Source: Patescibacteria group bacterium
GTDB lineage: Bacteria; Patescibacteriota; Dojkabacteria; J137
Assembly (NCBI GenBank): GCA_016861265.1
Contig: BOLA01000001.1
Span: forward strand, 934,150-998,149
Direction of reading: 5' to 3'
DNA: 64,000 bases
The notes beneath the pieces were generated by a model. It saw only the letters and a program-made list of their open reading frames with translations. It had not been told where the DNA came from and did no database searches. A program made the translations under genes and the position numbers. This document shows positions 1 through 64,000 of this stretch, piece after piece. The number at the start of each line of letters is the position of its first letter. Within the stretch, counting starts at the first letter, position 1.

Positions 1-159
1 TTGTGGGCAAAGGAAAATAATAAGCAATATATTTATCTTGGTTCCGTTATTGATAGCAAGGCCAAATATAAACTGCAATTTCAGGGTGTTGAATGGTTTA
101 ATACAGAATCCCAACTATGGAGCAATAATGTAGAGGAACTAAAATCTATAATTAATTAA
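1..159 (+). CDS. 3' end of an upstream CDS of unknown product (partial; N-terminus is outside the window)
   Basis: Open frame from window position 1 to a TAA stop at 157-159 (…WFNTESQLWSNNVEELKSIIN*). It converges on pth. Confidence 0.3.
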   Translation: MWAKENNKQYIYLGSVIDSKAKYKLQFQGVEWFNTESQLWSNNVEELKSIIN

Positions 160-700
160 AGTTCTTAATTTTACTAAATAATTCGTTGAGTTTATTTAAC
201 TCATCTTCGGTGAATCTTCCAAGAACATAATCTGATCCGTTTATATTTTTTCTTAATTCATCTGTTCTATTATCAATTCCAATTCGTAATCGCCAGAATT
301 CAGTGGTAGAAAGTTTGTTTTCAATAGATAAAATTCCATTATGAACTTTGGGACCCTTATTAAACTGTAGTTTATATTCACCTAGTTTAATATCAAGATC
401 ATCGTGAGCGATTAAAATTTGTGAGGGATTAATTTTATAGAATTGAGCAATTGCAACCACTGCATCCCCACTGGAATTCATATATGTATTGGGTTTAGCC
501 AATAACAATTTATTATTGTCTATAACAACAGTAGAAATCTCGGACTTAAACTTAGTTTCGTTTAGAAATTGAATATTCCATGAATCTAAAAACAGAAAGC
601 CTGCGTTGTGTCTAGTTTTAAAGTAGTCCTTCCCTGGATTCCCCAGACCTACTATCAATTTAATATCGTTAATGTCGAATACCTTTTCCTGATTATTCAC
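152..700 (-). CDS. pth: peptidyl-tRNA hydrolase
   Basis: 182 aa; N-terminal LIVGLGNPGKDY…TRHNAGF is the classic Pth signature. Confidence 0.9.
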   Translation of the reverse strand: MNNQEKVFDINDIKLIVGLGNPGKDYFKTRHNAGFLFLDSWNIQFLNETKFKSEISTVVIDNNKLLLAKPNTYMNSSGDAVVAIAQFYKINPSQILIAHDDLDIKLGEYKLQFNKGPKVHNGILSIENKLSTTEFWRLRIGIDNRTDELRKNINGSDYVLGRFTEDELNKLNELFSKIKNFN

Positions 701-1532
701 CTTGAAGCTTTGTAAGATTTATTAAATTTCTTAGTAGACAGGCAATTGTAATTGGTCCAATACCTCCTGGTACTGGTGTATATATTATGTTCAAATCATC
801 TTCATCTTTTATAAAATCTCCAACCACTTTGCCTTCAATTAACTTACTGGTAACATCTATTACTAATGTATTTTCACTTAACTGTGAAAATTTGTATAAA
901 TTTCCCTTTCCAGTTGCGCTTACAACTATATTGTTACTTTTTAATAGATTCTCAATGTTGTCACTGAATTCATTCGCAATTGTTACGGTACAACCTAAAG
1001 TAGATAGAATCATTGCTAATGGTTTACCTATTAAATCTGAGTTGTTAATTATTAAAACATTTGTTCCAGGTAAATCTTTGGAATAGGAGTTTTTTATGAC
1101 TTCAAGACAAGCATCTACAGTTGCTGGAAGTATTCCGTTCATTAGATCCTGTGAGTACAATCCAAAGTTAATTGCGGATAAACCGTCAACATCTTTTAAT
1201 GGATTTATTGAATTCAAGAGTCTGTGTTTGTAGGGGGCTAGTGATTCGTGTAATGGTAATTGAATTAATATTCCATTTACCGAAGAGTCGTTATTCAGAT
1301 TATTAATTTTAGTTAATACGTCTTCTATTTTGGAATTTTCCGAGAACTGAATAAGATCAGTTTTTATACCGAGCTCGATAGCCTTTTGCATTTTTAAAGA
1401 AATATACTTCTTACTGGACGAATCCGAGCCGGCATCTATTATGGCTAGTTTTACACTCTGCATTCTGCTTAGAGAATTTTTTATATCAGTGGTTATATCC
1501 TCAGCTATTTGTTTACATTCTACTTTTGTCAT
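693..1532 (-). CDS. folD: bifunctional methylenetetrahydrofolate dehydrogenase/cyclohydrolase
   Basis: 279 aa; GILIQLPL motif and Rossmann GxGxxG-like segment; 8-nt overlap with pth (operon). Confidence 0.85.
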   Translation of the reverse strand: MTKVECKQIAEDITTDIKNSLSRMQSVKLAIIDAGSDSSSKKYISLKMQKAIELGIKTDLIQFSENSKIEDVLTKINNLNNDSSVNGILIQLPLHESLAPYKHRLLNSINPLKDVDGLSAINFGLYSQDLMNGILPATVDACLEVIKNSYSKDLPGTNVLIINNSDLIGKPLAMILSTLGCTVTIANEFSDNIENLLKSNNIVVSATGKGNLYKFSQLSENTLVIDVTSKLIEGKVVGDFIKDEDDLNIIYTPVPGGIGPITIACLLRNLINLTKLQGE

Positions 1533-1619
1533 ATTTTGATTTTAACACTTGCTAGTTGTAATAGAAATCTTAACCTACAGATATGTGATTAATATTTTGC
1601 TGGAGAAGGAATTAGCTTT

Positions 1620-1647
1620 GAGCGGCGAAGTTAAAACTTCGCCGCTC
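1620..1647 (-). terminator. 11-bp stem hairpin (GAGCGGCGAAG/loop/CTTCGCCGCTC) just downstream of the 1676..2539 gene
   Basis: Perfect inverted repeat seen in sequence; no strong U-tract. Confidence 0.4.
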
Positions 1648-1675
1648 GGCACATTTGCACTAACTATCAGATCGG

Positions 1676-2539
1676 TTATTCACAACCTACAACGGTTAAA
1701 GAGGCATCTCCCGCGTTAATAGATGCATTCGTGACAAAACTTGTGACCGCCGAAGTTGTCATGTATTCAGTCCACCCTGCTTCTATACCGCGTGCAACCA
1801 TTGCAACACTTATCTCCTCAAACCACTTTCCAACTTTTGAATCAACCTGAAGTTGTGTAGAAGTTGAGAAGCTTTGTAATGAGGAAGTAAGCAAAAGTGT
1901 GCCTGCCGTATTAAAGATCGGGAGAATGTAAACATTCCCGAATGTATATATTCCCGGCAGAGTGACCGAATTAATGCGTGGACGGTTCAAGACTGTGCAA
2001 TTGGTATCGACTGCATTTGAAAATGCCTCACCGGTCATTTCACCGTTAAAGGCTTCTACGTCACTTACGCAGTCGAATACCACCATCATCTGCGGTGCAT
2101 TTACTGTATCCACAGAGAACACAAAATCGGTGTCTGCTTCAACAGTATTGACCGAAGATACTGTAAAGGTCTTTGCCACAAAATCAGCTTTGCCCCGATA
2201 CAGTGTAAAACCATAGGTTTCCGAATGTAATGTTACCTGCCCTGTTGCACCACTCAGCGAGAATGCAAGCCACTTACTCAAATATAGGTAGTAGCGAGCA
2301 GAAACTCCTTGACGAGTGGTTGTGAAGAAATTCACCTCGCAACGATTTGGGGTGGGAGTAACATCTCCTTGTGCCTGCAACACGAGCTGTTGCGAAGCAG
2401 CTACTTCTGTTGGCTGAACCTGTTGTGTAAGCGCCGAATCCAGCGTTGGCGATGGTTCGTCCTGTGCACCTACAATAACAAAGGACAACATGAGTGGCAG
2501 AATCGCCAAAAGCACCGATAGCACTACAGCTCTCTTCAT
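1676..2539 (-). CDS. secreted hypothetical protein on a GC-rich islet (~48% GC)
   Basis: 287 aa; N-terminal signal peptide ending …VIVGAQD; composition clearly above the ~30% GC background; overlapping antisense ORFs are typical of GC-rich coding DNA. Confidence 0.6.
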   Translation of the reverse strand: MKRAVVLSVLLAILPLMLSFVIVGAQDEPSPTLDSALTQQVQPTEVAASQQLVLQAQGDVTPTPNRCEVNFFTTTRQGVSARYYLYLSKWLAFSLSGATGQVTLHSETYGFTLYRGKADFVAKTFTVSSVNTVEADTDFVFSVDTVNAPQMMVVFDCVSDVEAFNGEMTGEAFSNAVDTNCTVLNRPRINSVTLPGIYTFGNVYILPIFNTAGTLLLTSSLQSFSTSTQLQVDSKVGKWFEEISVAMVARGIEAGWTEYMTTSAVTSFVTNASINAGDASLTVVGCE

Positions 2540-2576
2540 TTATATAGCTCCGTGATTTCACTGACTCTCGATAGTT

Positions 2577-2619
2577 GTAGTCAGCTGAATAACTTAATAA
2601 AAATCATTCAGCTGACTAC
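2577..2619. promoter_or_regulatory. perfect 14-bp inverted repeat GTAGTCAGCTGAAT-N15-ATTCAGCTGACTAC upstream of the islet gene (candidate operator)
   Basis: Seen directly; located 38-80 nt upstream of the minus-strand start at 2539. Confidence 0.45.
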
Positions 2620-2727
2620 ACGTGTTAATGTGCGTTATCAATTATTAGTAACAATAACTGGTTCTGGGATTATATCGCGATTGAATGATAAAGCATAGTT
2701 TAGGTGAGGATTTACCTCACCTAAAGT

Positions 2728-3909
2728 TTATTCTTGTAATATTACTTTTACTTCTATCTCTTCTGTAGCACGTAAGAGCTTAAGTGTAACTTCGTCTCCT
2801 ACTCTATAACCTTGAATTACCACATTTAATGGTCTATTCTCTGTAAGTTTCTCCCCATCTACTTCAAGTATAATGTCACCTTCCTTTAAACCAGCCTTTT
2901 GTGCAGCACTATCGGGAACAATTGCTGGATCCCCTGCTAGTGAACCTTTGACAATTAGAGCACCAGTATCCACAGTTAGATTATTACTCTTCTTTAGATC
3001 CTCATCTATCATTCTGAATCTCACACCCAGTTTAGGTCTTAAGATCTTTCCGTCAGTATTTAATCTCTGTAGTAGTTCAACAACTACATTGGATGGTATT
3101 GCAAAACCAATTCCGTTTGCATCACTTGCTACAGCAACATTCACCCCGACAACATTACCACTTAAATCCAATAACGGTCCGCCAGAGTTTCCAGAGTTAA
3201 TACTAGCATCTGTTTGAATTACATCGTAGAGTTGTTCAGCTGAACCGCCCAATCTATCGGTTGCAGTTATGTTTCTGCCAAGTCCCGAAACAATTCCTGA
3301 ACTTACTGTATTACTGAATTCACCAAGTGCATTACCTATAGCTACAACAGTTTGCCCAACTTTTATTTGGGATGAGTCCCCAAAATTTAGTGGAATTAAA
3401 TTATTAGCTTCAATTTTTAGAAATGCAATATCCAACAAAGTGTCTTTTGCAAGAACTGTAGCTGCATATTTTTGCCCATCATTTAAAACAACTGTGTACT
3501 CAGCCTTTTCTTCGTCAACTACATGTCTGTTTGTAATAATCATTCCATCTTCACTGATAATAAAACCTGTTCCTGCTGCTACTTCCTGAAGCTTATCGGC
3601 ATCTGTTGAATTGTCAGTATTGTTATCTGGTAAGCCAAAGTATCTTAGAAATGGATCTGATCTTAGATTCTCAATGTCTGATACATGTTGAGATACGACA
3701 ATACTTACAACAGAATTCGATGATTTATTTGCAACATCTATTACTGCTTCTTCTTGATTTGTAACCTGTAATTGATTAACAATGCCGCCCGTTAAGGTAT
3801 TCACGGTTGCATTCGATAATCTTGCCCCGACTATACCTCCAAATAAACCAGCACAGCATGCCAGTAGAACAGTACCGCAACTAAAAACTATAAGACCTAA
3901 TTTACGCAT
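2728..3909 (-). CDS. htrA: HtrA/DegP-family serine protease with C-terminal PDZ domain
   Basis: 393 aa; N-terminal TM/signal; trypsin-like core with GNSGGPLLD catalytic Ser motif; PDZ-like C-terminus. Confidence 0.85.
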   Translation of the reverse strand: MRKLGLIVFSCGTVLLACCAGLFGGIVGARLSNATVNTLTGGIVNQLQVTNQEEAVIDVANKSSNSVVSIVVSQHVSDIENLRSDPFLRYFGLPDNNTDNSTDADKLQEVAAGTGFIISEDGMIITNRHVVDEEKAEYTVVLNDGQKYAATVLAKDTLLDIAFLKIEANNLIPLNFGDSSQIKVGQTVVAIGNALGEFSNTVSSGIVSGLGRNITATDRLGGSAEQLYDVIQTDASINSGNSGGPLLDLSGNVVGVNVAVASDANGIGFAIPSNVVVELLQRLNTDGKILRPKLGVRFRMIDEDLKKSNNLTVDTGALIVKGSLAGDPAIVPDSAAQKAGLKEGDIILEVDGEKLTENRPLNVVIQGYRVGDEVTLKLLRATEEIEVKVILQE

Positions 3910-4006
3910 AATTAAATAGTAATATTTATAAGCAATTAAAATTCTATTCCTGTTTTATGAATTTTTTATGAAAATAAATTCTTGGCAATAACATTAGCAA
4001 ACATTA

Positions 4007-4723
4007 CTATCTTCGTTTTCCGGTTATGCTCAATACTCTTATGAATAGATTTACAAAATCCAGATAAAGTTGAAGAGCACCTATAATGGCATATCTTCCA
4101 TAACCTTGCCCACTTGCCTCTGCCTCGGCAGCCAGTCTTTTTAAAGCATTTGCATCGGAAGCAATTAATACACTGAATATAATTACCACAACATAATTTA
4201 ATATTGCATTAAGACCATTAAACAATGGCGAGTTAAGCAACAACAAAACCAAATTAACAATACTAACCAGAATTACTCCAAACAGTGCAAATAAGGCGAC
4301 TGCTTGCCATCTGCTTAAATCCTTTTTAGTTACTAATCCATATACAGCAAGCACTAAAAACATTAGCGAAGATATACCGAAGGCAACAAATAGTGAACTT
4401 ACTGTGTAATTAATTGCAATTATTCCTACGGTCAAACCACTTATTAATGAATAAACAATGAATAAAATACTTGCCAGCGCAGCATTTAAACGTCTACCAA
4501 GTGCGGATAATACAACCACTAGAATTAGCTGAACTATTAAGACTGGAAAAAATAAAACTGAAAAAAGTACTAATAGTTGTGCTGATTGAGAACTTAAAAT
4601 ATTAATAATAAATGCGATTACACCAGTTAGAAATACTCCGATAGTCATCCAGCCGAATACCTGTGCTGTAAAGGTACCATTGGCAGCTACAACAGATCTG
4701 TTATCTAAATACGAATTTTCCAT
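4007..4723 (-). CDS. Bax-inhibitor-1/YccA-family polytopic membrane protein
   Basis: 238 aa, ~7 predicted TM helices; overall resemblance to BI-1/YccA family. Confidence 0.5.
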   Translation of the reverse strand: MENSYLDNRSVVAANGTFTAQVFGWMTIGVFLTGVIAFIINILSSQSAQLLVLFSVLFFPVLIVQLILVVVLSALGRRLNAALASILFIVYSLISGLTVGIIAINYTVSSLFVAFGISSLMFLVLAVYGLVTKKDLSRWQAVALFALFGVILVSIVNLVLLLLNSPLFNGLNAILNYVVVIIFSVLIASDANALKRLAAEAEASGQGYGRYAIIGALQLYLDFVNLFIRVLSITGKRR

Positions 4724-4784
4724 TGAATTCTAATAACAAATAATTATTAATATTATACATCTACAGTACCTTAATTATGCGCAC

Positions 4785-5858
4785 TTACTTAGTCGGTTTC
4801 TCATCCTCCTGTAATGGGTGAAAGTCATGGTGCGATTTTTCAGCAAACTTATCTGAGGCATGAACATACCTAGAAGTTGTTTGTAAGGAAGAGTGACCTA
4901 ATAATCTTTGAATTGCTACGGGACTTGCGCCTTCTTCGGCAATATATGTGGCAAAGCCATGCCTAAGGCTGTGGGCAGATGTTGGAACAATTATTCCAAG
5001 CCTAGTTCTGTATTCTTTAATCTTCATTTGAATGTAATTTTGAGAAAGTCTTATTAGATAGGGATTATTGGTCGCTTTTCGTGTACCCTTGGTTGGAACG
5101 AACATTGCAGGAAACTCATCAGTTCTATCTTTCAAGTATTCTTCTAAGAATTCCTTAGCTCTATGGGTAAGGTATACGAACCTTTGTTTCTTACCTTTAC
5201 CTAGTATATAAATTCTATCGTCTACTACTCTCCCATCTTGAAATTTAATCTGTTCCCGATTCAAATTTACTACCTCAGAAATTCTCATACCTGTGGAAAA
5301 TATCAATTCCAGTATTGCCCTATTTCTTATTTTTACAATTGGATCTTCTTCAAAGTGAGTTGGGCATTCAATTAAATCTACAAGCTCATTAAATTCAGCA
5401 ACCTGCTTTTCTTTCTTCTCAGCCTTAATTAATTTTATTGCAGACGGAGCAATTGGTGATGGTTTATCGAAATCCACCAAAAAAGTTAAATAAGATCTTA
5501 ATGCTGAAAGCATTCTGTTTACACTATTATCTGATAACTGACCCTTGTACATAGCCTTTTTTACCTCCGAAATATTATTTTGTGACTCTTCAATATCGGC
5601 CTGTGTTAACTCCATATTCTCTTTGTATTTATGAAGAATGGGAATATAATTTTGTTCTCGTAGAAATCCTTTATATTCGCTAATTGTCAGCTTATCAATT
5701 TTGCTAAATGGAGTTTCAATGTAGTATAAAAATGCTGAGAAAATTTCTAGGTCTCGACCGTAGTTATCTAATGTTTCCTTTGAATAGTTATTATTCTTAA
5801 GATTAAGTAAATATTCTCTTAGAAAGTCTAATTTGTAAGGGTTAGAAATATCGGTCAT
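4785..5858 (-). CDS. tyrosine site-specific recombinase (XerC/XerD-like integrase family)
   Basis: 357 aa; C-terminal HSLRHGFATYIAEEG…LLGHSSLQTTSRYVH contains the R…HxxR…Y catalytic signature. Confidence 0.8.
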   Translation of the reverse strand: MTDISNPYKLDFLREYLLNLKNNNYSKETLDNYGRDLEIFSAFLYYIETPFSKIDKLTISEYKGFLREQNYIPILHKYKENMELTQADIEESQNNISEVKKAMYKGQLSDNSVNRMLSALRSYLTFLVDFDKPSPIAPSAIKLIKAEKKEKQVAEFNELVDLIECPTHFEEDPIVKIRNRAILELIFSTGMRISEVVNLNREQIKFQDGRVVDDRIYILGKGKKQRFVYLTHRAKEFLEEYLKDRTDEFPAMFVPTKGTRKATNNPYLIRLSQNYIQMKIKEYRTRLGIIVPTSAHSLRHGFATYIAEEGASPVAIQRLLGHSSLQTTSRYVHASDKFAEKSHHDFHPLQEDEKPTK

Positions 5859-5937
5859 GTTTATATAATACAGTACAAACTTAATATTCTAAATAGTAAG
5901 TCTTGCGTGTATTAACATTAATTGCAATAATCACCAT

Positions 5938-7485
5938 ATGAAATTACCTACAGCAATAAAAATACCCAAATTTGTAAAATTACTTATTTTAGGTCTGATA
6001 ATAGTTGGCTTTTTAAGTAGATTACTAGGAGCTTTTATAGATCCTGATATGTGGTGGCATATTAAACTAGGCGGAGATATTATAAATGGGCAGTGGGTTA
6101 ATACCTTAACATTTACTTGTACTGACTATATATGGATAAACCATTCATGGTTATCCGATGTTCTAATCTATCAGATTAATACTCTGCTGGGTTTTCAAGG
6201 GTTAGCAATTTTCTTCGCATTAATTTTTTCTGGAGGAATTCTATTCAGCTTACTTTCTTTGAAACTTGTTTTAAAGCAGTACAAAATTAAGAATTCCGTA
6301 CTGAGTACTTTACTATACATAGCCTTCTTTACTTTACTCTTAAGTTCATTTATAGCAATAAGACCGCAGGTCTTTACCTTCCTGTTCTTTAATGCCTTAA
6401 TATTTTTCTTACTTAAATTTTACTATGCAAAATCAGTAAGGTTTATTTCTTTAATTCCATTCTCGTTGTTTTTTATATTGTGGGTAAACTTGCATGGAGG
6501 ATTTGTTATAGGCATTGTATTGACTGGTATATTCATTACTGCAATATTTTTTGAATTCCTTTTTAAACTATTTAACAGGCAGCAGGAAGAAGCCAAGCTA
6601 CTCCTAAGTAAAATTAAGTATTTATTTGTATTTATAATCATTTTTCTTATATCAAGTCTTATTAATCCATTCGGATTAGATTTATGGAAGGAAATATTTA
6701 CACTTGTATTGGGCAGCAATAATGCCAACTTTATTACAGAATGGAAGTCCATAAACATTAAAGATTCTTATGGTTTATTCTATTTTATGTTATTTGTAGG
6801 AACGCTACTTCTGCAGATTGTAAATAAAAGTAGCAACCTATTAAGATTACTGATGGTTGTAGGTCTTGGATTGCTCTCACTTTATTCAATTCGTTATATC
6901 CTTCCTGTAAGCGGAATAGTCCTTCTAGTCCTGTTTATAGAAGCCAATATTCTATTCGAATGGCTTTTAAATAAAATCTTAACAAAGGATAAAGATATTT
7001 TAAGACTTTTAGCTATTCTTAAATATGTATTGGTAATTACAATTGCATTGGTTTCGGCCATGAGCGGTTATATAGGAATCGCATTCTTTACCACTTTGAA
7101 TAATACTAACGAGGCTGCGGATTTGCTCTACCCGACAAAAGCCAAGGATTTTCTAGAAGAAAATAAAGATGAATATTCAAATCTAAGATTCTACAACACT
7201 TATGTGTGGGGCGGATATCTTGAATATACCCTCCCGGATTACAAATGGATAATAGATGGAAGAATGCCTGAATGGCACTGCAAGGGTATGGTTAGAAGCA
7301 GTATTATGCTGGATTACATCGAGGTAGAAGATCTAGGCTCAAACTGGAATTTGGTCTTAGAGAAACAGAATATTAGTGGCTTGATTATAAAAACAAATAG
7401 TATTTTGTATAATGTTATTAATACAAGCAGCAACTGGAATAAAGTATACACCGATGAAACTGCAACAATATTTATTAGAAATTAA
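5938..7485 (+). CDS. polytopic membrane protein, possible GT-C-type glycosyltransferase
   Basis: 515 aa, >10 TM helices; acidic DPD in first predicted external loop; family assignment is an inference. Confidence 0.4.
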   Translation: MKLPTAIKIPKFVKLLILGLIIVGFLSRLLGAFIDPDMWWHIKLGGDIINGQWVNTLTFTCTDYIWINHSWLSDVLIYQINTLLGFQGLAIFFALIFSGGILFSLLSLKLVLKQYKIKNSVLSTLLYIAFFTLLLSSFIAIRPQVFTFLFFNALIFFLLKFYYAKSVRFISLIPFSLFFILWVNLHGGFVIGIVLTGIFITAIFFEFLFKLFNRQQEEAKLLLSKIKYLFVFIIIFLISSLINPFGLDLWKEIFTLVLGSNNANFITEWKSINIKDSYGLFYFMLFVGTLLLQIVNKSSNLLRLLMVVGLGLLSLYSIRYILPVSGIVLLVLFIEANILFEWLLNKILTKDKDILRLLAILKYVLVITIALVSAMSGYIGIAFFTTLNNTNEAADLLYPTKAKDFLEENKDEYSNLRFYNTYVWGGYLEYTLPDYKWIIDGRMPEWHCKGMVRSSIMLDYIEVEDLGSNWNLVLEKQNISGLIIKTNSILYNVINTSSNWNKVYTDETATIFIRN

Positions 7486-7495
7486 TGGAGCTCAC

Positions 7496-8839
7496 ATGTT
7501 GAACACACAGTTAAAAACAATATTAGATTTTGAATATAATAGGCAACATAATACGCTAGACTTGATTGCTTCCGAAAACTATACATCCAAAGCGGTAAGG
7601 GAAGCGGTAGGCTCGATATTTATGCACAAATACTCAGAAGGATATCCTGGAGCGCGTTATTACGAAGGTAATGAATATATTGATCAGCTTGAGATATTGG
7701 CAATAAATCTTGTTAAAAAAGTGTTTGAGTTACCACAAGATTGGGGAGCAAATGTACAGCCTCTAGCTGGTTCAAATGCAAATCTAGCTGTTTACAATGC
7801 AATTCTTAACCCTGGAGATAAAATTTTAAGTATGTATTTACCAGATGGAGGGCACTTGAGTCACGGTTGGAGCTACGGAACAAAGGAGGAAAAAGCCAAT
7901 GAGGATGTGAATTCTCCACTATATAGAGGCGGAAGCCGAAAAGTAAATATTGTATCAAAGTTCTTTAATGTTGTTCAGTATAAGACTGATCCCTCAACTT
8001 TTCTAATTGATTACGATAAACTTGAGCAGCTTGCCCTACAGGAGAAACCCAAGTTAATTATTACGGGTGGAACAGCTTATGTAAGGAATATTGATTACAA
8101 AAGGGTTGCTGAGATAGCAAAAAAGGTAGGTGCATATTACTTGGCAGACGTAGCGCATGAGGCAGGTTTAATTGCGGGCAAGGTTTTAGAAAGTCCAATC
8201 GGTATTGCTCATGCAGTTACCTTTACAACACATAAAACACTAAGAGGACCAAAGGGTGCAGTAATTTGTGCTAATCAAGGCATTATTGAGAAAATAAACA
8301 AATCTATTATGCCTGGACTTCAAGGTGGTCCACATAATGGAACGATTGCTGGTATTACGCAATGTTTATTCGAAGCAGATACCGAAGAATTTAGACAATA
8401 CTCGGCTCAAATTTTGGTTAATGCGAAAGTATTAGCTCAGGAGCTGACAGCAAATGGCTTTAATCTTATTACAGGCGGCACCGATAAGCATGCTATCTTA
8501 ATAGATTTAACAAATAAGAGTATTGGGGGAAAATTTGCCTCAATAGCCCTTAATGCAGCCGGGATAGTAACAAATATGAATACTATTCCTTACGAAACTA
8601 AATCCCCAATAAATCCTTCGGGACTTAGACTGGGCACACCATCAGTAACAACAAGAGGCTTTAAAGAAGAACAAATGAAACTAGTTGCAGAGTATATAAA
8701 TAAGGTAATTGATATAGCAAGTGAAGTAGATAATTCAAGTGTAGAGGCCTTTAGGGAATTGGTAAGTTCGAATTCACAAATAAAAGCCATTAAACAAAAG
8801 ATAATGGACTTGTGTACTCAGTTCCCATTGGGTGAATAA
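7496..8839 (+). CDS. glyA: serine hydroxymethyltransferase
   Basis: SENYTS…, THKTLRGPKG PLP-lysine motif; ATG at 7496 with upstream GGAG; the ORF track's earlier start overlaps the previous gene. Confidence 0.9.
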   Translation: MLNTQLKTILDFEYNRQHNTLDLIASENYTSKAVREAVGSIFMHKYSEGYPGARYYEGNEYIDQLEILAINLVKKVFELPQDWGANVQPLAGSNANLAVYNAILNPGDKILSMYLPDGGHLSHGWSYGTKEEKANEDVNSPLYRGGSRKVNIVSKFFNVVQYKTDPSTFLIDYDKLEQLALQEKPKLIITGGTAYVRNIDYKRVAEIAKKVGAYYLADVAHEAGLIAGKVLESPIGIAHAVTFTTHKTLRGPKGAVICANQGIIEKINKSIMPGLQGGPHNGTIAGITQCLFEADTEEFRQYSAQILVNAKVLAQELTANGFNLITGGTDKHAILIDLTNKSIGGKFASIALNAAGIVTNMNTIPYETKSPINPSGLRLGTPSVTTRGFKEEQMKLVAEYINKVIDIASEVDNSSVEAFRELVSSNSQIKAIKQKIMDLCTQFPLGE

Positions 8840-8901
8840 AGCCATTTTTAAGGCTTAAATTAAATGCTATTATATTTTGATTCTATTAGTTAATTATTTT
8901 T

Positions 8902-9609
8902 ATGAAGTTAACATCACTTTCTATAATATTGCCTTGCTACAACGAAGAAGAAAATGTAGAGAAAGTAATCAGGGCAGCTGATGCCGTTTGTCAAAAGGTG
9001 GCCGAAGATTACGAAATCCTAATTATAAACGACGGTAGTAAGGACCGAACTGAAGAAATTGCCAGTGGATTAACAGGTGAATTTCCTAAATTGGTTGTTA
9101 TAACTCAGGCGAATAAAGGATATGGGGGAGCAATTAAGAAAGGGTTTGAAAGCGCTTCAAAAGACTGGGTCTTTTTTACAGATTCAGATTTGCAATTTGA
9201 CTTGAACGAATTAGAATCTTTTATACCCTACTCCAGTGAATATAATTTTATATTTGGTTATAGAATAAAAAGAGCCGATAAATTTCATAGAATTTTAATA
9301 GCTAAAATGCTTAAGGTTTGGAATCGAATTCTACTAGGATTCCCATTGTATATTAAGGACATAGACTGTGCCTTTAAACTAATGAAAAGAGAAGACTTCT
9401 TGAGCATTTTTCCATTAGTTGTAGATGGAGGTCTTATAAACACAGAATTCATTTTGAAGATTCATAGAAAGGGTTATAAGATTAAACAAATCGGGGTTCA
9501 TCATTATCCGAGAGTTGCCGGTAATCCTACTGGATCTAACGTAGGCGTAATTATGAAAGCGGTAAGGGAGACTTTTAAACTTCGAAAAATGCTTGCTTCT
9601 CAAAAATAA
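8902..9609 (+). CDS. GT2-family polyprenol-phosphate glycosyltransferase (DPM-synthase/GtrB/CsbB-like)
   Basis: 235 aa; LSIILPCYNEE…INDGSKD…TDSD motifs of GT-A fold GT2. Confidence 0.8.
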   Translation: MKLTSLSIILPCYNEEENVEKVIRAADAVCQKVAEDYEILIINDGSKDRTEEIASGLTGEFPKLVVITQANKGYGGAIKKGFESASKDWVFFTDSDLQFDLNELESFIPYSSEYNFIFGYRIKRADKFHRILIAKMLKVWNRILLGFPLYIKDIDCAFKLMKREDFLSIFPLVVDGGLINTEFILKIHRKGYKIKQIGVHHYPRVAGNPTGSNVGVIMKAVRETFKLRKMLASQK

Positions 9610-9641
9610 TATATATTCGCTAAATATTCGATAATTGCATA

Positions 9642-9667
9642 AGTGCCTGGACAAGGCACTTTTTTGT
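9642..9667 (+). terminator. Rho-independent terminator (AGTGCCT-GGACA-AGGCACT + TTTTTT)
   Basis: Hairpin plus U-tract seen downstream of the GT2 gene. Confidence 0.7.
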
Positions 9668-9741
9668 TTGTACTGGTTGTAAAAAATAAATTGAACATGT
9701 ATAATGTAGTAGTTATATATAAATTTTAATATATACAACCT

Positions 9742-10356
9742 ATGATAAATATAATCTCAAAACTTAATATTTTTGTTGGTGTACTGTTGATAACAATAAC
9801 TCCGACATACTTCTATGTTTCGGCTCAACTGCAGCCTACTATTATTACGTCTAATTCATTGCCAGTAACTCAAACAGAAAGGGAAAGCAATATTCTAGAC
9901 GGTAATTTAGGTATTAGGGGTAATCTTGGCGGTGCTAATACGCTTAAGGCTATTAAGGTAACTGGAGATGGGCATGTAAAAATTGAATCGATCGGTATCG
10001 ATGCCAAAATTTACGAGGGTGCAGATTCCTCGGCTCTTGAGAAAGGGATTTGGAGAATGCCTGAGCATGGTACTCCAGACAATCAAGTTAGTGATCAACC
10101 TGTGGTATTGGCAGGACATAGATGGGGGCAAAATGACTTTACTTATGAGTACAGATCTAAGAACCTATTCTTAAATCTTCCTAGTTTAAGTAGAGGTGAT
10201 GTAATTGAAGTTACTTGGAATGGAGTTACTTATAAGTATGCAGTTACAGATGTTCAAAAGAACAATTATGTAGAAAAGTTGTCCGACTTGATCCTTATTA
10301 CTTGTGTTGATTACGTGTCAACAACTAGATACTTTGTATACGCTGAAAGAATCTAA
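9742..10356 (+). CDS. sortase-family transpeptidase
   Basis: 204 aa; N-terminal TM anchor; catalytic His in VVLAGHRWG, Cys in LILITCVDY (TLXTC), Arg near the C-terminus. Confidence 0.75.
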   Translation: MINIISKLNIFVGVLLITITPTYFYVSAQLQPTIITSNSLPVTQTERESNILDGNLGIRGNLGGANTLKAIKVTGDGHVKIESIGIDAKIYEGADSSALEKGIWRMPEHGTPDNQVSDQPVVLAGHRWGQNDFTYEYRSKNLFLNLPSLSRGDVIEVTWNGVTYKYAVTDVQKNNYVEKLSDLILITCVDYVSTTRYFVYAERI

Positions 10357-10421
10357 TAGATATTGACTTTTTTATATACTCAAGATATAATAAATATATA
10401 ACTTTTAATATAACTATATAT

Positions 10422-10712
10422 ATGAAGAAATTGCTAAGTGTTTTAACACTAACAGTTATAGCATTTTCAAGTGTTAGTCCTTTAGTATTAAAGGCTGATG
10501 CTGGTGCACAATCTTGTGTTCCTGGAACTGGAGTTAACGGAGTGGCTTGTACACCTTGTTACCCTGGACCTTATAACATTTGTGCACCTCATACCGGAAT
10601 CATTTTCAATGATTCAAATATTAACGAAGGAGCTGTATTTTTAAGTGCAGCAGCAGTAGTTGCTGGAGCAGCATTCGTTATTAACGGTAAGAATTTGAAG
10701 AAGAATGCTTAA
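10422..10712 (+). CDS. small Cys-rich secreted protein with C-terminal hydrophobic segment and basic tail (candidate sortase substrate lacking LPXTG)
   Basis: 96 aa; signal peptide; 6 Cys; C-terminal …NINEGAVFLSAAAVVAGAAFVINGKNLKKNA resembles a sorting-signal architecture. Confidence 0.55.
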   Translation: MKKLLSVLTLTVIAFSSVSPLVLKADAGAQSCVPGTGVNGVACTPCYPGPYNICAPHTGIIFNDSNINEGAVFLSAAAVVAGAAFVINGKNLKKNA

Positions 10713-10785
10713 TTGATTTAGTCCCCTGTTTCCCTGAATTGTTACTATAAATAAAAACATTCAGGGATCAGGAATTTTGAAGAGG

Positions 10786-10822
10786 TTTTTTGACACTGGA
10801 AAATGTTGACAATATAACGAAA
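10786..10822 (+). promoter_or_regulatory. sigma70-like promoter (TTGACA-17nt-TATAAC)
   Basis: Seen in sequence; lies in the AT-rich stretch between the Cys-rich protein gene and the GC-rich islet. Confidence 0.35.
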
Positions 10823-11125
10823 GAGGTATATACTGGATATATATTAATATTGATTGAGTGGGCTAACCCATTAATGAGTATTAATATACTCGATCTTTGA
10901 CAACTGTATTTTACAGTTGTAGAAAATTCTTAATTAATTGTATGGCGCAAGTCTGCAATCTTTAGGAAGATTCTCTCAACTATTGCTTTAATAGTCCAAG
11001 TACTCGCTATGGGTAAATAGTTAATAAGGTTAGCTGTTTACCCGTAGTGGAGTACATCCTTAAGGGTACTCGACGCGGTAGGGCATTTGCCCGACAAATC
11101 TAGTTCGACTCTATGGAGGACAGTC

Positions 11126-12220
11126 ATGTTCAACAACAATCGTACGGCTCGTATCGTGATGCTGCTGGTTCTCGTAATCGGCAGTGTCTTCACCAGTGTG
11201 ATGAGCGTCTTCGCGCAGGATGTTGCTCCGGTTTACCCGGTCAACGACCCCGCGAAGTGCGACTTCACGTTCGCGTACAACGGCAGCGGCGGCTGGAATG
11301 TCCAGCGCTACCTTCAGGACAACGGCGATGGCATCGTTCTCGTTACGACGCAAGAAGGTTGGGGGGAAGTGACTTCGGACACTCCCTTCACCGTCTTCGT
11401 CGGCACGTGGGAAGACGCTTCGCAGTCTGTCGTGAATCAGGGCGCAGGCGTTCTCGCAGTGGCTGAAGAGAACCGTTTCGCGTATCGCTTCGGCGAGGAT
11501 GCCAAGCTGGCAGTCGGTCAGGCGCTCGTTATGGTGGCAAACTGCACGCAAGGCGTGGCAGTCGATGCCCCGGCAGCGTTCCCGCCCAACGACGCGGTTT
11601 GCGATCCCACGTTCTGGCGCGAAGGTTCGGACAATCTCGGACGCAAGTTCGTTGACGGCTCTCGCTTGCTGCATTTCGCGGCGGGCGAAGTTGACGACGC
11701 GGCTGTTGGTTCGAACGTCCCGTTCCTCGTATTTCGCGGCATGATCGATGGCACGGGCAACCTCGGCTCTCCGGTTCTGGAATACAGCTACTCCCCCGAC
11801 GGCACGACCTTCAAGTACGTGATCTCGGCGGCGAATAAGCTGGCGCAGAACGAAGGACTGATGGTCGTCTGGCCCTGCCTCAGCGGCGCTGAACACGACG
11901 GGTTTATGACCCACATCACCACCGTCCCGAATGTGGACTGGTGCGGCGCTCACGTAATGGCGGCGGGTTCGACTGAAACCGTCCCTGCCAACTGCGTGGT
12001 CTCCGGCGATGTCAAGGTCAACGGCACGGCGCTGTACGACAACGTGGAAGACACGGGGTTGGTGGTTGCCATTGGTAGCAACCCGGTTGAAATCTACGCT
12101 GAGTGGGGCGCGAGCATTTGGCCCGCGGGCACTGTCCCGCAGACCGCCCACGATGCGTTGGTTCTGACCGGCTGCGCCGATGCGCTCGGTTGCCGCGTTG
12201 TTACGGTGAGTAACCAGTAG
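11126..12220 (+). CDS. secreted hypothetical protein on a ~60% GC islet
   Basis: Start ATG 11126 preceded by GGAGGACAGTC; signal peptide …SVFAQD; composition ~2x the background GC; full-length antisense ORF (11111..12241) is a GC artefact. Confidence 0.6.
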   Translation: MFNNNRTARIVMLLVLVIGSVFTSVMSVFAQDVAPVYPVNDPAKCDFTFAYNGSGGWNVQRYLQDNGDGIVLVTTQEGWGEVTSDTPFTVFVGTWEDASQSVVNQGAGVLAVAEENRFAYRFGEDAKLAVGQALVMVANCTQGVAVDAPAAFPPNDAVCDPTFWREGSDNLGRKFVDGSRLLHFAAGEVDDAAVGSNVPFLVFRGMIDGTGNLGSPVLEYSYSPDGTTFKYVISAANKLAQNEGLMVVWPCLSGAEHDGFMTHITTVPNVDWCGAHVMAAGSTETVPANCVVSGDVKVNGTALYDNVEDTGLVVAIGSNPVEIYAEWGASIWPAGTVPQTAHDALVLTGCADALGCRVVTVSNQ

Positions 12221-12264
12221 CAGCGATCCGAACCTGACCAAAGCAATAGGCGAGAAAAGAGTAA

Positions 12265-12289
12265 TCCGGACACCCTTGTGGTGTCCGGA
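12265..12289 (+). terminator. hairpin TCCGGACAC-loop-GTGTCCGGA downstream of the islet gene
   Basis: Seen in sequence. Confidence 0.4.
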
Positions 12290-12350
12290 CTCGCTTTAAG
12301 TAGATTTCTAAAAGTCTTTTTAAAGTGAGTTAAATTATTTAAAAAACACT

Positions 12351-12626
12351 ATGGAAACTATCAAGATAAGTCTTAGCGAAACAGGTCTAAGAGTAATTGC
12401 TATAGTAGCTGTTTGTGCATCCATAATAGCTTCCACAGTGCTTTTTGTTAATTCAAGAAGTGCTGATAGAAAAGCGGAAATTATTGCAGATTGTTTTAAT
12501 GTAGCTTCGTATAGAGCAACAAACTCTGAGAATAAATCAGAAGTTAATGAACCTGTACTAAGATTCTTTAAAACATGTATGGATATAAATGGTTACGGAA
12601 GTAACTACACATTCTTAAATGAATAA
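12351..12626 (+). CDS. small membrane protein, hypothetical
   Basis: 91 aa, one TM helix; followed by a strong terminator. Confidence 0.45.
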   Translation: METIKISLSETGLRVIAIVAVCASIIASTVLFVNSRSADRKAEIIADCFNVASYRATNSENKSEVNEPVLRFFKTCMDINGYGSNYTFLNE

Positions 12627-12649
12627 GAGTTGATTTTTGATCAAAGGTT

Positions 12650-12673
12650 ACCCCGCTCCAGCGGGGTTTTTTA
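12650..12673 (+). terminator. Rho-independent terminator (ACCCCGC-TCCA-GCGGGGT + TTTTTT)
   Basis: Seen in sequence. Confidence 0.75.
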
Positions 12674-12730
12674 ATAACTTCAGGTAAGTAGTAAATTTAC
12701 CTGAGCTTATTAGTCTTTGAAAGGACTCAT

Positions 12731-12829
12731 CATGAAAAAGCTCGAGAATGTAATGAGAACCTTGGCAATTGTCAGTTTGGCAGTTGTTTCTGCTGCCATT
12801 GGCATTCTATGGGTGATTGTTACACACTA
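12731..12829 (+). CDS. tiny hydrophobic peptide (32 aa) MKKLENVMRTLAIVSLAVVSAAIGILWVIVTH
   Basis: Short ORF immediately followed by a long perfect palindrome (12834..12863). Confidence 0.2.
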
Positions 12830-12876
12830 AACTTTAGGGCGGAAGCATCTTCTGCTTCCGCCCTAAAAACGCTAGA

Positions 12877-15800
12877 ATGTTAAAGATGAAAAAGAAATCA
12901 CCTTTATTCAAATTGATAAATCCTATTTGGAGTCGTAAATTTATAATTATCCTCTTTGTTCTATGGATTCTTATTTGCATAGCAAATTTTAGCCCGGACA
13001 CATTTTTAACCGGCTGGGATAATCTTCACCCTGAGTTTAACTACTCAATGAATTTAAAGAGGCTACTAACAAGTTCCTGGGCTGAGTATCAAGGTCTAGG
13101 CGCACCCGGTGCCCACTCACATGCTGCAGAAATTCCTAGAATGTTTATAGTGGGTATTTTGAACTTAATTTTTGAAACTAATCTAGTTAGGTACATTTTT
13201 ACCTTTATAACTCTGATTATTGGAGTAATAGGTATTTATTATCTGGTCAACAATATCTTCTTAAAAAGAAAAGAAAAGAAATTAAGAGAGTTTTCGGCAT
13301 TTGCAGCAGCACTTTTTTACATGCTTAATGTGGGTACTGTTCAGCACTTTCAAGCACCCTTTGAAATGTTCAATGTTCAATATGCATTACTGCCCTGGCT
13401 TATAGTACTTGCAATTAAATTTCTAGAGACAAAAAAATACAAATATTTACTATATTTTTCTGTAGTGACTTTTTTTGCTGCACCAATGGCTTATGCAGTT
13501 ATGCTATGGATTGCCTATTTTGGAGGTCTCACAATATTCTTGCTTCTAAACCTTGTATTTCAACGAAAAAAGGATTTAATAAAACCAAGTATTTTTCTTT
13601 TATCCGTCACTATTCTAGTAAATCTATTCTGGTTAGTACCAAACTTATATTTTGTATTCAATCATAGCAATTACGTACCAACTGCAAAAACGAATCTTAT
13701 TTTTTCAGAAGAAGCGTTTTTAACGAATCAGAAATATGGAAACCTGGTAGATATTTTCTTGAACAAGGGGTTCTTGTTTGACTGGCAAATTAGAAATCCA
13801 AATTACACTTTTGAACCTATTATGGGTAAATGGGATAGTCACATTGATAATCCGATTGTATTATCAATAGCCTTACTAAGCTTTGCACTTATTGTTGTGG
13901 GCATACTCTACTCAATTTATAGAAAACAGAAGTATTTAATTCCATTGATTGGTGTACTTGTATTTGCAGTTATCGTGATTATGGGTACTAATCCACCATT
14001 AGGAGGGGTTTGGGAAGTGTTAGTTGCTAAGATATCGGTGCTGCAAGAAGCAATTAGGTTCCCATTTACCAAATTCTCTATTTTATTTATATTTACTCAA
14101 ACGGCCTTTCTAGGCTTGGGTACCTATTCTGCAGCAAGATTAATTACAAAGAGAATTCACTTTCAATATGGTTCAATTTTTGCATTGCTATTTTTACTTC
14201 TAATATCTGTAGTCTATTCTCTTCCTACATTCCAAGGTAACTTTATTAATAAATCCCTTAGAATTGATATACCAAACGATTATTTTGAATTATTTGATTA
14301 TTTTAAAGATCAGAATAAGGCAGAAAGAATTGCTAACTTTCCTGTAAATACTCTTTTCGGGTGGTTTTATACCGATTGGGGGTATCAAGGATCGGGGTTT
14401 CTTTGGTATGGAATAGAACAGCCAATCTTAGATAGAGATTTTGATAGATGGTACACAACATTAGAAGATTATTACGACAGCGTAAGTCAAGCTGTATATA
14501 CAAACGATGCAAATTCATTAAAAGATGTTCTTAAAAAGTATGCAATTGATTGGATAATAATTGATGAACATGTTGTATCTTCCAGCGAAGATAACAACTA
14601 TTCTTTAAATCCTGATCTCGCATCGTCAGAAATGGCCTATAAGGAAACAAAGGCTTTGCTTGAAAAAATTCCTGGAGTCGAGCAAAAAGCGGTGTTTGGA
14701 AAAATTTATGTCTATAAAATATCGGGCCTTGATACAGATAATTCTTATGTAGATGTTCTAAATAACGATGCAGAAGGTCAGCCAATAGAAAGTAAGAATG
14801 CTTTTATCGAGGATAATTTTGGAAGAAAAAGTGAGGAAACCTACTTTGAGAAAATCTCAAACGATAATGTTAATTATATAAATAATGTATATACGCTTAG
14901 CAACGAACCAGGTAACTTACATCTTCCTCAAATTTATGATTCCGAGAAGAGTATTCCAGTAAGAATTGCAGCTCGAAAGAACAGCTCTTCCGTTAATATT
15001 AGACTAACCTATCAGATTCCTACAATATACGTAAATGACCAAAGCACTGTAAATGTAACAAAAGTAAGAAACCTTAATTTCGATATTGCAAATCAGTCTT
15101 CCAATTATTACCTAGATATTAATAATCAACAGTTACTCCTTGAGGATATAGATAATGCGTGGAAGATATACGGTTTTATGGATGTAGCATTAGATAAGGA
15201 TTTAGTAGCAAACTTATATAATATTGATGATGGAGAAAACATTACATCAAGACTAGATCTGGAAAAAGCACAAATTAATAATTGTTCTGGTTCTGCCATA
15301 GCTAAAAGCTCTTCAGTTTCTTTTGTTAATGATGTTCTTAACTTTAGAAGCACTGGTGAAAACATTTGTGTCGAATTTAAAATTAGCACCTTGAATACTG
15401 TTAATAGTTTGTATCGACTTGAGATGGAATATAAAAGTAATCAGGGAGTTATCGGGGACGCATGCATAAAATTTGACGCAGGTTGTGTTAATACAAAAGA
15501 ATTTAGGAGCGATTATCTGCCTACTTTCTGGTATAAATTTAATACTTTTGCAAAAGATGAAGACTCCAATAATTTTAGTACTGCGTTAGTATTCAATAAC
15601 TCATCTCCAGAAAATACTGCATCCATAGGTTATAGAAACGTAAAATTATATAGGTACGAATTGGATGATCAGGTGGTAATAAAGCTAGAAGATATCAAGA
15701 ACGATCTACGTTTTGCTAATACCGATATACCTATAAAACCGATAAATACCAAACTTACCTTCAAATTTATTCTACCGACTAGTAAAATTTATAATTTTGA

Positions 15801-16734
15801 TTACACTGCTCTTCAGCAAATTTTATCTTTAACGGCAAAGGATTGTAAACCATACGTAGATTCAATAGAGCTTGATAGAAGTCTTGATTCTGTAAATAGA
15901 CAAATTGATTTTAAATCTATAGATGGATTTAACTGTGATAATCTAAATTTGTACAATATTAATCTAAAGAATGGTTTCTTAATTAATATTGAAGGGGAAA
16001 ACAAGTCAGGTCCAGGATTAGTGTTAAATGTAAGCGACTTTTACTATAAGAAGGTATATTACACGAATAGACTTCCTCAGAATTCTAATTTTAGCGAATA
16101 TTTAACTATCCCTAATTTAATTGATTCCGCTTCTAATGGTTTGAATATTTTTATTAATAATCAATCAGTTGGTAACAAAGAAACTATAAACTCCATTAAG
16201 AATATAACTGTAAGCCCAATAATTTATAGTTGGCTTTCAGGCATAGAATATCAGTCTGCTCCCCTATTTAGCTCAGATAATAGCGTGATTAGTGTAGATA
16301 AACTTACTACGACAAATTACAAAATTGAGTTGAATCCATCAAGTTCTGATAGAATACTTAAATTCAATCAGAGCTACGAAGCTAACTGGCTAGCCTACGA
16401 CGATAAAGGTAATCTGCTTAATCGGCTAGGAACAGTAAATAGTAATACAGAAAAAGCGGAATGGAACAACTATTGGATTCTTCCGGCTGGAGTGTCGGGA
16501 GTCTTTATTGAATATAGAACTGAGACTTACCAATATTTAGCGTACGTGATAGTCGCATTCTTATTTGTGGTTCTTACCGTTGCATCTGCATGGCAAAGTA
16601 ATAGGTATATTATTTTTGTTACCCAAATTAAAAAAGCATACAAGAAACAAAGAAGAAAACACATGCTTTTTGTCGAAAGAAATATTGAGCCGAAACTAGA
16701 CCGATTCAAGAAGTTTAATAAGAAAGATCTCTAA
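12877..16734 (+). CDS. giant (1285 aa) membrane protein: N-terminal ~12-TM GT-C/YfhO-like domain, large extracytoplasmic domain, C-terminal TM anchor
   Basis: Uninterrupted ORF in an AT-rich genome; topology inferred from hydrophobic segments; family assignment is an inference. Confidence 0.6.
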   Translation: MLKMKKKSPLFKLINPIWSRKFIIILFVLWILICIANFSPDTFLTGWDNLHPEFNYSMNLKRLLTSSWAEYQGLGAPGAHSHAAEIPRMFIVGILNLIFETNLVRYIFTFITLIIGVIGIYYLVNNIFLKRKEKKLREFSAFAAALFYMLNVGTVQHFQAPFEMFNVQYALLPWLIVLAIKFLETKKYKYLLYFSVVTFFAAPMAYAVMLWIAYFGGLTIFLLLNLVFQRKKDLIKPSIFLLSVTILVNLFWLVPNLYFVFNHSNYVPTAKTNLIFSEEAFLTNQKYGNLVDIFLNKGFLFDWQIRNPNYTFEPIMGKWDSHIDNPIVLSIALLSFALIVVGILYSIYRKQKYLIPLIGVLVFAVIVIMGTNPPLGGVWEVLVAKISVLQEAIRFPFTKFSILFIFTQTAFLGLGTYSAARLITKRIHFQYGSIFALLFLLLISVVYSLPTFQGNFINKSLRIDIPNDYFELFDYFKDQNKAERIANFPVNTLFGWFYTDWGYQGSGFLWYGIEQPILDRDFDRWYTTLEDYYDSVSQAVYTNDANSLKDVLKKYAIDWIIIDEHVVSSSEDNNYSLNPDLASSEMAYKETKALLEKIPGVEQKAVFGKIYVYKISGLDTDNSYVDVLNNDAEGQPIESKNAFIEDNFGRKSEETYFEKISNDNVNYINNVYTLSNEPGNLHLPQIYDSEKSIPVRIAARKNSSSVNIRLTYQIPTIYVNDQSTVNVTKVRNLNFDIANQSSNYYLDINNQQLLLEDIDNAWKIYGFMDVALDKDLVANLYNIDDGENITSRLDLEKAQINNCSGSAIAKSSSVSFVNDVLNFRSTGENICVEFKISTLNTVNSLYRLEMEYKSNQGVIGDACIKFDAGCVNTKEFRSDYLPTFWYKFNTFAKDEDSNNFSTALVFNNSSPENTASIGYRNVKLYRYELDDQVVIKLEDIKNDLRFANTDIPIKPINTKLTFKFILPTSKIYNFDYTALQQILSLTAKDCKPYVDSIELDRSLDSVNRQIDFKSIDGFNCDNLNLYNINLKNGFLINIEGENKSGPGLVLNVSDFYYKKVYYTNRLPQNSNFSEYLTIPNLIDSASNGLNIFINNQSVGNKETINSIKNITVSPIIYSWLSGIEYQSAPLFSSDNSVISVDKLTTTNYKIELNPSSSDRILKFNQSYEANWLAYDDKGNLLNRLGTVNSNTEKAEWNNYWILPAGVSGVFIEYRTETYQYLAYVIVAFLFVVLTVASAWQSNRYIIFVTQIKKAYKKQRRKHMLFVERNIEPKLDRFKKFNKKDL

Positions 16735-16804
16735 ATTCTGCATTGCAAGTTCTATATATTAGATATATAATTGGTTCGGCCATTAATACTTGAGGAGGTG
16801 TTAA

Positions 16805-17011
16805 ATGGGAGCTAGTAGAAATACCAGAGAAATCGACTGGAACAAGGTCTGCCTAAAGATAGTGCGTGGCCAAATTATTAATGAGCGCAAAAGAAAAATG
16901 GTTCATTTGGCCGCATTCTTAGGTGGAATTGCTCTTGCTGCGATTATCGGTTTTCTGGCAACTGAGGGTATGAACTTTTTAAGAAATATCCTCGGTTTCA
17001 AGGGTTTTTAA
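16805..17011 (+). CDS. small membrane protein, hypothetical
   Basis: 68 aa; strong SD GAGGAGGTG; followed by a terminator hairpin. Confidence 0.35.
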   Translation: MGASRNTREIDWNKVCLKIVRGQIINERKRKMVHLAAFLGGIALAAIIGFLATEGMNFLRNILGFKGF

Positions 17012-17017
17012 CCCAAA

Positions 17018-17048
17018 ATAGGGGATGGCAAATTTTTCCATCCCCTAT
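17018..17048 (+). terminator. hairpin ATAGGGGATGG-loop-CCATCCCCTAT
   Basis: Seen in sequence. Confidence 0.55.
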
Positions 17049-17152
17049 TGCATTTCTATTGAGAATTAAATAAAAAAAATGTATAATTCAACGCTAGAAA
17101 TCGTTAAGTGCATTAAGGGAAAGGTAGATTAACGATGATGGTAGAAAGTGTC

Positions 17153-17224
17153 GGCCCTATCGTCTAACGGTTAGGACATCAGATTTTCAATCTGGTAATC
17201 GGAGTTCGATTCTCCGTGGGGTCA
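17153..17224 (+). tRNA. tRNA-Glu (anticodon UUC), no encoded CCA
   Basis: Manual fold: acceptor GGCCCTA/TGGGGTC with two G-U pairs, D-arm, anticodon stem TCAGA/TCTGG with loop TTTTCAA, T-arm CGGAG-TTCGATT-CTCCG. Confidence 0.8.
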
Positions 17225-17323
17225 TTAAAAGGGCATCTCGAAAGAGGTGCCTTTTTTATGATTATTTGCGAATTTACTATTTTGTTCATATAATACAGCA
17301 ACTTATTTTCTAAGACTAAATAT

Positions 17324-18076
17324 ATGGCAATTGAAGAAGCAGATAGACTTTTAGAGCACTATCAAAGAGCCTTCGTTGAGCTGGATCCACTTACTTACTT
17401 GGTACAACCAGCAACCTCGACTGGAATAGAAAATGCATTTCAAATTATAGAACACCCCGAAATTGATCCCAATAAGCCCACTGTTTTTATTGTAATCGGA
17501 CCATCGGGTGCGGGTAAGGACACTCTTGTGGATTACTTGGTAGAAAATGGTATGGTTCAGAAACTTACCACTGCAACGTCTAGACCAAGAAGAGTTGCAG
17601 AAAATGAACCAGAGGATTCATATGTATGGATGAGGCAAAGAGGTGATAACGAAACAGAAGATGAATATATTCAAAGTCTTATATCAGAACATGAATTGGT
17701 TGAATATGATGTTCATAATGGAAGATTATATGGTCTGCCTCGAAGCAGTATTAAAACAGATGGTAACATTCCAGCAGTAATTAGAACAGAAAACCAAGGT
17801 CTAAAGACAATAAAAAAGGAGCTAGGAGATGACTTTAATGTTATTTCAATTTTTGTAGTACCCGATTCTTTTACGACACTTGTTAATAGAATTAAAGATA
17901 GAGAAAATCTTAGATTGAGAGTTGTTAAAGCAATTAAAGAAGTTGAGGAAGCAAAAAATATTGCAAATTATGTAATTCTTAATCCAGACGAAGTAAATCA
18001 AGGGACTGCAGCAACAGCCAAGGACGCAATTAGTAGGCTAATTAGTAGAATTCTAAAGAGAGACATAGAAGCCTAA
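17324..18076 (+). CDS. gmk: guanylate kinase-family P-loop kinase with N-terminal extension
   Basis: GPSGAGKDTL P-loop and TTATSRPRR… region resembling the Gmk TTRxxR motif. Confidence 0.55.
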   Translation: MAIEEADRLLEHYQRAFVELDPLTYLVQPATSTGIENAFQIIEHPEIDPNKPTVFIVIGPSGAGKDTLVDYLVENGMVQKLTTATSRPRRVAENEPEDSYVWMRQRGDNETEDEYIQSLISEHELVEYDVHNGRLYGLPRSSIKTDGNIPAVIRTENQGLKTIKKELGDDFNVISIFVVPDSFTTLVNRIKDRENLRLRVVKAIKEVEEAKNIANYVILNPDEVNQGTAATAKDAISRLISRILKRDIEA

Positions 18077-18077
18077 A

Positions 18078-18107
18078 GAAACACCCTACGTACATGCAGG
18101 GTGTTTC
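18078..18107. terminator. bidirectional hairpin GAAACACCCT-N10-AGGGTGTTTC between convergent genes
   Basis: Seen in sequence. Confidence 0.55.
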
Positions 18108-18132
18108 TGATTAAAGCAGTGTTATTTACTTA

Positions 18133-18420
18133 CTAGTTTCTCTGATCCGAACTTCTTCCTCTCTGATTACTTTCACTATCTCTTCCACCTCTGTCGGAAG
18201 AAGATCTTTCCGATCTTTCAGAGTTTGAAGAATGGTTCTCCGACCCGCTTCTTTGATTAGAGTCGGATTCTCTATCTCTAGAAGATGCTGCACTTCGGCT
18301 TGAGCCTTCGTTTGAATCGCTTTCGCTTCCATGTGCTTTCCCACCCGCTGACTGAATCTTTCGCTTGGTTTTTTCATCCATATTAGGGGAACCTAACCCT
18401 CTTTTGCTTGTATCTGACAT
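18133..18420 (-). CDS. KGG-repeat general stress protein (YciG/Con-10-like), Ser/Arg/Asp-rich
   Basis: 95 aa; SAGGKAHGSE resembles the KGG-motif stress proteins; the alternative overlapping frame 18126..18377 is less likely. Confidence 0.5.
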   Translation of the reverse strand: MSDTSKRGLGSPNMDEKTKRKIQSAGGKAHGSESDSNEGSSRSAASSRDRESDSNQRSGSENHSSNSERSERSSSDRGGRDSESNQRGRSSDQRN

Positions 18421-18519
18421 ATTTTGTAAGATAACAAATAATATTATTAATATAATAATCCAGGTAAATAAATTTGTTATTTAGTAATGGTAAATTATCG
18501 GTAAACTAAAATGCTTGCT

Positions 18520-18552
18520 AGACAATAAAAAAGCCGAAGTTGCCTTCGGCTT
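18520..18552 (-). terminator. Rho-independent terminator for the YtxH-like gene (hairpin + U-tract on minus strand)
   Basis: AAGCCGAAG-TTGC-CTTCGGCTT followed by TTTTTTATT on the minus strand. Confidence 0.65.
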
Positions 18553-18573
18553 TAAGTTCAACAATATGTCCTT

Positions 18574-18924
18574 TTACTTATTATTAGATTCTTTTTCTAC
18601 CTCATCTATTTTCTTTTTTACTTCATTTTTTTTCGCATCTACTTTATCGTTAACTTCATTTCTAATATCTTCTGCTCTATCCATTATATTATTTGTAGTC
18701 TTTTCTATATTCTCAACAATATTGTCTTTTGCCTGCTCTACGTTTTCCTTTAACTCCATTCCTTTGGAATTTAAATCTCCGGCGGCTTGATCAATTCTCT
18801 GTTTTATTTCCTTTCGAGTCTCTTCTCCTTTTTTAGGAGCAAATAACACACCTAAGATTCCTCCAATAACAATACCCTGAAGTAATGCCATAAAACCGGT
18901 GTTGCTGTTTGTTCTGTTTTCCAT
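18574..18924 (-). CDS. YtxH-like membrane-anchored stress protein
   Basis: N-terminal GIVIGGILGVLFAPKKGEETRKE matches the YtxH GxxxGxxxG…APxxG…R signature; coiled-coil tail. Confidence 0.65.
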   Translation of the reverse strand: MENRTNSNTGFMALLQGIVIGGILGVLFAPKKGEETRKEIKQRIDQAAGDLNSKGMELKENVEQAKDNIVENIEKTTNNIMDRAEDIRNEVNDKVDAKKNEVKKKIDEVEKESNNK

Positions 18925-18946
18925 TTATAAATATTAATAAATAAAA

Positions 18947-19246
18947 TTATAAAAATTTTTTAATAACGCCAAAAACTTGTTTTCTTGCACTATTAATCAA
19001 GTAAATATTAATAGTTTTTTCCAGTATGTCCTTAAAACTAGCAATAAAGTTCTCTACAGTTACTTCCTGTTTAATATGCTCGCTTGTAGACTGAATGTTT
19101 AGGCTTACCTCATCGGCTTTTTGTTTAATATGCCTAAACATTCTTAATAGACTATATAAACCAAACATAACTCCTAGAGAAATAATTATAAAAAGAATCT
19201 TAACCACAATACCTAGTATTAAATCAATATTCTGAAGCTGTTCCAT
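18947..19246 (-). CDS. DUF948-like small membrane protein
   Basis: 99 aa, N-terminal TM helix; adjacent to YtxH as is often seen. Confidence 0.4.
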   Translation of the reverse strand: MEQLQNIDLILGIVVKILFIIISLGVMFGLYSLLRMFRHIKQKADEVSLNIQSTSEHIKQEVTVENFIASFKDILEKTINIYLINSARKQVFGVIKKFL

Positions 19247-19508
19247 ATAATTATTTAATAATTTAACTTTTTAGGAAAAGTATTTTTCCATTTCTTAATT
19301 TTCATTTTTAGCAACTCCCAACCTTCGATCTTTTTTTTAGTTTCAGTTTGATTGTTGTACTTATTTTCTTTTTTTTTAATTTCCAAAGATATGCCTTTGA
19401 ATGGTTTATTAGTCTGTCTAATAGATTTTCTAGGTTTATCCTTTCTTCTATATGACATACACGACTAATAACTAGTATGGATATTAGCGGTATTAAATAA
19501 AAGTTTTA

Positions 19509-21314
19509 TTAAAGGATTGTAAAAGTTTCGTAATTATCCAGTGGTAGTTTTATTGTGAAGGTGGAACCAACTTCTATCTTACTTTCTACACTAATGGTTC
19601 CTCGGTGTTGTTTTATTATTTCGAAGGAGATATATAGACCTAACCCAAGGCCTTCTCTTAATTCAGTATTTTCTTCTACTTGAAAGAATTTTGTAAATAT
19701 ATCTTTTAATTTACTTTTAGGAATGCCCATACCAGAGTCTTTTACAGAAACAACTGCATTTTCTTTCTCCTTACTCACAGTAACTATAATATCTCCTCCA
19801 TCGGGAGAGTATTTAATTGCATTTGTGAGTAAGTTTATGAGAACTTGTTCGAGTCTTATAGCATCACCGTGAATTTTGAGATTCTCTACTTCTTCTACCA
19901 GTCTAATATTATGACTGTCAATAAACGGACTCACTTCTTTTATAGAACTCTCAACAAGTTGATTCAAATCTAGTTCCTCCATGTGGATTCTAAGTTTTTG
20001 AGATTCTATTTTGCTCATGTCATGAAGTTCATTTACAAGGGTATTCAATTTGTCTAATTGAAAATTGATTATACTTATAAAGTCACCGTAATCTTCTTTG
20101 GATTGTGATAGTTTCTTGGTCAACAGTTGTAAGTAGCCTTTAATTACTGTCATCGGTGTTTTAAGCTCATGACTTGCAATACTTATAAACTCGTCTTTTT
20201 TCTGCTGAAGCGTTTTCTGCGGAGTTAGATCTAACATTAGGCATAGTACATGCTCATCGTTAATCATTACTCCAGAGAGGAATACAGAAACTTTGTGTCC
20301 ATCTTTATGATAGTACTCCTTTTCGAATACAGTCATATAACCCTTCTCCTTTAGTTCATCAACTTTTTGTTGATCTATTTCTTTATATTCTTTTGGAGTT
20401 ATTTCTAACCAGCTCAAACCGTTTTCAACAAATTCTTCGGGGCTATAACCAAGCATCTCAAGAAATTCATCGTTTGTTTCAATAAATTCACCTTGAAGAT
20501 CCGCAAGTGCCATACCAACAACATTGGAGTCAATTAGTCTTGAAAGTATCTCTTGGCTCTTAATTAATTCATCCTCATATTTTTTTCTGTCGGTTCTGTC
20601 CCTAACCGCTAGAACAATTTCTTCGTACTTACCTTCTTTAACAAAATTTATAGCAATCTCTGCATAAAAAACTGTCCTCCCAATAATTAATTTATGCTCA
20701 AACTTTACAGGATTATCAGCATTCACAGATGCTAGGGCTAATCTTAAGCTTTGTTGAAGATCGTAGTTATTGTTCCAAGGGTCAAGATCAAAAATACTCT
20801 TATTTACTAACTCATTAGTTTCAAGATTAAGTGAATCAGCATAGCTCCAATTTGCTTCACGAATTTTTCCGTTTCTATCAAGAATCACTACCATTGTAAA
20901 AATACTATCCATTACTCTACGCAATCTTTTGGTAGTCTTCTTAAGGTCTTCACTGGTTTTTTTTAGCTGCCTTCTATTATTAGAGAAAGCACTAACAAAT
21001 AAGGCTATTAAAAGACTACCAAATACAAAGGCGAGTATTCTACTGAAGTTTGTGTTTGAATTTAAGCCTAGGCTACCTATCGGTTCGATATATAAGTATG
21101 TAGCAAGGATTGTGGAGTATACCAATGCTACTAATCCACTGATTAATCCTCCTATAGTACTATGTATGACTATAAAAAGAGTCAATAAGGAAAAAGCTTG
21201 TAGATTAACCCTGCCATCAAGAAAGTATATTCTTACTAAAAAGAATATACTTAAAGTAATTATTGGCAGTGCATACTGTAATAAAAAAGTATTGAATCTA
21301 CGCTTTTTCCTCAT
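19509..21314 (-). CDS. sensor histidine kinase (TM + PAS domains + HisKA + HATPase_c)
   Basis: 601 aa; H-box ASHELKTPMTVIKGYLQLL; C-terminal N/G1/G2 boxes (NAIKYSPDGG, DSGMGIP, GLGLGL). Confidence 0.85.
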   Translation of the reverse strand: MRKKRRFNTFLLQYALPIITLSIFFLVRIYFLDGRVNLQAFSLLTLFIVIHSTIGGLISGLVALVYSTILATYLYIEPIGSLGLNSNTNFSRILAFVFGSLLIALFVSAFSNNRRQLKKTSEDLKKTTKRLRRVMDSIFTMVVILDRNGKIREANWSYADSLNLETNELVNKSIFDLDPWNNNYDLQQSLRLALASVNADNPVKFEHKLIIGRTVFYAEIAINFVKEGKYEEIVLAVRDRTDRKKYEDELIKSQEILSRLIDSNVVGMALADLQGEFIETNDEFLEMLGYSPEEFVENGLSWLEITPKEYKEIDQQKVDELKEKGYMTVFEKEYYHKDGHKVSVFLSGVMINDEHVLCLMLDLTPQKTLQQKKDEFISIASHELKTPMTVIKGYLQLLTKKLSQSKEDYGDFISIINFQLDKLNTLVNELHDMSKIESQKLRIHMEELDLNQLVESSIKEVSPFIDSHNIRLVEEVENLKIHGDAIRLEQVLINLLTNAIKYSPDGGDIIVTVSKEKENAVVSVKDSGMGIPKSKLKDIFTKFFQVEENTELREGLGLGLYISFEIIKQHRGTISVESKIEVGSTFTIKLPLDNYETFTIL

Positions 21315-21355
21315 TTTTATTCATATCTATTCTATATTCCGGATTATATCAGGCT

Positions 21356-21598
21356 TTAGGCTGTTTTAAATACTTTTGCTATTGCTAGTAATACTACTGC
21401 ACCAACAAACGAAATTAATATTGAACCGACTAGTCCCGAGCTTTCAAGACCTAATAGACCGAATAAAAGTCCACCAATTAATCCACCTACTAAACCTACT
21501 ATAGTGTCCCCCACTAAACCAAACCCTCTGCCTTTTACAAATAATCCCGCTAACCAACCAGCAATCAACCCTACTATTAAGGATACTAATAAACTCAT
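21356..21598 (-). CDS. GlsB/YeaQ/YmgE-family transglycosylase-associated membrane protein
   Basis: 80 aa, Gly-rich TM repeats LIVGLIAGWLAG…IVGLVGGLIGG. Confidence 0.7.
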   Translation of the reverse strand: MSLLVSLIVGLIAGWLAGLFVKGRGFGLVGDTIVGLVGGLIGGLLFGLLGLESSGLVGSILISFVGAVVLLAIAKVFKTA

Positions 21599-21725
21599 AG
21601 TATGTAATTAATAAATTATTAATCGAAGTATAGAAATATTTTGTAAATTAGGAAGTTTGTTTTTGTAAAGATATTGTAAATTAGGTGACATTTGGGTTAT
21701 TTAAACTTTTAATTTATAATTTAGT

Positions 21726-21953
21726 ATGGAAGAAACAAAAACTGTAAAAAGAAAGGATCTTCACAGCCTTAAATCGAGTATTGCAGCAGCATTTGGTTAC
21801 ATTCAACTTGCGCAAAAACAAGCAGATAAGTTAGACCAGGATGAAGCTCAAAAGGTTCAAGAAATGCTTACAAAAGCAATGCAAGTCTTAGAGAGTCTGG
21901 ATGATCAAGTAAGAAAATTGGAAGGAATAAACGAGCCGCTAATGGATATTTAA
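21726..21953 (+). CDS. small helical protein, hypothetical (possible Spo0E-like regulator)
   Basis: 75 aa; sits between the HK and RR genes; weak resemblance to Spo0E-family motif (…LESLDDQV…). Confidence 0.3.
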   Translation: MEETKTVKRKDLHSLKSSIAAAFGYIQLAQKQADKLDQDEAQKVQEMLTKAMQVLESLDDQVRKLEGINEPLMDI

Positions 21954-22639
21954 TCTTCTCCGTAGTCCATTAATCTATAGCCGTATCCTCTAATAGATCT
22001 TATGCAGTCGCCTTTTTCATCATGGAGCTTTTTTCGAAGCTTTCCAATGTGAACATCTACAACTCGGGTATCGACATCGGAAGAATAACCCCACACCGAG
22101 AACAGTATTTTGTCTCTTGTGCATACTCTAAATTTATTAATCATCAAGTAGTGCAGTAGTTCAAATTCTTTAGATGTAAGTTCGACCTTTTTTCCGCCTT
22201 TTCTTACTTCCATAGTCTCTGAATTTATTACCACATCCCTGCTTCTTAATTCCGAGGAGGTAGACTTACCTAAAAGGTTTCTAATTTTTGAATGAATTCT
22301 TGCAATGAGTTCCTCAGAGTTGAAAGGCTTGGTAATGTAGTCATCGGCGCCCGCCTTAAGGCTTGCGATAAGTGATTCCGAAGATTTATCTCCTGTAAGT
22401 ATTATTATCGGAACGTCAGCAAAAGATTTTCTAATGCTTTCTGTAATAGTTTTTCCATGGAGATCTTCAAGCATTAAGTCTACCAATACTAGATTTGGTT
22501 TATTGGCAATAATATATTTTAATCCTTCGATACCAGATGTAAATGTATGCGTATCAGCCTCTAGAGAATTAGTAATTAAGTCCTTAAGAAAATTAAGTAA
22601 TTCAACATTGTCTTCAATTATTACTATTTTGGGTATCAT
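21950..22639 (-). CDS. OmpR/PhoB-family response regulator (REC + winged-helix)
   Basis: Start at MIPKIVIIEDN; D in LVDLML; C-terminal winged helix …VDVHIGKLRKKL. Confidence 0.85.
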   Translation of the reverse strand: MIPKIVIIEDNVELLNFLKDLITNSLEADTHTFTSGIEGLKYIIANKPNLVLVDLMLEDLHGKTITESIRKSFADVPIIILTGDKSSESLIASLKAGADDYITKPFNSEELIARIHSKIRNLLGKSTSSELRSRDVVINSETMEVRKGGKKVELTSKEFELLHYLMINKFRVCTRDKILFSVWGYSSDVDTRVVDVHIGKLRKKLHDEKGDCIRSIRGYGYRLMDYGED

Positions 22640-22982
22640 ATAAATATGTAGTAACTTTTGTCTTAAAAATATCAATATCAAAAGGTTTTTTTAAATAGTC
22701 TGTAACCTTAAGCTTTTCTTTTACCTCAGACAAGTTTGTAATAGCTGACATAAGAATAATGGGTAAATTGGGAAGAGTAGACTGAATTTCTTGAATTACA
22801 TCATCTGCTTTTACTTTCTTAAGCCAATAGTCAATTACTAATAAATCCACATTGTTATTCTTTACAATATTTCTAAGACTAATATCGTCTGAGCATTTTA
22901 TAATACGCACATCTAACTCACTCAATATTAATTCAATTAATTGCAATAGATTTTTATCGTCTTCACACACTACAACCGTCAT
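22614..22982 (-). CDS. single-domain (CheY-like) response regulator
   Basis: 122 aa REC domain: DD in VVCEDD, phospho-acceptor D in LLVIDYWL, conserved K in LKKPF. Confidence 0.75.
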   Translation of the reverse strand: MTVVVCEDDKNLLQLIELILSELDVRIIKCSDDISLRNIVKNNNVDLLVIDYWLKKVKADDVIQEIQSTLPNLPIILMSAITNLSEVKEKLKVTDYLKKPFDIDIFKTKVTTYLYDTQNSNN

Positions 22983-23113
22983 AAATGTAGTCTCATATTA
23001 TTTTAAATGTAAGAACAATATATTATTTTTGTAATAATTATATAGTACAAATGTAAATATATTGTAAATTTAGACAAAAGAAGTTGGGGTCTTATAAGCA
23101 GACCCCCATAATT

Positions 23114-23758
23114 TTATTTCAAATCTACCCCACCAAATACTGCACTTCCTGATATTTCAATAACGTTCTCTGAATCGGTGTTTGTTCTTCTATTATCGCT
23201 TAACCCACCCATCATTCCAAATATATTATTAATCAGTTTTACATTGTCTGGAAGTAATATTTCAAGTCCCGCAAATATCAAATCAACTTCAATTTTTACA
23301 TTACCTTTAATTTCCGCATCTCTTAAATCAAGTTTAACTCCTCCAAAAGTCGCGTGAATTTTCGCACCGGTGAACTCTCCTTTTACATTTTTTTCGTCAC
23401 CCCAGAACAATACATTTGAAGTAATGAATCCATGTTCCGTTGAAGAACTTAGTCTATCTCTTTTGCCTAGTAGAACACTTATACCTGCAAAGATTATAAA
23501 CAATGGCCATAAATTCCAGACAGAGAATGGTAATACATTTAGTGCGTCTAGCTGTAAAAAAATTCCTACAGTCAGCATAAACAATCCCGGAATTATGTTA
23601 ATTGGATTTTTAATTACTAGGTAGATTCCTAAAAACACAACAATTAATGGCCAGATTTTTGCTAGACCATAGCCAATCCCAAACTGATTTAAGAGTAGCA
23701 CAAATCCCATAAGTACTATTAAGCCTCCCCAAAAGAATCTTGAACCTGAATTATTCAT
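23114..23758 (-). CDS. LiaF-like membrane protein (N-terminal TM domain + C-terminal toastrack/DUF4097-like)
   Basis: 214 aa; TM helices then a repetitive beta-rich C-terminus (GGVKLDLRDAEIKGNVKIEVD…). Confidence 0.5.
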   Translation of the reverse strand: MNNSGSRFFWGGLIVLMGFVLLLNQFGIGYGLAKIWPLIVVFLGIYLVIKNPINIIPGLFMLTVGIFLQLDALNVLPFSVWNLWPLFIIFAGISVLLGKRDRLSSSTEHGFITSNVLFWGDEKNVKGEFTGAKIHATFGGVKLDLRDAEIKGNVKIEVDLIFAGLEILLPDNVKLINNIFGMMGGLSDNRRTNTDSENVIEISGSAVFGGVDLK

Positions 23759-23778
23759 AAATAAAATTTAATATATAA

Positions 23779-24144
23779 TTATTTTGATTTAATATCCTCA
23801 AAAATAGGTATATTCCTTTCTAGTTCATGTTTTAAGTCCTGATTGCTAGTATTTAAATACGCCGCAAATAAAAGTACGAAAACAAAAAATAATGAACTAA
23901 AAACTCCTAATAAGGAAGACGCTATTGAGTTTTTTCCGAAAATTACCTGAAATCCTCCAATGATAATAAAGATCGGCCATATTCTAAAAAAAATAATAAA
24001 GATTGTGCCCCACGCACCCCACGGGATAATGCCCATTGTATTGGCTAAAAAGAAGAGTCCCAAGGTGATTAATGTTAGTGCACTGGTTAATCTATGCACG
24101 ATATTATCTCCTGGATACCCGAGATTACCATTTGTATGGCTCAT
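23779..24144 (-). CDS. small polytopic membrane protein (LiaF/PspC transmembrane-domain-like)
   Basis: 121 aa, 3-4 TM segments. Confidence 0.4.
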   Translation of the reverse strand: MSHTNGNLGYPGDNIVHRLTSALTLITLGLFFLANTMGIIPWGAWGTIFIIFFRIWPIFIIIGGFQVIFGKNSIASSLLGVFSSLFFVFVLLFAAYLNTSNQDLKHELERNIPIFEDIKSK

Positions 24145-24208
24145 ATAAAAACGTAATATCTAGTAAATTGATTATTGTTCCAAATCGAACTAAAGTCAAT
24201 GCCAGCAA

Positions 24209-24838
24209 TTACAGTACTCTAAAACCTTTACTTACTATATATCTATAGGCTCTTGCCCTAATTTTGACGTCCTTTATATCTTTAATGGAAGTAACGCCAA
24301 ATTTTTTTACAAGCAAGTTCTCAACTGTAGCCGTATCTTCTGGATAATACTCATTTAACAGTCTTTTTACAATAACACTGTTTACTCCTTTCGCAATTAA
24401 TTCGGAATTAATTCGTGCTTTACCATACTTGCCTTGCGCTACTCTATTTTGAATCCACCAGGCAGCAAATGTTGTATCGTTTATATTATTTTTATCTAAT
24501 TTATCCGCAATATATTTATACAAATCCTCTTTATTTATATTTGCATTAAACGAGGTAGATTTACGATTTGATATTATTTTGTTAATTTTTTCCTTAACCT
24601 CACTAAAAGACCTTGGTCTTGATAAAGCCCAGGATAAAATTTTTCTCGAAATTAAATTATAGGAGTCTATATCTTTTAACTTTTTAAGGTAGGCATTATC
24701 AATTTCTTTTCCTACAAAAAGTAATTCTTGGGTAATTGTATTTTTGTCTAACGCAACTGTAAATTCACCATCTATGAATACATTTACTCTTTCCTTGTCT
24801 TTTATTGCTTGGCTTAATCCCGTAATTTTCATAACCAC
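24209..24838 (-). CDS. recX: RecX-family regulatory protein
   Basis: 209 aa; ALSRPRSFSEVKEKI and FAAWWIQNR…GK..I..EL..KGV match RecX three-helix repeat signatures. Confidence 0.6.
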   Translation of the reverse strand: MVMKITGLSQAIKDKERVNVFIDGEFTVALDKNTITQELLFVGKEIDNAYLKKLKDIDSYNLISRKILSWALSRPRSFSEVKEKINKIISNRKSTSFNANINKEDLYKYIADKLDKNNINDTTFAAWWIQNRVAQGKYGKARINSELIAKGVNSVIVKRLLNEYYPEDTATVENLLVKKFGVTSIKDIKDVKIRARAYRYIVSKGFRVL

Positions 24839-24944
24839 AGAACTTTTTATTGTTCTTTATATAATAAATTCATAATATGATTATATAATGGGTAAGTGAA
24901 ACTATGGTAAAGTTCAATGATTAATATTTTTTTACAAAGTTATA

Positions 24945-25886
24945 ATGTCTCAAATTCCAATAACACTAGTCACAGGATTTTTAGGTGCAGGTAAAACAAG
25001 TCTTATAAATTATATAATCAAGGAAAATAAATATTTAAAGCTTGGAGTAATTTTAAATGAGTTCGGTGATGTTGCACTAGAAAGTAATTTCTTGAAATCC
25101 AATGAAGAAGAGGTAATTGAAATTCCAAATGGTTGCATGTGTTGTGTTGCAAAAAAGGATTTTGTTGGTGCATTAGATAAAGTCATGGAGTTTCAGCCAG
25201 ACACAGATTATATTGTTATAGAAGCATCCGGAATATCTGATCCTTTACAGATTCTTCTTACTTTTTATTCACCACTATTAAGAGAAAGATTTAAACTAGA
25301 TTCTATTTTGTGTGTTGTAGATGCTGTTAACTATGATTACACAATGGATAACTACGACATAGCAAGTGAACAAATTGCAACCAGTGATTTAATACTCTTA
25401 TCAAAAACAAATGGTATTGAACCACAGACCATTAAAAGAATTGAATCTGCAATTTTGGGATTAAATTCTAAGGCCAAAATCTTAAAAATTGATCAAAATT
25501 TAGATTTAAGTTTAATAATGGATACTTCTAAATTCGATTATGAGACCCACGAATCTGCAGGAAATTCTATGGAAGAACCAGAACATATACACGAAAATAT
25601 TAATGATCTTATCTTTAAATCCTCTCAGCCCTTAGATTACCAGAAGCTGACTGAACTTTATAAAAGTTTAGATAGAAACATAATTAGATCAAAGGGTTTT
25701 ATAAACTTTAAGAATTCCCCGAATCAGGATAAAAAATACTTAATGCAGTATGTAGGTAACAGAGTTGAGCTCACTTTTGAAGATTGGAAATCTACAGATA
25801 CAAAGCAAACAGTACTTCTATTCGTAGGTAAAGAATTTGACAGAGAAAAACTTTTGTCGGATTTGAATAATTGTATTGCAAATTAA
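24945..25886 (+). CDS. CobW/YjiA/ZigA-family (COG0523) G3E GTPase metallochaperone
   Basis: GFLGAGKTSL P-loop, GCMCC metal-binding motif, C-terminal CobW_C-like domain. Confidence 0.8.
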   Translation: MSQIPITLVTGFLGAGKTSLINYIIKENKYLKLGVILNEFGDVALESNFLKSNEEEVIEIPNGCMCCVAKKDFVGALDKVMEFQPDTDYIVIEASGISDPLQILLTFYSPLLRERFKLDSILCVVDAVNYDYTMDNYDIASEQIATSDLILLSKTNGIEPQTIKRIESAILGLNSKAKILKIDQNLDLSLIMDTSKFDYETHESAGNSMEEPEHIHENINDLIFKSSQPLDYQKLTELYKSLDRNIIRSKGFINFKNSPNQDKKYLMQYVGNRVELTFEDWKSTDTKQTVLLFVGKEFDREKLLSDLNNCIAN

Positions 25887-25920
25887 GAATTTGTTAGTCA
25901 TTGGGATACTATAGGCTATT

Positions 25921-26934
25921 TTGGTATACGAGTTGTATAATAGAATAATGCTATTGGAATTTACACAAAAAGGAATCTACTGTGAGAAGGGTAATTTTTA
26001 TATTGATCCATCAGCTGCTGTTGATTACGCACTGGTAACTCATGCACATTCGGACCATGCGCGAAGAGGTTCCAAAAACTATCTTGCTCATAAGCACACT
26101 GCTCCAGTTTTAAAATTAAGACTTGGGAAACGCTCTGTAATTCAAGAAGTTGAGTATGGTCAGGAGATTAATATAAAAGGCATCAAAGTTACTTTTTACC
26201 CATCGGGCCATGTAATTGGCTCTGCGCAAATAAAAGTTGACGATGGAAACGAAGTCTGGGTAGTTGCAGGTGATTATAAATTAGAATCTGACAATATTAC
26301 TCAACAGTTTGAACATATAAAATGTACACATTTTGTAACGGAATCAACATTTGCCAAACCTAATTTTTCATGGAAGGCACAAACTGAGATATTCACAGAA
26401 ATGAATGATTGGTGGGCTAGAAATAGTTCAAAAGGAGTCACTAGTGTAATGTCTGCTTATTCTTTGGGTAAATCTCAAAGAATATTAAAAAACATAGATA
26501 GTTCAATTGGTAAAATTGTTGTTCATGATTCAATAGACGAAACAAACGATATTTTTAGAAAACTAGGTTTTAATTTACCCAAAACGTACTTATTCAGCGA
26601 AGTAAGCAGGCAAGATCTAAAGAATGCACTGGTAATAACTCCTTCATTTAGCAATTTAAATAAATTTGAAGACAAACTTGAAGGCTATGTAATGGCCAAC
26701 GCATCGGGGTGGATGCAAGTACCATGGTACGTTTCAAAATCTTTAGATAAGGGTTTTGTTATATCGGACCATGCAGATTGGAATGGTTTAATAAAAGCAG
26801 TAAAAGAAACACAGGCTCAAAATATATTTGTTGTGCATGGTTTTACAACTTACTTTGCAAAACACTTAAATACTCTTGGTCTAAATGCCATGTCTATAAC
26901 AGATAAAAAACTAGATCAGCTTGCACTTTTATAG
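25921..26934 (+). CDS. MBL-fold beta-CASP hydrolase, likely ligase-associated DNA-damage-response exonuclease
   Basis: THAHSDHARRG metallo-beta-lactamase motif near the N-terminus, ~335 aa size and the neighbouring PdeM gene. Confidence 0.55.
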   Translation: MVYELYNRIMLLEFTQKGIYCEKGNFYIDPSAAVDYALVTHAHSDHARRGSKNYLAHKHTAPVLKLRLGKRSVIQEVEYGQEINIKGIKVTFYPSGHVIGSAQIKVDDGNEVWVVAGDYKLESDNITQQFEHIKCTHFVTESTFAKPNFSWKAQTEIFTEMNDWWARNSSKGVTSVMSAYSLGKSQRILKNIDSSIGKIVVHDSIDETNDIFRKLGFNLPKTYLFSEVSRQDLKNALVITPSFSNLNKFEDKLEGYVMANASGWMQVPWYVSKSLDKGFVISDHADWNGLIKAVKETQAQNIFVVHGFTTYFAKHLNTLGLNAMSITDKKLDQLALL

Positions 26935-27016
26935 TAATACTTTTGGCACACTTGCATTTTCTAAAGTTTGGGTAGAATATAAAATTATTCCATCAATAGT
27001 TTATAAGGAGTCTAAG

Positions 27017-27319
27017 ATGACTACCTTTGGTGCTGTAGAATATAAGGGTGATCCTTGGAAAGAAGGTTCTTCACCTTTTGTTAATGCAGCAACACAGGTT
27101 CAAATAACTGAGCAGACTGATCATGCGCTCTATCTGCTCTACTGGAATCTAGACATAGGTGGAACCCCTATCCCACAAGATGTTAAGGATCTTGCTCTAG
27201 TGGAATGGGAAAGAAGATATCCATTTAGATGCTCACAGACAGATAGCTGTGAGTGGTGGGCAGGATGGATGAATGATGTTGTGAACCGCAGGTACGGTGT
27301 TTATACTAAGTCTGCATAG
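27017..27319 (+). CDS. small hypothetical protein (islet gene A), paralogous to gene B
   Basis: Start MTTFGAVEYKG with SD AAGGAG; shared motif EWERRYPF vs gene B EEWRKRYPEG; ~45% GC; own terminator (27329..27353). Confidence 0.5.
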   Translation: MTTFGAVEYKGDPWKEGSSPFVNAATQVQITEQTDHALYLLYWNLDIGGTPIPQDVKDLALVEWERRYPFRCSQTDSCEWWAGWMNDVVNRRYGVYTKSA

Positions 27320-27424
27320 TAGCTACAGAAGCGGAAGACAGAGTCTTCCGCTTAAATTACTGCAATTAATTTCGGAATTCCAACAATTTTTGTTAACATT
27401 ACTTACTTTACCTGAGGAGGTAAT

Positions 27425-27694
27425 ATGTTTCCCTTAATCACTGTCGTAGGCAGGGAAGGCAGTCAAGGTGCAGTGCTGAATGACTTTAGAACTAGAGTCC
27501 CCATTGCACAACAAAATAACTTCGGTCTTTTCGCAATTATGTTTAGCTGCGAAATTGACGGAGTTGCCGTTACATGCGAAGTTCAAAGGGCTGCAGCTGA
27601 GGAATGGAGAAAACGCTACCCAGAAGGTGTATCGAAGGATGCAAAGTCGTGGGAATTTTCTTCAGACCAAAAAGCTAATGAACTGTTGGATTAA
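27425..27694 (+). CDS. small hypothetical protein (islet gene B)
   Basis: 89 aa; SD GAGGAGG; own terminator (27704..27727). Confidence 0.5.
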   Translation: MFPLITVVGREGSQGAVLNDFRTRVPIAQQNNFGLFAIMFSCEIDGVAVTCEVQRAAAEEWRKRYPEGVSKDAKSWEFSSDQKANELLD

Positions 27695-27773
27695 GCATGT
27701 TTTAAAGAGGGCTTCCTCGCCCTCTTTAAGTATATTCTCATGATATAATTATATAGTACTGTGTGGAGGTGAT

Positions 27774-28103
27774 ATGAAGGCCTATCATCCAGATGCAGAA
27801 TTTCCCGTAATAGGGAACTGGCAACAGGCAACTACTCAAGAGTTGCTTGATGCATTGAATCATTCCAGACCGTTCGTAATCGAGGGCGTACTAGAGGACT
27901 TCGATGGAGAGAACACTGGACACGAAACATTCTGGGCTTATAGGAGTGAGGGTTCGAATAAAATCGAGTACATCGAAAGTGCCAGCATTGCTTTTGATCA
28001 GGCGATGATGTCTCCTTACGAGTCGACTCGATACGACTTCGAGAACTACTTCGGTTATGTTACGGAGGAAGGTGTACTTTTTCTCTACTACATAACAGCA
28101 TAA
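27774..28103 (+). CDS. small acidic hypothetical protein (islet gene C)
   Basis: 109 aa; SD GGAGGTG; own terminator (28109..28134). Confidence 0.5.
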   Translation: MKAYHPDAEFPVIGNWQQATTQELLDALNHSRPFVIEGVLEDFDGENTGHETFWAYRSEGSNKIEYIESASIAFDQAMMSPYESTRYDFENYFGYVTEEGVLFLYYITA

Positions 28104-28155
28104 ACAAACCCGAGACATTGCGAAATGTCTCGGGGTAAGTTAATTAGAATGATAA

Positions 28156-28782
28156 AATATATTCAATATTGGTTATTTAGGTTGTATTAATCTTCAAATT
28201 AAGGATCACAATTTTACACTTAGTTCAAATAGAACAATTTTTTGGGAGAATAAGTCAGCCCTATTACTATCAGATATTCATGTAGGTGGTCGAACAGCAA
28301 TTCAAACTGATATCTTAATTTCAAATTTTAAAAAGGCCTTGCAAGAGTTCGAATTTAATAAGTTGATAATTTTAGGAGATTTATTCGATGCATCAGCCAA
28401 TATAAAAGAAAAACAGATTTTTTCAGACTTTCTTAAGACACTTGATACAAATATTGTTTTAGTTCTAGGTAATCATGACAGGCTTTCAGAAGAAGAATAT
28501 AAAGGGTATGGAATAAAAACGGTTAAAGATAGTTTAAAAATGGACATGTTTTACTTGACCCATAAGCCTACAGACTCTAATAATATTAATATTCATGGAC
28601 ACATTCACCCTGGCTACTACAAAAGAAGTCTCTTAGTTAGAAATAAATTGCCTTGCTTTGTAATTGAAGATAATTCAATTTGTTTACCAGCCTTCGGTGG
28701 CGCTACAGGAAAGAATTCTTTTGTCCCGCTTACTCAAAGAAAAGTTTATGTAATTAAGAATAATTCAGTTAAGCTCTTGTAG
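28156..28782 (+). CDS. pdeM: ligase-associated DNA-damage-response endonuclease PdeM (calcineurin-like metallophosphoesterase); start codon unresolved
   Basis: LLLSDIHVGG…ILGDLFDA…VLGNHDR…HGHIHPG phosphoesterase motifs. The frame is open from 28156 but has no ATG/GTG/TTG before the TTG at 28339, which lies after motif I. Confidence 0.6.
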   Translation, partial: NIFNIGYLGCINLQIKDHNFTLSSNRTIFWENKSALLLSDIHVGGRTAIQTDILISNFKKALQEFEFNKLIILGDLFDASANIKEKQIFSDFLKTLDTNIVLVLGNHDRLSEEEYKGYGIKTVKDSLKMDMFYLTHKPTDSNNINIHGHIHPGYYKRSLLVRNKLPCFVIEDNSICLPAFGGATGKNSFVPLTQRKVYVIKNNSVKLL

Positions 28783-29487
28783 TTCAGGATTGTATACCTG
28801 AAGACTATTGAATAAAAGCTCTTCAATAATTTTTGCATTTGCTATATTTAGAGTCCTGATCCCATATGCTTTTTTTAGGCTAGAATCCTTTAAGTCAACG
28901 CTTATTAGGAATCTAAAAAACTTATTAAAGTAGTTACCATCCCACAAATATATTGATAATAGTTCAGCAATGTCTACAATCATAGGATTTTTTGAGTGTT
29001 CAATTGAATCATGGAAACTGCCGTACAACGTATAAAACCTTTTATCTAAATTAAATTGAGTTTCTGCTGTATTTAATAATGATTTAAAACTATTTAAATT
29101 CTTAGTTAACAACTCGTGATAAATGCAAACACATATCTGTTGAAGCAATCTATATTGTTTTAATGTATTATTGTCAAAACTGTTAAAGTCGAATAATTCT
29201 CTATCTATTGTTTTCAGGCTATCGTCTGCTATACCCCAATTAATTTTGTATATTGAACGATTGTTTTCGGTATTAATTGTTAGATTCGATCTATCAGATT
29301 CACTATTTGTATTTATCTCTATTCTCTTTTGTCGTAACAATACAACTATAAACTTGTTTACTATAGGTCTGTCCTTTCTAAGCTGAGAGAAAAGATCATC
29401 TTTAAGGCTTTCTAGTTCCTTATTTATAATTTCGTTTAATGAAATAACCATATTTATACAATATGAAGAAAGAATGTTTGACTCCAC
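28765..29487 (-). CDS. hypothetical protein
   Basis: 240 aa ORF; possible later start at MVISLNE (29451) to avoid overlap with the next gene. Confidence 0.4.
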   Translation of the reverse strand: MESNILSSYCINMVISLNEIINKELESLKDDLFSQLRKDRPIVNKFIVVLLRQKRIEINTNSESDRSNLTINTENNRSIYKINWGIADDSLKTIDRELFDFNSFDNNTLKQYRLLQQICVCIYHELLTKNLNSFKSLLNTAETQFNLDKRFYTLYGSFHDSIEHSKNPMIVDIAELLSIYLWDGNYFNKFFRFLISVDLKDSSLKKAYGIRTLNIANAKIIEELLFNSLQVYNPELQELN

Positions 29488-31283
29488 AGCCAGTTGACTG
29501 TATTCCCATCCCTAGAATATGTATACATATTCCACATATACGTAAACCAGTAACCTCCCATTACTGCAGTATTACCATTTGCAGTTTTAAACCAAACTTT
29601 CTTAACTCTTTTCGAAGGGTCTCTCTCTAATTCAATTTTTGTAACCGCCTCACCAAGATCATTCTGCATATTTCTTGTATAGTTACTAAACTCTTGTCCA
29701 TATGGTCCAAATGAAGAAGGATTATTGATAACAAAGTCTATCATTTCATTCACTTGATGCATCGTGTAGTTTGATGTTTTATAGCTCCAATTCTTATTTC
29801 TGCCACCAGGTAGTGGTACAGCGAACGCAGAGTCATTAACAGACTGTAGATATGGATAATAAGCCCCAGTTCCATCGTATTCTTGGAACATGGTATCCGA
29901 ATTTGCAGTACCCCAACCTTGGTTGTTATCAGCTGAATATAGTGAATTGATTATTTTCTCACTATGAATACTATTAGAGTGTTTAATTACAATACCTCTT
30001 GTTTCCAAAGCTGCCCATGAGGAGTAATTGGAACCATTATATACCTGGCATGATGCCGTAGAACATATGTTTGGATTATAGAGTGCATAAGTTCTGTAAG
30101 CAATTACCTGTGCTTTAATAGCTTCTTCTGGCCAACAATCCCATAGCAAATTTGGATTATCAATGACATATTTATTTGGATTTTCAGAAACTTGTTGTGT
30201 TGAGCCACAGGCTCTTCCGGGTACTTCTCCTTGACCCGCAACATATTCTTCTATATTTCGTGGTCCATATCCGCTAACATTTACTGTTCTATTTTCATAA
30301 CCACCTTCTAGGTATACACCATTATAATAGAACGCTAGTATTTGAGACGCAGACATCCCAGTTTGTGCTGCACCAAACGCACCCCATTGACTTAAGCCTA
30401 CTTGATGTCCTTGACTATTTATATCATCACCAAACCCACAAAAATATATAGAATTATTTAAATTGTTATCGTCATATATTCCGCATCCCCCAACGCTTTG
30501 TCCACCACCACCTGTTTGTTGTGCAATCTCAGCTTGTCTTCTTAACGCCTCGCTCTGTGCTGCACTTAATTCATTTATCGTCCTGTTTATAGCAGAGATT
30601 TCACCTTCCAATTCCCCAATCTGATTCCCCCCAGAGGCTATAACATAATTATAATATGCAATTGCTTCTTCAATCTGCTGTTTCTTTGCTTCTAGTTCGT
30701 TCTTCTTGTTTTCAAGACTACCCACTGCCGATTCACTGGCATTAATTTGATTGTTTAAGTCTTCAATTTGTGTTCCAACCTCTTTAATGCCATCATCGCT
30801 ATATCCTAATATTTTAGATGCTAGAAACGTTCCCATGTTATTCATTCTAGGATCGTCCAAATTAGCAGATGAAACAAAACTATCTTTTTTTATTCTCCAT
30901 TGCTGGTAAGCTGAATCGAGCGCCCCTTGTTGTTCAACAATCAGTTTTTGCTTAATAGACTCTTTTAAATCATTTTCCTGTTTTAATAGCTCAAGTTGCT
31001 TCTTATTTAATTCCAATTCCTTTACATTAGCTTCGAGTTCAGCCTGAAGTTTTGGTAGTCCTTCTTCGGCATTCGCTAGGTTTGCCTGACTATTTTCAAT
31101 TTCCGTTTGAAGGTTCGAAATATCATTTTTAGTAGCCTCCAGTTGGGCTTTCTGATCGTCAATCTCCTTTTGTATTTCTGCCGCTGTTTGTGCTTGAGGC
31201 GTGATATTAATGAAGGGCGTAAAACCTACAGCTGCAATTAAGAGAATTATAAGAAGTTTTTTAAGTGTAAATTTAATAGTCAT
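29454..31283 (-). CDS. secreted coiled-coil protein with C-terminal SpoIID/LytB-like domain (peptidoglycan remodelling)
   Basis: Start MTIKFTLKKLLIILL (signal); ~250 aa heptad-rich coiled coil; C-terminal GHQVGLSQWGAFGAAQTGMSASQILAFYYNG matches SpoIID/LytB. Confidence 0.6.
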   Translation of the reverse strand: MTIKFTLKKLLIILLIAAVGFTPFINITPQAQTAAEIQKEIDDQKAQLEATKNDISNLQTEIENSQANLANAEEGLPKLQAELEANVKELELNKKQLELLKQENDLKESIKQKLIVEQQGALDSAYQQWRIKKDSFVSSANLDDPRMNNMGTFLASKILGYSDDGIKEVGTQIEDLNNQINASESAVGSLENKKNELEAKKQQIEEAIAYYNYVIASGGNQIGELEGEISAINRTINELSAAQSEALRRQAEIAQQTGGGGQSVGGCGIYDDNNLNNSIYFCGFGDDINSQGHQVGLSQWGAFGAAQTGMSASQILAFYYNGVYLEGGYENRTVNVSGYGPRNIEEYVAGQGEVPGRACGSTQQVSENPNKYVIDNPNLLWDCWPEEAIKAQVIAYRTYALYNPNICSTASCQVYNGSNYSSWAALETRGIVIKHSNSIHSEKIINSLYSADNNQGWGTANSDTMFQEYDGTGAYYPYLQSVNDSAFAVPLPGGRNKNWSYKTSNYTMHQVNEMIDFVINNPSSFGPYGQEFSNYTRNMQNDLGEAVTKIELERDPSKRVKKVWFKTANGNTAVMGGYWFTYMWNMYTYSRDGNTVNWLWSQTFFLHIV

Positions 31284-31372
31284 AGTGCTGCTAACAGTAT
31301 AAAGACTATAGAATGGTTTGGCAAATTGCGGAGGAATAGGGCGAAGTTTTACTTCGCCCCTCACTTGGTTGA

Positions 31373-31693
31373 CTATTGTTCAAGGGTGAGTAACACCTCG
31401 TTTAGAAACTGTTCGTCAACTTGTGATTTATGTTGGATGTCCAGACCACTTAATTCAAACGAGAAATCAGCTCTCATCTGATTTAAACGATCCTTAATCC
31501 AGTATAAACCGCTAAACAGGTTAAGTCTTTGCGCGATCAAAATGTCACCGTTGCACTCTTCATAAAGCTTGCTTGCGGTCGCATAAAATGCTGCTGCCAA
31601 GCCTTTCTTTGAAAGTGCAAGTACACGCTGATCTTCGCATTTCAATTGTACCCCTGTTAAAAGTACAATTTCGGCATCTTCTACGGCAATCAT
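31373..31693 (-). CDS. hypothetical protein
   Basis: 106 aa ORF, GC slightly above background. Confidence 0.35.
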   Translation of the reverse strand: MIAVEDAEIVLLTGVQLKCEDQRVLALSKKGLAAAFYATASKLYEECNGDILIAQRLNLFSGLYWIKDRLNQMRADFSFELSGLDIQHKSQVDEQFLNEVLLTLEQ

Positions 31694-31769
31694 GACTGAC
31701 TCCTAATATGCTTTGGACTGGGTATTGTAGCTTTAAATAGTTTAAAAGTCGATAGAACTACTTTGTATA

Positions 31770-32885
31770 CTAGATCTTTATATTAGCGTATTCCTTTTCA
31801 GCATCATTCCAAAATTCATCAAAAGTTCTATACTTATCCATTAGATTTTCGAAAATAAAGGATCTGTACTCTTTCTTGCCCGGCCAATGTTCTGTGGTTG
31901 GGTATTGAATAGATATAATATCTTTACATCTATTTAAATTCTTTAAGTTGCATATTTCTCCGGTATATATTTTTAACTCAGGAATATTTTTTGCTAGCTG
32001 CATTATAAAGTCTATTCTTTTTTTATTCATAGGGTATTTATTAAAGTGACTTGGTTCTAAAACCAATATTCTTTGTGCGTTTTTTGTTGAATGCCAATTC
32101 GGCTTAAGATTCCAAATACTGTAAAGCAGTACCGGAACCTGTGGGTCAACTTCATTAATTTGGGATTGGGGCAAAGTAGTTATAAATTCAAAATCTTTAA
32201 ATGCTTCTTGTAAATGTCTTGGAATGCTCATCCGTTTTATTTCGGATATGGGTTTGTCAATAAACGAATTAATCTGATTCTGCTGATGGTATTTATTTAC
32301 AATGTCTTGATTAAAATAGTACTTATTATTGTTAAAGGTACCGGCCACTGTTTGCCAGCTTAGAATATTAATTGCGATGTCTCCGTCAAGACTATTATAG
32401 TAGAGCCATTTGCTAGGGAGCTTCCAATGTGTTTTAGCAATATTGCATACTAGAGATGCCAGCCATAATCTGGCTTGGTTATGCATATGTCCTATTGAAT
32501 ATAAATTCCTTAGCTCTAAATCTAATGCATCTATTCCTGTTTGAGCATCAACTATACATTTGAGAAGTTTTCTATTAACCACTCCATCTTGCTCACAGTC
32601 AATGTCTTCTTCAATAATATTTTTAAAGTTAAACCATACCATGTGTAGATATTCTCTCCATGCAAGTTCAAATATAAAGGTAAAAGCCTCCCTTTTGTTG
32701 TATCTGCTTAGAACTGTATGTGCAACATCTCTGGTTGACACGACACCATGGGTTAGGTAAGGGGATATTAAAGTTGTGTTACCATTCAGATAATTTCGGG
32801 TTTTGCTGTAATCAACGGGATTTATTCTTAACAATCTACTTTGTATAGCTTTAAAATCTGTAGGAAACAAAGTGGATTTATCCAT
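31770..32885 (-). CDS. photolyase/cryptochrome-family FAD-binding-domain protein (lacks N-terminal alpha/beta domain)
   Basis: GNTTLISPYLTHGVVSTRDV (photolyase TxLSPYLxFGxxSxR motif) and ELAWREY; 371 aa begins directly in the FAD-binding region. Confidence 0.6.
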   Translation of the reverse strand: MDKSTLFPTDFKAIQSRLLRINPVDYSKTRNYLNGNTTLISPYLTHGVVSTRDVAHTVLSRYNKREAFTFIFELAWREYLHMVWFNFKNIIEEDIDCEQDGVVNRKLLKCIVDAQTGIDALDLELRNLYSIGHMHNQARLWLASLVCNIAKTHWKLPSKWLYYNSLDGDIAINILSWQTVAGTFNNNKYYFNQDIVNKYHQQNQINSFIDKPISEIKRMSIPRHLQEAFKDFEFITTLPQSQINEVDPQVPVLLYSIWNLKPNWHSTKNAQRILVLEPSHFNKYPMNKKRIDFIMQLAKNIPELKIYTGEICNLKNLNRCKDIISIQYPTTEHWPGKKEYRSFIFENLMDKYRTFDEFWNDAEKEYANIKI

Positions 32886-33009
32886 TTATTTAAAATCTGA
32901 AAATTTTGATACAGTTTTAAATATACCCTATTTTTATTAAATTTGTGAAAGTTTTTTGACACTGAATGAGTGGCCTTGGTCATTTCCCAAGGCCACTCAT
33001 TGTTAACGG

Positions 33010-33693
33010 TTATCTTTTTTTGAATAAATAATAAACAGTCAAGAATACTGAAGAAACAAAAAAAGCGAAGAAGAATTGTTCAAACGGAATTGAACCTAAA
33101 TAAAAACCCGTTACTGCATTCTTTGTATGAGTTATAAATGGACTCCCGGTTAATATTAATGCAACAACAATAAATGTTATTAACGAAAAAATTGAATATA
33201 TATAAAAATTCTTTGTTAAGAAAACATTCTTTACCTTAAAGAAGCTTATAGCAATCATTAATATTGTCATTAACAAAAATATATTGCTTGTAAGTGCATG
33301 TGCTGAAAATATTAGTGCTAGTGCAGCATATGTAAATGCAAATAGATAAAAGAATGTATTATCAAGTGCAATCCTTTTTTCGGTGAACTTGATATTAATT
33401 AATTCATATAATGCAATTGATGCAAAAGGGGCTGCAAATAAAAATAAACAGAGTTCCATTGGAATATTACCTAACATTAAACCTGTTGTGAACTTAGTGT
33501 TTAGTTGTAAGTCTCCTCTGGATACTAACAGCGATACTAATAGCGTTATTAAAGTTCCCACTACTGAATAGGTCTTTACATAATTGAGTAGAATTCTTTG
33601 TACACTTGGAATTTTAAAATAAAGATTAGCCGCAAACGGGGCTATTAACAAAACAATGCTTAACAGAAGAAAGTAATATTGCTGTGGTTGCAT
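33010..33693 (-). CDS. polytopic membrane protein, hypothetical
   Basis: 227 aa, 6-7 TM helices. Confidence 0.4.
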   Translation of the reverse strand: MQPQQYYFLLLSIVLLIAPFAANLYFKIPSVQRILLNYVKTYSVVGTLITLLVSLLVSRGDLQLNTKFTTGLMLGNIPMELCLFLFAAPFASIALYELINIKFTEKRIALDNTFFYLFAFTYAALALIFSAHALTSNIFLLMTILMIAISFFKVKNVFLTKNFYIYSIFSLITFIVVALILTGSPFITHTKNAVTGFYLGSIPFEQFFFAFFVSSVFLTVYYLFKKR

Positions 33694-33861
33694 AAAACTA
33701 ATAACTAAAATAAATATTTATAAAGTGTAACACTACTCTATTTTTAATTTATAGATATGAATTTTAGGTTAATTCTTTATTTTTAATATAGGAATAATAT
33801 TATAGGTTAGTTATATAGAAATCACATACTACAGGTTTCAAGCCTTGAATTAGTAATCTTG

Positions 33862-34656
33862 TTACAGTGGAAGATCTTTTAATATTTGTTTAAAATTTGG
33901 AAATATCTTGGGTGTTATGCTTTTGTATTCTTGATATTCCAAACTTTCCTTTCTTCTATTTTCTACAAGATTAATTCCGGTAAACTTGAGTAAGAAAAGA
34001 GTAATTACTATTGGTGAAATTATTCCTATATACCAATATCTAGAAGGAATTATTAATATTAGAATGGAAGACCACATAATAATTTCACCTAAATAATTGG
34101 GGTGTCTGGTATATTTCCATAACCCTTTTTTCATTACTTTTTCACTATCTGGTGTAGTTTGTTTAAACTTGTACAACTGCAAATCTGCAATGGATTCTAC
34201 TAAAAATCCAACTAACCATAAAACTGCAGCTATGTAATTTAAGGTAGTAATTGATTCACTTTTAAAGTTAACTGTTGCAATAATTGCTGCAGAGTTTACG
34301 ACAACTAATATTATGGCTTGGATAACGAATACACCTAAATAGCTTCGGTTAAGCCATTTGGTTCCAAATTTATTTTTTAATTTCTCATATCTAAAATCTT
34401 CTTTGTTATAGTTTCTTATTACTAGGTAGGTAGCTAACCGAATGCCCCAGAATAGAAGCATTAGTAAAATTAAATTTTGAACAATGCCTCCGCTTTTGTT
34501 AATTAGATAGGAAATGAAATAAACCACAAAAAAGCCTGTTGACCAGGCTACATCTGCCAGCCATAGTTTCTTTAATTTTGTAGTTATAAACCAAAAGACA
34601 GTAAAATAAACTATACTTGTAAGCAACGCAATTGTGAATGAAGCCAAGTATTGCAT
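33862..34656 (-). CDS. DUF1295-family membrane protein (steroid-5-alpha-reductase/ICMT-like fold)
   Basis: 264 aa; TRHPNYLGE signature. Confidence 0.65.
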   Translation of the reverse strand: MQYLASFTIALLTSIVYFTVFWFITTKLKKLWLADVAWSTGFFVVYFISYLINKSGGIVQNLILLMLLFWGIRLATYLVIRNYNKEDFRYEKLKNKFGTKWLNRSYLGVFVIQAIILVVVNSAAIIATVNFKSESITTLNYIAAVLWLVGFLVESIADLQLYKFKQTTPDSEKVMKKGLWKYTRHPNYLGEIIMWSSILILIIPSRYWYIGIISPIVITLFLLKFTGINLVENRRKESLEYQEYKSITPKIFPNFKQILKDLPL

Positions 34657-34658
34657 GT

Positions 34659-35333
34659 TTAGGCTAAGCCTTGCTGAGCTTTATCAAAAATAAATCCCGG
34701 TACTATCTCTTCCTCATACTCATCTATTCCTTTTCTTTCGAGTACCTTTAAATTCATGTCTGTTGTTGGACAAACTAATCTTCCGCCATTTACTTTTAAT
34801 TGCATTTTTAAACTGTCTGGAATTGTGTCTAAGGCAAATGCAACATGAATTCCGTCGAATGGTGCTTTTTGAGGTAAACCAGTGACTCCATCTCTGTATA
34901 AGAAGTCAATATTCTTAATATCAGGGTATTTTTTTGCGTTCATAGAAGCTTGTTCCCAAATCCATTGGACTCGTTCCATTGTATAAACATGACCTTCTTC
35001 CCCGGCAATGAATGCCAAAAGCATTGCAGAATAGCCTGTACCGGTCCCAATATCTAAGTATCTTCCACCAAATTCAGGCTTTAAAACTGCAATCATTTGA
35101 GCAATTACGGTAGGTTTATTTAGAACTTGGCTATAGCCAATGTCCAATTCGACATCGTTATATGCTTGCTCTTTTAGTGTATCAGGTAAAAAGTCTTTTC
35201 TATCTATTCTATTTAACGCATTTACAATCAATGGATCGGTAACTATTGGATTTCTTGCCATAGTTAATACCTTAATTAAATATTCTTTTGTCCATTTAAA
35301 GACTGCTCCTGCGTCAAAAGTTTTAATTTTCAT
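34659..35333 (-). CDS. pcm: protein-L-isoaspartate O-methyltransferase
   Basis: LDIGTGTGYSAMLLA SAM-binding motif, …GGRLVCP post-II motif; 224 aa. Confidence 0.75.
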   Translation of the reverse strand: MKIKTFDAGAVFKWTKEYLIKVLTMARNPIVTDPLIVNALNRIDRKDFLPDTLKEQAYNDVELDIGYSQVLNKPTVIAQMIAVLKPEFGGRYLDIGTGTGYSAMLLAFIAGEEGHVYTMERVQWIWEQASMNAKKYPDIKNIDFLYRDGVTGLPQKAPFDGIHVAFALDTIPDSLKMQLKVNGGRLVCPTTDMNLKVLERKGIDEYEEEIVPGFIFDKAQQGLA

Positions 35334-35451
35334 AATATAGGAATAAACTTAATAATTATTTATAGCATACTACAAAGTTTATAAAAATTAATAGATGGTA
35401 TAATGGAAATTGCAAATTTTGCGTAACAACAGTATTTTTAGAATTAAACTA

Positions 35452-36801
35452 ATGGCACATAAACTTGACTATAAAAAGGTCATTCTACCTAATGGATTAA
35501 CATGTATTCTTTACAGAAGAGCCGAGGTTCACTCAGTTGATATATCGGTTGATGTGGAAGTCGGAGCTCTAGACGAGACAAACGAAATAAATGGAGTTTC
35601 TCATTTGGTTGAACATCTACCCTTCGATGGTACTGCAGATATGTCCTCTTGGGAAAAAGTAGATGAATTTAACAATAGTATTTCGGGTAGTTCTAACGCC
35701 TATACATCCTCGTCAGAAACCAGCTATTATGGTCATTATCCGTATCAATATTTTGAAGAAGCTCTATTCTATCTATCTCAACTAGTATTTCACCCTTTAC
35801 ACAAAGAAGAAGATATAGATAAAGAAAGGGACATTATTATTGATGAACTAAAAACAAGAGCAGACTCTGTTGATTTTAAAATCTATAGAAATATTATAGA
35901 TAATAGGTATTTACAAACAAATACACCTTATAGCTTCGATGTAATTGGTACCGAAGATAATGTAAAGAGATTTAAAAGAGAGGAAATATTAAAGCATCAT
36001 AGAAAATACTATATTCCAGAAAACATTAAAGTATTTATCGTTGGTAACTTTGAGTACGATCAAGCCGAAAAGCTTCTGAAGAAGTACTTTTACAATAATC
36101 TAAAAAGTATTAGTTTTGATTCAAAATCAAAAAGAGAGTTTCAGTATACATATCCTGAATATTCTAAATTCAAGATTTCTACTGTCCAGAAGCAGGACCT
36201 AGATCAGTATTACCTAACCTTTACTTTCCCAAGACCTGAATTCAAAAAAACAAAACAGGCGCATAGAATTAAACTTCCTTTTCTGTCTGCCCTAACCGCA
36301 TCCGGGCAATATCAGCAAAGCATTTTATGGAAACGACTTCGAGAAGAATTAGGGATTGTATATGGTGTTTCAGCATATGGCTGGGATTATTTTAATAGAG
36401 CCTTTGCAATTGTAGAAACGTCTTTTCAACCTCAGTATTTAGAACAGGTTTTAACCGAAATCTACAACGGCATAAACAAAATCAAAACTAAAGAAATAAG
36501 TGATTCAGTATTTAAGACTCGACAAAAAAGAATAGTTGACACAGAATTAATGATTTACGATAGTCCAAGCAATGTATTAAATTGGATTATGGATCAAGAA
36601 AACGAATATGAATACCATAAAGAATTTATGAATCCTTCTGAGTTTATAGAGCAAATTAAGAGAATGGAATTTGACGAGGTTATAGATATAGCAAACGAAG
36701 TTTATGATTGGAACAATGTAAATATTGGAGTTGTTACCAAGGAGGATGCGAATCAAGTTCAACAACAAGTAGAAAGTATATGGAAGAAGATAACAGCATA
36801 A
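35452..36801 (+). CDS. M16 (pitrilysin/insulinase) family zinc peptidase
   Basis: HLVEHLPF (HxxEH) zinc motif; ATG at 35452 preferred over the TTG at 35410. Confidence 0.75.
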   Translation: MAHKLDYKKVILPNGLTCILYRRAEVHSVDISVDVEVGALDETNEINGVSHLVEHLPFDGTADMSSWEKVDEFNNSISGSSNAYTSSSETSYYGHYPYQYFEEALFYLSQLVFHPLHKEEDIDKERDIIIDELKTRADSVDFKIYRNIIDNRYLQTNTPYSFDVIGTEDNVKRFKREEILKHHRKYYIPENIKVFIVGNFEYDQAEKLLKKYFYNNLKSISFDSKSKREFQYTYPEYSKFKISTVQKQDLDQYYLTFTFPRPEFKKTKQAHRIKLPFLSALTASGQYQQSILWKRLREELGIVYGVSAYGWDYFNRAFAIVETSFQPQYLEQVLTEIYNGINKIKTKEISDSVFKTRQKRIVDTELMIYDSPSNVLNWIMDQENEYEYHKEFMNPSEFIEQIKRMEFDEVIDIANEVYDWNNVNIGVVTKEDANQVQQQVESIWKKITA

Positions 36802-37058
36802 AAAAACGAAAAGATGGAAAACCTTGGATAAGTCTAGATCCAAAAATCAAGATGAGTGATTTAACAATTACTTATCCTGAACTTATAGAGCCGCTTACCT
36901 ACGACTACGGTCTGCACTGTGTAAACTGCATGATTGCTGAATTCGATACATTGGAAGAAGGGGCAGTAATTCACGGAATCGAAGGTGAGGATTTTACTGA
37001 TATGATTAAGGATTTAGAAGATATAATTAATAATCCTGATGAGCAAGAATTAGATTAA
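36780..37058 (+). CDS. DUF1858-domain small protein
   Basis: ITYPELIEPLTYDYGLHCVNCMIAEFDTLEEGAVIHGI matches the DUF1858 signature; start choice (36780 vs 36852) uncertain. Confidence 0.55.
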   Translation: MEEDNSIKKRKDGKPWISLDPKIKMSDLTITYPELIEPLTYDYGLHCVNCMIAEFDTLEEGAVIHGIEGEDFTDMIKDLEDIINNPDEQELD

Positions 37059-37430
37059 TCATTGTTCTGTCTCCATAACTTGGGATTCACTTCTTCTTAT
37101 CATCGACAAGTATGTAGTCTTAAGTCCTTCCGCTTCTTTGTCTCCTTGTTCCATTCGAACATTGTAACTATTTACAATCTGAATAGTTAAGTAATTGCTA
37201 CTAAGTATCTCGTCTTCAGGGAATTCGGCCCGAATCCTTTCGCATAATAAAGGAGCAGCGAGTGGGAACTCAATTACAACAGAATCAATAAATTTCTTCA
37301 CGTCGTCTTTGGATTTTTTTCTTGCCTTTACCTCAATCAGTAGTGCTTCAAGCTCTCGCTCTACTGTAACTATTTGACTGTCAATTTGGTGTCTTGCTTG
37401 TTTACCAGATTCAATTAGTATTGTTGTCAT
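37059..37430 (-). CDS. hypothetical protein
   Basis: 123 aa ORF immediately downstream of miaA (20-nt overlap). Confidence 0.4.
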   Translation of the reverse strand: MTTILIESGKQARHQIDSQIVTVERELEALLIEVKARKKSKDDVKKFIDSVVIEFPLAAPLLCERIRAEFPEDEILSSNYLTIQIVNSYNVRMEQGDKEAEGLKTTYLSMIRRSESQVMETEQ

Positions 37431-38328
37431 AAAATTTGTTTACAATTTCTTCCGCTTGTTTTGCGCTTTCAATTTTTATTAAGTTATATCCTCGACCCTT
37501 TCCTTCGAACCATGTTCTTTGTCTTTTGGCGTATTGTCGGTGAGAAATTTTAACAAGTTCAATACATTCCTGTAAACTAATGTCTTCATTTAGCATGTCA
37601 ATAACTTCTTTGTATCCGGTACCAGTCAGTGCTACGGAATCCTTTTTAAAACCTAAATTCAATACTGTCTTAACTTCTTCTACTAATCCTTCCTTAAACA
37701 TTTGCTCTACTCTGTCGCTAATTTTTTCAATTAGTTCTTCCCAGTTATTTTTGGGATATAAAAATACATAATCATAATGATTATCGCTAGTTTCTACTTT
37801 TGGTTTAGCCGATAACTTCTCAATTAATCTGACTATTCTTTGAGGATTTGATTTATCACTGGAATTTAAGTTTTCATAATTTTCGGGATGCTTGTTCTTT
37901 AATATTTCTTGAAGATCAGCCAGACTCTTAGTCTCTAGCTCCTTCCGTAATTCCAAATCTTGGGCTCCGCTTAGTTGGTAATTTTTTATGATTGAGTCAA
38001 TGTAAAGTCCTGTACCCCCAACAATAATTGGTAACTTCTCTTTCTCGATTATTGAATCAATTAGTTTTATAGCTGCATCTTTAAACTCAAACACACTAAA
38101 TCTTTTATCCGGATTTAGAAAACTAATCAGGTGAATGGGAATATTCTTTATATAGTATTGATTATCTTTTAATTCGATATCGCCTTTGTTTGTACCAATA
38201 TTCAAGTACTTATAAACTTGCCTAGAATCAGCATTAATTAACTCCCCATTAAATTTTTGAGCAAGATTAACTGCTAAATTTGTTTTACCGGAAGCCGTTG
38301 GTCCGCCTATAAATACTATCTTTTTCAT
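37411..38328 (-). CDS. miaA: tRNA dimethylallyltransferase
   Basis: IVFIGGPTASGKTNLAVNLA…ELINADSRQVYKYLNIGTNK. Confidence 0.9.
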   Translation of the reverse strand: MKKIVFIGGPTASGKTNLAVNLAQKFNGELINADSRQVYKYLNIGTNKGDIELKDNQYYIKNIPIHLISFLNPDKRFSVFEFKDAAIKLIDSIIEKEKLPIIVGGTGLYIDSIIKNYQLSGAQDLELRKELETKSLADLQEILKNKHPENYENLNSSDKSNPQRIVRLIEKLSAKPKVETSDNHYDYVFLYPKNNWEELIEKISDRVEQMFKEGLVEEVKTVLNLGFKKDSVALTGTGYKEVIDMLNEDISLQECIELVKISHRQYAKRQRTWFEGKGRGYNLIKIESAKQAEEIVNKFYDNNTN

Positions 38329-38376
38329 ATAAGTTTAATTATACTAAATTGAGTCATTATTTATTCAGTTATTATT

Positions 38377-39738
38377 ATGTTCGGCCAATTTGAAGTCTTT
38401 ATAGAGATCCTTTTAACAATTCTATTTGGAGCAATTCTAGGACTCGAAACCGAAACTAGAGAGATTGAACAAAAGGGTAAAATTAAGGCAACTAGAAACG
38501 AACGGGAAAGAATTGGTGGCGTAAGAACCTATACAGTAATTTCTTTATTTGGCGGAATTGCAGGACTATTTTTTTCGCTTCAGGAATACACTTTGGTCTA
38601 TATTCTCTTTATTGCAATAATCGGACTAATTCTATCTGCTTACGTATTAAATGTTCAGATTAAACATGCATTTGGGCTAACTACCGAAATTGCTGTATTA
38701 ATAGCCTTTATACTTGGTTTTCTTACGACTTCAAGATTAGTTGAAATTTGGGTTGTACTAGTAATTTTAGTTATGCTTGCGTTCTTTTTATCCCAGAAAC
38801 GTGGAATCGGATTATTAATAAATAAAATTCAGCACAAGGAAGTTATAGACGTGGTTAAGTTCTCGCTAGTTGCATTAGTTATTTTGCCAATTTTACCGAA
38901 TACAAGTATAAAAATAATTGATATAGCAAGACTTGCGGAACTCACAGTTGAAAACCAGCAAGTGGGCAATATCACTTTACTTAATCCATTTAATACATGG
39001 CTAATAGTAGTGCTGGTTTCAGGAATTAATTTATTTGGGTATTTTCTTTCCAGAATAGTTGGAACAAAAAGAGGTCTATTACTAACGGCTGCAATAAGCG
39101 GATTTATTTCCTCTACCTCGGCCATAATTTCTTTTGCTGCAAAATCAAAGACAAAAGAGAATAAAAATAACGCACTTTCATTTGCTGGGGCTGCAATGAT
39201 TTCAAACTCTTTTAGTTTCTTTACAATTTCCTTGTTAATGTTTGTAAATTCAAAACAGTTTTTTATAAAGGGTATTTGGCCATTCGTCATAATGTTTGTA
39301 GTAGGTATTATTATAGGTTTAGTATTCCTATACAGAAATAAAGGCGGTCCAAAAAATAGTTTTGAAATTAAATATGAACCATTTTCGGTATTTCCTGCAA
39401 TAAAATTTGTCTTAATAATTGTTGGACTAACTTTACTAATTCAGTTTCTTCAATTATTTCAGGTAAATCAAATATTGGTTTTAGGTATAACGGCCTTATC
39501 TGGTTTCACTGGAATGGATGCTGCAACAATAGCCTTCTCAAATTTATCAAAAGATGGGCTTATCACAGTTGAAATTGGAATAATATCTTTAATACTTGCA
39601 AACGCTATTAATTTTCTTGCAAAAATTCTTTATTCGTTAATAGGTGGGAGCAAACAATTCTTTAGAAAAGTTACACTGGGATTGGGGCTGTCTGCTATAA
39701 TCGGCTTACTGGGCTTACTTTTAATGAATTTGTTTTGA
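38377..39738 (+). CDS. MgtC-family N-terminal domain + DUF4010-like polytopic membrane protein
   Basis: N-terminal LFGAILGLETETRE resembles the MgtC GxxxGLERE motif; ~12 TM helices. Confidence 0.5.
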   Translation: MFGQFEVFIEILLTILFGAILGLETETREIEQKGKIKATRNERERIGGVRTYTVISLFGGIAGLFFSLQEYTLVYILFIAIIGLILSAYVLNVQIKHAFGLTTEIAVLIAFILGFLTTSRLVEIWVVLVILVMLAFFLSQKRGIGLLINKIQHKEVIDVVKFSLVALVILPILPNTSIKIIDIARLAELTVENQQVGNITLLNPFNTWLIVVLVSGINLFGYFLSRIVGTKRGLLLTAAISGFISSTSAIISFAAKSKTKENKNNALSFAGAAMISNSFSFFTISLLMFVNSKQFFIKGIWPFVIMFVVGIIIGLVFLYRNKGGPKNSFEIKYEPFSVFPAIKFVLIIVGLTLLIQFLQLFQVNQILVLGITALSGFTGMDAATIAFSNLSKDGLITVEIGIISLILANAINFLAKILYSLIGGSKQFFRKVTLGLGLSAIIGLLGLLLMNLF

Positions 39739-40043
39739 AGCATTTTATAAAGAATAACCAAACATTTATTTGTGATTACTGCAATAAATTAGTTCCTCAG
39801 CACCCTACATCGAGTCGTGACCATTGTTGCTTTTGCTTATATAGCAAGCACGTTGATGTTAATCCCGGTGACAGACAGAACGGTTGCAAGGGTTTATTAA
39901 TGCCGATTGGAATAAGAACTGCTAATGGTAAGACTCAAATTGTCTATAATTGTACAAAATGTTCGGAAAGAGTTTTTAATATTACTGCTGAAGACGACAA
40001 TAAACCTGCTCTACAAGAATTATATTCAAAAGTTTGGAATTAG
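39735..40043 (+). CDS. RNHCP-domain-like Cys-rich small protein
   Basis: CDYC…SSRDHCCFCLYSKH…CTKC: zinc-ribbon pattern with an RDHCC variant of RNHCP. Confidence 0.45.
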   Translation: MKHFIKNNQTFICDYCNKLVPQHPTSSRDHCCFCLYSKHVDVNPGDRQNGCKGLLMPIGIRTANGKTQIVYNCTKCSERVFNITAEDDNKPALQELYSKVWN

Positions 40044-40798
40044 TTTAAAAATTTTAGTCTTCTAATACCGTTATCTTGAACATCTCTTTTGTATCCTTCA
40101 AGTGTTTGGCATATTCCACCTTCATCTACTTCCATCCATTGTTGATCTTCGAGTGGTTTATTTATATCTATTATCTTTATTATTCCTGTTTTAACACCAT
40201 TTAGATTTGAATAATGAGGTGTTGAGTGTGTATATTCAATTTCTTCAACATTGCCATTTTCATTTCGAGTTACCTTACTTACCAACATAATATGGTGTCC
40301 ATTTAGTTTTATAGACTTACTCCTAATTAAATCCATTACTCTTACTTCATTTAAATCTACTTCAAAACAGTTATCTGCATTGGTAATGGTTCCTGCACCC
40401 AATTGCTCCACAGGCCTAAGCATATATCTTATTTTAGAATTAAATCCGGAATCGGATATCTTAAGGTATTTCCAAATGTGTCTGTTAAATCTAGATTTTG
40501 TATATGCATCCAAAATATGAACAATAAATCCAGAACAATCTATTCCAAGTCCTCTGCCGGTTAGAAATTCTTTAATTTGATTCTGATTCATTTGTTCAAA
40601 GTGAACGCCTTTTAATTTTTCCCATATTCTTGCTTCCATAACTATTTCTTCTGGTGTGCCCTTACCTACCATGGCTCTTAGATCTTTCCTTCTTTTATCA
40701 TTTATAAAGTATGGAGTTACAACTTCACATGTACCCAATCTTAGGTGGGTGTAGTCCGTGATCTTCTGTTTTATTATTGGGTCTAATTCTTCTGTCAT
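40040..40798 (-). CDS. NlpC/P60 (C40)-like papain-fold cysteine hydrolase, cytoplasmic
   Basis: GLGIDCSGFIVHIL (catalytic Cys context) and downstream NGHHIM His; no signal peptide. Confidence 0.5.
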   Translation of the reverse strand: MTEELDPIIKQKITDYTHLRLGTCEVVTPYFINDKRRKDLRAMVGKGTPEEIVMEARIWEKLKGVHFEQMNQNQIKEFLTGRGLGIDCSGFIVHILDAYTKSRFNRHIWKYLKISDSGFNSKIRYMLRPVEQLGAGTITNADNCFEVDLNEVRVMDLIRSKSIKLNGHHIMLVSKVTRNENGNVEEIEYTHSTPHYSNLNGVKTGIIKIIDINKPLEDQQWMEVDEGGICQTLEGYKRDVQDNGIRRLKFLN

Positions 40799-42225
40799 TT
40801 TATTATGTTTTCTATTGAACTAAAGGCTTCTATAATCCATGGACTAAGGCCGGCAGAACTTACTACTCTATTATTGAACTGCATTCTTGCCACTTCATCT
40901 GTTCTGTTTCTTATACTGTTGTATGCCTGAAACAATAATATTAAACCACCGGTGTTCGGTTCAATATCTGCTAAATTATAACCGTCATTTTGCCAGACCA
41001 AAGGTTTATCACCTTCTTCGTCAATTAATATTACACCATCTTTTAGCTGCAACGAATTCCAATCTATCGCGGCATTATCGCTTTGTAATCTATACACTCC
41101 GGACTTTAGAGCATGATTAATTCTAAAATTGTCGTACTTGGCTCTTAAAAACACCTGAGCACCCTCAAGTGGCATTATTTGTTGAGGAGGATCCTCCTCA
41201 ATTTGAATATTCAAAAATTCTGCTAAATTAATTAGTGCTAGTGGTGTTAGCCCCGCCTTTAATTCTAATCTTGTCTGTAGCGAAATATTTGCTGTTTGTC
41301 TTGCGTTTATTTCTATTAGTATAGGATTTAAATTATTCTCTAGAATTAAATCGATTCCGAATAACCCCCTAAAACCATCATTTTGCATTAGTTCGCCTAC
41401 ATATCTAACTAAGTTAAATATTTGTGACTTAATTTCCGGCTGCAATTCATTGGCGAAAGAAAAATCATTGCCTACTGTGCTACCGGCACCATCTGTCAAT
41501 TCAGGAACCCCAGTAATTTGGTACTGTAGTCCGGCTACAAATATGCCTCTTCTTGTAACACATCCGTTTATTGTATAAGGTGTTCCTTTTATTACTCTCG
41601 AAAGTTTGACTATGTTGCCTGCTAAAGCCTTTTGTGTTTTTACCCATTCGCCTTCGTTTTTAATAAAGAAAGTTCCTAAGCCAGTGTGTGCTCGATCTAG
41701 CTGTACTACAAACTCTGCGCCTAATTCATCATTTAAATCATGATATGAATAATCAGATATATTACCTACTATTGTCTGTGGTATTGGAATCTTATTTTCT
41801 AATAGAAATTTATATTGACTTAATTTATCTTCGAATTTTCTGTTTAAGTTAACATCGTTATTTAATATTGTTCCTTTTAGGTTTACTAGTTTAATTGCTG
41901 AAGGATTATTAAACTGAAAAAACTGTCCATAAAATTCTTGTTCGTGGGTAACGTTTTTTAACCAATTAATTAGGTTTGGGCTACTTAGCAATTCAAGGGT
42001 CGAAGTAATTTTTGAATCTTTGTTAACAAACTGTTCACAAAATACATCGGTTTTTTTGCTCAAACATCTAGTTAGGTAATTATCATCGGCACATGCAACA
42101 TGGTAGTTGGTAAGAAGACTTTCTAAGCCTGTTGATCTTTCAGAATCCTTACAAAAATATACTAAAGGTTTTTCCTTTAGCTTTAAATTTACTTGATTTA
42201 ATAAATTCTGAGTAAGTTGATTCAT
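40795..42225 (-). CDS. ATP-grasp-fold ligase
   Basis: 476 aa; GLFGIDLILENNLNPILIEINAR matches the ATP-grasp C-terminal Mg/ATP site; 4-nt overlap with the C40 gene. Confidence 0.6.
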   Translation of the reverse strand: MNQLTQNLLNQVNLKLKEKPLVYFCKDSERSTGLESLLTNYHVACADDNYLTRCLSKKTDVFCEQFVNKDSKITSTLELLSSPNLINWLKNVTHEQEFYGQFFQFNNPSAIKLVNLKGTILNNDVNLNRKFEDKLSQYKFLLENKIPIPQTIVGNISDYSYHDLNDELGAEFVVQLDRAHTGLGTFFIKNEGEWVKTQKALAGNIVKLSRVIKGTPYTINGCVTRRGIFVAGLQYQITGVPELTDGAGSTVGNDFSFANELQPEIKSQIFNLVRYVGELMQNDGFRGLFGIDLILENNLNPILIEINARQTANISLQTRLELKAGLTPLALINLAEFLNIQIEEDPPQQIMPLEGAQVFLRAKYDNFRINHALKSGVYRLQSDNAAIDWNSLQLKDGVILIDEEGDKPLVWQNDGYNLADIEPNTGGLILLFQAYNSIRNRTDEVARMQFNNRVVSSAGLSPWIIEAFSSIENIIK

Positions 42226-42257
42226 TTATTTATTATAGTTTATACCAAAAGCAATTT

Positions 42258-42806
42258 CTATTTTACGTAGTAAATATAATATTTCCCAAAGATTCTATCT
42301 GGCGTCAGTTTTGTGAATTTGAATGTATTTGTTACAACAACACTGCCTTTCTTCATTTCGGAAAATAGTTTGTTTGATACGCTATCCATATGTTCCGGGA
42401 AAATATACAGGTAAGCAAAATCGTATTTAGAAAAGTCATGATTTCTAAAGTCTTTATTAAATATCTTCGCCCTATTACGTAATCCTTTTAGTGTAATTAC
42501 TGATCTGCTGTATAGTGTTAAAAAAGGGTTGAATTCAATTCCATCCGCATTAAAACCCTGTTTTGCTGCCCAGCGTACAATTCTGCCATCTCCTGATCCT
42601 ATATCAATAAAGTTAATGTTTCCGGTAATATTAAGTTCCTTTAGTAAGTCGTTTAGAGGTTTCGTTTTTGAAGGATAGAACGGTGTTTGATTTATCCAAG
42701 ACCATATTAAATAAAATCCAAAAATAATAAGTATTCCTTCACACAAAAATACTGCGATTAACCCAATTTCCATTTTAGTTCTATAAAATTTAAGTTCCCG
42801 AAGCAA
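42258..42806 (-). CDS. class I SAM-dependent methyltransferase with N-terminal TM helix
   Basis: IDIGSGDGRIV motif I. Confidence 0.6.
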   Translation of the reverse strand: MLRELKFYRTKMEIGLIAVFLCEGILIIFGFYLIWSWINQTPFYPSKTKPLNDLLKELNITGNINFIDIGSGDGRIVRWAAKQGFNADGIEFNPFLTLYSRSVITLKGLRNRAKIFNKDFRNHDFSKYDFAYLYIFPEHMDSVSNKLFSEMKKGSVVVTNTFKFTKLTPDRIFGKYYIYYVK

Positions 42807-43875
42807 TCAAAATTACCCTATCTAATTTAACATTTTGTTTCGATAATCTTAAGTATGCAGCTACCGAAAGTAAAGAAGTATAGGACAATTCAATATTAAT
42901 CTTGTTTTTTATAAACTGTTTGGCTTCATCTAGCTCCTGATCAGTAACAGCTACCGCACCTCCGTTTGTTTCTTTAATTACCTTTAAAATTTGAGGAGCT
43001 CTTAGTGCGGTTTTATCAATAATTGCATCGGCTTTTGATTCTTGTTCGTGAACATCAATGTTTAAGAGTGATACTATGGGATATGTAGCCGTCGTTTGTA
43101 CAGCGTACATTCTAGGTAACTGCCAGTCGTGATCTAATTTTAAATGCAAACCCTGTACTAAACCTACAAAAGCAGTTCCCGAAGAAACTGGAGCGAAAAT
43201 TCCAATTTGTCTGTCGGGTAGAATATACTTTTTTAATTCAAACCCTAAAGACCAGTAACCCTTTACAATTGATTCGTCTATGGAAGATCTTAAATTAACG
43301 CAGTTAAATTTTGCTGCTATTTCTACACTTTCCTTTCTAGAATTTTCACTTATATACAAAATGTTATTAGTACCGTTAATTAATTCCTTTATTTTCTGGA
43401 GTTTGTACTCATTCACATTTTTAGAAACAGCAACATGCAACTTAAAATCCGGAATTTGCTTTAGGTAAGTTAAAAAACTTATAGCTGCATTCCCCGATGT
43501 AGCAATTACAGCTTCTTTAATATTCTTTTCTAATAGCTCTGTAACCTTGAATGCAGTTCCTCTGTCCTTCCAGGAGCCTGTAGGGTTTAGGTCTTCTCTC
43601 TTTAGAATGATTTCTGTTGTACCGTTATTAAATTTTACTTCTTGAGTGTTGCCTTCGTTGAGTGAAATTAAATTCGATGTTAGCACTAAATTTTTAATCT
43701 CTTTAAAATCCCAAATCACAGAATTATTACAGTTTTGTAAATATGATAAAATGAATTCAATGTAATTATTATATCGTAACTTATGAATATTGCGAGTTTG
43801 TTTAAGAAAAAGAATACCCAACCAACCGATGAAACAAAGAGTTTGGAAACTCCATCTGAAGCAAATAGCATTCAT
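42790..43875 (-). CDS. fold-type II PLP-dependent enzyme (threonine synthase/cysteine synthase-like)
   Basis: LNEGNT…KREDLNPTGSWKDRG (PLP-lysine), ATSGNAA. Confidence 0.65.
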   Translation of the reverse strand: MNAICFRWSFQTLCFIGWLGILFLKQTRNIHKLRYNNYIEFILSYLQNCNNSVIWDFKEIKNLVLTSNLISLNEGNTQEVKFNNGTTEIILKREDLNPTGSWKDRGTAFKVTELLEKNIKEAVIATSGNAAISFLTYLKQIPDFKLHVAVSKNVNEYKLQKIKELINGTNNILYISENSRKESVEIAAKFNCVNLRSSIDESIVKGYWSLGFELKKYILPDRQIGIFAPVSSGTAFVGLVQGLHLKLDHDWQLPRMYAVQTTATYPIVSLLNIDVHEQESKADAIIDKTALRAPQILKVIKETNGGAVAVTDQELDEAKQFIKNKINIELSYTSLLSVAAYLRLSKQNVKLDRVILIASGT

Positions 43876-44190
43876 AATGTTAATGAACCTGCGACTTCAA
43901 ACAATACCGTTCAAAATAACGATACAACGTTAGGTAGTGCAAAACCTGCAAACTGGATTGAAATTTCGGATGATGGTGAATTTATCTGCAGTGAATGTGG
44001 TAATAAATCTGCTCCAGAAACAAATACAGAAAATGGAACTGTTACAGCCGATCTTCAAAGCGTTAAAAAAGATTTAGAACAATACCCTACTAAAATTATC
44101 TACGGAATTTGTCCGGTGTGCGGAATGGAATTCACCTTTAAGCATAGTGAAGGAAAGTTATTCCTTGAACCAAGCGAAATGATGAAGTAA
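43783..44190 (+). CDS. zinc-ribbon (CxxC…CxxC) small protein with N/T-rich linker
   Basis: 135 aa; CSECG…CPVCG; start overlaps the divergent PLP gene, so the true start is uncertain. Confidence 0.4.
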   Translation: MNIASLFKKKNTQPTDETKSLETPSEANSIHNVNEPATSNNTVQNNDTTLGSAKPANWIEISDDGEFICSECGNKSAPETNTENGTVTADLQSVKKDLEQYPTKIIYGICPVCGMEFTFKHSEGKLFLEPSEMMK

Positions 44191-44251
44191 CCCCCATCTA
44201 GATAACTGATGTTATAATTTGGCGTCCAAAATTCATTGAAAGGAATTTGCA

Positions 44252-44440
44252 ATGGACAATAGATTGCACGTACTTACCCAGAAGCAACTCGAAGAATTTG
44301 GTACATTGTGTGTTGCGGCAGCCGGATTTGGATTAGAATCCACAGCCCTTAAACAACAATGGGAAGCCTCTGAAAAAGAGGCTAAAGAGGCTTTTGAGTC
44401 AGTACGCCACATTTACGTAAAGTCGGTAGAAAAAATTTAA
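44252..44440 (+). CDS. small hypothetical protein on a GC-rich islet next to tRNA-Gly
   Basis: 62 aa; ~50% GC; followed by hairpin 44459..44482. Confidence 0.4.
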   Translation: MDNRLHVLTQKQLEEFGTLCVAAAGFGLESTALKQQWEASEKEAKEAFESVRHIYVKSVEKI

Positions 44441-44458
44441 AATCTACTGCTTTGCTCG

Positions 44459-44482
44459 AAGGCGGTCGTTCGACCGCCTTCT
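44459..44482 (+). terminator. GC-rich hairpin GAAGGCGGT-CGTTCG-ACCGCCTTC
   Basis: Seen in sequence. Confidence 0.5.
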
Positions 44483-44710
44483 GAAATTCTATTATTCTAT
44501 AACGCTAATCGGGTTAAATCACAGTTTATAATTCCCAAAAAAGCAATTGAACGATATAATATTAATGGCTCTGTAGGGTATACAAAAAACTCTAACAATT
44601 CAAATTTTTAGGTCCAACGATTCTTCTAATCCGTGGGTTAGATGTAAGTTGGCAATAGTGGTAACCGAGAGGTTTCCTTACATACTCTACAGGCCGTGTT
44701 TCTCTTTCAG

Positions 44711-44783
44711 GCGGATGTAGTTCAATTGGTAGAATGTTTCCTTCCCAAGGAAAAGGTCGCGAGTTCGAGCCCCGTCATCCGCT
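44711..44783 (+). tRNA. tRNA-Gly (anticodon CCC)
   Basis: Manual fold: acceptor GCGGATG/CATCCGC perfect, D-arm GTTC/GAAT, anticodon stem TTTCC/GGAAA with loop TTCCCAA, T-loop TTCGAGC (one T-stem mismatch). Confidence 0.7.
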
Positions 44784-44810
44784 TTATATATTCTTTTTTT
44801 CAAAAGCCAG

Positions 44811-45107
44811 TTACATTAGGTTAACCTTAATTTTCAACAAAACCTTAACAGTATCTCCTTTATCCAAAAATTCTGCTTCTCTAACCGTCTTTTTTATAGG
44901 TACAAGATACTGTTCATCTTTGGGGAATATAGCGGTAGTAAATTCAGTGTCTTCTATTGTTACCGTAACAGGAATGGTTCCCCAGCCATAGGTAACAAGA
45001 TGAGAAATTGATTTTATGTCCTTACTCTGCTCTTTAGGAACTGCTACAAAGTAGAATGGTGCGGGGCCACGCCAGTAAATTATGGTTCCTGAGAATTCAA
45101 TATTCAT
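44811..45107 (-). CDS. DUF1905-family small protein
   Basis: 98 aa; …WRGPAPFYFVAVP… matches DUF1905. Confidence 0.5.
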   Translation of the reverse strand: MNIEFSGTIIYWRGPAPFYFVAVPKEQSKDIKSISHLVTYGWGTIPVTVTIEDTEFTTAIFPKDEQYLVPIKKTVREAEFLDKGDTVKVLLKIKVNLM

Positions 45108-45284
45108 ACATTAAATTATTTATATTTAATTATTATAGTTCTTATTGTGTAATATTATTTACTGTAAAGTTTACTTAAATTAACAATATATTATTATTAC
45201 ATAGTAATCTATTTACATATTCAAATTAACTGGTATAATCATTGTTGGTTTTAATTAACCAGTCCGTTGCTTGCAGGAACATCG

Positions 45285-45455
45285 ATGTAAGGTAAAAAAT
45301 CTTACACCGGTGTTTCTGAGGCATGTCCCTGATGAGCTAGAGTTGACACCTCCTTAGGTCGCACGACCCCAAATGGATGTGTCTTAGGGACACCGGACCT
45401 TGTAGAGAGATCGCACTTGTTGCGGTCTCTCGAACCACTTTATGTCCATGATAAA
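45285..45455 (+). ncRNA. candidate structured RNA / cis-regulatory leader (multi-hairpin, ~50% GC) upstream of CDS 45461
   Basis: Nested helices seen: TGTAAG/CTTACA; TGTCCCT…AGGGACA enclosing GACACCTCC/GGATGTGTC and GGTC-GCAC-GACC; 11-bp hairpin GAGAGATCGCA-CTTGT-TGCGGTCTCTC at 45405..45431. No match to a known family could be established. Confidence 0.3.
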
Positions 45456-45460
45456 AAGAG

Positions 45461-46723
45461 ATGTCACTTGAACTAAGACAAGAGGATATTCAAACTCAGA
45501 ATTTATCACTTCCATCGGAACCTTCAGCCTTTCACGCCATTAATGGTGTCGCAATACGCTTATTAAGAGAAAAGTATCAATTTTTAATTCAGGAGTTAGT
45601 AACTATCTTATTGGATCAAAATGATTTAAGAAGTTACGATGCACTTGCACAGGAGCTTATACCTCAGGAATACGATCAGAATTCTGTGGTTGCTAAGAAA
45701 ATAATACACCTGGCTGCTCAAACAGCCGCTCAACAATATAACGAATCTGCAGAGGAACCGACTATAGATTTATACGCAAGATCGTGCAGGGTAAAGTCCT
45801 TTACGAATATAAATCGACGAAGTGGTCACACCATGCTTGAGGCATTAGGTAGAAAGCCATTTTCACTTGAGGAGATTGGTTTTATTCTAAACCTTATAGC
45901 CAATCCAGATTTTCAATGGCACACTGGCAGTCATGCTGGTCAACCAGATTGGTGCAAGATTACAATTGCGTTTAATAATAAGTTTGCTGATCAAAGAACA
46001 GCGAAGTCGTTATCTGATCAGATTAAGACAATGCGTTATAACGGTGATTCAAGGTTACAAACTGCACAGGAACTCGAACTTGAAGAACAAGAAGAAGAAT
46101 CCTCAATTTTTTATATAGACAGGTTTCTTCAAAAGGTAATTATTGAAAAGGAGCTTTACGAAAGATTTGCAAATCAAATTGCATTTATTCTTAACGATTT
46201 ATCAGATTACAGAAGCTATCATGAAATTGTGAGAGACTTAATGCCAGAAGAATATTCCTATGGTTATAATGCAGCAAATCAGCTGATATCTATGATTGTA
46301 GACCTTATAAGATTTGACTCCTCAATTGATTTTAATGATGATTTGTTTCAACAACGAAAAATAGTTATAAATGTTCATAGAAAGCGACTTCTAGATCAGG
46401 CAGGCGCTATGCTCGAAAGACAAGGCATAATTAGATTTTCCGAAGCTGAGTTTAGAAGATTCATGGAATTAAGAAGGCTTTGTGTTCGAGAAGACGGTCC
46501 TCAAGTTGGTAGAACCGATTATATACAAGTAGCTAGGCAGCTTAATATGGAATTCCATAACGGTGACGAAGTAAGGACTGCAGAAAAGCTTTCCGGACTT
46601 GTGAGAGCCTATAGGCAAAATTTTAAGAAAAAACCCTACATGTACCCAAATATAGACGATTTCAATATTCCTGTAGAAGAAATAGTAAATGCTTACTACT
46701 TGCCCCAAGTAACTGAACAATAG
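45461..46723 (+). CDS. hypothetical protein with internal tandem duplication
   Basis: 420 aa; two ~65-aa repeats (…LVTILLDQNDLRSYDALAQELIPQEYDQN… / …IAFILNDLSDYRSYHEIVRDLMPEEYSYG…). Confidence 0.5.
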   Translation: MSLELRQEDIQTQNLSLPSEPSAFHAINGVAIRLLREKYQFLIQELVTILLDQNDLRSYDALAQELIPQEYDQNSVVAKKIIHLAAQTAAQQYNESAEEPTIDLYARSCRVKSFTNINRRSGHTMLEALGRKPFSLEEIGFILNLIANPDFQWHTGSHAGQPDWCKITIAFNNKFADQRTAKSLSDQIKTMRYNGDSRLQTAQELELEEQEEESSIFYIDRFLQKVIIEKELYERFANQIAFILNDLSDYRSYHEIVRDLMPEEYSYGYNAANQLISMIVDLIRFDSSIDFNDDLFQQRKIVINVHRKRLLDQAGAMLERQGIIRFSEAEFRRFMELRRLCVREDGPQVGRTDYIQVARQLNMEFHNGDEVRTAEKLSGLVRAYRQNFKKKPYMYPNIDDFNIPVEEIVNAYYLPQVTEQ

Positions 46724-46813
46724 AAGCCTTATAGTAAAAATATCCACAAAGTTTTTGATAATTATCCACTGTTTAACTATAATGAATTATCAATTAGTTA
46801 TTAACAAATAAAT

Positions 46814-47245
46814 ATGTTTGGCGATATTAATAGAGTTACATTAATGGGAAACGTTGTTAGGGACCCAGATTTAAGATATACACCTAATGGAGCTGCTGTG
46901 TTAAGTTTCAGCATTGCAACAAATAGAAGATACAAGAAAGGTGAGGAATGGACCGATGAAGTTTCTTATCATAATATTGTTGTATGGAATAATGCTGAAA
47001 GCCTTTCCCAGAGAATCAAAAAAGGTACAAGAGTTTATGTCGAAGGTAGAATTCAAACAAGAAGCTGGGACGATAAAGACGGTAAGAAAAATTATAAGAC
47101 CGAAATAAACTCAGAAAGAGTAATTCTAATCTCAAGATTTGAAGGAGATAATTCTTCCGGAAACGAAGGTTCACCTTCTGGTAATGTGCAATCGGACTCA
47201 AATGAGGAAGATCAAGCAATCGATCCTAACGATTTGCCTTTTTAA
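46814..47245 (+). CDS. ssb: single-stranded DNA-binding protein
   Basis: OB-fold N-terminus (RVTLMGNVVRDPDLRYTPNG…), Gly/Ser-rich linker, acidic C-terminal tail …DPNDLPF. Confidence 0.85.
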   Translation: MFGDINRVTLMGNVVRDPDLRYTPNGAAVLSFSIATNRRYKKGEEWTDEVSYHNIVVWNNAESLSQRIKKGTRVYVEGRIQTRSWDDKDGKKNYKTEINSERVILISRFEGDNSSGNEGSPSGNVQSDSNEEDQAIDPNDLPF

Positions 47246-47265
47246 ATAAATTTAAATAATACAGA

Positions 47266-48267
47266 ATGAAGAAAGACTACTTTAAAGTAGTTAAGAATTT
47301 TGTACTATCTAATAAAATTAGTGTCTTCTTCACACTTATTTTTACTCTGCAATTCTTGTTCGCAGGCAGGATTTGGTTTTGGAGTGTATTTTCAGTAATA
47401 CCTCCAATTTTTTTTACAGTTTTATACTTAACTTGGCTGTTATGGATTACTGTAAAGAAAAACTTTTATGGACTTTCTTTATTACTGTTGTGCTTGCCGT
47501 TTGCCATTTATTCATCCGATGTTACTATAAAACACTTTACCGACCAGCCAAGCCAAGACTCAACTACAGTTAAGGTGTTTAATTGGAATACCGAGTTCTG
47601 GGAATTCAACGAGAAGGCAAAGTTTTTCCAATTTTTAGTTGAGCAGCAAGCAGATGTTTACCATTTACAGGAGCATATTTTACTCAATAAAAACGGCTAC
47701 TTTATTGAACTAGACGATCAAGAAGAACTTAAATCTATATTTAAGGGTTATACGATTGTAAAGAAAACAGAATTCTTGACTATAACAAAATTACCTGTAG
47801 TTAAATCTTACTTAGAAGAAGAATCCTATTACTTAAGGGTAGATGTGCAAGTAGGAAAGAATGTTTTGAGCTTATATAATGTACACATGCCTGTTCATAT
47901 TAATACTGCAATACTACCTGATGTCTATAAATTTGCCGTAGATCTTAAACATAGATTTGATTTTAGAAATCAGGAATTTAATAAACTTATAAAAGATATA
48001 AAATCAAATACTAATGTTTTTTATATATCAGGAGATTTTAATACAACAAGATCTATGGGCAAAATCCATGAAATTCTTGATTTAGGCAAGGATGCTGCCT
48101 ATGCTGGAGATAACTTTTTTAATGCAACTTGGTCTGTAAACGATATAAGAGTTTGGAGAATAGACTTTAATATAGTCCATAATGGTTTAAAAGTACTTCA
48201 TTACAAGGAATTGAATCCGGGGAGTCTATCTGACCATTGGGCGCAATTAGTTACAATTCAACTCTAA
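47266..48267 (+). CDS. endonuclease/exonuclease/phosphatase (EEP)-family protein with N-terminal TM helices
   Basis: VFNWNTEFW…, C-terminal SDHWAQLV (EEP SDH motif). Confidence 0.65.
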   Translation: MKKDYFKVVKNFVLSNKISVFFTLIFTLQFLFAGRIWFWSVFSVIPPIFFTVLYLTWLLWITVKKNFYGLSLLLLCLPFAIYSSDVTIKHFTDQPSQDSTTVKVFNWNTEFWEFNEKAKFFQFLVEQQADVYHLQEHILLNKNGYFIELDDQEELKSIFKGYTIVKKTEFLTITKLPVVKSYLEEESYYLRVDVQVGKNVLSLYNVHMPVHINTAILPDVYKFAVDLKHRFDFRNQEFNKLIKDIKSNTNVFYISGDFNTTRSMGKIHEILDLGKDAAYAGDNFFNATWSVNDIRVWRIDFNIVHNGLKVLHYKELNPGSLSDHWAQLVTIQL

Positions 48268-48779
48268 AAGCTGAATAATACAATTCCCACAGAAACCGAA
48301 ACATTTAAACTAGACATCTTACCGAACATTGGAATTTCAACTCCCATGTCACAATTTTCCAGGGTTGATTTCTTCATTCCAAATACTTCGCTTCCGGCTA
48401 TAAATGCAACCTTATTCTTGCCTATAAGTGCTTTATTAAGATTGGCTAAGGTAACAGATGTATCTGTTAATTCAATAGCGCATACATAGAATCCTTTTTT
48501 CTTAAGCTTTTGTATTACTGTTCCGGTATTGTCTGTATATTCCCACTCAAGACTTGTTTCTTTGTTTCTAGATACTTGTCTCATTTCTTTTCCAAATGGT
48601 GGAGTCTTGGTTATTCCTGTTAAGAAAAGCTTTCTTACTCCTGCAGCTTCGGCAGTTCTAAAAATACTGGCTACGTTTCTTGCATATTCAATATTCTCTA
48701 GAACTACAACAATCTCCTTCGATCGTTTAGGAAATTCCTTGTACTTCTTCTTTACTTCTTTTTTATTTAGCTGTCTCAT
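48264..48779 (-). CDS. SpoU/TrmH-family RNA 2'-O-methyltransferase
   Basis: SPOUT C-terminal motifs IAGSEVFGM…VEIPMFGKMSSLNVSVSVGIVLF. Confidence 0.7.
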   Translation of the reverse strand: MRQLNKKEVKKKYKEFPKRSKEIVVVLENIEYARNVASIFRTAEAAGVRKLFLTGITKTPPFGKEMRQVSRNKETSLEWEYTDNTGTVIQKLKKKGFYVCAIELTDTSVTLANLNKALIGKNKVAFIAGSEVFGMKKSTLENCDMGVEIPMFGKMSSLNVSVSVGIVLFSF

Positions 48780-48840
48780 AGAATTAAAAAACCTCTCCTA
48801 CATAACTGTAGAAGAGGTCTAAAATCAAATTTAATTGATA

Positions 48841-49251
48841 TTATTCACCTTGATTAAAGTCGTTGTTATCGTACTCTCTTCTTGGTCTAAAGTCTCTTCT
48901 TGGACCTCTGTTGTATCCACCTCTTGAATCTCTAGGTCGATCTTCTTTTGGTCTAGCTTCATTTACTACAAGATTTCTTGGTCCTCTTCCGTCATCTGCG
49001 TCGAATTCCATTTCATTCATTGCTTCAATTACTTTGTCTGCAACAGTATCTTCAGAAATTGTTACAATAGCGAATCTAGCATTTCCTCTTTCGTCAACTT
49101 TGAAAAAGTTGTCTTCGATTCTTGCTTCTACTTCTTGTCCTTCTTCCTTTAATGCGTTAACTGCTGTCTCGATTTGAGCGTTAATTACGCTTTCTAGAGC
49201 TTCTCTTTTAGTGCCCCAAGGTAAGTTACCTACATATAGCTTCTTAGCCAT
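48841..49251 (-). CDS. RRM-domain RNA-binding protein with Arg/Gly/Asp-rich tail
   Basis: Start MAKKLYVGNLPW (RNP2-like); C-terminal RGG/RD-rich low complexity; upstream in-frame Met at 49368 would add an implausible hydrophobic leader. Confidence 0.6.
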   Translation of the reverse strand: MAKKLYVGNLPWGTKREALESVINAQIETAVNALKEEGQEVEARIEDNFFKVDERGNARFAIVTISEDTVADKVIEAMNEMEFDADDGRGPRNLVVNEARPKEDRPRDSRGGYNRGPRRDFRPRREYDNNDFNQGE

Positions 49252-49438
49252 ATAAATATATAAAAAAATATAAAATACTATTACCTTCCTGCCTCTCTTA
49301 CCTATCGGAATCGAGCATGCAATAAAGCAACTAACAATAATAACATATATATACAAGTAAATATACAATATTGGCTTGTTGAACTCCCTGGGTGTGTTTT
49401 ATATAATCCTATTGCAACCACCATTAAGGAGATTTCGT

Positions 49439-49543
49439 ATGAAAAAGCCCAAGAAGGTTACACGCAGGAAGACACGTCTTAAGGAGAAGGGTAAACAAAA
49501 ACCGACAGCAAAACATGGGCAGAATGTGTGTAACGGGCATTAA
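49439..49543 (+). CDS. highly basic micropeptide (34 aa) MKKPKKVTRRKTRLKEKGKQKPTAKHGQNVCNGH
   Basis: SD AAGGAGA 7 nt upstream; followed by hairpin GCGGGTTATG…CATAACCCGC (49567..49590); no family assigned. Confidence 0.25.
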   Translation: MKKPKKVTRRKTRLKEKGKQKPTAKHGQNVCNGH

Positions 49544-49623
49544 ATAGTAGTATTGGTGGTATTATGCGGGTTATGTTTACATAACCCGCATAATCAACTA
49601 CAGATTAAGACTAGATTGTTTAG

Positions 49624-50490
49624 TTACTCTGATAAAAAGCGAATAACTTCTTCAACTATATTTTGTCCAAAGCCTGCAAAATCGTGTTCGGCATTTTTTA
49701 ATACAATTGTTTTTATTCTAGGTGAATTTTTAAGTTCCTTTTCTAACACCTGCATCGCCATGTATGGATCCATACATGGTACGATTCCATCGTCTTGTGT
49801 TCCGGTAAAAGCCAGTACTGGCAGGTTTATATTATTTACTGCTTCAAAACCTAATTCCGGCATTAAAAAGTTAAATATTGCATCCTTTGCATTTTCTCCA
49901 AAAAAGGAAATATAAGTTTTTGCGGAAAGAAGCGTTTCTCCCCATAGTTGATCACTGAGTAGCTGATCCGATTTTCCTAACTCTACTAGCTTTTGTGCTT
50001 CTGCTAATAATTTTTTGTGCCTTTCAATTTCTTCGGGATAATTTACTAATCCCACCATATCCGATGGGCTTAGGAAAATAAGACCATTTATGTCGGTACT
50101 ATTAGTTTGGCTAATATAGTAAGCAACCTTTGAAGGGCCTAAACTATGAGATTGTAACCAAATATTCTTAAAACCCATTGATTTTGCGGTATCTATCCAC
50201 CCCTGAATATCAAATACGCAGTCTTCAAAAGTCTCGTATGCATTTCCAAGGTTAACACTACTTCCATTCTTGTCGAATTGGGTAACACTATGAGTACCTC
50301 TATGTTCAACAGCTAGAAAGGACCATCCATTTTTAGGATAGTATTCATGCATAAAGGGATAAAATGAATTGAAATATATATCCCCACTCATGCCGTGAAT
50401 GTGTAGAATTAGGTTCTCCTTATTAGCAGCTCTACTTAATAAACCTGTATAAGTAATTCCATCGGTTGATTTACCTTTTATTATTTCCAT
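49624..50490 (-). CDS. alpha/beta-hydrolase fold protein
   Basis: 288 aa; nucleophile elbow QSHSLGP (GxSxG variant). Confidence 0.65.
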   Translation of the reverse strand: MEIIKGKSTDGITYTGLLSRAANKENLILHIHGMSGDIYFNSFYPFMHEYYPKNGWSFLAVEHRGTHSVTQFDKNGSSVNLGNAYETFEDCVFDIQGWIDTAKSMGFKNIWLQSHSLGPSKVAYYISQTNSTDINGLIFLSPSDMVGLVNYPEEIERHKKLLAEAQKLVELGKSDQLLSDQLWGETLLSAKTYISFFGENAKDAIFNFLMPELGFEAVNNINLPVLAFTGTQDDGIVPCMDPYMAMQVLEKELKNSPRIKTIVLKNAEHDFAGFGQNIVEEVIRFLSE

Positions 50491-50492
50491 AT

Positions 50493-51401
50493 TTAAAAAC
50501 TTAAATCTAAGTTATTTAAAGTAAAATCCAGACCTTTAATCGCTACAGATCTGGTAGCGATTTGCTGAGCATGTACTATGGACTTCTGTAGATCCTTAGT
50601 GTTTAGAATCTCGGAAATAAATACAGCCTTAAAAATATCTCCTGCACCCACCGAATCAACAGCTTGAACGGGAGTTGTTTGAAAGTATATGGGGTCTTTA
50701 GCACCTTTTTCTAATACTGCGCAGCCATCAATATCTAATGTAAGTATTATTGTCCCATTACAGAATTTCCTGAATAAGGTAAGTACCCTAAAGGCATCTT
50801 CAACACTCCTAATTTGTTCATTAAATAGAGCCTCGGCTTCTTCCCTGTTAGGCGAAATATATTCAACATCTTTTAGCTTACTCAATTCCACAGTCTTTTG
50901 GGGGTTAGGAAAGTCCAAGAACAATTGTACATTCTTTTTTCTACAGATTTCTACAAGTTTATATAAACAGTCAACAGGTAAGTGAGTTGCACCGTAAATC
51001 ATTTGATAGTTACTCAAACTACCTTCTAAGTCCTGTATATCTTGCGTTGTTACCTTGCTGTTGGCTCCAAAGAATATATTTACGGCACTTCTTTCTCTTT
51101 CATCTGTTATTACGGATATTTGACCGGTTTTAGTATCCTCACTTTGGGAAATTAGATCGATATTTATATTATATCTTTTTAAGTCAGATAAGATTTTTAG
51201 GTAAAGATCGTCGGTTCCTGCCTTTGCAAAAAAGTCTACACTATTGTTTAATCGACTCATTACCCTTGCCGAATTTATAGTTTTACTGCCTGTAAAGGTA
51301 TGTACTTCGCTTGCGACACTAAATTCGTTTTCTACGGGAATAGTTTGTACCAAAAAATCATTTTCAAGGTATATGTCTCCGACTACAAGTAATTTTGCCA
51401 T
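50493..51401 (-). CDS. PfkB/ribokinase-family carbohydrate kinase
   Basis: C-terminal DSVGAGDIF motif; N-terminal GG-like region. Confidence 0.75.
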   Translation of the reverse strand: MAKLLVVGDIYLENDFLVQTIPVENEFSVASEVHTFTGSKTINSARVMSRLNNSVDFFAKAGTDDLYLKILSDLKRYNINIDLISQSEDTKTGQISVITDERERSAVNIFFGANSKVTTQDIQDLEGSLSNYQMIYGATHLPVDCLYKLVEICRKKNVQLFLDFPNPQKTVELSKLKDVEYISPNREEAEALFNEQIRSVEDAFRVLTLFRKFCNGTIILTLDIDGCAVLEKGAKDPIYFQTTPVQAVDSVGAGDIFKAVFISEILNTKDLQKSIVHAQQIATRSVAIKGLDFTLNNLDLSF

Positions 51402-51415
51402 AGGTTTTTATGTAA

Positions 51416-52159
51416 CTAATTGCCTAGATTATAACCAGCATCGATTAATATATTTTGGCCGGTAATATTAATATTTGTAGCAAGTAGTAAAGCGACATTG
51501 GCAATTTCTTGGGGTTCTATTAATTTTTTTGTAGGAATCTGTTCAAGTGCCTGGTCTAATTCATCTTTTGGAGCCTTTAGCCAATAGCCTGCATTTACTG
51601 CACCTGGTGAAATTGCGTTAGAGCTTCCGTAAGGACTTAGTAGTTTTGCTTGTCCCTGAGTAATATTTACTATTGCTGCTTTTGCTGCTGAGTAAGCAGG
51701 CGAGTCAAATTGTCCCGACACACTGTATCTGGTTGCAATATTAATAATGGTTCCTTTTTTGTTGCTGGTAAAATGTCTTAATGCGTATTTAGATACGCCT
51801 AATACATTCAAGGTATTTAGTTCAAATGTCTTTAACCAAGACTCATATTCCCCATTCCAGTCATCGCCATCTATATATCCTCCAGCGTTATTAACGAGAA
51901 TATCTAAATTCCCAAGTTCTTCTATTACTGTTGATATAACCCTATCGCAATCCTGTTCGTTTGTAAGATCACCTGATAATGTAATTGCTTTTACATTAAA
52001 TTTTAAAGTTTCTGATAAAACATTTTGGGCGCCTTGGTAATCAGAATGGTAATGGATTGCTACATTAGCTCCTTCGGAGGCTAGTTTAAGGGCAATTGCT
52101 TTACCAATTCCTTTTGAGGCTCCGGTTATTAGTGCAGTTTTTCCTTCTAATTTTTTCAT
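51416..52159 (-). CDS. SDR-family oxidoreductase (3-oxoacyl-ACP reductase-like)
   Basis: TGASKGIGKAIA cofactor motif, NNAG, YSAAKAA catalytic motif. Confidence 0.85.
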   Translation of the reverse strand: MKKLEGKTALITGASKGIGKAIALKLASEGANVAIHYHSDYQGAQNVLSETLKFNVKAITLSGDLTNEQDCDRVISTVIEELGNLDILVNNAGGYIDGDDWNGEYESWLKTFELNTLNVLGVSKYALRHFTSNKKGTIINIATRYSVSGQFDSPAYSAAKAAIVNITQGQAKLLSPYGSSNAISPGAVNAGYWLKAPKDELDQALEQIPTKKLIEPQEIANVALLLATNINITGQNILIDAGYNLGN

Positions 52160-52710
52160 TATATTAACCCTTGGAATTTTAGTAACACCGAAAGCAAGTC
52201 TACTTTAGCAGGTGTATTGTTCTGCAATTTTTCGATTAGTTCGGATTTATCCAGCCATTCACCGTTAGAGTAGTCATTATTATTGTATTTTATTTCGGTA
52301 TCAATATTAAGCTTATATACTTCCATAAAGGATTTTATCTGATCGATTATAGGATTTAACTTGCCTAAAAATACTAGATTTTCGACTTCTGTATTTATAT
52401 TTACTTCTTTTTTGAGACCGCCTAGTAAGGCCTGTTGATAGGTTTCTCCTGAATGTACATATCCGCCGCAGCTAAAATCCAGGCAATTAGGCCAAAATTT
52501 TTGATGTTCGGAACGAGTTGGAGTCCAGATTTTATTATTTTTGTTAATCAGAAAGCAGTTTACAGTTCTTACATACATGTTTTTCTGTCTTAACTCATCT
52601 TCGTTTAAGGTATTTCTATCTATTTGAATACCTGTGGCGTTATCGTTCCCGTCAACTATATCTAGGGTTGGTTTTAGTCGTTTATCACTAACTCTGTAAG
52701 ACAAGATCAT
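52159..52710 (-). CDS. Nudix-fold hydrolase with degenerate Nudix box (IDI-like)
   Basis: GGYVHSGETYQQALLGGLKKEV: Gx5Ex7 present but REuxEE not canonical. Confidence 0.45.
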   Translation of the reverse strand: MILSYRVSDKRLKPTLDIVDGNDNATGIQIDRNTLNEDELRQKNMYVRTVNCFLINKNNKIWTPTRSEHQKFWPNCLDFSCGGYVHSGETYQQALLGGLKKEVNINTEVENLVFLGKLNPIIDQIKSFMEVYKLNIDTEIKYNNNDYSNGEWLDKSELIEKLQNNTPAKVDLLSVLLKFQGLI

Positions 52711-52838
52711 AGGTAACTGTAAATGTCACTATTATAGCAGTAAAAAAGAAAAAGAGAAGATTAATTGGTTATATACCCACTCTTCTCTTTTTCTTATGTG
52801 TGAATGTAATACTACAGACTATTACTAACAATCTATTG

Positions 52839-53459
52839 TTAGAAACCAAGGCTCTCTTTTACAATAATAACTGTTGTTCGGTCTGGCATGAATTCCTTTT
52901 CCATAATAAGCCATTTGTTAAGACTGCTGCCGGCTTGTTCCCCGTATTCAGACTTCATTCTTTTGTCTTCTAATGGAAAAACATACTCCTTAATTCTTTT
53001 AAAGGCAGCATCTAAATCTTTTACTATTTTAGTTGCACTTACAACAACAACAACTTTTTCTGCTGCAAATGGTAGTGTTCCTATTCTGCTACCAGTTGCA
53101 TCTACAGCAATTAATTGTCCGTTTTCAGTTACGGCGTTTACACTGCTTACAAAATATTCAACTGCAATCGACTTTCGTCTTAAGTCTGCTCTCTTTTGTG
53201 CATCGTCTTCCGCCACAATTTGTTTACCAACATAGTTATATTTAGAAGTATCACCTTTTAGCAAATCCATAAAACCAATTTGTTTTAGACTTGTAGATGA
53301 CCCAGTGTTTACATCTTTACCTTCAGGAATTAGTTCTAAAAGCTTTTCTAATGCCTGTTCTTTATTATCTACAATAAAAGTCTTCATGTTATGGGCATTA
53401 AGATTTTCTGCAGTCTTGTTTATTACTTCATCAGTAGGGATTGTTGTCCATTCGTTCAT
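52839..53459 (-). CDS. LUD-domain (LutC/DUF162-like) protein
   Basis: 206 aa with overall LUD-domain pattern (…VNTGSSTSL…, …SATKIV…). Confidence 0.5.
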   Translation of the reverse strand: MNEWTTIPTDEVINKTAENLNAHNMKTFIVDNKEQALEKLLELIPEGKDVNTGSSTSLKQIGFMDLLKGDTSKYNYVGKQIVAEDDAQKRADLRRKSIAVEYFVSSVNAVTENGQLIAVDATGSRIGTLPFAAEKVVVVVSATKIVKDLDAAFKRIKEYVFPLEDKRMKSEYGEQAGSSLNKWLIMEKEFMPDRTTVIIVKESLGF

Positions 53460-53593
53460 ATTAATTATTTAATAAGTATTATAAGCAATTAATTGCGCAT
53501 ATTATTTGCTTTTTTAATATTTGAATTCTATAATTCATTGTGTAAGTTTGTAAAGTACGCACTTTTTAATTATATAGTGTTAAAAAAGATACT

Positions 53594-53923
53594 ATGGCGA
53601 AGGAATGTGAGAGTAAAAATCCTGTGAATGTAACTCTTAAGGTTATTGGAGGTAAGTGGAAACCATTATTAATGTGGCTAATTGCTCAAGAAACAATGCG
53701 TTTTAATGAGCTTCAAAAATCTATGCCTGGAGTAACTCAAAAAATGCTTACTCAGCAGTTACGGGAACTAGAGTCAGATGGATTAGTTCAAAGAACTGTT
53801 TATCCGGTTGTACCACCTAAGGTTGAATATTCCTTAACAGAATACGGAAAAACACTTGAGCCCGTATTAAAAGCTATGGCAACGTGGGGTAATTCACACA
53901 AGTCTCGTTTAAACGCTGAATAA
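53594..53923 (+). CDS. HxlR-family winged-helix transcriptional regulator
   Basis: CPVNVTLKVIGGKWKPLLMW…RFNELQKSMPGVTQKMLTQQLRELESDGLVQRTVYP. Confidence 0.85.
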   Translation: MAKECESKNPVNVTLKVIGGKWKPLLMWLIAQETMRFNELQKSMPGVTQKMLTQQLRELESDGLVQRTVYPVVPPKVEYSLTEYGKTLEPVLKAMATWGNSHKSRLNAE

Positions 53924-54156
53924 TTAACACTATATTGATTATATACATCGAATAATATACGTGTTATAATTTAAGGTTACTTTTCTTCTAGCCTATTTTA
54001 GGTTTTGTAGTGACTGATAAAAGAAGGAAGGTTAAAGTTTTGATTCTAATATCAGTGTAAACAAAATTTAATAGGGTTTTAATGGGATTTCCCCCTGCCT
54101 ATATTATATTTACAATAGTCTAGATTCAGACGTGTATAATTTTTTATTCTATTATT

Positions 54157-55656
54157 TTGAATAATAAGAGAAATTTTAAGAGATCCAGATTCGATAGAAC
54201 ATATAAGGACTCTTCTGCTCCTAGAAACTCGAGCAGTAACAAAAGAGATTCAACAAATTATTTAGGAGATGTAACTTACTCATCTTCACGAAGAGCTAAG
54301 CCTGCTTTTGATAAAAAGAGCCGAGGTTCTGATTCCAGGCCTTATAGAGGAGGAACTTCAAGTTATGCTGTAAACAGATCAGAAAATACTCAAAAGGAGA
54401 GTTTTAACTCTAATCCTTCGAGAATTGATAGATCTTTAAACAGAGATAGATACCCTAGATCTAACGGTAGATTCGGTGAATCGAGAGGAAGATTTGGAGG
54501 TAACAGACCTGTAAGACCATACGGAAGAGGTAGAATGGATAATAAGAACTTAGATGAGATTATTAGATTTATTAAGTCTTCAGTAAACAAGCCAAAAGCT
54601 ATAGAAGTTAAAGAGGAAGAAAAATTTGTAGGTGAAATTCAAGATGTAGTTACAGAGAAAGCTTTATTAAAGAACTTATTAAATAAGGGCTTTACAAAGA
54701 CTACACCTATTCAAGCAAAGGCTATTCCTGTAATTAGAGAAGGAAAAGATATTCTAGGTTTAGCAAATACTGGAACTGGTAAAACAGCAGCATACTTAAT
54801 TCCATTAATAGAAGAAACTCTTAAAAAGAGAACTAAGACTCTAATTTTGGTTCCAACAAGAGAATTAGCTATTCAGATTAAGAATGAAATTTATCTATTT
54901 ACAAAGGATATGCCAATAAGATCAGAGATTATTATTGGTGGAGCCGACATGTATAGGCAAATTCAAAATCTAAGAAGAAATCCTGACTTTGTTGTAGGTA
55001 CACCAGGTAGAATTAAGGACCAGAAGCAAAGAGGCAACATTGTAATAAGTAATTACGACAATATTGTTTTAGATGAAGCAGATAGAATGCTTGATATGGG
55101 TTTTATTACAGAAATTAAAGATTTACTAAAAGAAAGAAAGGCAGATGTTCAAAGTTTATTCTTTAGTGCAACTATGGATAAAAAGGTTGCTCTATTAATT
55201 AATGAATTCTGTAAAGCATATTCTACAATTGAAATTAGCCAACAGAAAGTTACTGATTTAATTGATCAGAAGATTGTTACTTTTAAAGATGACGAAGCAA
55301 AAATGGAGAAAGTTGAAGAACTTTTAGGTAATTTTGACAAGTCAATTATCTTTGTAAATACAAAACATAGAGCTGATAAGTTAATGAAACATTTAAACGA
55401 AAAAGGCTTTAGAACAGACGCTTTACACGGAGATAAAAGTCAGAATTTAAGACAGAGAATCATGAGAAATTATAAAGACAATAGATTTGACCACCTAATT
55501 GCAACAGATGTTGCAGCAAGAGGAATAGATGTAAAAGATGTTTCTCACGTTTTGAATTACGATGTCCCAGCTACTGTAGAAGATTATATTCACAGAGTAG
55601 GTAGAACCGGAAGAGCCGGAAAAGTCGGAATAGCAGTAACGCTAATTAGAGAATAA
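54157..55656 (+). CDS. DEAD-box ATP-dependent RNA helicase with ~125-aa N-terminal Arg/Ser/Gly-rich extension
   Basis: Q-motif GFTKTTPIQ, motif I ANTGTGKT, DEAD (LDEADRML), SAT, HRVGRTGRAG. No ATG before 54535; the open frame from the TTG at 54157 is far longer than expected by chance in AT-rich DNA. Confidence 0.8.
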   Translation: MNNKRNFKRSRFDRTYKDSSAPRNSSSNKRDSTNYLGDVTYSSSRRAKPAFDKKSRGSDSRPYRGGTSSYAVNRSENTQKESFNSNPSRIDRSLNRDRYPRSNGRFGESRGRFGGNRPVRPYGRGRMDNKNLDEIIRFIKSSVNKPKAIEVKEEEKFVGEIQDVVTEKALLKNLLNKGFTKTTPIQAKAIPVIREGKDILGLANTGTGKTAAYLIPLIEETLKKRTKTLILVPTRELAIQIKNEIYLFTKDMPIRSEIIIGGADMYRQIQNLRRNPDFVVGTPGRIKDQKQRGNIVISNYDNIVLDEADRMLDMGFITEIKDLLKERKADVQSLFFSATMDKKVALLINEFCKAYSTIEISQQKVTDLIDQKIVTFKDDEAKMEKVEELLGNFDKSIIFVNTKHRADKLMKHLNEKGFRTDALHGDKSQNLRQRIMRNYKDNRFDHLIATDVAARGIDVKDVSHVLNYDVPATVEDYIHRVGRTGRAGKVGIAVTLIRE

Positions 55657-55660
55657 ATTA

Positions 55661-55686
55661 AAACCCGCGAAAGCGGGTTTTTTTGT
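55661..55686 (+). terminator. Rho-independent terminator AACCCGC-GAAA-GCGGGTT + TTTTTTG
   Basis: Seen in sequence. Confidence 0.8.
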
Positions 55687-55730
55687 GCCTGTTATAATTA
55701 GTTAAGCCAAGTTAAGGAGGAATAGAACAA

Positions 55731-56141
55731 ATGAGTCTGCTGACAGTTAATTACAGCGGTTCTGCTATGGCTCAAGCGCTTCCCAAGCCAGTGGGTCATG
55801 GCAATCCTCGGATAATGCTTTCCGAGTTTGGTAGTGAGGTGGAAACCGAGCTGATCAAGGCGCTGGGAAATCAGACCATTCTTCCTGTGGGCATTATAGG
55901 TACTAGTGGCGCACAGCCGTTTGGTGTAAATGCCCGCAATCGTGGAAGTGTTGAATTGCTTTTGGAACTGATTTCCCCTGTGGAGCTAGATTCCGAGGGT
56001 GTTCATGAACTTGCCGTTATCATGAGGCGTGCTGTATTGGACCTATTCAATACGCCACGTTATCAGGGCGGCAGTTATGAGCAGCTCGAGGTTCTGTCTA
56101 TGGTGGTTGTTCACAGGGGTGTATTAGTTTCTAAAGGCTGA
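55731..56141 (+). CDS. hypothetical protein on a GC-rich islet (~50% GC)
   Basis: 136 aa; extended -10 TGTTATAAT and SD AAGGAGG upstream; hairpin GCGGGAACTGC-AAGC-AGTTCCCGC at 56157..56182. Confidence 0.45.
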   Translation: MSLLTVNYSGSAMAQALPKPVGHGNPRIMLSEFGSEVETELIKALGNQTILPVGIIGTSGAQPFGVNARNRGSVELLLELISPVELDSEGVHELAVIMRRAVLDLFNTPRYQGGSYEQLEVLSMVVVHRGVLVSKG

Positions 56142-56182
56142 CAACCAACGAGCTTGGTGCGGGAACTGCAAGCAGTTCCCGC

Positions 56183-56700
56183 ATAAGTAACTACATATAG
56201 TTTTAATTGATTCCTGAAATTGTTTTTGTTGAAATTTGTATAGAAAGTTCGTGGAGTACTTTCTGTCAGGTGCATGGGTAATGCACTTTGAAATTCGGCT
56301 ACCGGCCTTATTCGACATAAGTACTCCATAGGTATAAAGCTGTATCTTCCCCTCTTCGGAGGAAAGGCAAATCAATTAAGGCATCAGGGGGCTTTCCCTT
56401 ACATCCAGATTCGCCGAGCGCAGACTCTTTTGCTTTATACATCAGCATAGTGACCGAAGTCATTCTATGCAAGGCAGCATCGGGCTTACACAAAGTATTC
56501 ACCCAGTAAGAGGCTTTGTCCTGCCTTCTTCCGGTAAGTTGTGTATGAGGTGTATTGTTAGCCACACATTTATCTCAAGCGCCGCACAATGCTCCGTTTT
56601 AAAGTTGCTCCCCAAACCTGTGGGGACCGTACTCTAGTCCTTATCTCCAGAATTTAATCATTGGAGCCCTTAAAGGGGTCTGCAACTTCGCGACTAAAGT
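56183..56700. other. ~520-nt GC-enriched non-coding region with multiple hairpins (candidate large structured RNA or decayed gene)
   Basis: Only short overlapping ORFs on the minus strand; UUCG-capped stem CCTCTTCGGAGG and other local helices; no family identified. Confidence 0.25.
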
Positions 56701-56902
56701 AGACGATTAAGATATTAACATATACTTTTAATATTCCAAACATAAATTCTATAATATTTATAGACCATGAAAGTTTCTTAAAAATGCAAACTATGTATTA
56801 AAAAATATGAGCCGGTATGTAAGTTAATTGTAAATTCTAGGTCAAATATATAACCCTCGTCTCAATTAAATAGTAGAATAAATTATTATTACATTTTTTA
56901 AT

Positions 56903-57412
56903 ATGAATAAAATTAAAAACATATTACTTAGTGCGGGAATTATTGCATTTACCGGGCTATTCTTTACGTTAAATATTAGTGCCCAATCAAGTGCAAGTGA
57001 ACAAATTCAACAGGCTCGTTGTAGTCGAATTACTGCAAGAATTGATGCTCAAATAGAATCATATAATTTAACTAAAGATAAGTACATTAATATTTATACG
57101 AGTGTGGGTGATGCCGTAAGTATTAGATTAGACAATCTAGAAAACAAAGGAGTTGATGTTGCACTATTAAGAACAGATCTGCAGGCGTTAAGTAGTTTAA
57201 ACGCAGAACTGGGAAGTTCATACGATCAATTTATAGCGGAATTAACTAAAGCTAAAGAATTTGGTTGCGGTACAAGTGAGAGTGAATTTACCCAACAATT
57301 GCAATTAGCAAGGCAACAGCTTTTAGTTGTAAAGCAAAAGGCACTTGATGTTAAAGAATATATATTCAATACTCTAAGACCGGATCTTAAGAATTTAAAA
57401 ACTACTATTTAA
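56903..57412 (+). CDS. secreted hypothetical protein
   Basis: 169 aa; signal peptide MNKIKNILLSAGIIAFTGLFFTLNISAQ. Confidence 0.5.
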   Translation: MNKIKNILLSAGIIAFTGLFFTLNISAQSSASEQIQQARCSRITARIDAQIESYNLTKDKYINIYTSVGDAVSIRLDNLENKGVDVALLRTDLQALSSLNAELGSSYDQFIAELTKAKEFGCGTSESEFTQQLQLARQQLLVVKQKALDVKEYIFNTLRPDLKNLKTTI

Positions 57413-57421
57413 ATTAATAAT

Positions 57422-57727
57422 ATGAATAAAAATAATTTACTAATAATTGTTGTAGGTGTTTTATTAATAATAGTTGTGGCAGCAGGTGCAATTTTATTAA
57501 ATAGACAAAATACAGTTATCAATAACTCAACAGATAACAATAATACTGCTCAGTTACAGACAACTACTCCAGATCCAGATATTTCAAATGATCCTGAAAA
57601 AATAAGAGGTAAATTCGAAAGTGAGATTAATTTTGAAGTAGATTCTGCTGTATCAAATATTGATTACTTGCTTACACAGGTTAATCCTGATTCAGATTTC
57701 TCAGATTTAGAAAATATTGATTATTGA
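57422..57727 (+). CDS. membrane-anchored hypothetical protein
   Basis: 101 aa; N-terminal TM; Asn/Thr/Asp-rich tail. Confidence 0.45.
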   Translation: MNKNNLLIIVVGVLLIIVVAAGAILLNRQNTVINNSTDNNNTAQLQTTTPDPDISNDPEKIRGKFESEINFEVDSAVSNIDYLLTQVNPDSDFSDLENIDY

Positions 57728-58386
57728 TAGTGAGATAAATATTCTATTACATCATCAAAGCTATTAGCAATAAAATCAGCTTTATCGCATACACTTTTTC
57801 GACATACGTTTTCGGTAAATGCTACAAATCTATGTGCAGCCCCTTGTTCTTTTATTTGGTAATCGGTAAATCCATCTCCCACAATTATTATTTCTCCGAA
57901 TAAGTTTAGGTTATTAACAACTTTAACCTTTCCCAGCTCCTGGGCAAGCAGGTTTTCTTCTACAATTCCTGCACATGTTCTATTTTGGTCAAACACGAAT
58001 TCATTTGCGTAAATATTGTGAGAGTTTAGTTTAAATTGCTCTAATGCCGGAATAATAAAATCCTTAAATCCCCCACTAATAATTATCACTTGATTAGATA
58101 TCTCTTCAAAATACTTTATGTTTTTGATAAAGGATTCTGTAAAATTCTGCTTTAAGACTTCTACAAGTTGCATTAATTCGTCTCTATTGAATTTTAGAAG
58201 TTCCATTCTCATTTTTAATGATTCGGGAAATGTTATTTGTCCCTGCATCCCTAGCTCGGTAATTGCCTTAATTTTTTGAGAAGTTTCGGAAGAGTTATTT
58301 CGAACGTCTACAATCCTAGCCAGTTCATCTAAGGCTTCCAATTTATTAATTGTAGAATCAAAATCTATAATTATGTAAGGAGTCAT
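57721..58386 (-). CDS. HAD-superfamily phosphatase (phosphoserine phosphatase SerB-like)
   Basis: Start MTPYIIIDFDSTI (HAD motif I DxD), C-terminal …IVGDGFTDY… (motif IV). Confidence 0.7.
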   Translation of the reverse strand: MTPYIIIDFDSTINKLEALDELARIVDVRNNSSETSQKIKAITELGMQGQITFPESLKMRMELLKFNRDELMQLVEVLKQNFTESFIKNIKYFEEISNQVIIISGGFKDFIIPALEQFKLNSHNIYANEFVFDQNRTCAGIVEENLLAQELGKVKVVNNLNLFGEIIIVGDGFTDYQIKEQGAAHRFVAFTENVCRKSVCDKADFIANSFDDVIEYLSHYQ

Positions 58387-58495
58387 TAGTATTGATAAAA
58401 ACAACTCTTTCAGAATACCATATACTTTTAGAGTTATACAATAGATATATATTGTTGTGATATAATCATTCCATCGCACATTAAGGAGGTTCTAA

Positions 58496-58927
58496 ATGCC
58501 AGTAGTAAGTGGTTTGTGGGATCAAGGACGAGTGTTCGCAGCACTCACTTGTAATCCCGAAGAGCAGCATACACAAGCCGAGGCACTAATGCTTGAGTTG
58601 TTTGAGGCAGCGCAAGCTGTTCTAGTCAAGCAACTTGAGGTTGTGCCGACGGGTATTGTGTTCTTCTGCGAGAAGCAGCCGATGCTCACCATAAATTCGT
58701 TCCCGCTGGAATTCGCCATTCGCAGCACTAAAAGCAAGGAATGGGGAAACAGGGATGATCAGCAAGAGATTATCCGAAAAGTCCTCAAGCGAATGCGGAA
58801 GGTGCTTAGGGCGTGGACTGAAGCCAAAAGGGCTAACTTTAGCGGTTGGCAGATTGGCATGGAGCTCAGCTTTATCGAGCTGTTCGCTACCAGCGAGGCG
58901 GTGGAAGAAGAAGCTGCTACGGAATAA
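58496..58927 (+). CDS. hypothetical protein on a GC-rich islet (~52% GC)
   Basis: 143 aa; upstream TGTGATATAAT extended -10 and SD AAGGAGG. Confidence 0.45.
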   Translation: MPVVSGLWDQGRVFAALTCNPEEQHTQAEALMLELFEAAQAVLVKQLEVVPTGIVFFCEKQPMLTINSFPLEFAIRSTKSKEWGNRDDQQEIIRKVLKRMRKVLRAWTEAKRANFSGWQIGMELSFIELFATSEAVEEEAATE

Positions 58928-58971
58928 CCGTGCGACCGAGGGGAGCGGAAAGCAAACGTTCCTCTCCAAAT

Positions 58972-59475
58972 TTATGCTTCTAGAGTTTCTTCTAGCATGT
59001 AGCTGCCTAAATTCATTTGTATCGAATAGTTATTAAGAACTTCGAGTGCTGTAAAATATGGCTGTGAATAATCGATTCCATTGCGTCTGCTGTCTTTTAT
59101 AAGAAATTGAAAGAATATTCTAGATAGTTGGTACATTGATTGTTGTGTTACTACAATCCTGTATTCCTCCGCTTTAAGATCGTCACTTGTGTAATAGGGG
59201 CCATTATAGTTAGGAATTTCTGCGTAAATATTGTTTTCTTCTATGCATTCTAATAGAAATCGAATGTGTTCCATAATTTCTGCAATTAAATCAATTGCCC
59301 TACTCTGAGGATTAGATTCGGAAAATTGTGTATTTAAGTGGTTTGGTCCAAAGATACCGGCAACAATTCCTATTAATTCGGCTTCCATTCTTACAATTGT
59401 AGCAGTGTTTAATGAATATTCCGGCGATGAAGGGGTACGTTTAAACCCAAGAAGATTGAGTACACTCATTAGCAA
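58972..59475 (-). CDS. hypothetical protein
   Basis: 167 aa ORF. Confidence 0.4.
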   Translation of the reverse strand: MLMSVLNLLGFKRTPSSPEYSLNTATIVRMEAELIGIVAGIFGPNHLNTQFSESNPQSRAIDLIAEIMEHIRFLLECIEENNIYAEIPNYNGPYYTSDDLKAEEYRIVVTQQSMYQLSRIFFQFLIKDSRRNGIDYSQPYFTALEVLNNYSIQMNLGSYMLEETLEA

Positions 59476-59539
59476 AATTTAACAAACAGGTTCAAAGGCA
59501 CTGTAGCAGAATATGTTTTGTTATGGAACCCTAAAAATA

Positions 59540-60145
59540 TTACTGACTAATGGGAAGATTGGTGGTAGTCAGGTATTTGTGTAGCTGTTCTTCTAAGTTC
59601 CAGAGTGCTTTTCGTGGTGATTCAATATCGTATAAGTAATAATATTCATAATCTACAATATCTATTATTGTGCTGATTAAATCTGTAAATTCATAAACAA
59701 CAATTTTGGTATAGTTATTACTAAAAGAAATTGTATTTACTAACTCAATAAGATAATGTTCACTCATTCCATCTTTTAAATATTCTTTTATAAGAAAATT
59801 TAATGTTTGTGTATATTCTTGTTTGAATGTATTCTGATTTTCAAATCTCATATTTTTGATTTCTTGATAAAGAAATTTTGTAGATCTTTCTTGTGTTGGC
59901 TCGACTTTTATATTTTCTAAGTAAGGCCAAATTTTTAATCTAATTTCTTCTATTTTTTTATAATCATGGTTATTAACCACGCTGGATTGTGTTAATAGTT
60001 CAAGAATATTCTTTAAATTCTTATCTGCAATATTTTGATTTAAATGACCATGAGCAATAGTAATAATATCGGATCTGCTTAGCTGTCCAATATAATATTT
60101 TTTTAGGTTTTGTTGAATTTCTTTAGTATTCTTCATCATTTTCAC
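59540..60145 (-). CDS. hypothetical protein
   Basis: 201 aa ORF. Confidence 0.4.
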   Translation of the reverse strand: MKMMKNTKEIQQNLKKYYIGQLSRSDIITIAHGHLNQNIADKNLKNILELLTQSSVVNNHDYKKIEEIRLKIWPYLENIKVEPTQERSTKFLYQEIKNMRFENQNTFKQEYTQTLNFLIKEYLKDGMSEHYLIELVNTISFSNNYTKIVVYEFTDLISTIIDIVDYEYYYLYDIESPRKALWNLEEQLHKYLTTTNLPISQ

Positions 60146-60437
60146 CGTGAATATATGTTGGAATACTTAAAGTTTGGGAAAATTCTTTTAACAATTCTAA
60201 AATATATGTGTCGTAGTGGGTAATAACCAAGTTTTGGGAATATATTAGCTTAATTGAAACTTCTTTCCTCTTTGCAATCAATACCCCACCTTTTATTACT
60301 TGGCTATTAGTTGAATCTAAATAATTAGTTTCTTTCAAGATTTTAAAGTCTTTCTGACGAAAGAAATTTTCAAATTCTTCAGGTGATAATTGGTTATCCT
60401 CAAACTCTGGTTTTAAAAAGATTAAGTATTTGTCCAT
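60123..60437 (-). CDS. hypothetical protein
   Basis: 104 aa ORF overlapping the downstream gene by 23 nt (operon). Confidence 0.4.
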   Translation of the reverse strand: MDKYLIFLKPEFEDNQLSPEEFENFFRQKDFKILKETNYLDSTNSQVIKGGVLIAKRKEVSIKLIYSQNLVITHYDTYILELLKEFSQTLSIPTYIHGENDEEY

Positions 60438-60493
60438 AACTGATTATATTACAGATATTAGTTGCGAAGGAGTTTCTCCGCAACTAATTTTGG

Positions 60494-60763
60494 CTATTGA
60501 CCGGTCAGGCGGGTGAAAAGATCCCCGTATTCCGCAGGGTTGGGTTCGTTGGTGGACTTTTCGGTGGACGAAGTTGCAGGGCGATCAGTGAGTTCGCCAC
60601 TTGCCCTAGCATCCTCACGTGCCTGATGCCACGCTTCCGAAACTTCCTTCCCGGATGAGTTTGTCCCCTTCATTGCATCGACTTTGTCGTACTTATTACC
60701 GGGGACATATCCTGCATCACGCAGTACCTTTTCGTCCGAATCTTTACCTTTCGGGTCTGCCAT
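60494..60763 (-). CDS. small hydrophilic hypothetical protein on a GC-rich islet (~52% GC)
   Basis: 89 aa; SD GGAGGTG on the minus strand; composition contrasts with flanks. Confidence 0.45.
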   Translation of the reverse strand: MADPKGKDSDEKVLRDAGYVPGNKYDKVDAMKGTNSSGKEVSEAWHQAREDARASGELTDRPATSSTEKSTNEPNPAEYGDLFTRLTGQ

Positions 60764-60906
60764 CTTGCACCTCCGTGCAACTTTTAAGAACCTCCTAGCA
60801 TTGGCATAGGATTAGTAGGAGTTTATCTTCTTAAAGTATTACAGGCATTGTAATGGGATACAAAAACCTAAGGATATTTTTTAATAATTGGGTAGTGGTG
60901 TCCATT

Positions 60907-61587
60907 TCATTGAGTGAAATACAATAAGATCTTTTGCATTGCACCAATACAATCCTCAATAGGTATAGGGACTCTTGTATTCTTCTTATTATGAACGTAA
61001 ATACTTCCAATAGAAATTTTAAAATCATTTAGTTCGTCTTTTGTTAAAATTTTATTTTCTATAATTCGATCTTTTAATTGATTTTCATTTTCTAGGCCTA
61101 GTTCCATTTGCAATGCTTCCCAAGATAGTCTTAGCCATATTGCTATTGTCCTGGGATTCTTTTCTGAAGTTTCGTTATGCTGAAGTGCTGTGTTAAAACA
61201 CGTAAGCGATTGAACATGGGTAAGTTCATTAGTACTATTTATTTTTATAGGAGCTGCACCACTTATACTAAATCCTATGTCTATTGCTGCTTTTCCAGTG
61301 ATTGTTTTTCTATTTAAATCCTCCCAAACATACGTATTATTATATATGTATGTTGAACTAACCCTTGCTTTAAGCGTATTTGTAAATGCGATAGACTCTG
61401 TTATTCTTCGAGAGTAGTCTAATGCTTCACCAAGATTGAAATTTGTATTATCAAATACGCATTCAACTTCAATTTGATTCTTAGTAATTTGCTTTACACA
61501 CACAACTATCCCATTATGTATATATCGATTAGGAACAGATTTAATTAATCCATATTTGAAAGTAATTGTAGAAGTTGTCTTTTTCAT
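60907..61587 (-). CDS. hypothetical protein (last gene of the candidate defence operon)
   Basis: 226 aa ORF; 15-nt gap to the upstream Nudix gene. Confidence 0.45.
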   Translation of the reverse strand: MKKTTSTITFKYGLIKSVPNRYIHNGIVVCVKQITKNQIEVECVFDNTNFNLGEALDYSRRITESIAFTNTLKARVSSTYIYNNTYVWEDLNRKTITGKAAIDIGFSISGAAPIKINSTNELTHVQSLTCFNTALQHNETSEKNPRTIAIWLRLSWEALQMELGLENENQLKDRIIENKILTKDELNDFKISIGSIYVHNKKNTRVPIPIEDCIGAMQKILLYFTQ

Positions 61588-61602
61588 TACTGGGAGATAT
61601 TT

Positions 61603-62088
61603 TTATATATTACTTATAATACTCTTGACCTCCTCGGCTCCATCTGTTTTTAACCAGGATATTACATTAAAAAATTCTTCCATTGTAAAGAAGTTGACGT
61701 ACTTAATTTTATCGTCTTCTTTTTCGGTATCTCTTTCGTGAGGAGCTAAATTGTATTCGCTACTATTCTTATTTAGTTTTAGTAAAAATCTTAATTGAAG
61801 GTAAGTTTGATTATCTTCAATTACAGTATAGTAACCTACAAATTGAATATCTTTTATGTCTGATTCTGTTAATTCAATTCCTGTTTCTTCGTACATTTCT
61901 CGAATTATTGTTTGATTAATACTCTCCCCTTTTTCTGGATGACCACCTGGTTGATGATACTTTTGATTACCTTTAGCTACTAATACATACTTGTTGTCTA
62001 AAGATAAAGCCCAGATGTATACTTGGCGGATTTCTACGTTTAGTTGAAGGTCTAATATGTTGTGGGAGATGGTGTAGGTTGAGGACAT
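61603..62088 (-). CDS. Nudix hydrolase (canonical Nudix box)
   Basis: GGHPEKGESINQTIIREMYEETGIEL = Gx5Ex7REUxEExGU. Confidence 0.8.
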   Translation of the reverse strand: MSSTYTISHNILDLQLNVEIRQVYIWALSLDNKYVLVAKGNQKYHQPGGHPEKGESINQTIIREMYEETGIELTESDIKDIQFVGYYTVIEDNQTYLQLRFLLKLNKNSSEYNLAPHERDTEKEDDKIKYVNFFTMEEFFNVISWLKTDGAEEVKSIISNI

Positions 62089-62099
62089 TTAAGCTTTAA

Positions 62100-62513
62100 T
62101 TAAAAAAAGTTAGTTGAAGTTATTACAGTTACATTGTAATCCTTAAAAGTAGTATTCAGAAATATTGTCAAATTCCTATCATCTGATATTACCACAATAG
62201 GATCGATACCTAAGCTTAACTGCTCATTATTAATAAGAGTTTTTACTAATGCTAGAAGCGAAACATCTCCAAGTCCACGTTGTTTAGACAAAGAGAAGTG
62301 TGGATATGTATTTAGAAAAAATTTAAAACTCTCAAGATAGTTTTTAAGATCAAAATCCTCCTTTGAGGTCGCGTCAATGAAATTCGAACTCAAATTCATT
62401 AATGCTTTTACTTCAAATTCTTCTCTAACCTCTGGAGTTATAAAGCAATCTTCAGAGTAATTAATTTTATTACTTTCTAAATATATTAAACCAGTATTAT
62501 CTATTATTGTCAT
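62100..62513 (-). CDS. hypothetical protein, possibly PIN-like nuclease
   Basis: 137 aa; N-terminal MTIIDNTGLIYL resembles the PIN first-strand acidic motif; more acidic residues later (…ISDDRNL…); weak. Confidence 0.3.
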   Translation of the reverse strand: MTIIDNTGLIYLESNKINYSEDCFITPEVREEFEVKALMNLSSNFIDATSKEDFDLKNYLESFKFFLNTYPHFSLSKQRGLGDVSLLALVKTLINNEQLSLGIDPIVVISDDRNLTIFLNTTFKDYNVTVITSTNFF

Positions 62514-63709
62514 AAGTTATTACTGCTTATATACTCTTTAAAGCCTTTTTTATTTATTCGACCAAACAGTAGGTATTGAGCTTGAATATTACTGAGTGAT
62601 TTATTCTTAAGAGCATCATTAATACCTTCAACTGTTTTACTTCCATTAAATTTTCTAATCGAATAGTTAATTGGTTGGGACCGACCGTTTTGGGGAGTAA
62701 GTATTTTGGCAATCTCTGGTTGCAGATTTAAAAATTCTTCTTGAGTTATTACTCCCCTTTTTCTTAGAATCACTATTACAGCAGTGGCTGTTAATTTATA
62801 AGACTTTGCTAATTCATCTCTTATGTCTTTAGTTATAGAAATTCCAATAAATTTATTTGTAATCTCTATTGGTAAAAGAAATTCACCTACTATATCATGT
62901 ATGAAGTTTTCTTCCTTTGTTGAGGATAATGCTTCAGCTGTTAAATCTCTTTTGATTAAGTAGTCATAACTGTCTAAGCCTATTAATACTAATAGATAGA
63001 TAAGTGTATAAATTTGCCTACCTTCTCGTTCGTTAGGATTTAATTCACTAGGTAAAAAAATAAAAGGTATAATTTCATCTTTTAATACAAACCCACTAGT
63101 ATTTCTATAAATTTCTTTACAGCTATTTATAATAGGTAAGATTTTATTGTTATCAAAAACTCCTTGGCATACATTGATGTTTTTATTTTCGATTAATCTT
63201 ATTAAGTAATATAAGGCATTCTTCTTATTTAGGCGCTTAAATTCACTTGTCGAAAATTCAAAATATTTTTTTATTTCATCAGCTGCTTTTAGCTCAGTTT
63301 TATTTTTAAGTAAACCTATAAACCTATTTTTGAGTTCATCTGAGTTTTCTGATAGAAAGTTTTGACAACGTATTAACCTATCTATAATTCTTTTTGAAGT
63401 TATTTCTCCTTCGCCAAGTCTCTTTGAAAAAAAAGTTGGTGTTAGTTTAACCTTTCTTAATTCTTCTATTCTCAATAATTCCTTTTCAAGTAAAGAAGGT
63501 GTTAATAAAAAATAATACCATGGAATTAATATTTTATTACATTCATTTATTAAATCATTATAATCGATTCTATTTTCTTGCAATGCACTTGCCAAAATGG
63601 GTCTTTGCTCTAAATTTTCTTCCGGATATAGATTTAATATTTTATGAAAAACATCTAGATCAATATTCGTAGCTTTAGTTCGTTTTACTTGTAACTCAAT
63701 TGTACTCAT
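62510..63709 (-). CDS. hypothetical 399-aa protein, translationally coupled to the DUF2075 gene
   Basis: 14-nt overlap upstream, 4-nt overlap downstream; no motif recognised. Confidence 0.45.
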   Translation of the reverse strand: MSTIELQVKRTKATNIDLDVFHKILNLYPEENLEQRPILASALQENRIDYNDLINECNKILIPWYYFLLTPSLLEKELLRIEELRKVKLTPTFFSKRLGEGEITSKRIIDRLIRCQNFLSENSDELKNRFIGLLKNKTELKAADEIKKYFEFSTSEFKRLNKKNALYYLIRLIENKNINVCQGVFDNNKILPIINSCKEIYRNTSGFVLKDEIIPFIFLPSELNPNEREGRQIYTLIYLLVLIGLDSYDYLIKRDLTAEALSSTKEENFIHDIVGEFLLPIEITNKFIGISITKDIRDELAKSYKLTATAVIVILRKRGVITQEEFLNLQPEIAKILTPQNGRSQPINYSIRKFNGSKTVEGINDALKNKSLSNIQAQYLLFGRINKKGFKEYISSNNL

Positions 63710-64000
63710 TGAAATATATATAACAACCTTTCACCCCTCTAGTCATAAGCGTCCTATAGGTGTTTTTTATAATTGCATCTGCCTTTTGTTTTGCAAGTTC
63801 AGGATTTTCTTTTAACAATTTTTTATAACCTTTAATTGAAGCATCCATTTTTGACCTTTTAATAGGGTCTGTAATGACTTCTCCATTTTCTATTCTTAGA
63901 TCAGGTCCAATAATTACTCCTATATAATCTAATTCAAGCCCTTGGCAAGTATGTATACAACCTACTTCGTTAACTGATGTAGGGTACACGCTCCACAGTC
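63696..64000 (-). CDS. C-terminal part of a DUF2075-like (Schlafen-group-3-like helicase-domain) protein; N-terminus is beyond the window
   Basis: …IHTCQGLELDYIGVIIGPDLR… resembles the DUF2075 C-terminal region; the frame is open to the window edge. Confidence 0.45.
   Translation of the reverse strand, partial: LWSVYPTSVNEVGCIHTCQGLELDYIGVIIGPDLRIENGEVITDPIKRSKMDASIKGYKKLLKENPELAKQKADAIIKNTYRTLMTRGVKGCYIYFNEYN

Follow-up and report, generated by a model that had tools for sequence, protein, structure and literature searches.

To our knowledge, large complex bacterial RNAs beyond the universal set of rRNA, RNase P, and tmRNA are rare, and OLE, GOLLD, ROOL, HEARO, and raiA have each opened new biochemistry. 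HEARO accompanies the IscB/IsrB nucleases, and OapA, the protein found with OLE, is a membrane protein. OLE is a large multihelix RNA of restricted range (extremophiles of the Firmicutes) that is encoded beside the gene for its small partner protein, OapA, as set out in two reports (PMC3413148, PMC12265935). ROOL, GOLLD, and HEARO are described in a third report as ornate large bacterial RNAs with a patchy accessory distribution and a function that is unknown or only recently emerging (PMC12286853). Literature searches returned no CPR-specific large RNA of this kind. Here we describe a locus in which positions 56251 to 56704 probably encode a stand-alone structured noncoding RNA of ~455 nt that belongs to a family not described before.

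The GC-rich island and its two parts

The window, i.e., the whole 64,000-nt stretch of DNA that was analyzed, has a GC content of 34% and the gene content of an AT-rich cellular genome (SHMT, PAS histidine kinase, M16 peptidase, and SpoIID). Its DEAD-box helicase is 73% identical to the helicases of two CPR MAGs, one labeled Dojkabacteria and the other Saccharibacteria. GC content rises to 0.43 to 0.52 in an island at 55641-56720, where a sequence-only reading had described a GC-rich islet gene followed by a hairpin-rich stretch free of ORFs. This layout was borne out: the gene for a 136-aa protein and its hairpin are followed by ~560 nt without a frame. That reading had put the GC content of the stretch at 45 to 50%; the enrichment is real, and the exact range proved slightly too high, since 44% was measured at 56208-56717. 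The features of the island are as follows.

55714-55720, plus strand: Shine-Dalgarno sequence AAGGAGG of the islet gene, read from the sequence
55731-56141, plus strand: islet gene for a 136-aa orphan-family protein, constant neighbor of the RNA block
56157-56184, no strand assigned: gene-terminal hairpin GTGCGGGAACTGC-AAGC-GCAGTTCCCGCAT after the islet stop codon, a perfect 12 bp at 56158-56183
56193-56214, plus strand: left copy of a direct repeat, ACATATAGTTTTAATTGATTCC
56251-56704, minus strand favored: predicted core of the conserved structured RNA, ~454 nt, with ~18 helices named P1 to P18 on the plus strand; assigned by homology and covariance models, no Rfam match, noncoding
56712-56739, minus strand: promoter-like site, TTGGAA (56739-56734), 16-nt spacer, and TGT+TAATAT (TAATAT at 56717-56712), by consensus match only
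56718-56737, plus strand: right copy of the direct repeat, ACATATACTTTTAATATTCC, overlapping the conserved promoter-like end of the RNA

The predicted 136-aa islet ORF is a genuine gene. It has strong 3-base periodicity, and it differs between the window and L003, a strain-level relative that is 98.5% identical across 14.7 kb, at 12 positions, 10 of which are third codon positions, with two conservative residue changes. A word-indexed search of 5.8 billion proteins matched only the protein's own strain cluster. When 1.84 billion representatives were searched exhaustively with HMMER, four distant homologs emerged (38 to 44% identical by this search), and a profile search added a fifth. Members of the family are 119 to 138 aa long, have no match in Pfam, NCBIfam, or PDB sequences, and are encoded in all lineages by genes of 47 to 51% GC with a GC3 of about 0.5, in AT-rich hosts. 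The predicted order of secondary structure elements, beta-alpha-beta-beta-alpha-beta, corresponds to a ferredoxin-like fold, and the model is a soluble-looking alpha+beta protein without predicted membrane helices. This predicted fold would be compatible with RNA binding and is not diagnostic of it. A single-sequence AF2 model was unusable (pLDDT of 46).

Y111 and Y116 are invariant across six family members, and the H-hydrophobic-H motif and an invariant histidine are absent from all six. Assignment to the IS200/IS605 TnpA family was rejected on this ground, the lack of an HUH motif or conserved histidine in the six members outweighing the invariant tyrosines. Two small genes stand in tandem in four of the related contigs, an upstream gene of 126 to 133 aa followed by one of 136 to 138 aa.

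L014 2-803, L016 119-911, L017 90-882, and L020 3-822: tandem gene pairs on short contigs, about 46 to 47% GC

In L016 and L017, the two contigs that the paralogy call covers, the upstream gene is paralog P0006, whose identity to the window protein is 34 to 38% according to the method used. In L014, the RNA block comes after the gene pair.

The arms of the gene-terminal hairpin, GTGCGGGAAC/GTTCCCGCAC, do not vary among the three lineages in which the block was found. The hairpin travels with the gene and not with the RNA, because in L013 the gene stands between the hairpin (5422-5454) and the RNA block (4395-4942). No T-run accompanies it in the window. The arms are identical in the window, L013, and the start of L019 (5361-6060) though the proteins are only about 40 to 44% identical, which exceeds the need of a plain terminator. 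As a separate observation, the sense strand of the islet gene in the window folds far better than shuffles (z of −5.4), several homologs (L013, L016, and L020 were compared) are also overstructured on one or the other strand (z of −3.5 to −5.0), and a covariance model of the window gene's fold did not transfer to the homologs.

Stop codons of all three kinds (TAA, TAG, and TGA) interrupt all six frames from 56142 to ~56720, and no ORF there exceeds 85 aa, a length reached on the minus strand. An alternative genetic code with TGA as sense was ruled out because TAA and TAG also close every frame. The period-3 signal is 0.4 to 1.3 across the block versus 3 to 5.7 in the flanking genes, and no frame scored as coding, whether the model had been trained on host genes or on GC-rich islet genes. 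The longest stop-free stretch falls on a different strand and frame in each lineage. Used as a protein or translated probe, the 85-aa ORF matched only itself among 5.8 billion proteins. The sequence-only reading had allowed that a conserved frame might emerge once frameshifts were corrected. An indel in L003 does join two minus-strand ORFs into one of 121 aa; this fused ORF has no homolog, and neither it nor the 85-aa and 83-aa fragments match Pfam or NCBIfam. A frameshifted or decayed protein gene was rejected on the grounds that no frame has homologs after indel correction and the period-3 signal is flat. These results show, at the level of predicted reading frames, that the ORF-free block is noncoding.

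At the gathering threshold, Rfam 15 found only two tRNAs in the whole window. Scanned permissively (E up to 10), the blocks of the window, L013, and L019 gave only terminator look-alikes far below threshold, and ARAGORN detected no tmRNA. The families that had been proposed for checking (OLE, ROOL, GOLLD, HEARO, introns, RNase P, and tmRNA) yielded no match to any; within Rfam 15 the block belongs to none of OLE, ROOL, GOLLD, HEARO, RNase P, tmRNA, 6S, SRP, or group I and II introns. An impression that GGAGGAAAGG and GGGCUUAC resemble RNase P conserved regions was discarded, as no RNase P model scores. The island had no blastn match in phage and plasmid collections, and neither exact hairpin patterns nor one degenerate motif matched in viral contigs. 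Three metagenome contigs surfaced in a 20-mer scan; they had only the 20-mer in common and carried it in an unrelated coding gene, a chance match. On the evidence of these searches, neither the RNA block nor the islet protein is homologous to a known family.

Relatives, synteny, and variation at the locus

Relatives of the block were found only through contigs that encode distant homologs of the neighboring islet protein. There is a lesson of method in this, since the RNA was missed by Rfam, BLAST, and exact-pattern scans and could be reached only via very distant homologs of a neighbor protein. With the window island as the query, nhmmer matched the block alone in L013 (E of 1.7e−28), and in L019, L015, and L014 a single match covered both gene and block (E of 3.5e−43 to 9e−36). 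A profile search with the block found one copy per locus and no second copy in the sequences examined. L013 (62 kb) and L019 share the synteny of the window, PfkB, short-chain dehydrogenase, and NUDIX genes and then the DEAD-box helicase; L013 also has LUD and HxlR genes before the helicase. The islet-protein gene directly follows the helicase at syntenic loci including L019. The order is helicase, gene, block in the window and L019 and helicase, block, gene in L013, and the relative strands of gene and block are identical in both arrangements.

The block forms three deep lineages of 51 to 60% mutual identity, each with one or two close variants, so that everything searched comprises three independent lineages and five to six distinct block sequences. 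The conservation in relatives that the sequence-only reading had asked about was thus found. Every locus that is long enough carries both gene and block (the window, L003, L009 with a truncated gene, L013, L019, L014, and L015), in a sample that is small and phylogenetically narrow. The loci compared show the block in a narrow, apparently Dojkabacteria-like CPR group, always adjoining the orphan-protein gene, in either order, downstream of the DEAD-box helicase. That the islet was acquired, as had been suggested, is doubtful: it occupies the same syntenic site after the helicase in relatives and is GC rich in all of them. Since gene and block are GC rich at this site in relatives whose helicases are 78 to 85% identical, GC content is a stable property of the unit and not a mark of recent transfer.

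The locus is also subject to loss. The gene is cut short in L009, in which two deletions are found.

L009 2540-3545, corresponding to deletions of window 55937-56182 and 56752-56828: islet gene cut to 74 aa

Through one deletion (246 nt, at CCCGCA microhomology), the gene has lost its C-terminal half and its hairpin; the other (77 nt) lies between two TAAATTCTA repeats. Both spare the block, and the RNA block is intact. Both deletions occurred at short direct repeats, which shows that microhomology-mediated loss continues at the locus. The island is absent from a related MAG, L005, and together with the deletion of half the gene in L009 this means that the wider clade, taken as a whole, can dispense with the unit of gene and block. 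L004 carries a different, GC-richer insert after the same helicase terminator (L004 7330-8192), in which a small minus-strand ORF with an N-terminal hydrophobic segment can be seen by eye, followed by an ORF-poor tail to the contig end. A resemblance of this tail to the block, also seen by eye, was rejected by BLAST, which found no similarity. The site after the helicase may be an insertion hot spot.

Between 56072 and 56225, a patch that takes in both the gene's 3′ end and the AT-rich linker, the window differs from L003 and L009 at 22 positions in ~150 nt (~14%), whereas the flanks differ by at most 1%. L009 has the L003 version of the patch where it is undeleted (56201-56225), yet it has the window version of the block. 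This pattern looks like a recombination mosaic between strains. The direct repeat that brackets the block matches at 20 of 22 nt with one 2-nt gap, a score that 0.08% of shuffles attain, as do 0.8% of real AT-rich pairs taken from the window. The repeat is less well matched in L003 and L009 and is not evident in L019, and it could be a relic of duplication or insertion or a product of chance.

Other GC-rich islets lie elsewhere in the window. Those at 58496-58927 (plus strand, 143 aa) and 60497-60765 (minus strand, 89 aa) reach a GC content of 0.54 to 0.55 and hold small orphan ORFs with strong Shine-Dalgarno sequences and no Pfam or NCBIfam match; synteny with L003 stops at about 60462, the edge of the second. 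Three consecutive small genes at 27018-28140 (about 100, 89, and 109 aa) are richer in GC than the genome average, and each has its own Shine-Dalgarno sequence and a terminal G+C-rich hairpin, so that they look like moron-like cassettes; the two that were scanned, those of 89 and 109 aa, have no Pfam match. The strongest GC island of the window (10961-12360, up to 64.5% GC) has long ORFs on both strands, among them a plus-strand ORF of 364 aa (11126-12220) with a signal-peptide-like start and no Pfam match. The GC-rich leader of this ORF contains GTGGAGTAC...GTACTC and has a 9-mer in common with helix P1 of the RNA, probably by chance. An integron-cassette (attC) reading of the hairpins was set aside, as the islets are dispersed among housekeeping genes and form no array.

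Secondary structure, controls, and strand

The proposed core includes two multibranch domains, one closed by P1 (GGAGUAC/GUACUCC) and one closed by P4 (GUAUAAAGC/GCUUUAUAC). Separate folds of the three lineages gave the same architecture at homologous places. P4 is GUAUAAAG/CUUUAUAC in the window and L013 and ACACAAGG/CCUUGUGU in L019, which amounts to four double substitutions in eight pairs. A hairpin with the invariant loop UUUGUCCU occurs in the folds of all three lineages, a UCCC/GGGA hairpin is present in the lineage folds, and the stems of two 3′ hairpins are wholly different between lineages. The UUCG-capped stem pointed out by the sequence-only reading is present at 56351-56362 (CCUC-UUCG-GAGG), and the hairpin is retained in relatives. 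An A-to-G change at 56369 in L003, read from the sequence, turns an A·C mismatch in P6 into a G-C pair. The GC content of the structured part is 40 to 47% in the AT-rich hosts of all three lineages.

Because MAFFT misaligns the variable hairpins, covariance models were built from the window alone. Two models, R1 and R2, were made from the window sequence and an identical copy with our own helix list and included no sequence from another lineage. Over the full model length they scored 82 and 97 bits against L013 and 66 and about 19 bits against L019 and L014. For the ~120 proposed pairs in 18 helices, 94.8% and 91.3% of cells were paired with the two models, compared with 33 to 47% when partners were slid by 1 to 3 columns, figures to be read in light of helices that were chosen after seeing each lineage's fold and Infernal alignments that lean toward the model. 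Under the same proviso, 42 of 120 pairs (21 + 21) were changed on both sides versus about 9 ± 2 in shuffles, and none of 500 shuffles reached the observed number; formal covariation statistics are weak with three independent lineages. A control model built identically from a domain of the islet gene that matches the block in GC richness and folds even better (72 pairs) found no homolog at E up to 10 with filters off, which indicates that the procedure alone does not create matches. Together, the comparisons show a predicted multidomain structure of ~18 helices that is maintained by compensatory substitutions.

Folding of the single sequence is less informative. The region from 56142 to 56720 folds better than shuffles (z of −4.2 and −4.3), with much of the signal coming from the gene's terminal hairpin, and the block alone has z scores of −1.65 on the plus strand and −3.6 on the minus strand. 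Since the adjoining coding ORF is even more structured (z of −5.4), single-sequence folding does not distinguish the block. The description of the stretch as hairpin rich holds against shuffles without marking it off from the neighboring ORF, and it is the comparative data that do distinguish the block. Conservation of the DNA was withdrawn as evidence of selection after a neutral-site control. The islet protein evolves fast and makes the genomes look more distant than they are. Third codon positions in the helicases of relatives are 54 to 64% identical versus 34% expected from composition, and ordinary spacers of related genomes can still be aligned. Neutral sites are therefore unsaturated, and the 51 to 60% identity of the block is about neutral.

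An unbiased test paired the MFE structure of the window with a structure-blind alignment. Pairs changed on both sides were still canonical in 26 of 46 cases on the plus strand and 35 of 58 on the minus strand (57 to 60%) versus 46 of 132 in the islet gene, 15 of 36 in the helicase, and 23 of 46 in a spacer region (35 to 50%). The structure conservation index was 0.35 to 0.53 for the block versus 0.21 to 0.29 in controls of similar identity. These unbiased tests are moderately positive. Of the two origins that the sequence-only reading had offered, a large structured RNA is the one that gained support, from the presence of the block in three diverged lineages and from helices kept by compensatory changes.

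The strand of the RNA is less clear cut. The invariant AT-rich right end contains TGnTAATAT, a promoter-like sequence corresponding to an extended −10 motif, at a fixed distance from the core and its first helix in the window, L003, L013, L019, and L014, and transcription is predicted to begin on the minus strand around 56704-56706, where the first helix arm lies. A promoter scan of L013 found a minus-strand promoter-like site at the equivalent position; the layout there is promoter-like site, core, and a bidirectional terminator with a minus-strand T-run. The helicase terminator of L013 is immediately upstream of the first helix and leaves no room for a plus-strand promoter. MFE z scores favor the minus strand in the window (−4.75 versus −1.93 for the plus strand) and L013 (−7.66 versus −5.61), while L019 folds slightly better on the plus strand. 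The ratio of G·U to A·C leans toward plus, 21:6 overall and 9:6 in independent lineages, a count that is biased because the helices were chosen on the plus strand of the window; consensus-helix energies are equal on both strands. On balance, the minus strand is somewhat favored as the predicted RNA strand.

Interpretation and comparison with known RNAs

We propose that the block would be transcribed on the minus strand, starting at an extended −10 promoter of its own (TGnTAATAT) at the right end and stopping close to the hairpin or terminator on the left. Relative to the protein gene, transcription would be convergent in the window and divergent in L013. Together with the small ferredoxin-like protein, the RNA may act as a ribonucleoprotein, as OLE does with OapA; an RNA-protein particle is our best guess by analogy. 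This partnership is drawn from adjacency, and L009 has an intact RNA with a truncated gene. A wider and still tentative idea is that the two form a new self-contained, two-component ribonucleoprotein module specific to the CPR and a new class of ornate large RNA like OLE, ROOL, and GOLLD, with a semimobile accessory function (e.g., in defense or host interaction), which the permuted gene order, tandem paralogs, and patchy distribution would reflect.

Three other explanations of the block were weighed. The block and the gene are direct neighbors whose relative strands never change, and the block might instead be a long structured plus-strand UTR of the islet mRNA (at the 3′ end in the window and L019 but a 5′ leader in L013) that regulates stability or translation in cis. 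The plus lean of the G·U counts fits this, read-through of a gene hairpin that lacks a T-run in the window is conceivable, and a 24-nt stretch (56420-56443) is 79% complementary to the RBS/start region of the islet gene. We consider a UTR rather unlikely, because it would be unusual for one element to switch between 3′ UTR and 5′ leader from genome to genome, the abutting helicase terminator in L013 leaves no space for a plus-strand promoter, and the conserved TGnTAATAT points the opposite way. An RNA with 18 helices in 455 nt is also far larger than known cis-regulators, and by our estimate chance would produce a perfect 8-nt core like that of the RBS complementarity in a region of this size; the stretch is used by P4 and P9.

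The second origin offered by the sequence-only reading was the decaying remnant of a horizontally acquired element, a pseudogene or cassette tail, whose conservation would reflect the common ancestry of fairly close genomes. The block's identity is at the neutral level while ordinary spacers are alignable, the locus is decaying in L009 through the 246-nt and 77-nt microhomology deletions, L005 is without the island, L004 has a different insert at the same site, and there are several other GC-rich orphan islets in the genome. All of this would suit a remnant. We nevertheless regard it as highly unlikely and the original suggestion as unsupported. There is no period-3 signal, coding-scoring frame, protein or profile match, homolog of a frame, or frame common to the lineages, and neutral drift at ~40 to 45% divergence should break helices, whereas 91 to 95% of cells are paired and 42 pairs are double changed. 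The unbiased tests exceed their controls, the structured part holds its GC content in AT-rich hosts of all three lineages, and both L009 deletions spare the block. It is most improbable, in our judgment, that gene and block together are a small mobile or formerly mobile DNA element whose helices act in DNA, e.g., as single-strand hairpins recognized by a transposase or recombinase or as an origin. Unlike IS200/IS605 elements with their TnpA (Y1 HUH) protein, the unit is single copy and syntenic, and no IS-type end hairpins were identified.

A stand-alone structured RNA is thus the reading that we prefer. The genomes of CPR/Patescibacteria are tiny and face strong pressure toward DNA loss, and the retention of a ~455-nt GC-rich RNA with a dedicated protein in an AT-rich reduced genome implies a real function. 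As neither partner matches a known RNA or protein family, no function can be transferred by homology. The pair is small enough for direct testing by in vitro transcription, binding assays, and cryo-EM.

The locus differs from OLE in that none of the three lineages has a block that matches the OLE model, in sequence or structure, with E up to 10, its host is a CPR bacterium, and the pairing of RNA and protein is known here from adjacency. The islet protein is modeled as soluble looking, without predicted membrane helices, which sets it apart from OapA. With OLE and OapA it has in common a length of ~450 to 600 nt, a multihelix structure, a narrow phylogenetic range, and an adjoining gene for a small protein (PMC3413148, PMC12265935). 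The block differs from ROOL, GOLLD, and HEARO in its lack of an Rfam match, in housekeeping neighbors without prophage or IS context, in the absence of viral and plasmid matches, and, in the case of HEARO, in that no IscB/IsrB-type gene adjoins it. It resembles these RNAs in size class, structural complexity, and patchy distribution (PMC12286853).

Follow-up and report, generated by a model that had tools for sequence, protein, structure and literature searches.

Five minus-strand genes lie tightly packed at one edge of the window, which is the whole 64,000-nucleotide stretch of a Patescibacteria chromosome analysed here. A preliminary description regarded them as one operon and as the best candidate for an undescribed anti-phage system. 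The locus raises the question of whether these genes act together or are separate units that have come to lie side by side. Comparison with related loci suggests that the cluster is probably a mosaic of independent units in a strain-variable hot spot of the chromosome, one of which is a toxin–antitoxin (TA)-like module formed by the 399-aa and 137-aa genes.

Layout and packing of the cluster

All five open reading frames are present in the ORF list of the window (Table 1), and re-reading of their junctions reproduces the overlaps and gaps first described. The DUF2075 and 399-aa genes overlap by 14 nt, the 399-aa stop codon overlaps the PIN start in a 4-nt ATGA, and gaps of 11 and 15 nt separate the 137-aa gene from the Nudix gene and the Nudix gene from the 226-aa gene, respectively. 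Gaps of 15 nt or less occur in 17 of the 48 same-strand neighbour pairs of the window (35%), so tight packing is weak evidence of functional linkage, and in a streamlined genome it easily mimics a multi-gene system. The five genes may plausibly be transcribed together, but this would be incidental. Promoter and terminator scans gave counts at chance level. Rfam and tRNA scans of positions 50000–64000 gave no matches, so no known RNA gene accounts for the GC-rich islets. None of the 399-aa, 137-aa and 226-aa proteins has a significant Pfam, NCBIfam, PADLOC or PHROG match on its own. The earlier statement that these three belong to no recognizable family therefore holds for profile searches, but not for the 399-aa protein at the level of its predicted fold (see below).

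Table 1. Features of the cluster and its surroundings, in window coordinates.
Feature	Position	Strand	Basis
DUF2075 C-terminal part, 100 codons + stop	63696..64000	-	PF09848, PADLOC PDC-S41
399-aa predicted M78 (ImmA/IrrE/CapP)-fold pseudo-peptidase; putative antitoxin/sensor	62510..63709	-	
137-aa PIN-domain nuclease; putative toxin	62100..62513	-	invariant acids, neighbouring 399-aa gene
161-aa canonical Nudix hydrolase; stable flank (anchor) gene	61603..62088	-	PF00293
226-aa protein, small orphan family, predicted HEPN-like C-terminal domain	60907..61587	-	
89-aa ORF, cassette partner of 226-aa gene	60494..60763		
Synteny breakpoint vs L028, within Nudix gene	61744..61745	.	blastn
Synteny breakpoint vs L115, Nudix start/PIN stop; downstream limit of DUF2075–399–137 cargo	62077..62100	.	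blastn

The coupled 399-aa and 137-aa genes

In each of the 20 informative loci (those with an intact 399-aa homologue and enough downstream sequence), a 137-aa homologue directly follows the 399-aa homologue, mostly with the same 4-nt ATGA overlap. A scan of genome contigs yielded 20 relatives. The 399-aa family has ~190 members, mainly from Patescibacteria, with 40–50% identity over the full length, and the pair is also found in MAGs labelled as other phyla. Its neighbours vary by locus and include Type I R-M operons, serine recombinases and a SMODS gene. The pair separates hsdS from hsdR in three loci (L002, L008 and L011), adjoins Type I R-M genes in another (L013), has a large serine recombinase within 10 kb in ~10 loci, and lies away from any recognizable defence operon in L001. 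None of the ~23 399-family loci has a DUF2075, Nudix or 226-aa homologue within 10 kb, and none of the ~105 related loci ties one of these genes to the pair.

The preliminary call of a PIN-like protein is supported at the family level. Although the 137-aa protein of the window has no match to a PIN model itself (Pfam, E ≤ 0.1), a homologue with 27% identity (L022) exceeds the PIN_4 (PF13638) cut-off with 24.8 versus 21.9 bits over profile positions 2–122 of 132. Residues D5, E32, D83 and D112 are invariant in an alignment of 20 diverse family sequences and have the canonical D…E…D…D spacing. The protein thus appears, from its sequence, to be a PIN nuclease that retains the four acidic residues, and it is the likely effector or toxin. 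A search of the PDB with the family profile gave a weak match to Fcf1 at motifs I and IV, which is not significant (E ~1).

The 399-aa protein is predicted to have an ImmA/IrrE/CapP (M78) fold, with CapP as its best structural match, and carries an extra N-terminal region of ~175 aa. Matches to Peptidase M78 (COG2856, PF06114) are sub-threshold in 10 of 32 family members, the best of which scores 20.5 bits against a gathering threshold of 22 bits, and the protein of the window has no such match. PDB searches with sequence profiles of the family and of its M78 region returned nothing significant. The HExxH motif is absent family-wide (0 of the 118 members that could be anchored among 120 listed) at the equivalent helix, which reads RQIYTL[IV]YLLxxIGL and was equated with the HExxH helix from sub-threshold Pfam alignment coordinates and the sequence pattern. 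One member has an unrelated HELDH at residue 70, and HExxH is also missing in the most divergent loci. Because the whole family has lost this zinc-binding motif, the 399-aa protein would be unable to act as a protease.

Several known systems resemble the pair in part. PIN-like genes downstream of HTH-DUF955/COG2856 genes have been predicted to be TA systems, and the PINs of these predicted three-component systems belong to DUF4411, COG2405 and PIN_14/20/26 (Matelska et al. 2017, PMC5499597). The pair has in common with those modules the gene order, in which a protein of the M78 fold precedes a small single-domain PIN bearing four acids, as well as co-transcription or translational coupling and frequent occurrence at Type I R-M loci and defence islands. 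In contrast, the published modules keep HExxH, for which proteolysis of the HTH antitoxin has been proposed, whereas the 399-aa family lacks it; here no separate Xre gene lies beside the pair, no clear HTH was seen, the PIN is not recognized by the DUF4411 model, and the upstream protein is much larger (~400 aa) on account of its N-terminal extra region. RosmerTA (RmrT/RmrA), which combines a Zn-peptidase antitoxin with a toxin and defends against phage (Millman et al. 2022, bioRxiv 10.1101/2022.05.11.491447), is likewise a two-gene system in defence islands with an M78-type peptidase-domain antitoxin. It differs in that the peptidase motif is degenerate in the 399-aa protein and that the toxin here would be a PIN nuclease. 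In CapP/CapH, IrrE(PprI)/DdrO and ImmA/ImmR, an active metallopeptidase cleaves an HTH repressor once ssDNA or damage has been sensed, and CapP is activated by ssDNA (bioRxiv 10.64898/2026.05.16.725639); the 399-aa family, unlike these, has no catalytic motif and is partnered by a nuclease instead of a repressor. VapBC type II TA systems also have a small D/E/D/D PIN toxin, an upstream antitoxin gene and a stop/start overlap, and are similarly mobile and patchily distributed, but VapB antitoxins are small (~70–90 aa) DNA-binding proteins and the counterpart here is a 400-aa protein of predicted M78 fold.

The pair is best read as a mobile TA or abortive-infection pair that varies on the predicted COG2856–PIN modules. 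It would be a two-gene module, autonomous and horizontally mobile, whose likely effector is the PIN nuclease with its intact four-acid active site, while the translationally coupled 399-aa protein neutralizes or gates that nuclease by direct binding; both the toxicity and its neutralization are inferred from the architecture. More speculatively, the 399-aa protein may free the nuclease in response to stress or phage, much as ssDNA acts on CapP and IrrE. RNA would then be cleaved, leading to growth arrest or abortive infection; alternatively, the pair may serve plain addiction that stabilizes the island. In one locus (L024) the 399-aa homologue appears frameshifted while the PIN gene is intact, which, if real, fits poorly with a strict toxin–antitoxin model. 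IMG/VR viral contigs contain no relative of the 399-aa protein and PADLOC 2.0.0 (E ≤ 0.1) has no match for either protein, so that a defence role for the pair is only contextual.

The conserved unit at this locus would be an ImmA/IrrE/CapP-fold protein that lacks the protease motif and is strictly coupled to an active-looking PIN nuclease, a family that has no entry in Pfam, NCBIfam, PADLOC or PHROGs. Should it prove to be a genuine TA or abortive-infection module, the phylum, in which few systems have been recognized, would gain a family involved in defence or addiction. It would then also represent a protease-type antitoxin that is evolving into a purely binding one.

Variable neighbours around a stable Nudix gene

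The Nudix gene is canonical, as first described. Its product scores 42.9 bits against PF00293 (Pfam cut-off 21.1), and the Nudix box GHPEKGESINQTIIREMYEETGI read from the sequence fits GX5EX7REUXEEXGU and is also picked out by a looser regular expression; NCBIfam gives no equivalog-level assignment. Two close relatives (~89–96% nucleotide identity) break every junction of the cluster other than that between the 399-aa and 137-aa genes. One of them (L028) is collinear with window positions 50665..61744 at 95–96% identity and has no blastn match beyond. The other (L115) matches only 61622..62077 and 59473..60462. In the window the order is DUF2075, 399-aa and 137-aa genes on one side of Nudix and the 226-aa and 89-aa genes on the other. 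The corresponding order in L028 is Type I R-M and SLFN_AlbA_2 genes, a Nudix remnant cut down to its last 40 codons, and then a 226-type gene (225 aa) with the 89-aa ORF. The other relative has Type II R-M upstream of an intact Nudix gene (89% nucleotide identity), with GTP cyclohydrolase II and cytidylate kinase genes downstream. The Nudix gene is thus the shared anchor, or stable flank, of a variable region and stands outside the 399-aa/137-aa module. As a conserved flank gene it would border a site at which upstream cargo is exchanged. The defence-island-like setting that was first proposed is upheld by the Type I or Type II R-M genes that these relatives carry at the same site.

The DUF2075 fragment runs to the window edge without a stop codon upstream (101 codons including its own stop), with its N-terminus outside the window. 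Its matches to PF09848 (E 4.6e-30, positions 262–353 of 354) and PADLOC PDC-S41 (E 1.3e-7) substantiate the helicase-like protein of the preliminary description. It is the end of a DUF2075/SLFN-g3 helicase-domain protein from the PDC-S41/Nhi-like nuclease-helicase clade. A metagenome scan found 80 relatives with a top identity of 79%, and those at 63–79% identity are ~620 or ~800 aa long; the full protein is expected to have ~620 aa, so that ~1.5 kb would lie outside the window. A protein search with the fragment returned only short proteins and no 100% match, and its top entry by identity, P0127 at 76%, comes from a split gene. In full-length relatives the PDC-S41 match spans the N-terminal domain and the helicase, Nhi and AbiO match over the helicase, and the N-terminal 260 aa match the PDC-S41 N-terminus and show a weak resemblance to Holliday-junction-resolvase-like endonucleases.

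In Nhi-like proteins a nuclease is joined to DUF2075 (bioRxiv 10.1101/2022.05.11.491447). Nhi, Nhi-like and PDC-S41 proteins are single-protein defences with an N-terminal nuclease and a DUF2075 helicase, and the window fragment corresponds to the C-terminal DUF2075 end; compared with them, the window holds 100 residues of the helicase end only, the N-terminal nuclease being off-window. Some members of the clade differ from Nhi and PDC-S41 in bearing a C-terminal Peptidase_S24 domain. The clade also usually has an adjacent MazG-like gene, for which PADLOC 2.0 has no model: such a gene adjoins DUF2075 in 52 loci, lies directly downstream of it in nine loci, and 12 informative loci are without one. 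The window contains no MazG-like gene. Other conserved partners were sought in MazG-less loci and none was found. Homologues of the 399-aa, 137-aa or 226-aa proteins occur in 0 of the 80 clade loci. The Nudix enzyme was considered as a stand-in for the MazG-like partner and rejected, since Nudix-box ORFs occur in just 2 of the 80 loci, are non-adjacent there, and both loci also have a MazG-like gene. The fragment would be a separate PDC-S41/Nhi-like unit whose usual partner is a small MazG-like pyrophosphohydrolase and not Nudix.

The 226-aa protein is modelled, with medium confidence, as an N-terminal alpha/beta part followed by a HEPN-like helical domain, in which the Rx4-6H catalytic motif of HEPN proteins is missing. 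Its family shares the invariant residues A55, W88, N132, L135, H199 and C213. The gene and the 89-aa ORF, which stay together beside the truncated Nudix gene in L028, probably form another exchangeable cassette. A 1285-aa ORF of the window (12877..16734) was considered as a TPR-PIN partner of the 226-aa family and rejected for lack of similarity.

Readings of the cluster

That all five genes are one undescribed anti-phage system, in which the DUF2075 helicase senses infection and the PIN nuclease and a nucleotide-depleting Nudix enzyme execute the response, is extremely unlikely. The same-strand packing, with its two overlaps and no gap above 15 nt, is compatible with it, as are the conflict-system character or lack of assignment of every member and the use of the site as a defence hot spot in relatives; the pairing of the DUF2075 clade with a MazG-like pyrophosphohydrolase elsewhere also makes a DUF2075–Nudix pair split by an inserted TA pair conceivable. 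However, the other members are found in 0 of ~23 399-family loci and 0 of 80 DUF2075-clade loci, the Nudix gene persists in L115 without DUF2075, 399-aa and 137-aa genes, the 226-aa gene persists beside a truncated Nudix gene in L028, and about a third of same-strand pairs in the window are equally tight. Homologues thus fail to co-localize at every junction except 399|137. The proposed design logic of helicase, nuclease and Nudix is therefore an accident of juxtaposition. What survives of the claim to an undescribed system is the uncatalogued 399-aa/137-aa pair. A testable picture replaces the five-gene "defence operon": a recombination hot spot upstream of Nudix in which R-M systems, a DUF2075 nuclease-helicase and a TA-like pair accumulate. 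Functional cross-talk among these neighbouring units is possible.

Other roles for the pair itself also have to be weighed against the TA-like reading. It is improbable that the 399-aa protein regulates nearby immune genes in the manner of CapP or ImmA, with the pair serving as a transcriptional or post-transcriptional control module of a host defence operon such as Type I R-M or DUF2075. CapP is its best structural match, many immune operons are controlled by CapP and CapH, and the pair often sits inside Type I R-M operons or beside other defence genes, but the HExxH required for repressor cleavage is missing family-wide, the protein it is constantly paired with is no HTH repressor but a PIN nuclease whose active site is intact, and in L001 no recognizable defence operon is nearby. 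We consider it very unlikely that the pair is a Patescibacteria-specific housekeeping RNA-processing nuclease with a chaperone or adaptor. The concentration and full-length conservation of the family in Patescibacteria would agree with this, as would rRNA processing by some PIN proteins (Fcf1/Utp24-like) given the weak Fcf1 match; patchy distribution, absence from the syntenic site in both close relatives, variable neighbourhoods rich in R-M genes and recombinases, and occurrence in MAGs labelled as other phyla argue against it. A more elaborate reading, which we hold only tentatively, is that two uncatalogued conflict modules meet at the window edge: a dead CapP/IrrE-type sensor-inhibitor that gates a PIN RNase, possibly in ssDNA- or phage-cued abortive infection, and a MazG-like/DUF2075 pair of which the window contains only the tail. 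The MazG-like/DUF2075 combination would on this reading be a widespread module that is listed in present catalogues as a candidate consisting of one gene (PDC-S41). The conserved MazG-like partner of this DUF2075 clade may sharpen the definition of PDC-S41/Nhi-like candidates.

Composition of the cluster and its genomic site

An ORF scan of the window edge gives exactly the same five minus-strand ORFs as the preliminary description (see table). In cluster order, the genes overlap by 14 nt at the first junction and by an ATGA at the second, and are separated by 11 nt and 15 nt at the third and fourth. Co-transcription of the five genes is plausible, though it is not evidence for one system: gaps of ≤15 nt separate 17 of the 48 same-strand neighbour pairs in the window, so that genes in this compact genome are often closely spaced. 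The five genes have a GC content of 27–31%, similar to the remaining window, and a promoter and terminator scan of the cluster was uninformative. The DUF2075 fragment matches the last 92 positions of the PF09848 profile (DUF2075/SLFN-g3 helicase; E 4.6e-30) and the 161-aa protein has a canonical Nudix box (GHPEKGESINQTIIREMYEETGI); searches of Pfam, NCBIfam, PADLOC and PHROGs gave no significant match for the 399-, 137- or 226-aa protein.

Coordinates of the features in the window and in homologous loci of other genomes and metagenomes (L-numbers)
Feature	Location	Strand	Basis or remark
DUF2075 fragment	ends 63696, open to window edge	-	101 codons (ORF scan)
399-aa protein	62510..63709	-	ORF scan
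137-aa protein	62100..62513	-	ORF scan
161-aa Nudix protein	61603..62088	-	PF00293 (Pfam)
226-aa protein	60907..61587	-	ORF scan
GC-rich islets	window 55500-56700, 58250-59000, 60250-60900		44-51% GC vs ~30%
Indel in first islet	window 55939-56177		blastn gap vs L028
Type I R-M operon at syntenic site	L028 240-9764		two added ORFs
399-aa homologue, apparently frameshifted	L024 10001-11177		two tblastn segments in different frames
399-aa homologue, truncated	L021 5943-6872		ends at ~residue 278
DUF2075-S24 fusions	L040 8471-10792; L053 8465-10864; ~35 other loci
MazG-like gene upstream of DUF2075	L045 8122-8469		DUF2075 at 8474-10345
MazG-like gene downstream of DUF2075	L069 10123-10437
P0127, split DUF2075 gene	L117 4651-5889 and 6001-6513		ORFs ~110 nt apart
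TPR/PIN-TPR-GreABC gene with 226-aa homologue	L030 3892-8433; L031-L034

The five genes had been proposed to form a single undescribed anti-phage system. Synteny with close relatives argues against this, because every junction except that between the 399- and 137-aa genes is broken in L028 or in L115/L116. The first of these relatives (95–96% identity) is collinear with window positions 50665..61744 only; the break lies inside the Nudix gene, of which the last 40 codons remain, and an SLFN_AlbA_2 protein and a Type I restriction-modification (R-M) operon occur upstream of it. L115/L116, found via the Nudix 90% cluster, align with the window only at the Nudix gene (89% nucleotide identity) and the p104/p201 genes (96%). 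A HinfI-type Type II R-M system lies upstream of their Nudix gene, and GTP cyclohydrolase II and cytidylate kinase genes replace the 226-aa and 89-aa genes in the Nudix–p104 interval. Restriction and defence cargo gathers here at a hot spot for which the Nudix gene serves as the stable anchor. The defence-island context first suggested for the cluster is thus borne out by the R-M cargo gathered at this site in L028 and L115. A co-localisation check of homologues, suggested with the original claim, places the 399- and 137-aa genes together; the DUF2075, Nudix and 226-aa genes do not co-localise with the pair in the related loci covered and are independent of it. The cluster is very probably a mosaic. 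What survives of the proposed undescribed system is an uncatalogued module, the 399-aa/137-aa pair, and not its five-gene extent.

The two added ORFs in the L028 operon encode 167 aa (between hsdM and hsdS) and 490 aa (between hsdS and hsdR), and the divergent 684-aa protein, whose SLFN_AlbA_2 domain is C-terminal, has no PADLOC match. L027 (Logan DRR258780), a separately assembled sequence of this strain, is identical to window positions 58301-62121; its break upstream of Nudix lies 33 nt from the start of that gene, in the 3' end of the 137-aa (PIN) gene, ~20 nt beyond its stop codon. For the 399-aa and 137-aa proteins, exact copies are on record from the NCBI genome only. Both observations fit strain heterogeneity near the Nudix/PIN boundary.

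The 399-aa/137-aa pair

The 399-aa/137-aa pair is the only conserved unit within the cluster. The larger protein has 189 homologues (~394–400 aa, 40–50% identity across the full length), and those that are named are mostly Patescibacteria (Paceibacteria, Kaiserbacteria, Saccharibacteria). Across the neighbourhoods of four homologues and 20 loci from species-representative genomes, a 137-aa homologue lies directly 3' of the 399-aa homologue in every case where the upstream gene is undamaged and the sequence extends far enough, with a 4-nt stop/start overlap in most loci. Homologues of the DUF2075 fragment, Nudix and 226-aa protein were not found by tblastn within 10 kb of 399-family loci, and IMG/VR viral contigs gave no relatives of the 399-aa protein. 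In three loci (L002, L008, L011) the pair lies in a Type I R-M operon, with hsdS on one side and hsdR on the other; it adjoins other Type I R-M genes in L013 and large serine recombinases in about 10 loci; further neighbours include ParB-methyltransferase genes, RadC and a SMODS gene.

Two loci have apparently damaged copies: the PIN gene is intact beside the seemingly frameshifted homologue in L024 and absent after the truncated one in L021. These may be decaying copies or assembly errors. The module also occurs in metagenome-assembled genomes labelled Methylophilus, Flavobacteriaceae, FCPU426 and Rhizomicrobium (L009, L012, L016, L021), which could reflect horizontal transfer or contamination of the bins with Patescibacteria contigs; a patescibacterial epibiont hosted by a methylotroph has been reported (bioRxiv 10.1101/2024.03.08.584096).

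The 137-aa family has four invariant acidic residues (D5, E32, D83, D112). One member scores 24.8 bits against PIN_4 across the full domain, above the curated threshold of 21.9 bits, and the family profile aligns weakly, at motifs I and IV, with Fcf1, a PIN protein. We accept the 137-aa protein as a predicted PIN nuclease with an intact active site. Its partner has a confident AF2 model (pLDDT 89, pTM 0.88), and 10 of 32 members have sub-threshold Peptidase_M78 matches at residues ~201–314. The helix expected to bear HExxH reads RQIYTL[IV]YLLxxIGL in this family; HExxH is absent there from all 118 anchorable members among the 120 listed, and likewise from the most divergent loci. Because of these M78 matches and the missing motif, the 399-aa protein is an M78-fold pseudo-peptidase.

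Matelska et al. found HTH-DUF955/COG2856 genes followed by PIN-like genes (DUF4411, COG2405, PIN_14/20/26), in many cases within R-M-rich islands, and interpreted such loci as predicted three-component toxin–antitoxin (TA) systems in which PIN-associated DUF955 domains retain HExxH (PMC5499597). RosmerTA, a Zn-peptidase antitoxin with a toxin, protects against phage (Millman et al., bioRxiv 10.1101/2022.05.11.491447), and in CapP and IrrE ssDNA switches on a peptidase whose substrate is an HTH repressor (CapP: bioRxiv 10.64898/2026.05.16.725639). Gene order and context are alike in the 399-aa/137-aa family, whereas its protease chemistry has been lost. The pair is a variant of predicted modules that combine an M78-fold partner with a PIN toxin; it probably works in the manner of a TA or abortive-infection system, the PIN protein being its effector. 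The most likely mechanism would be that the large partner directly neutralises or gates the PIN nuclease non-proteolytically; we propose such direct neutralisation only tentatively. Retention of a CapP-like ssDNA-sensing groove by the 399-aa protein is speculation. The pair should come as a mild surprise to those who study TA and defence systems.

DUF2075 and 226-aa relatives in other contexts

Proteins 63–79% identical to the DUF2075 fragment are encoded in 80 metagenome loci. Their full-length ORFs are ~620 aa, or ~800 aa with a C-terminal Peptidase_S24 domain, and they match PADLOC PDC-S41 (N-terminal domain and helicase), Nhi and AbiO. The S24 domain, a LexA-like autoprotease, is fused to the helicase in about half of these relatives. 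None of the 80 loci has a 399-, 137- or 226-aa neighbour, and Nudix-box ORFs occur in only two, non-adjacent. A survey of L035–L114 and L117 places a MazG-like gene (~105–125 aa; PF12643 on L117) directly beside DUF2075, on the upstream side in 43 loci and on the downstream side in 9; 12 informative loci have none. The window has no MazG-like ORF, so any DUF2075 partner would lie off-window. PADLOC has no model for the MazG-like gene, and within the literature library searched no paper names MazG and DUF2075 together. This association may represent a two-gene version of PDC-S41/Nhi-like candidates that has escaped recognition, and merits separate attention.

The relative ranked first by identity in the protein search (P0127, 76%) comes from a gene broken into two parts (412 + 170 aa), and this search with the fragment gave no 100%-identical protein; the window copy may therefore be a pseudogene. 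The same split occurs in two samples (L117, L118). Several other short DUF2075 C-terminal ORFs sit on very long contigs, such as P0134 (121 aa, 1.375-Mb contig).

The 226-aa family is tiny: a word search gives 5 proteins, and a set of 1.84 billion proteins yields 19 cluster representatives. The model of the 226-aa protein has medium confidence (pLDDT 70). Homologues (237 aa, 42% identity) lie 4 nt downstream of a 1274-aa TPR + PIN-TPR-GreABC protein, a partner absent from the window. This association hints at a conflict-related role for the 226-aa protein. In L030–L034 the two genes adjoin a DNA methylase and a LexA-like S24 repressor, the latter transcribed divergently; together these genes may make up a multi-gene conflict system, represented in the window by an orphan component alone.

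Each of the three GC-rich islets has one small ORF (136, 143 and 89 aa). Rfam families and tRNAs were not found in them, and ~240 nt of the first islet has no counterpart in L028. The islets are 95–96% conserved in L028 and are thus not strain-specific.
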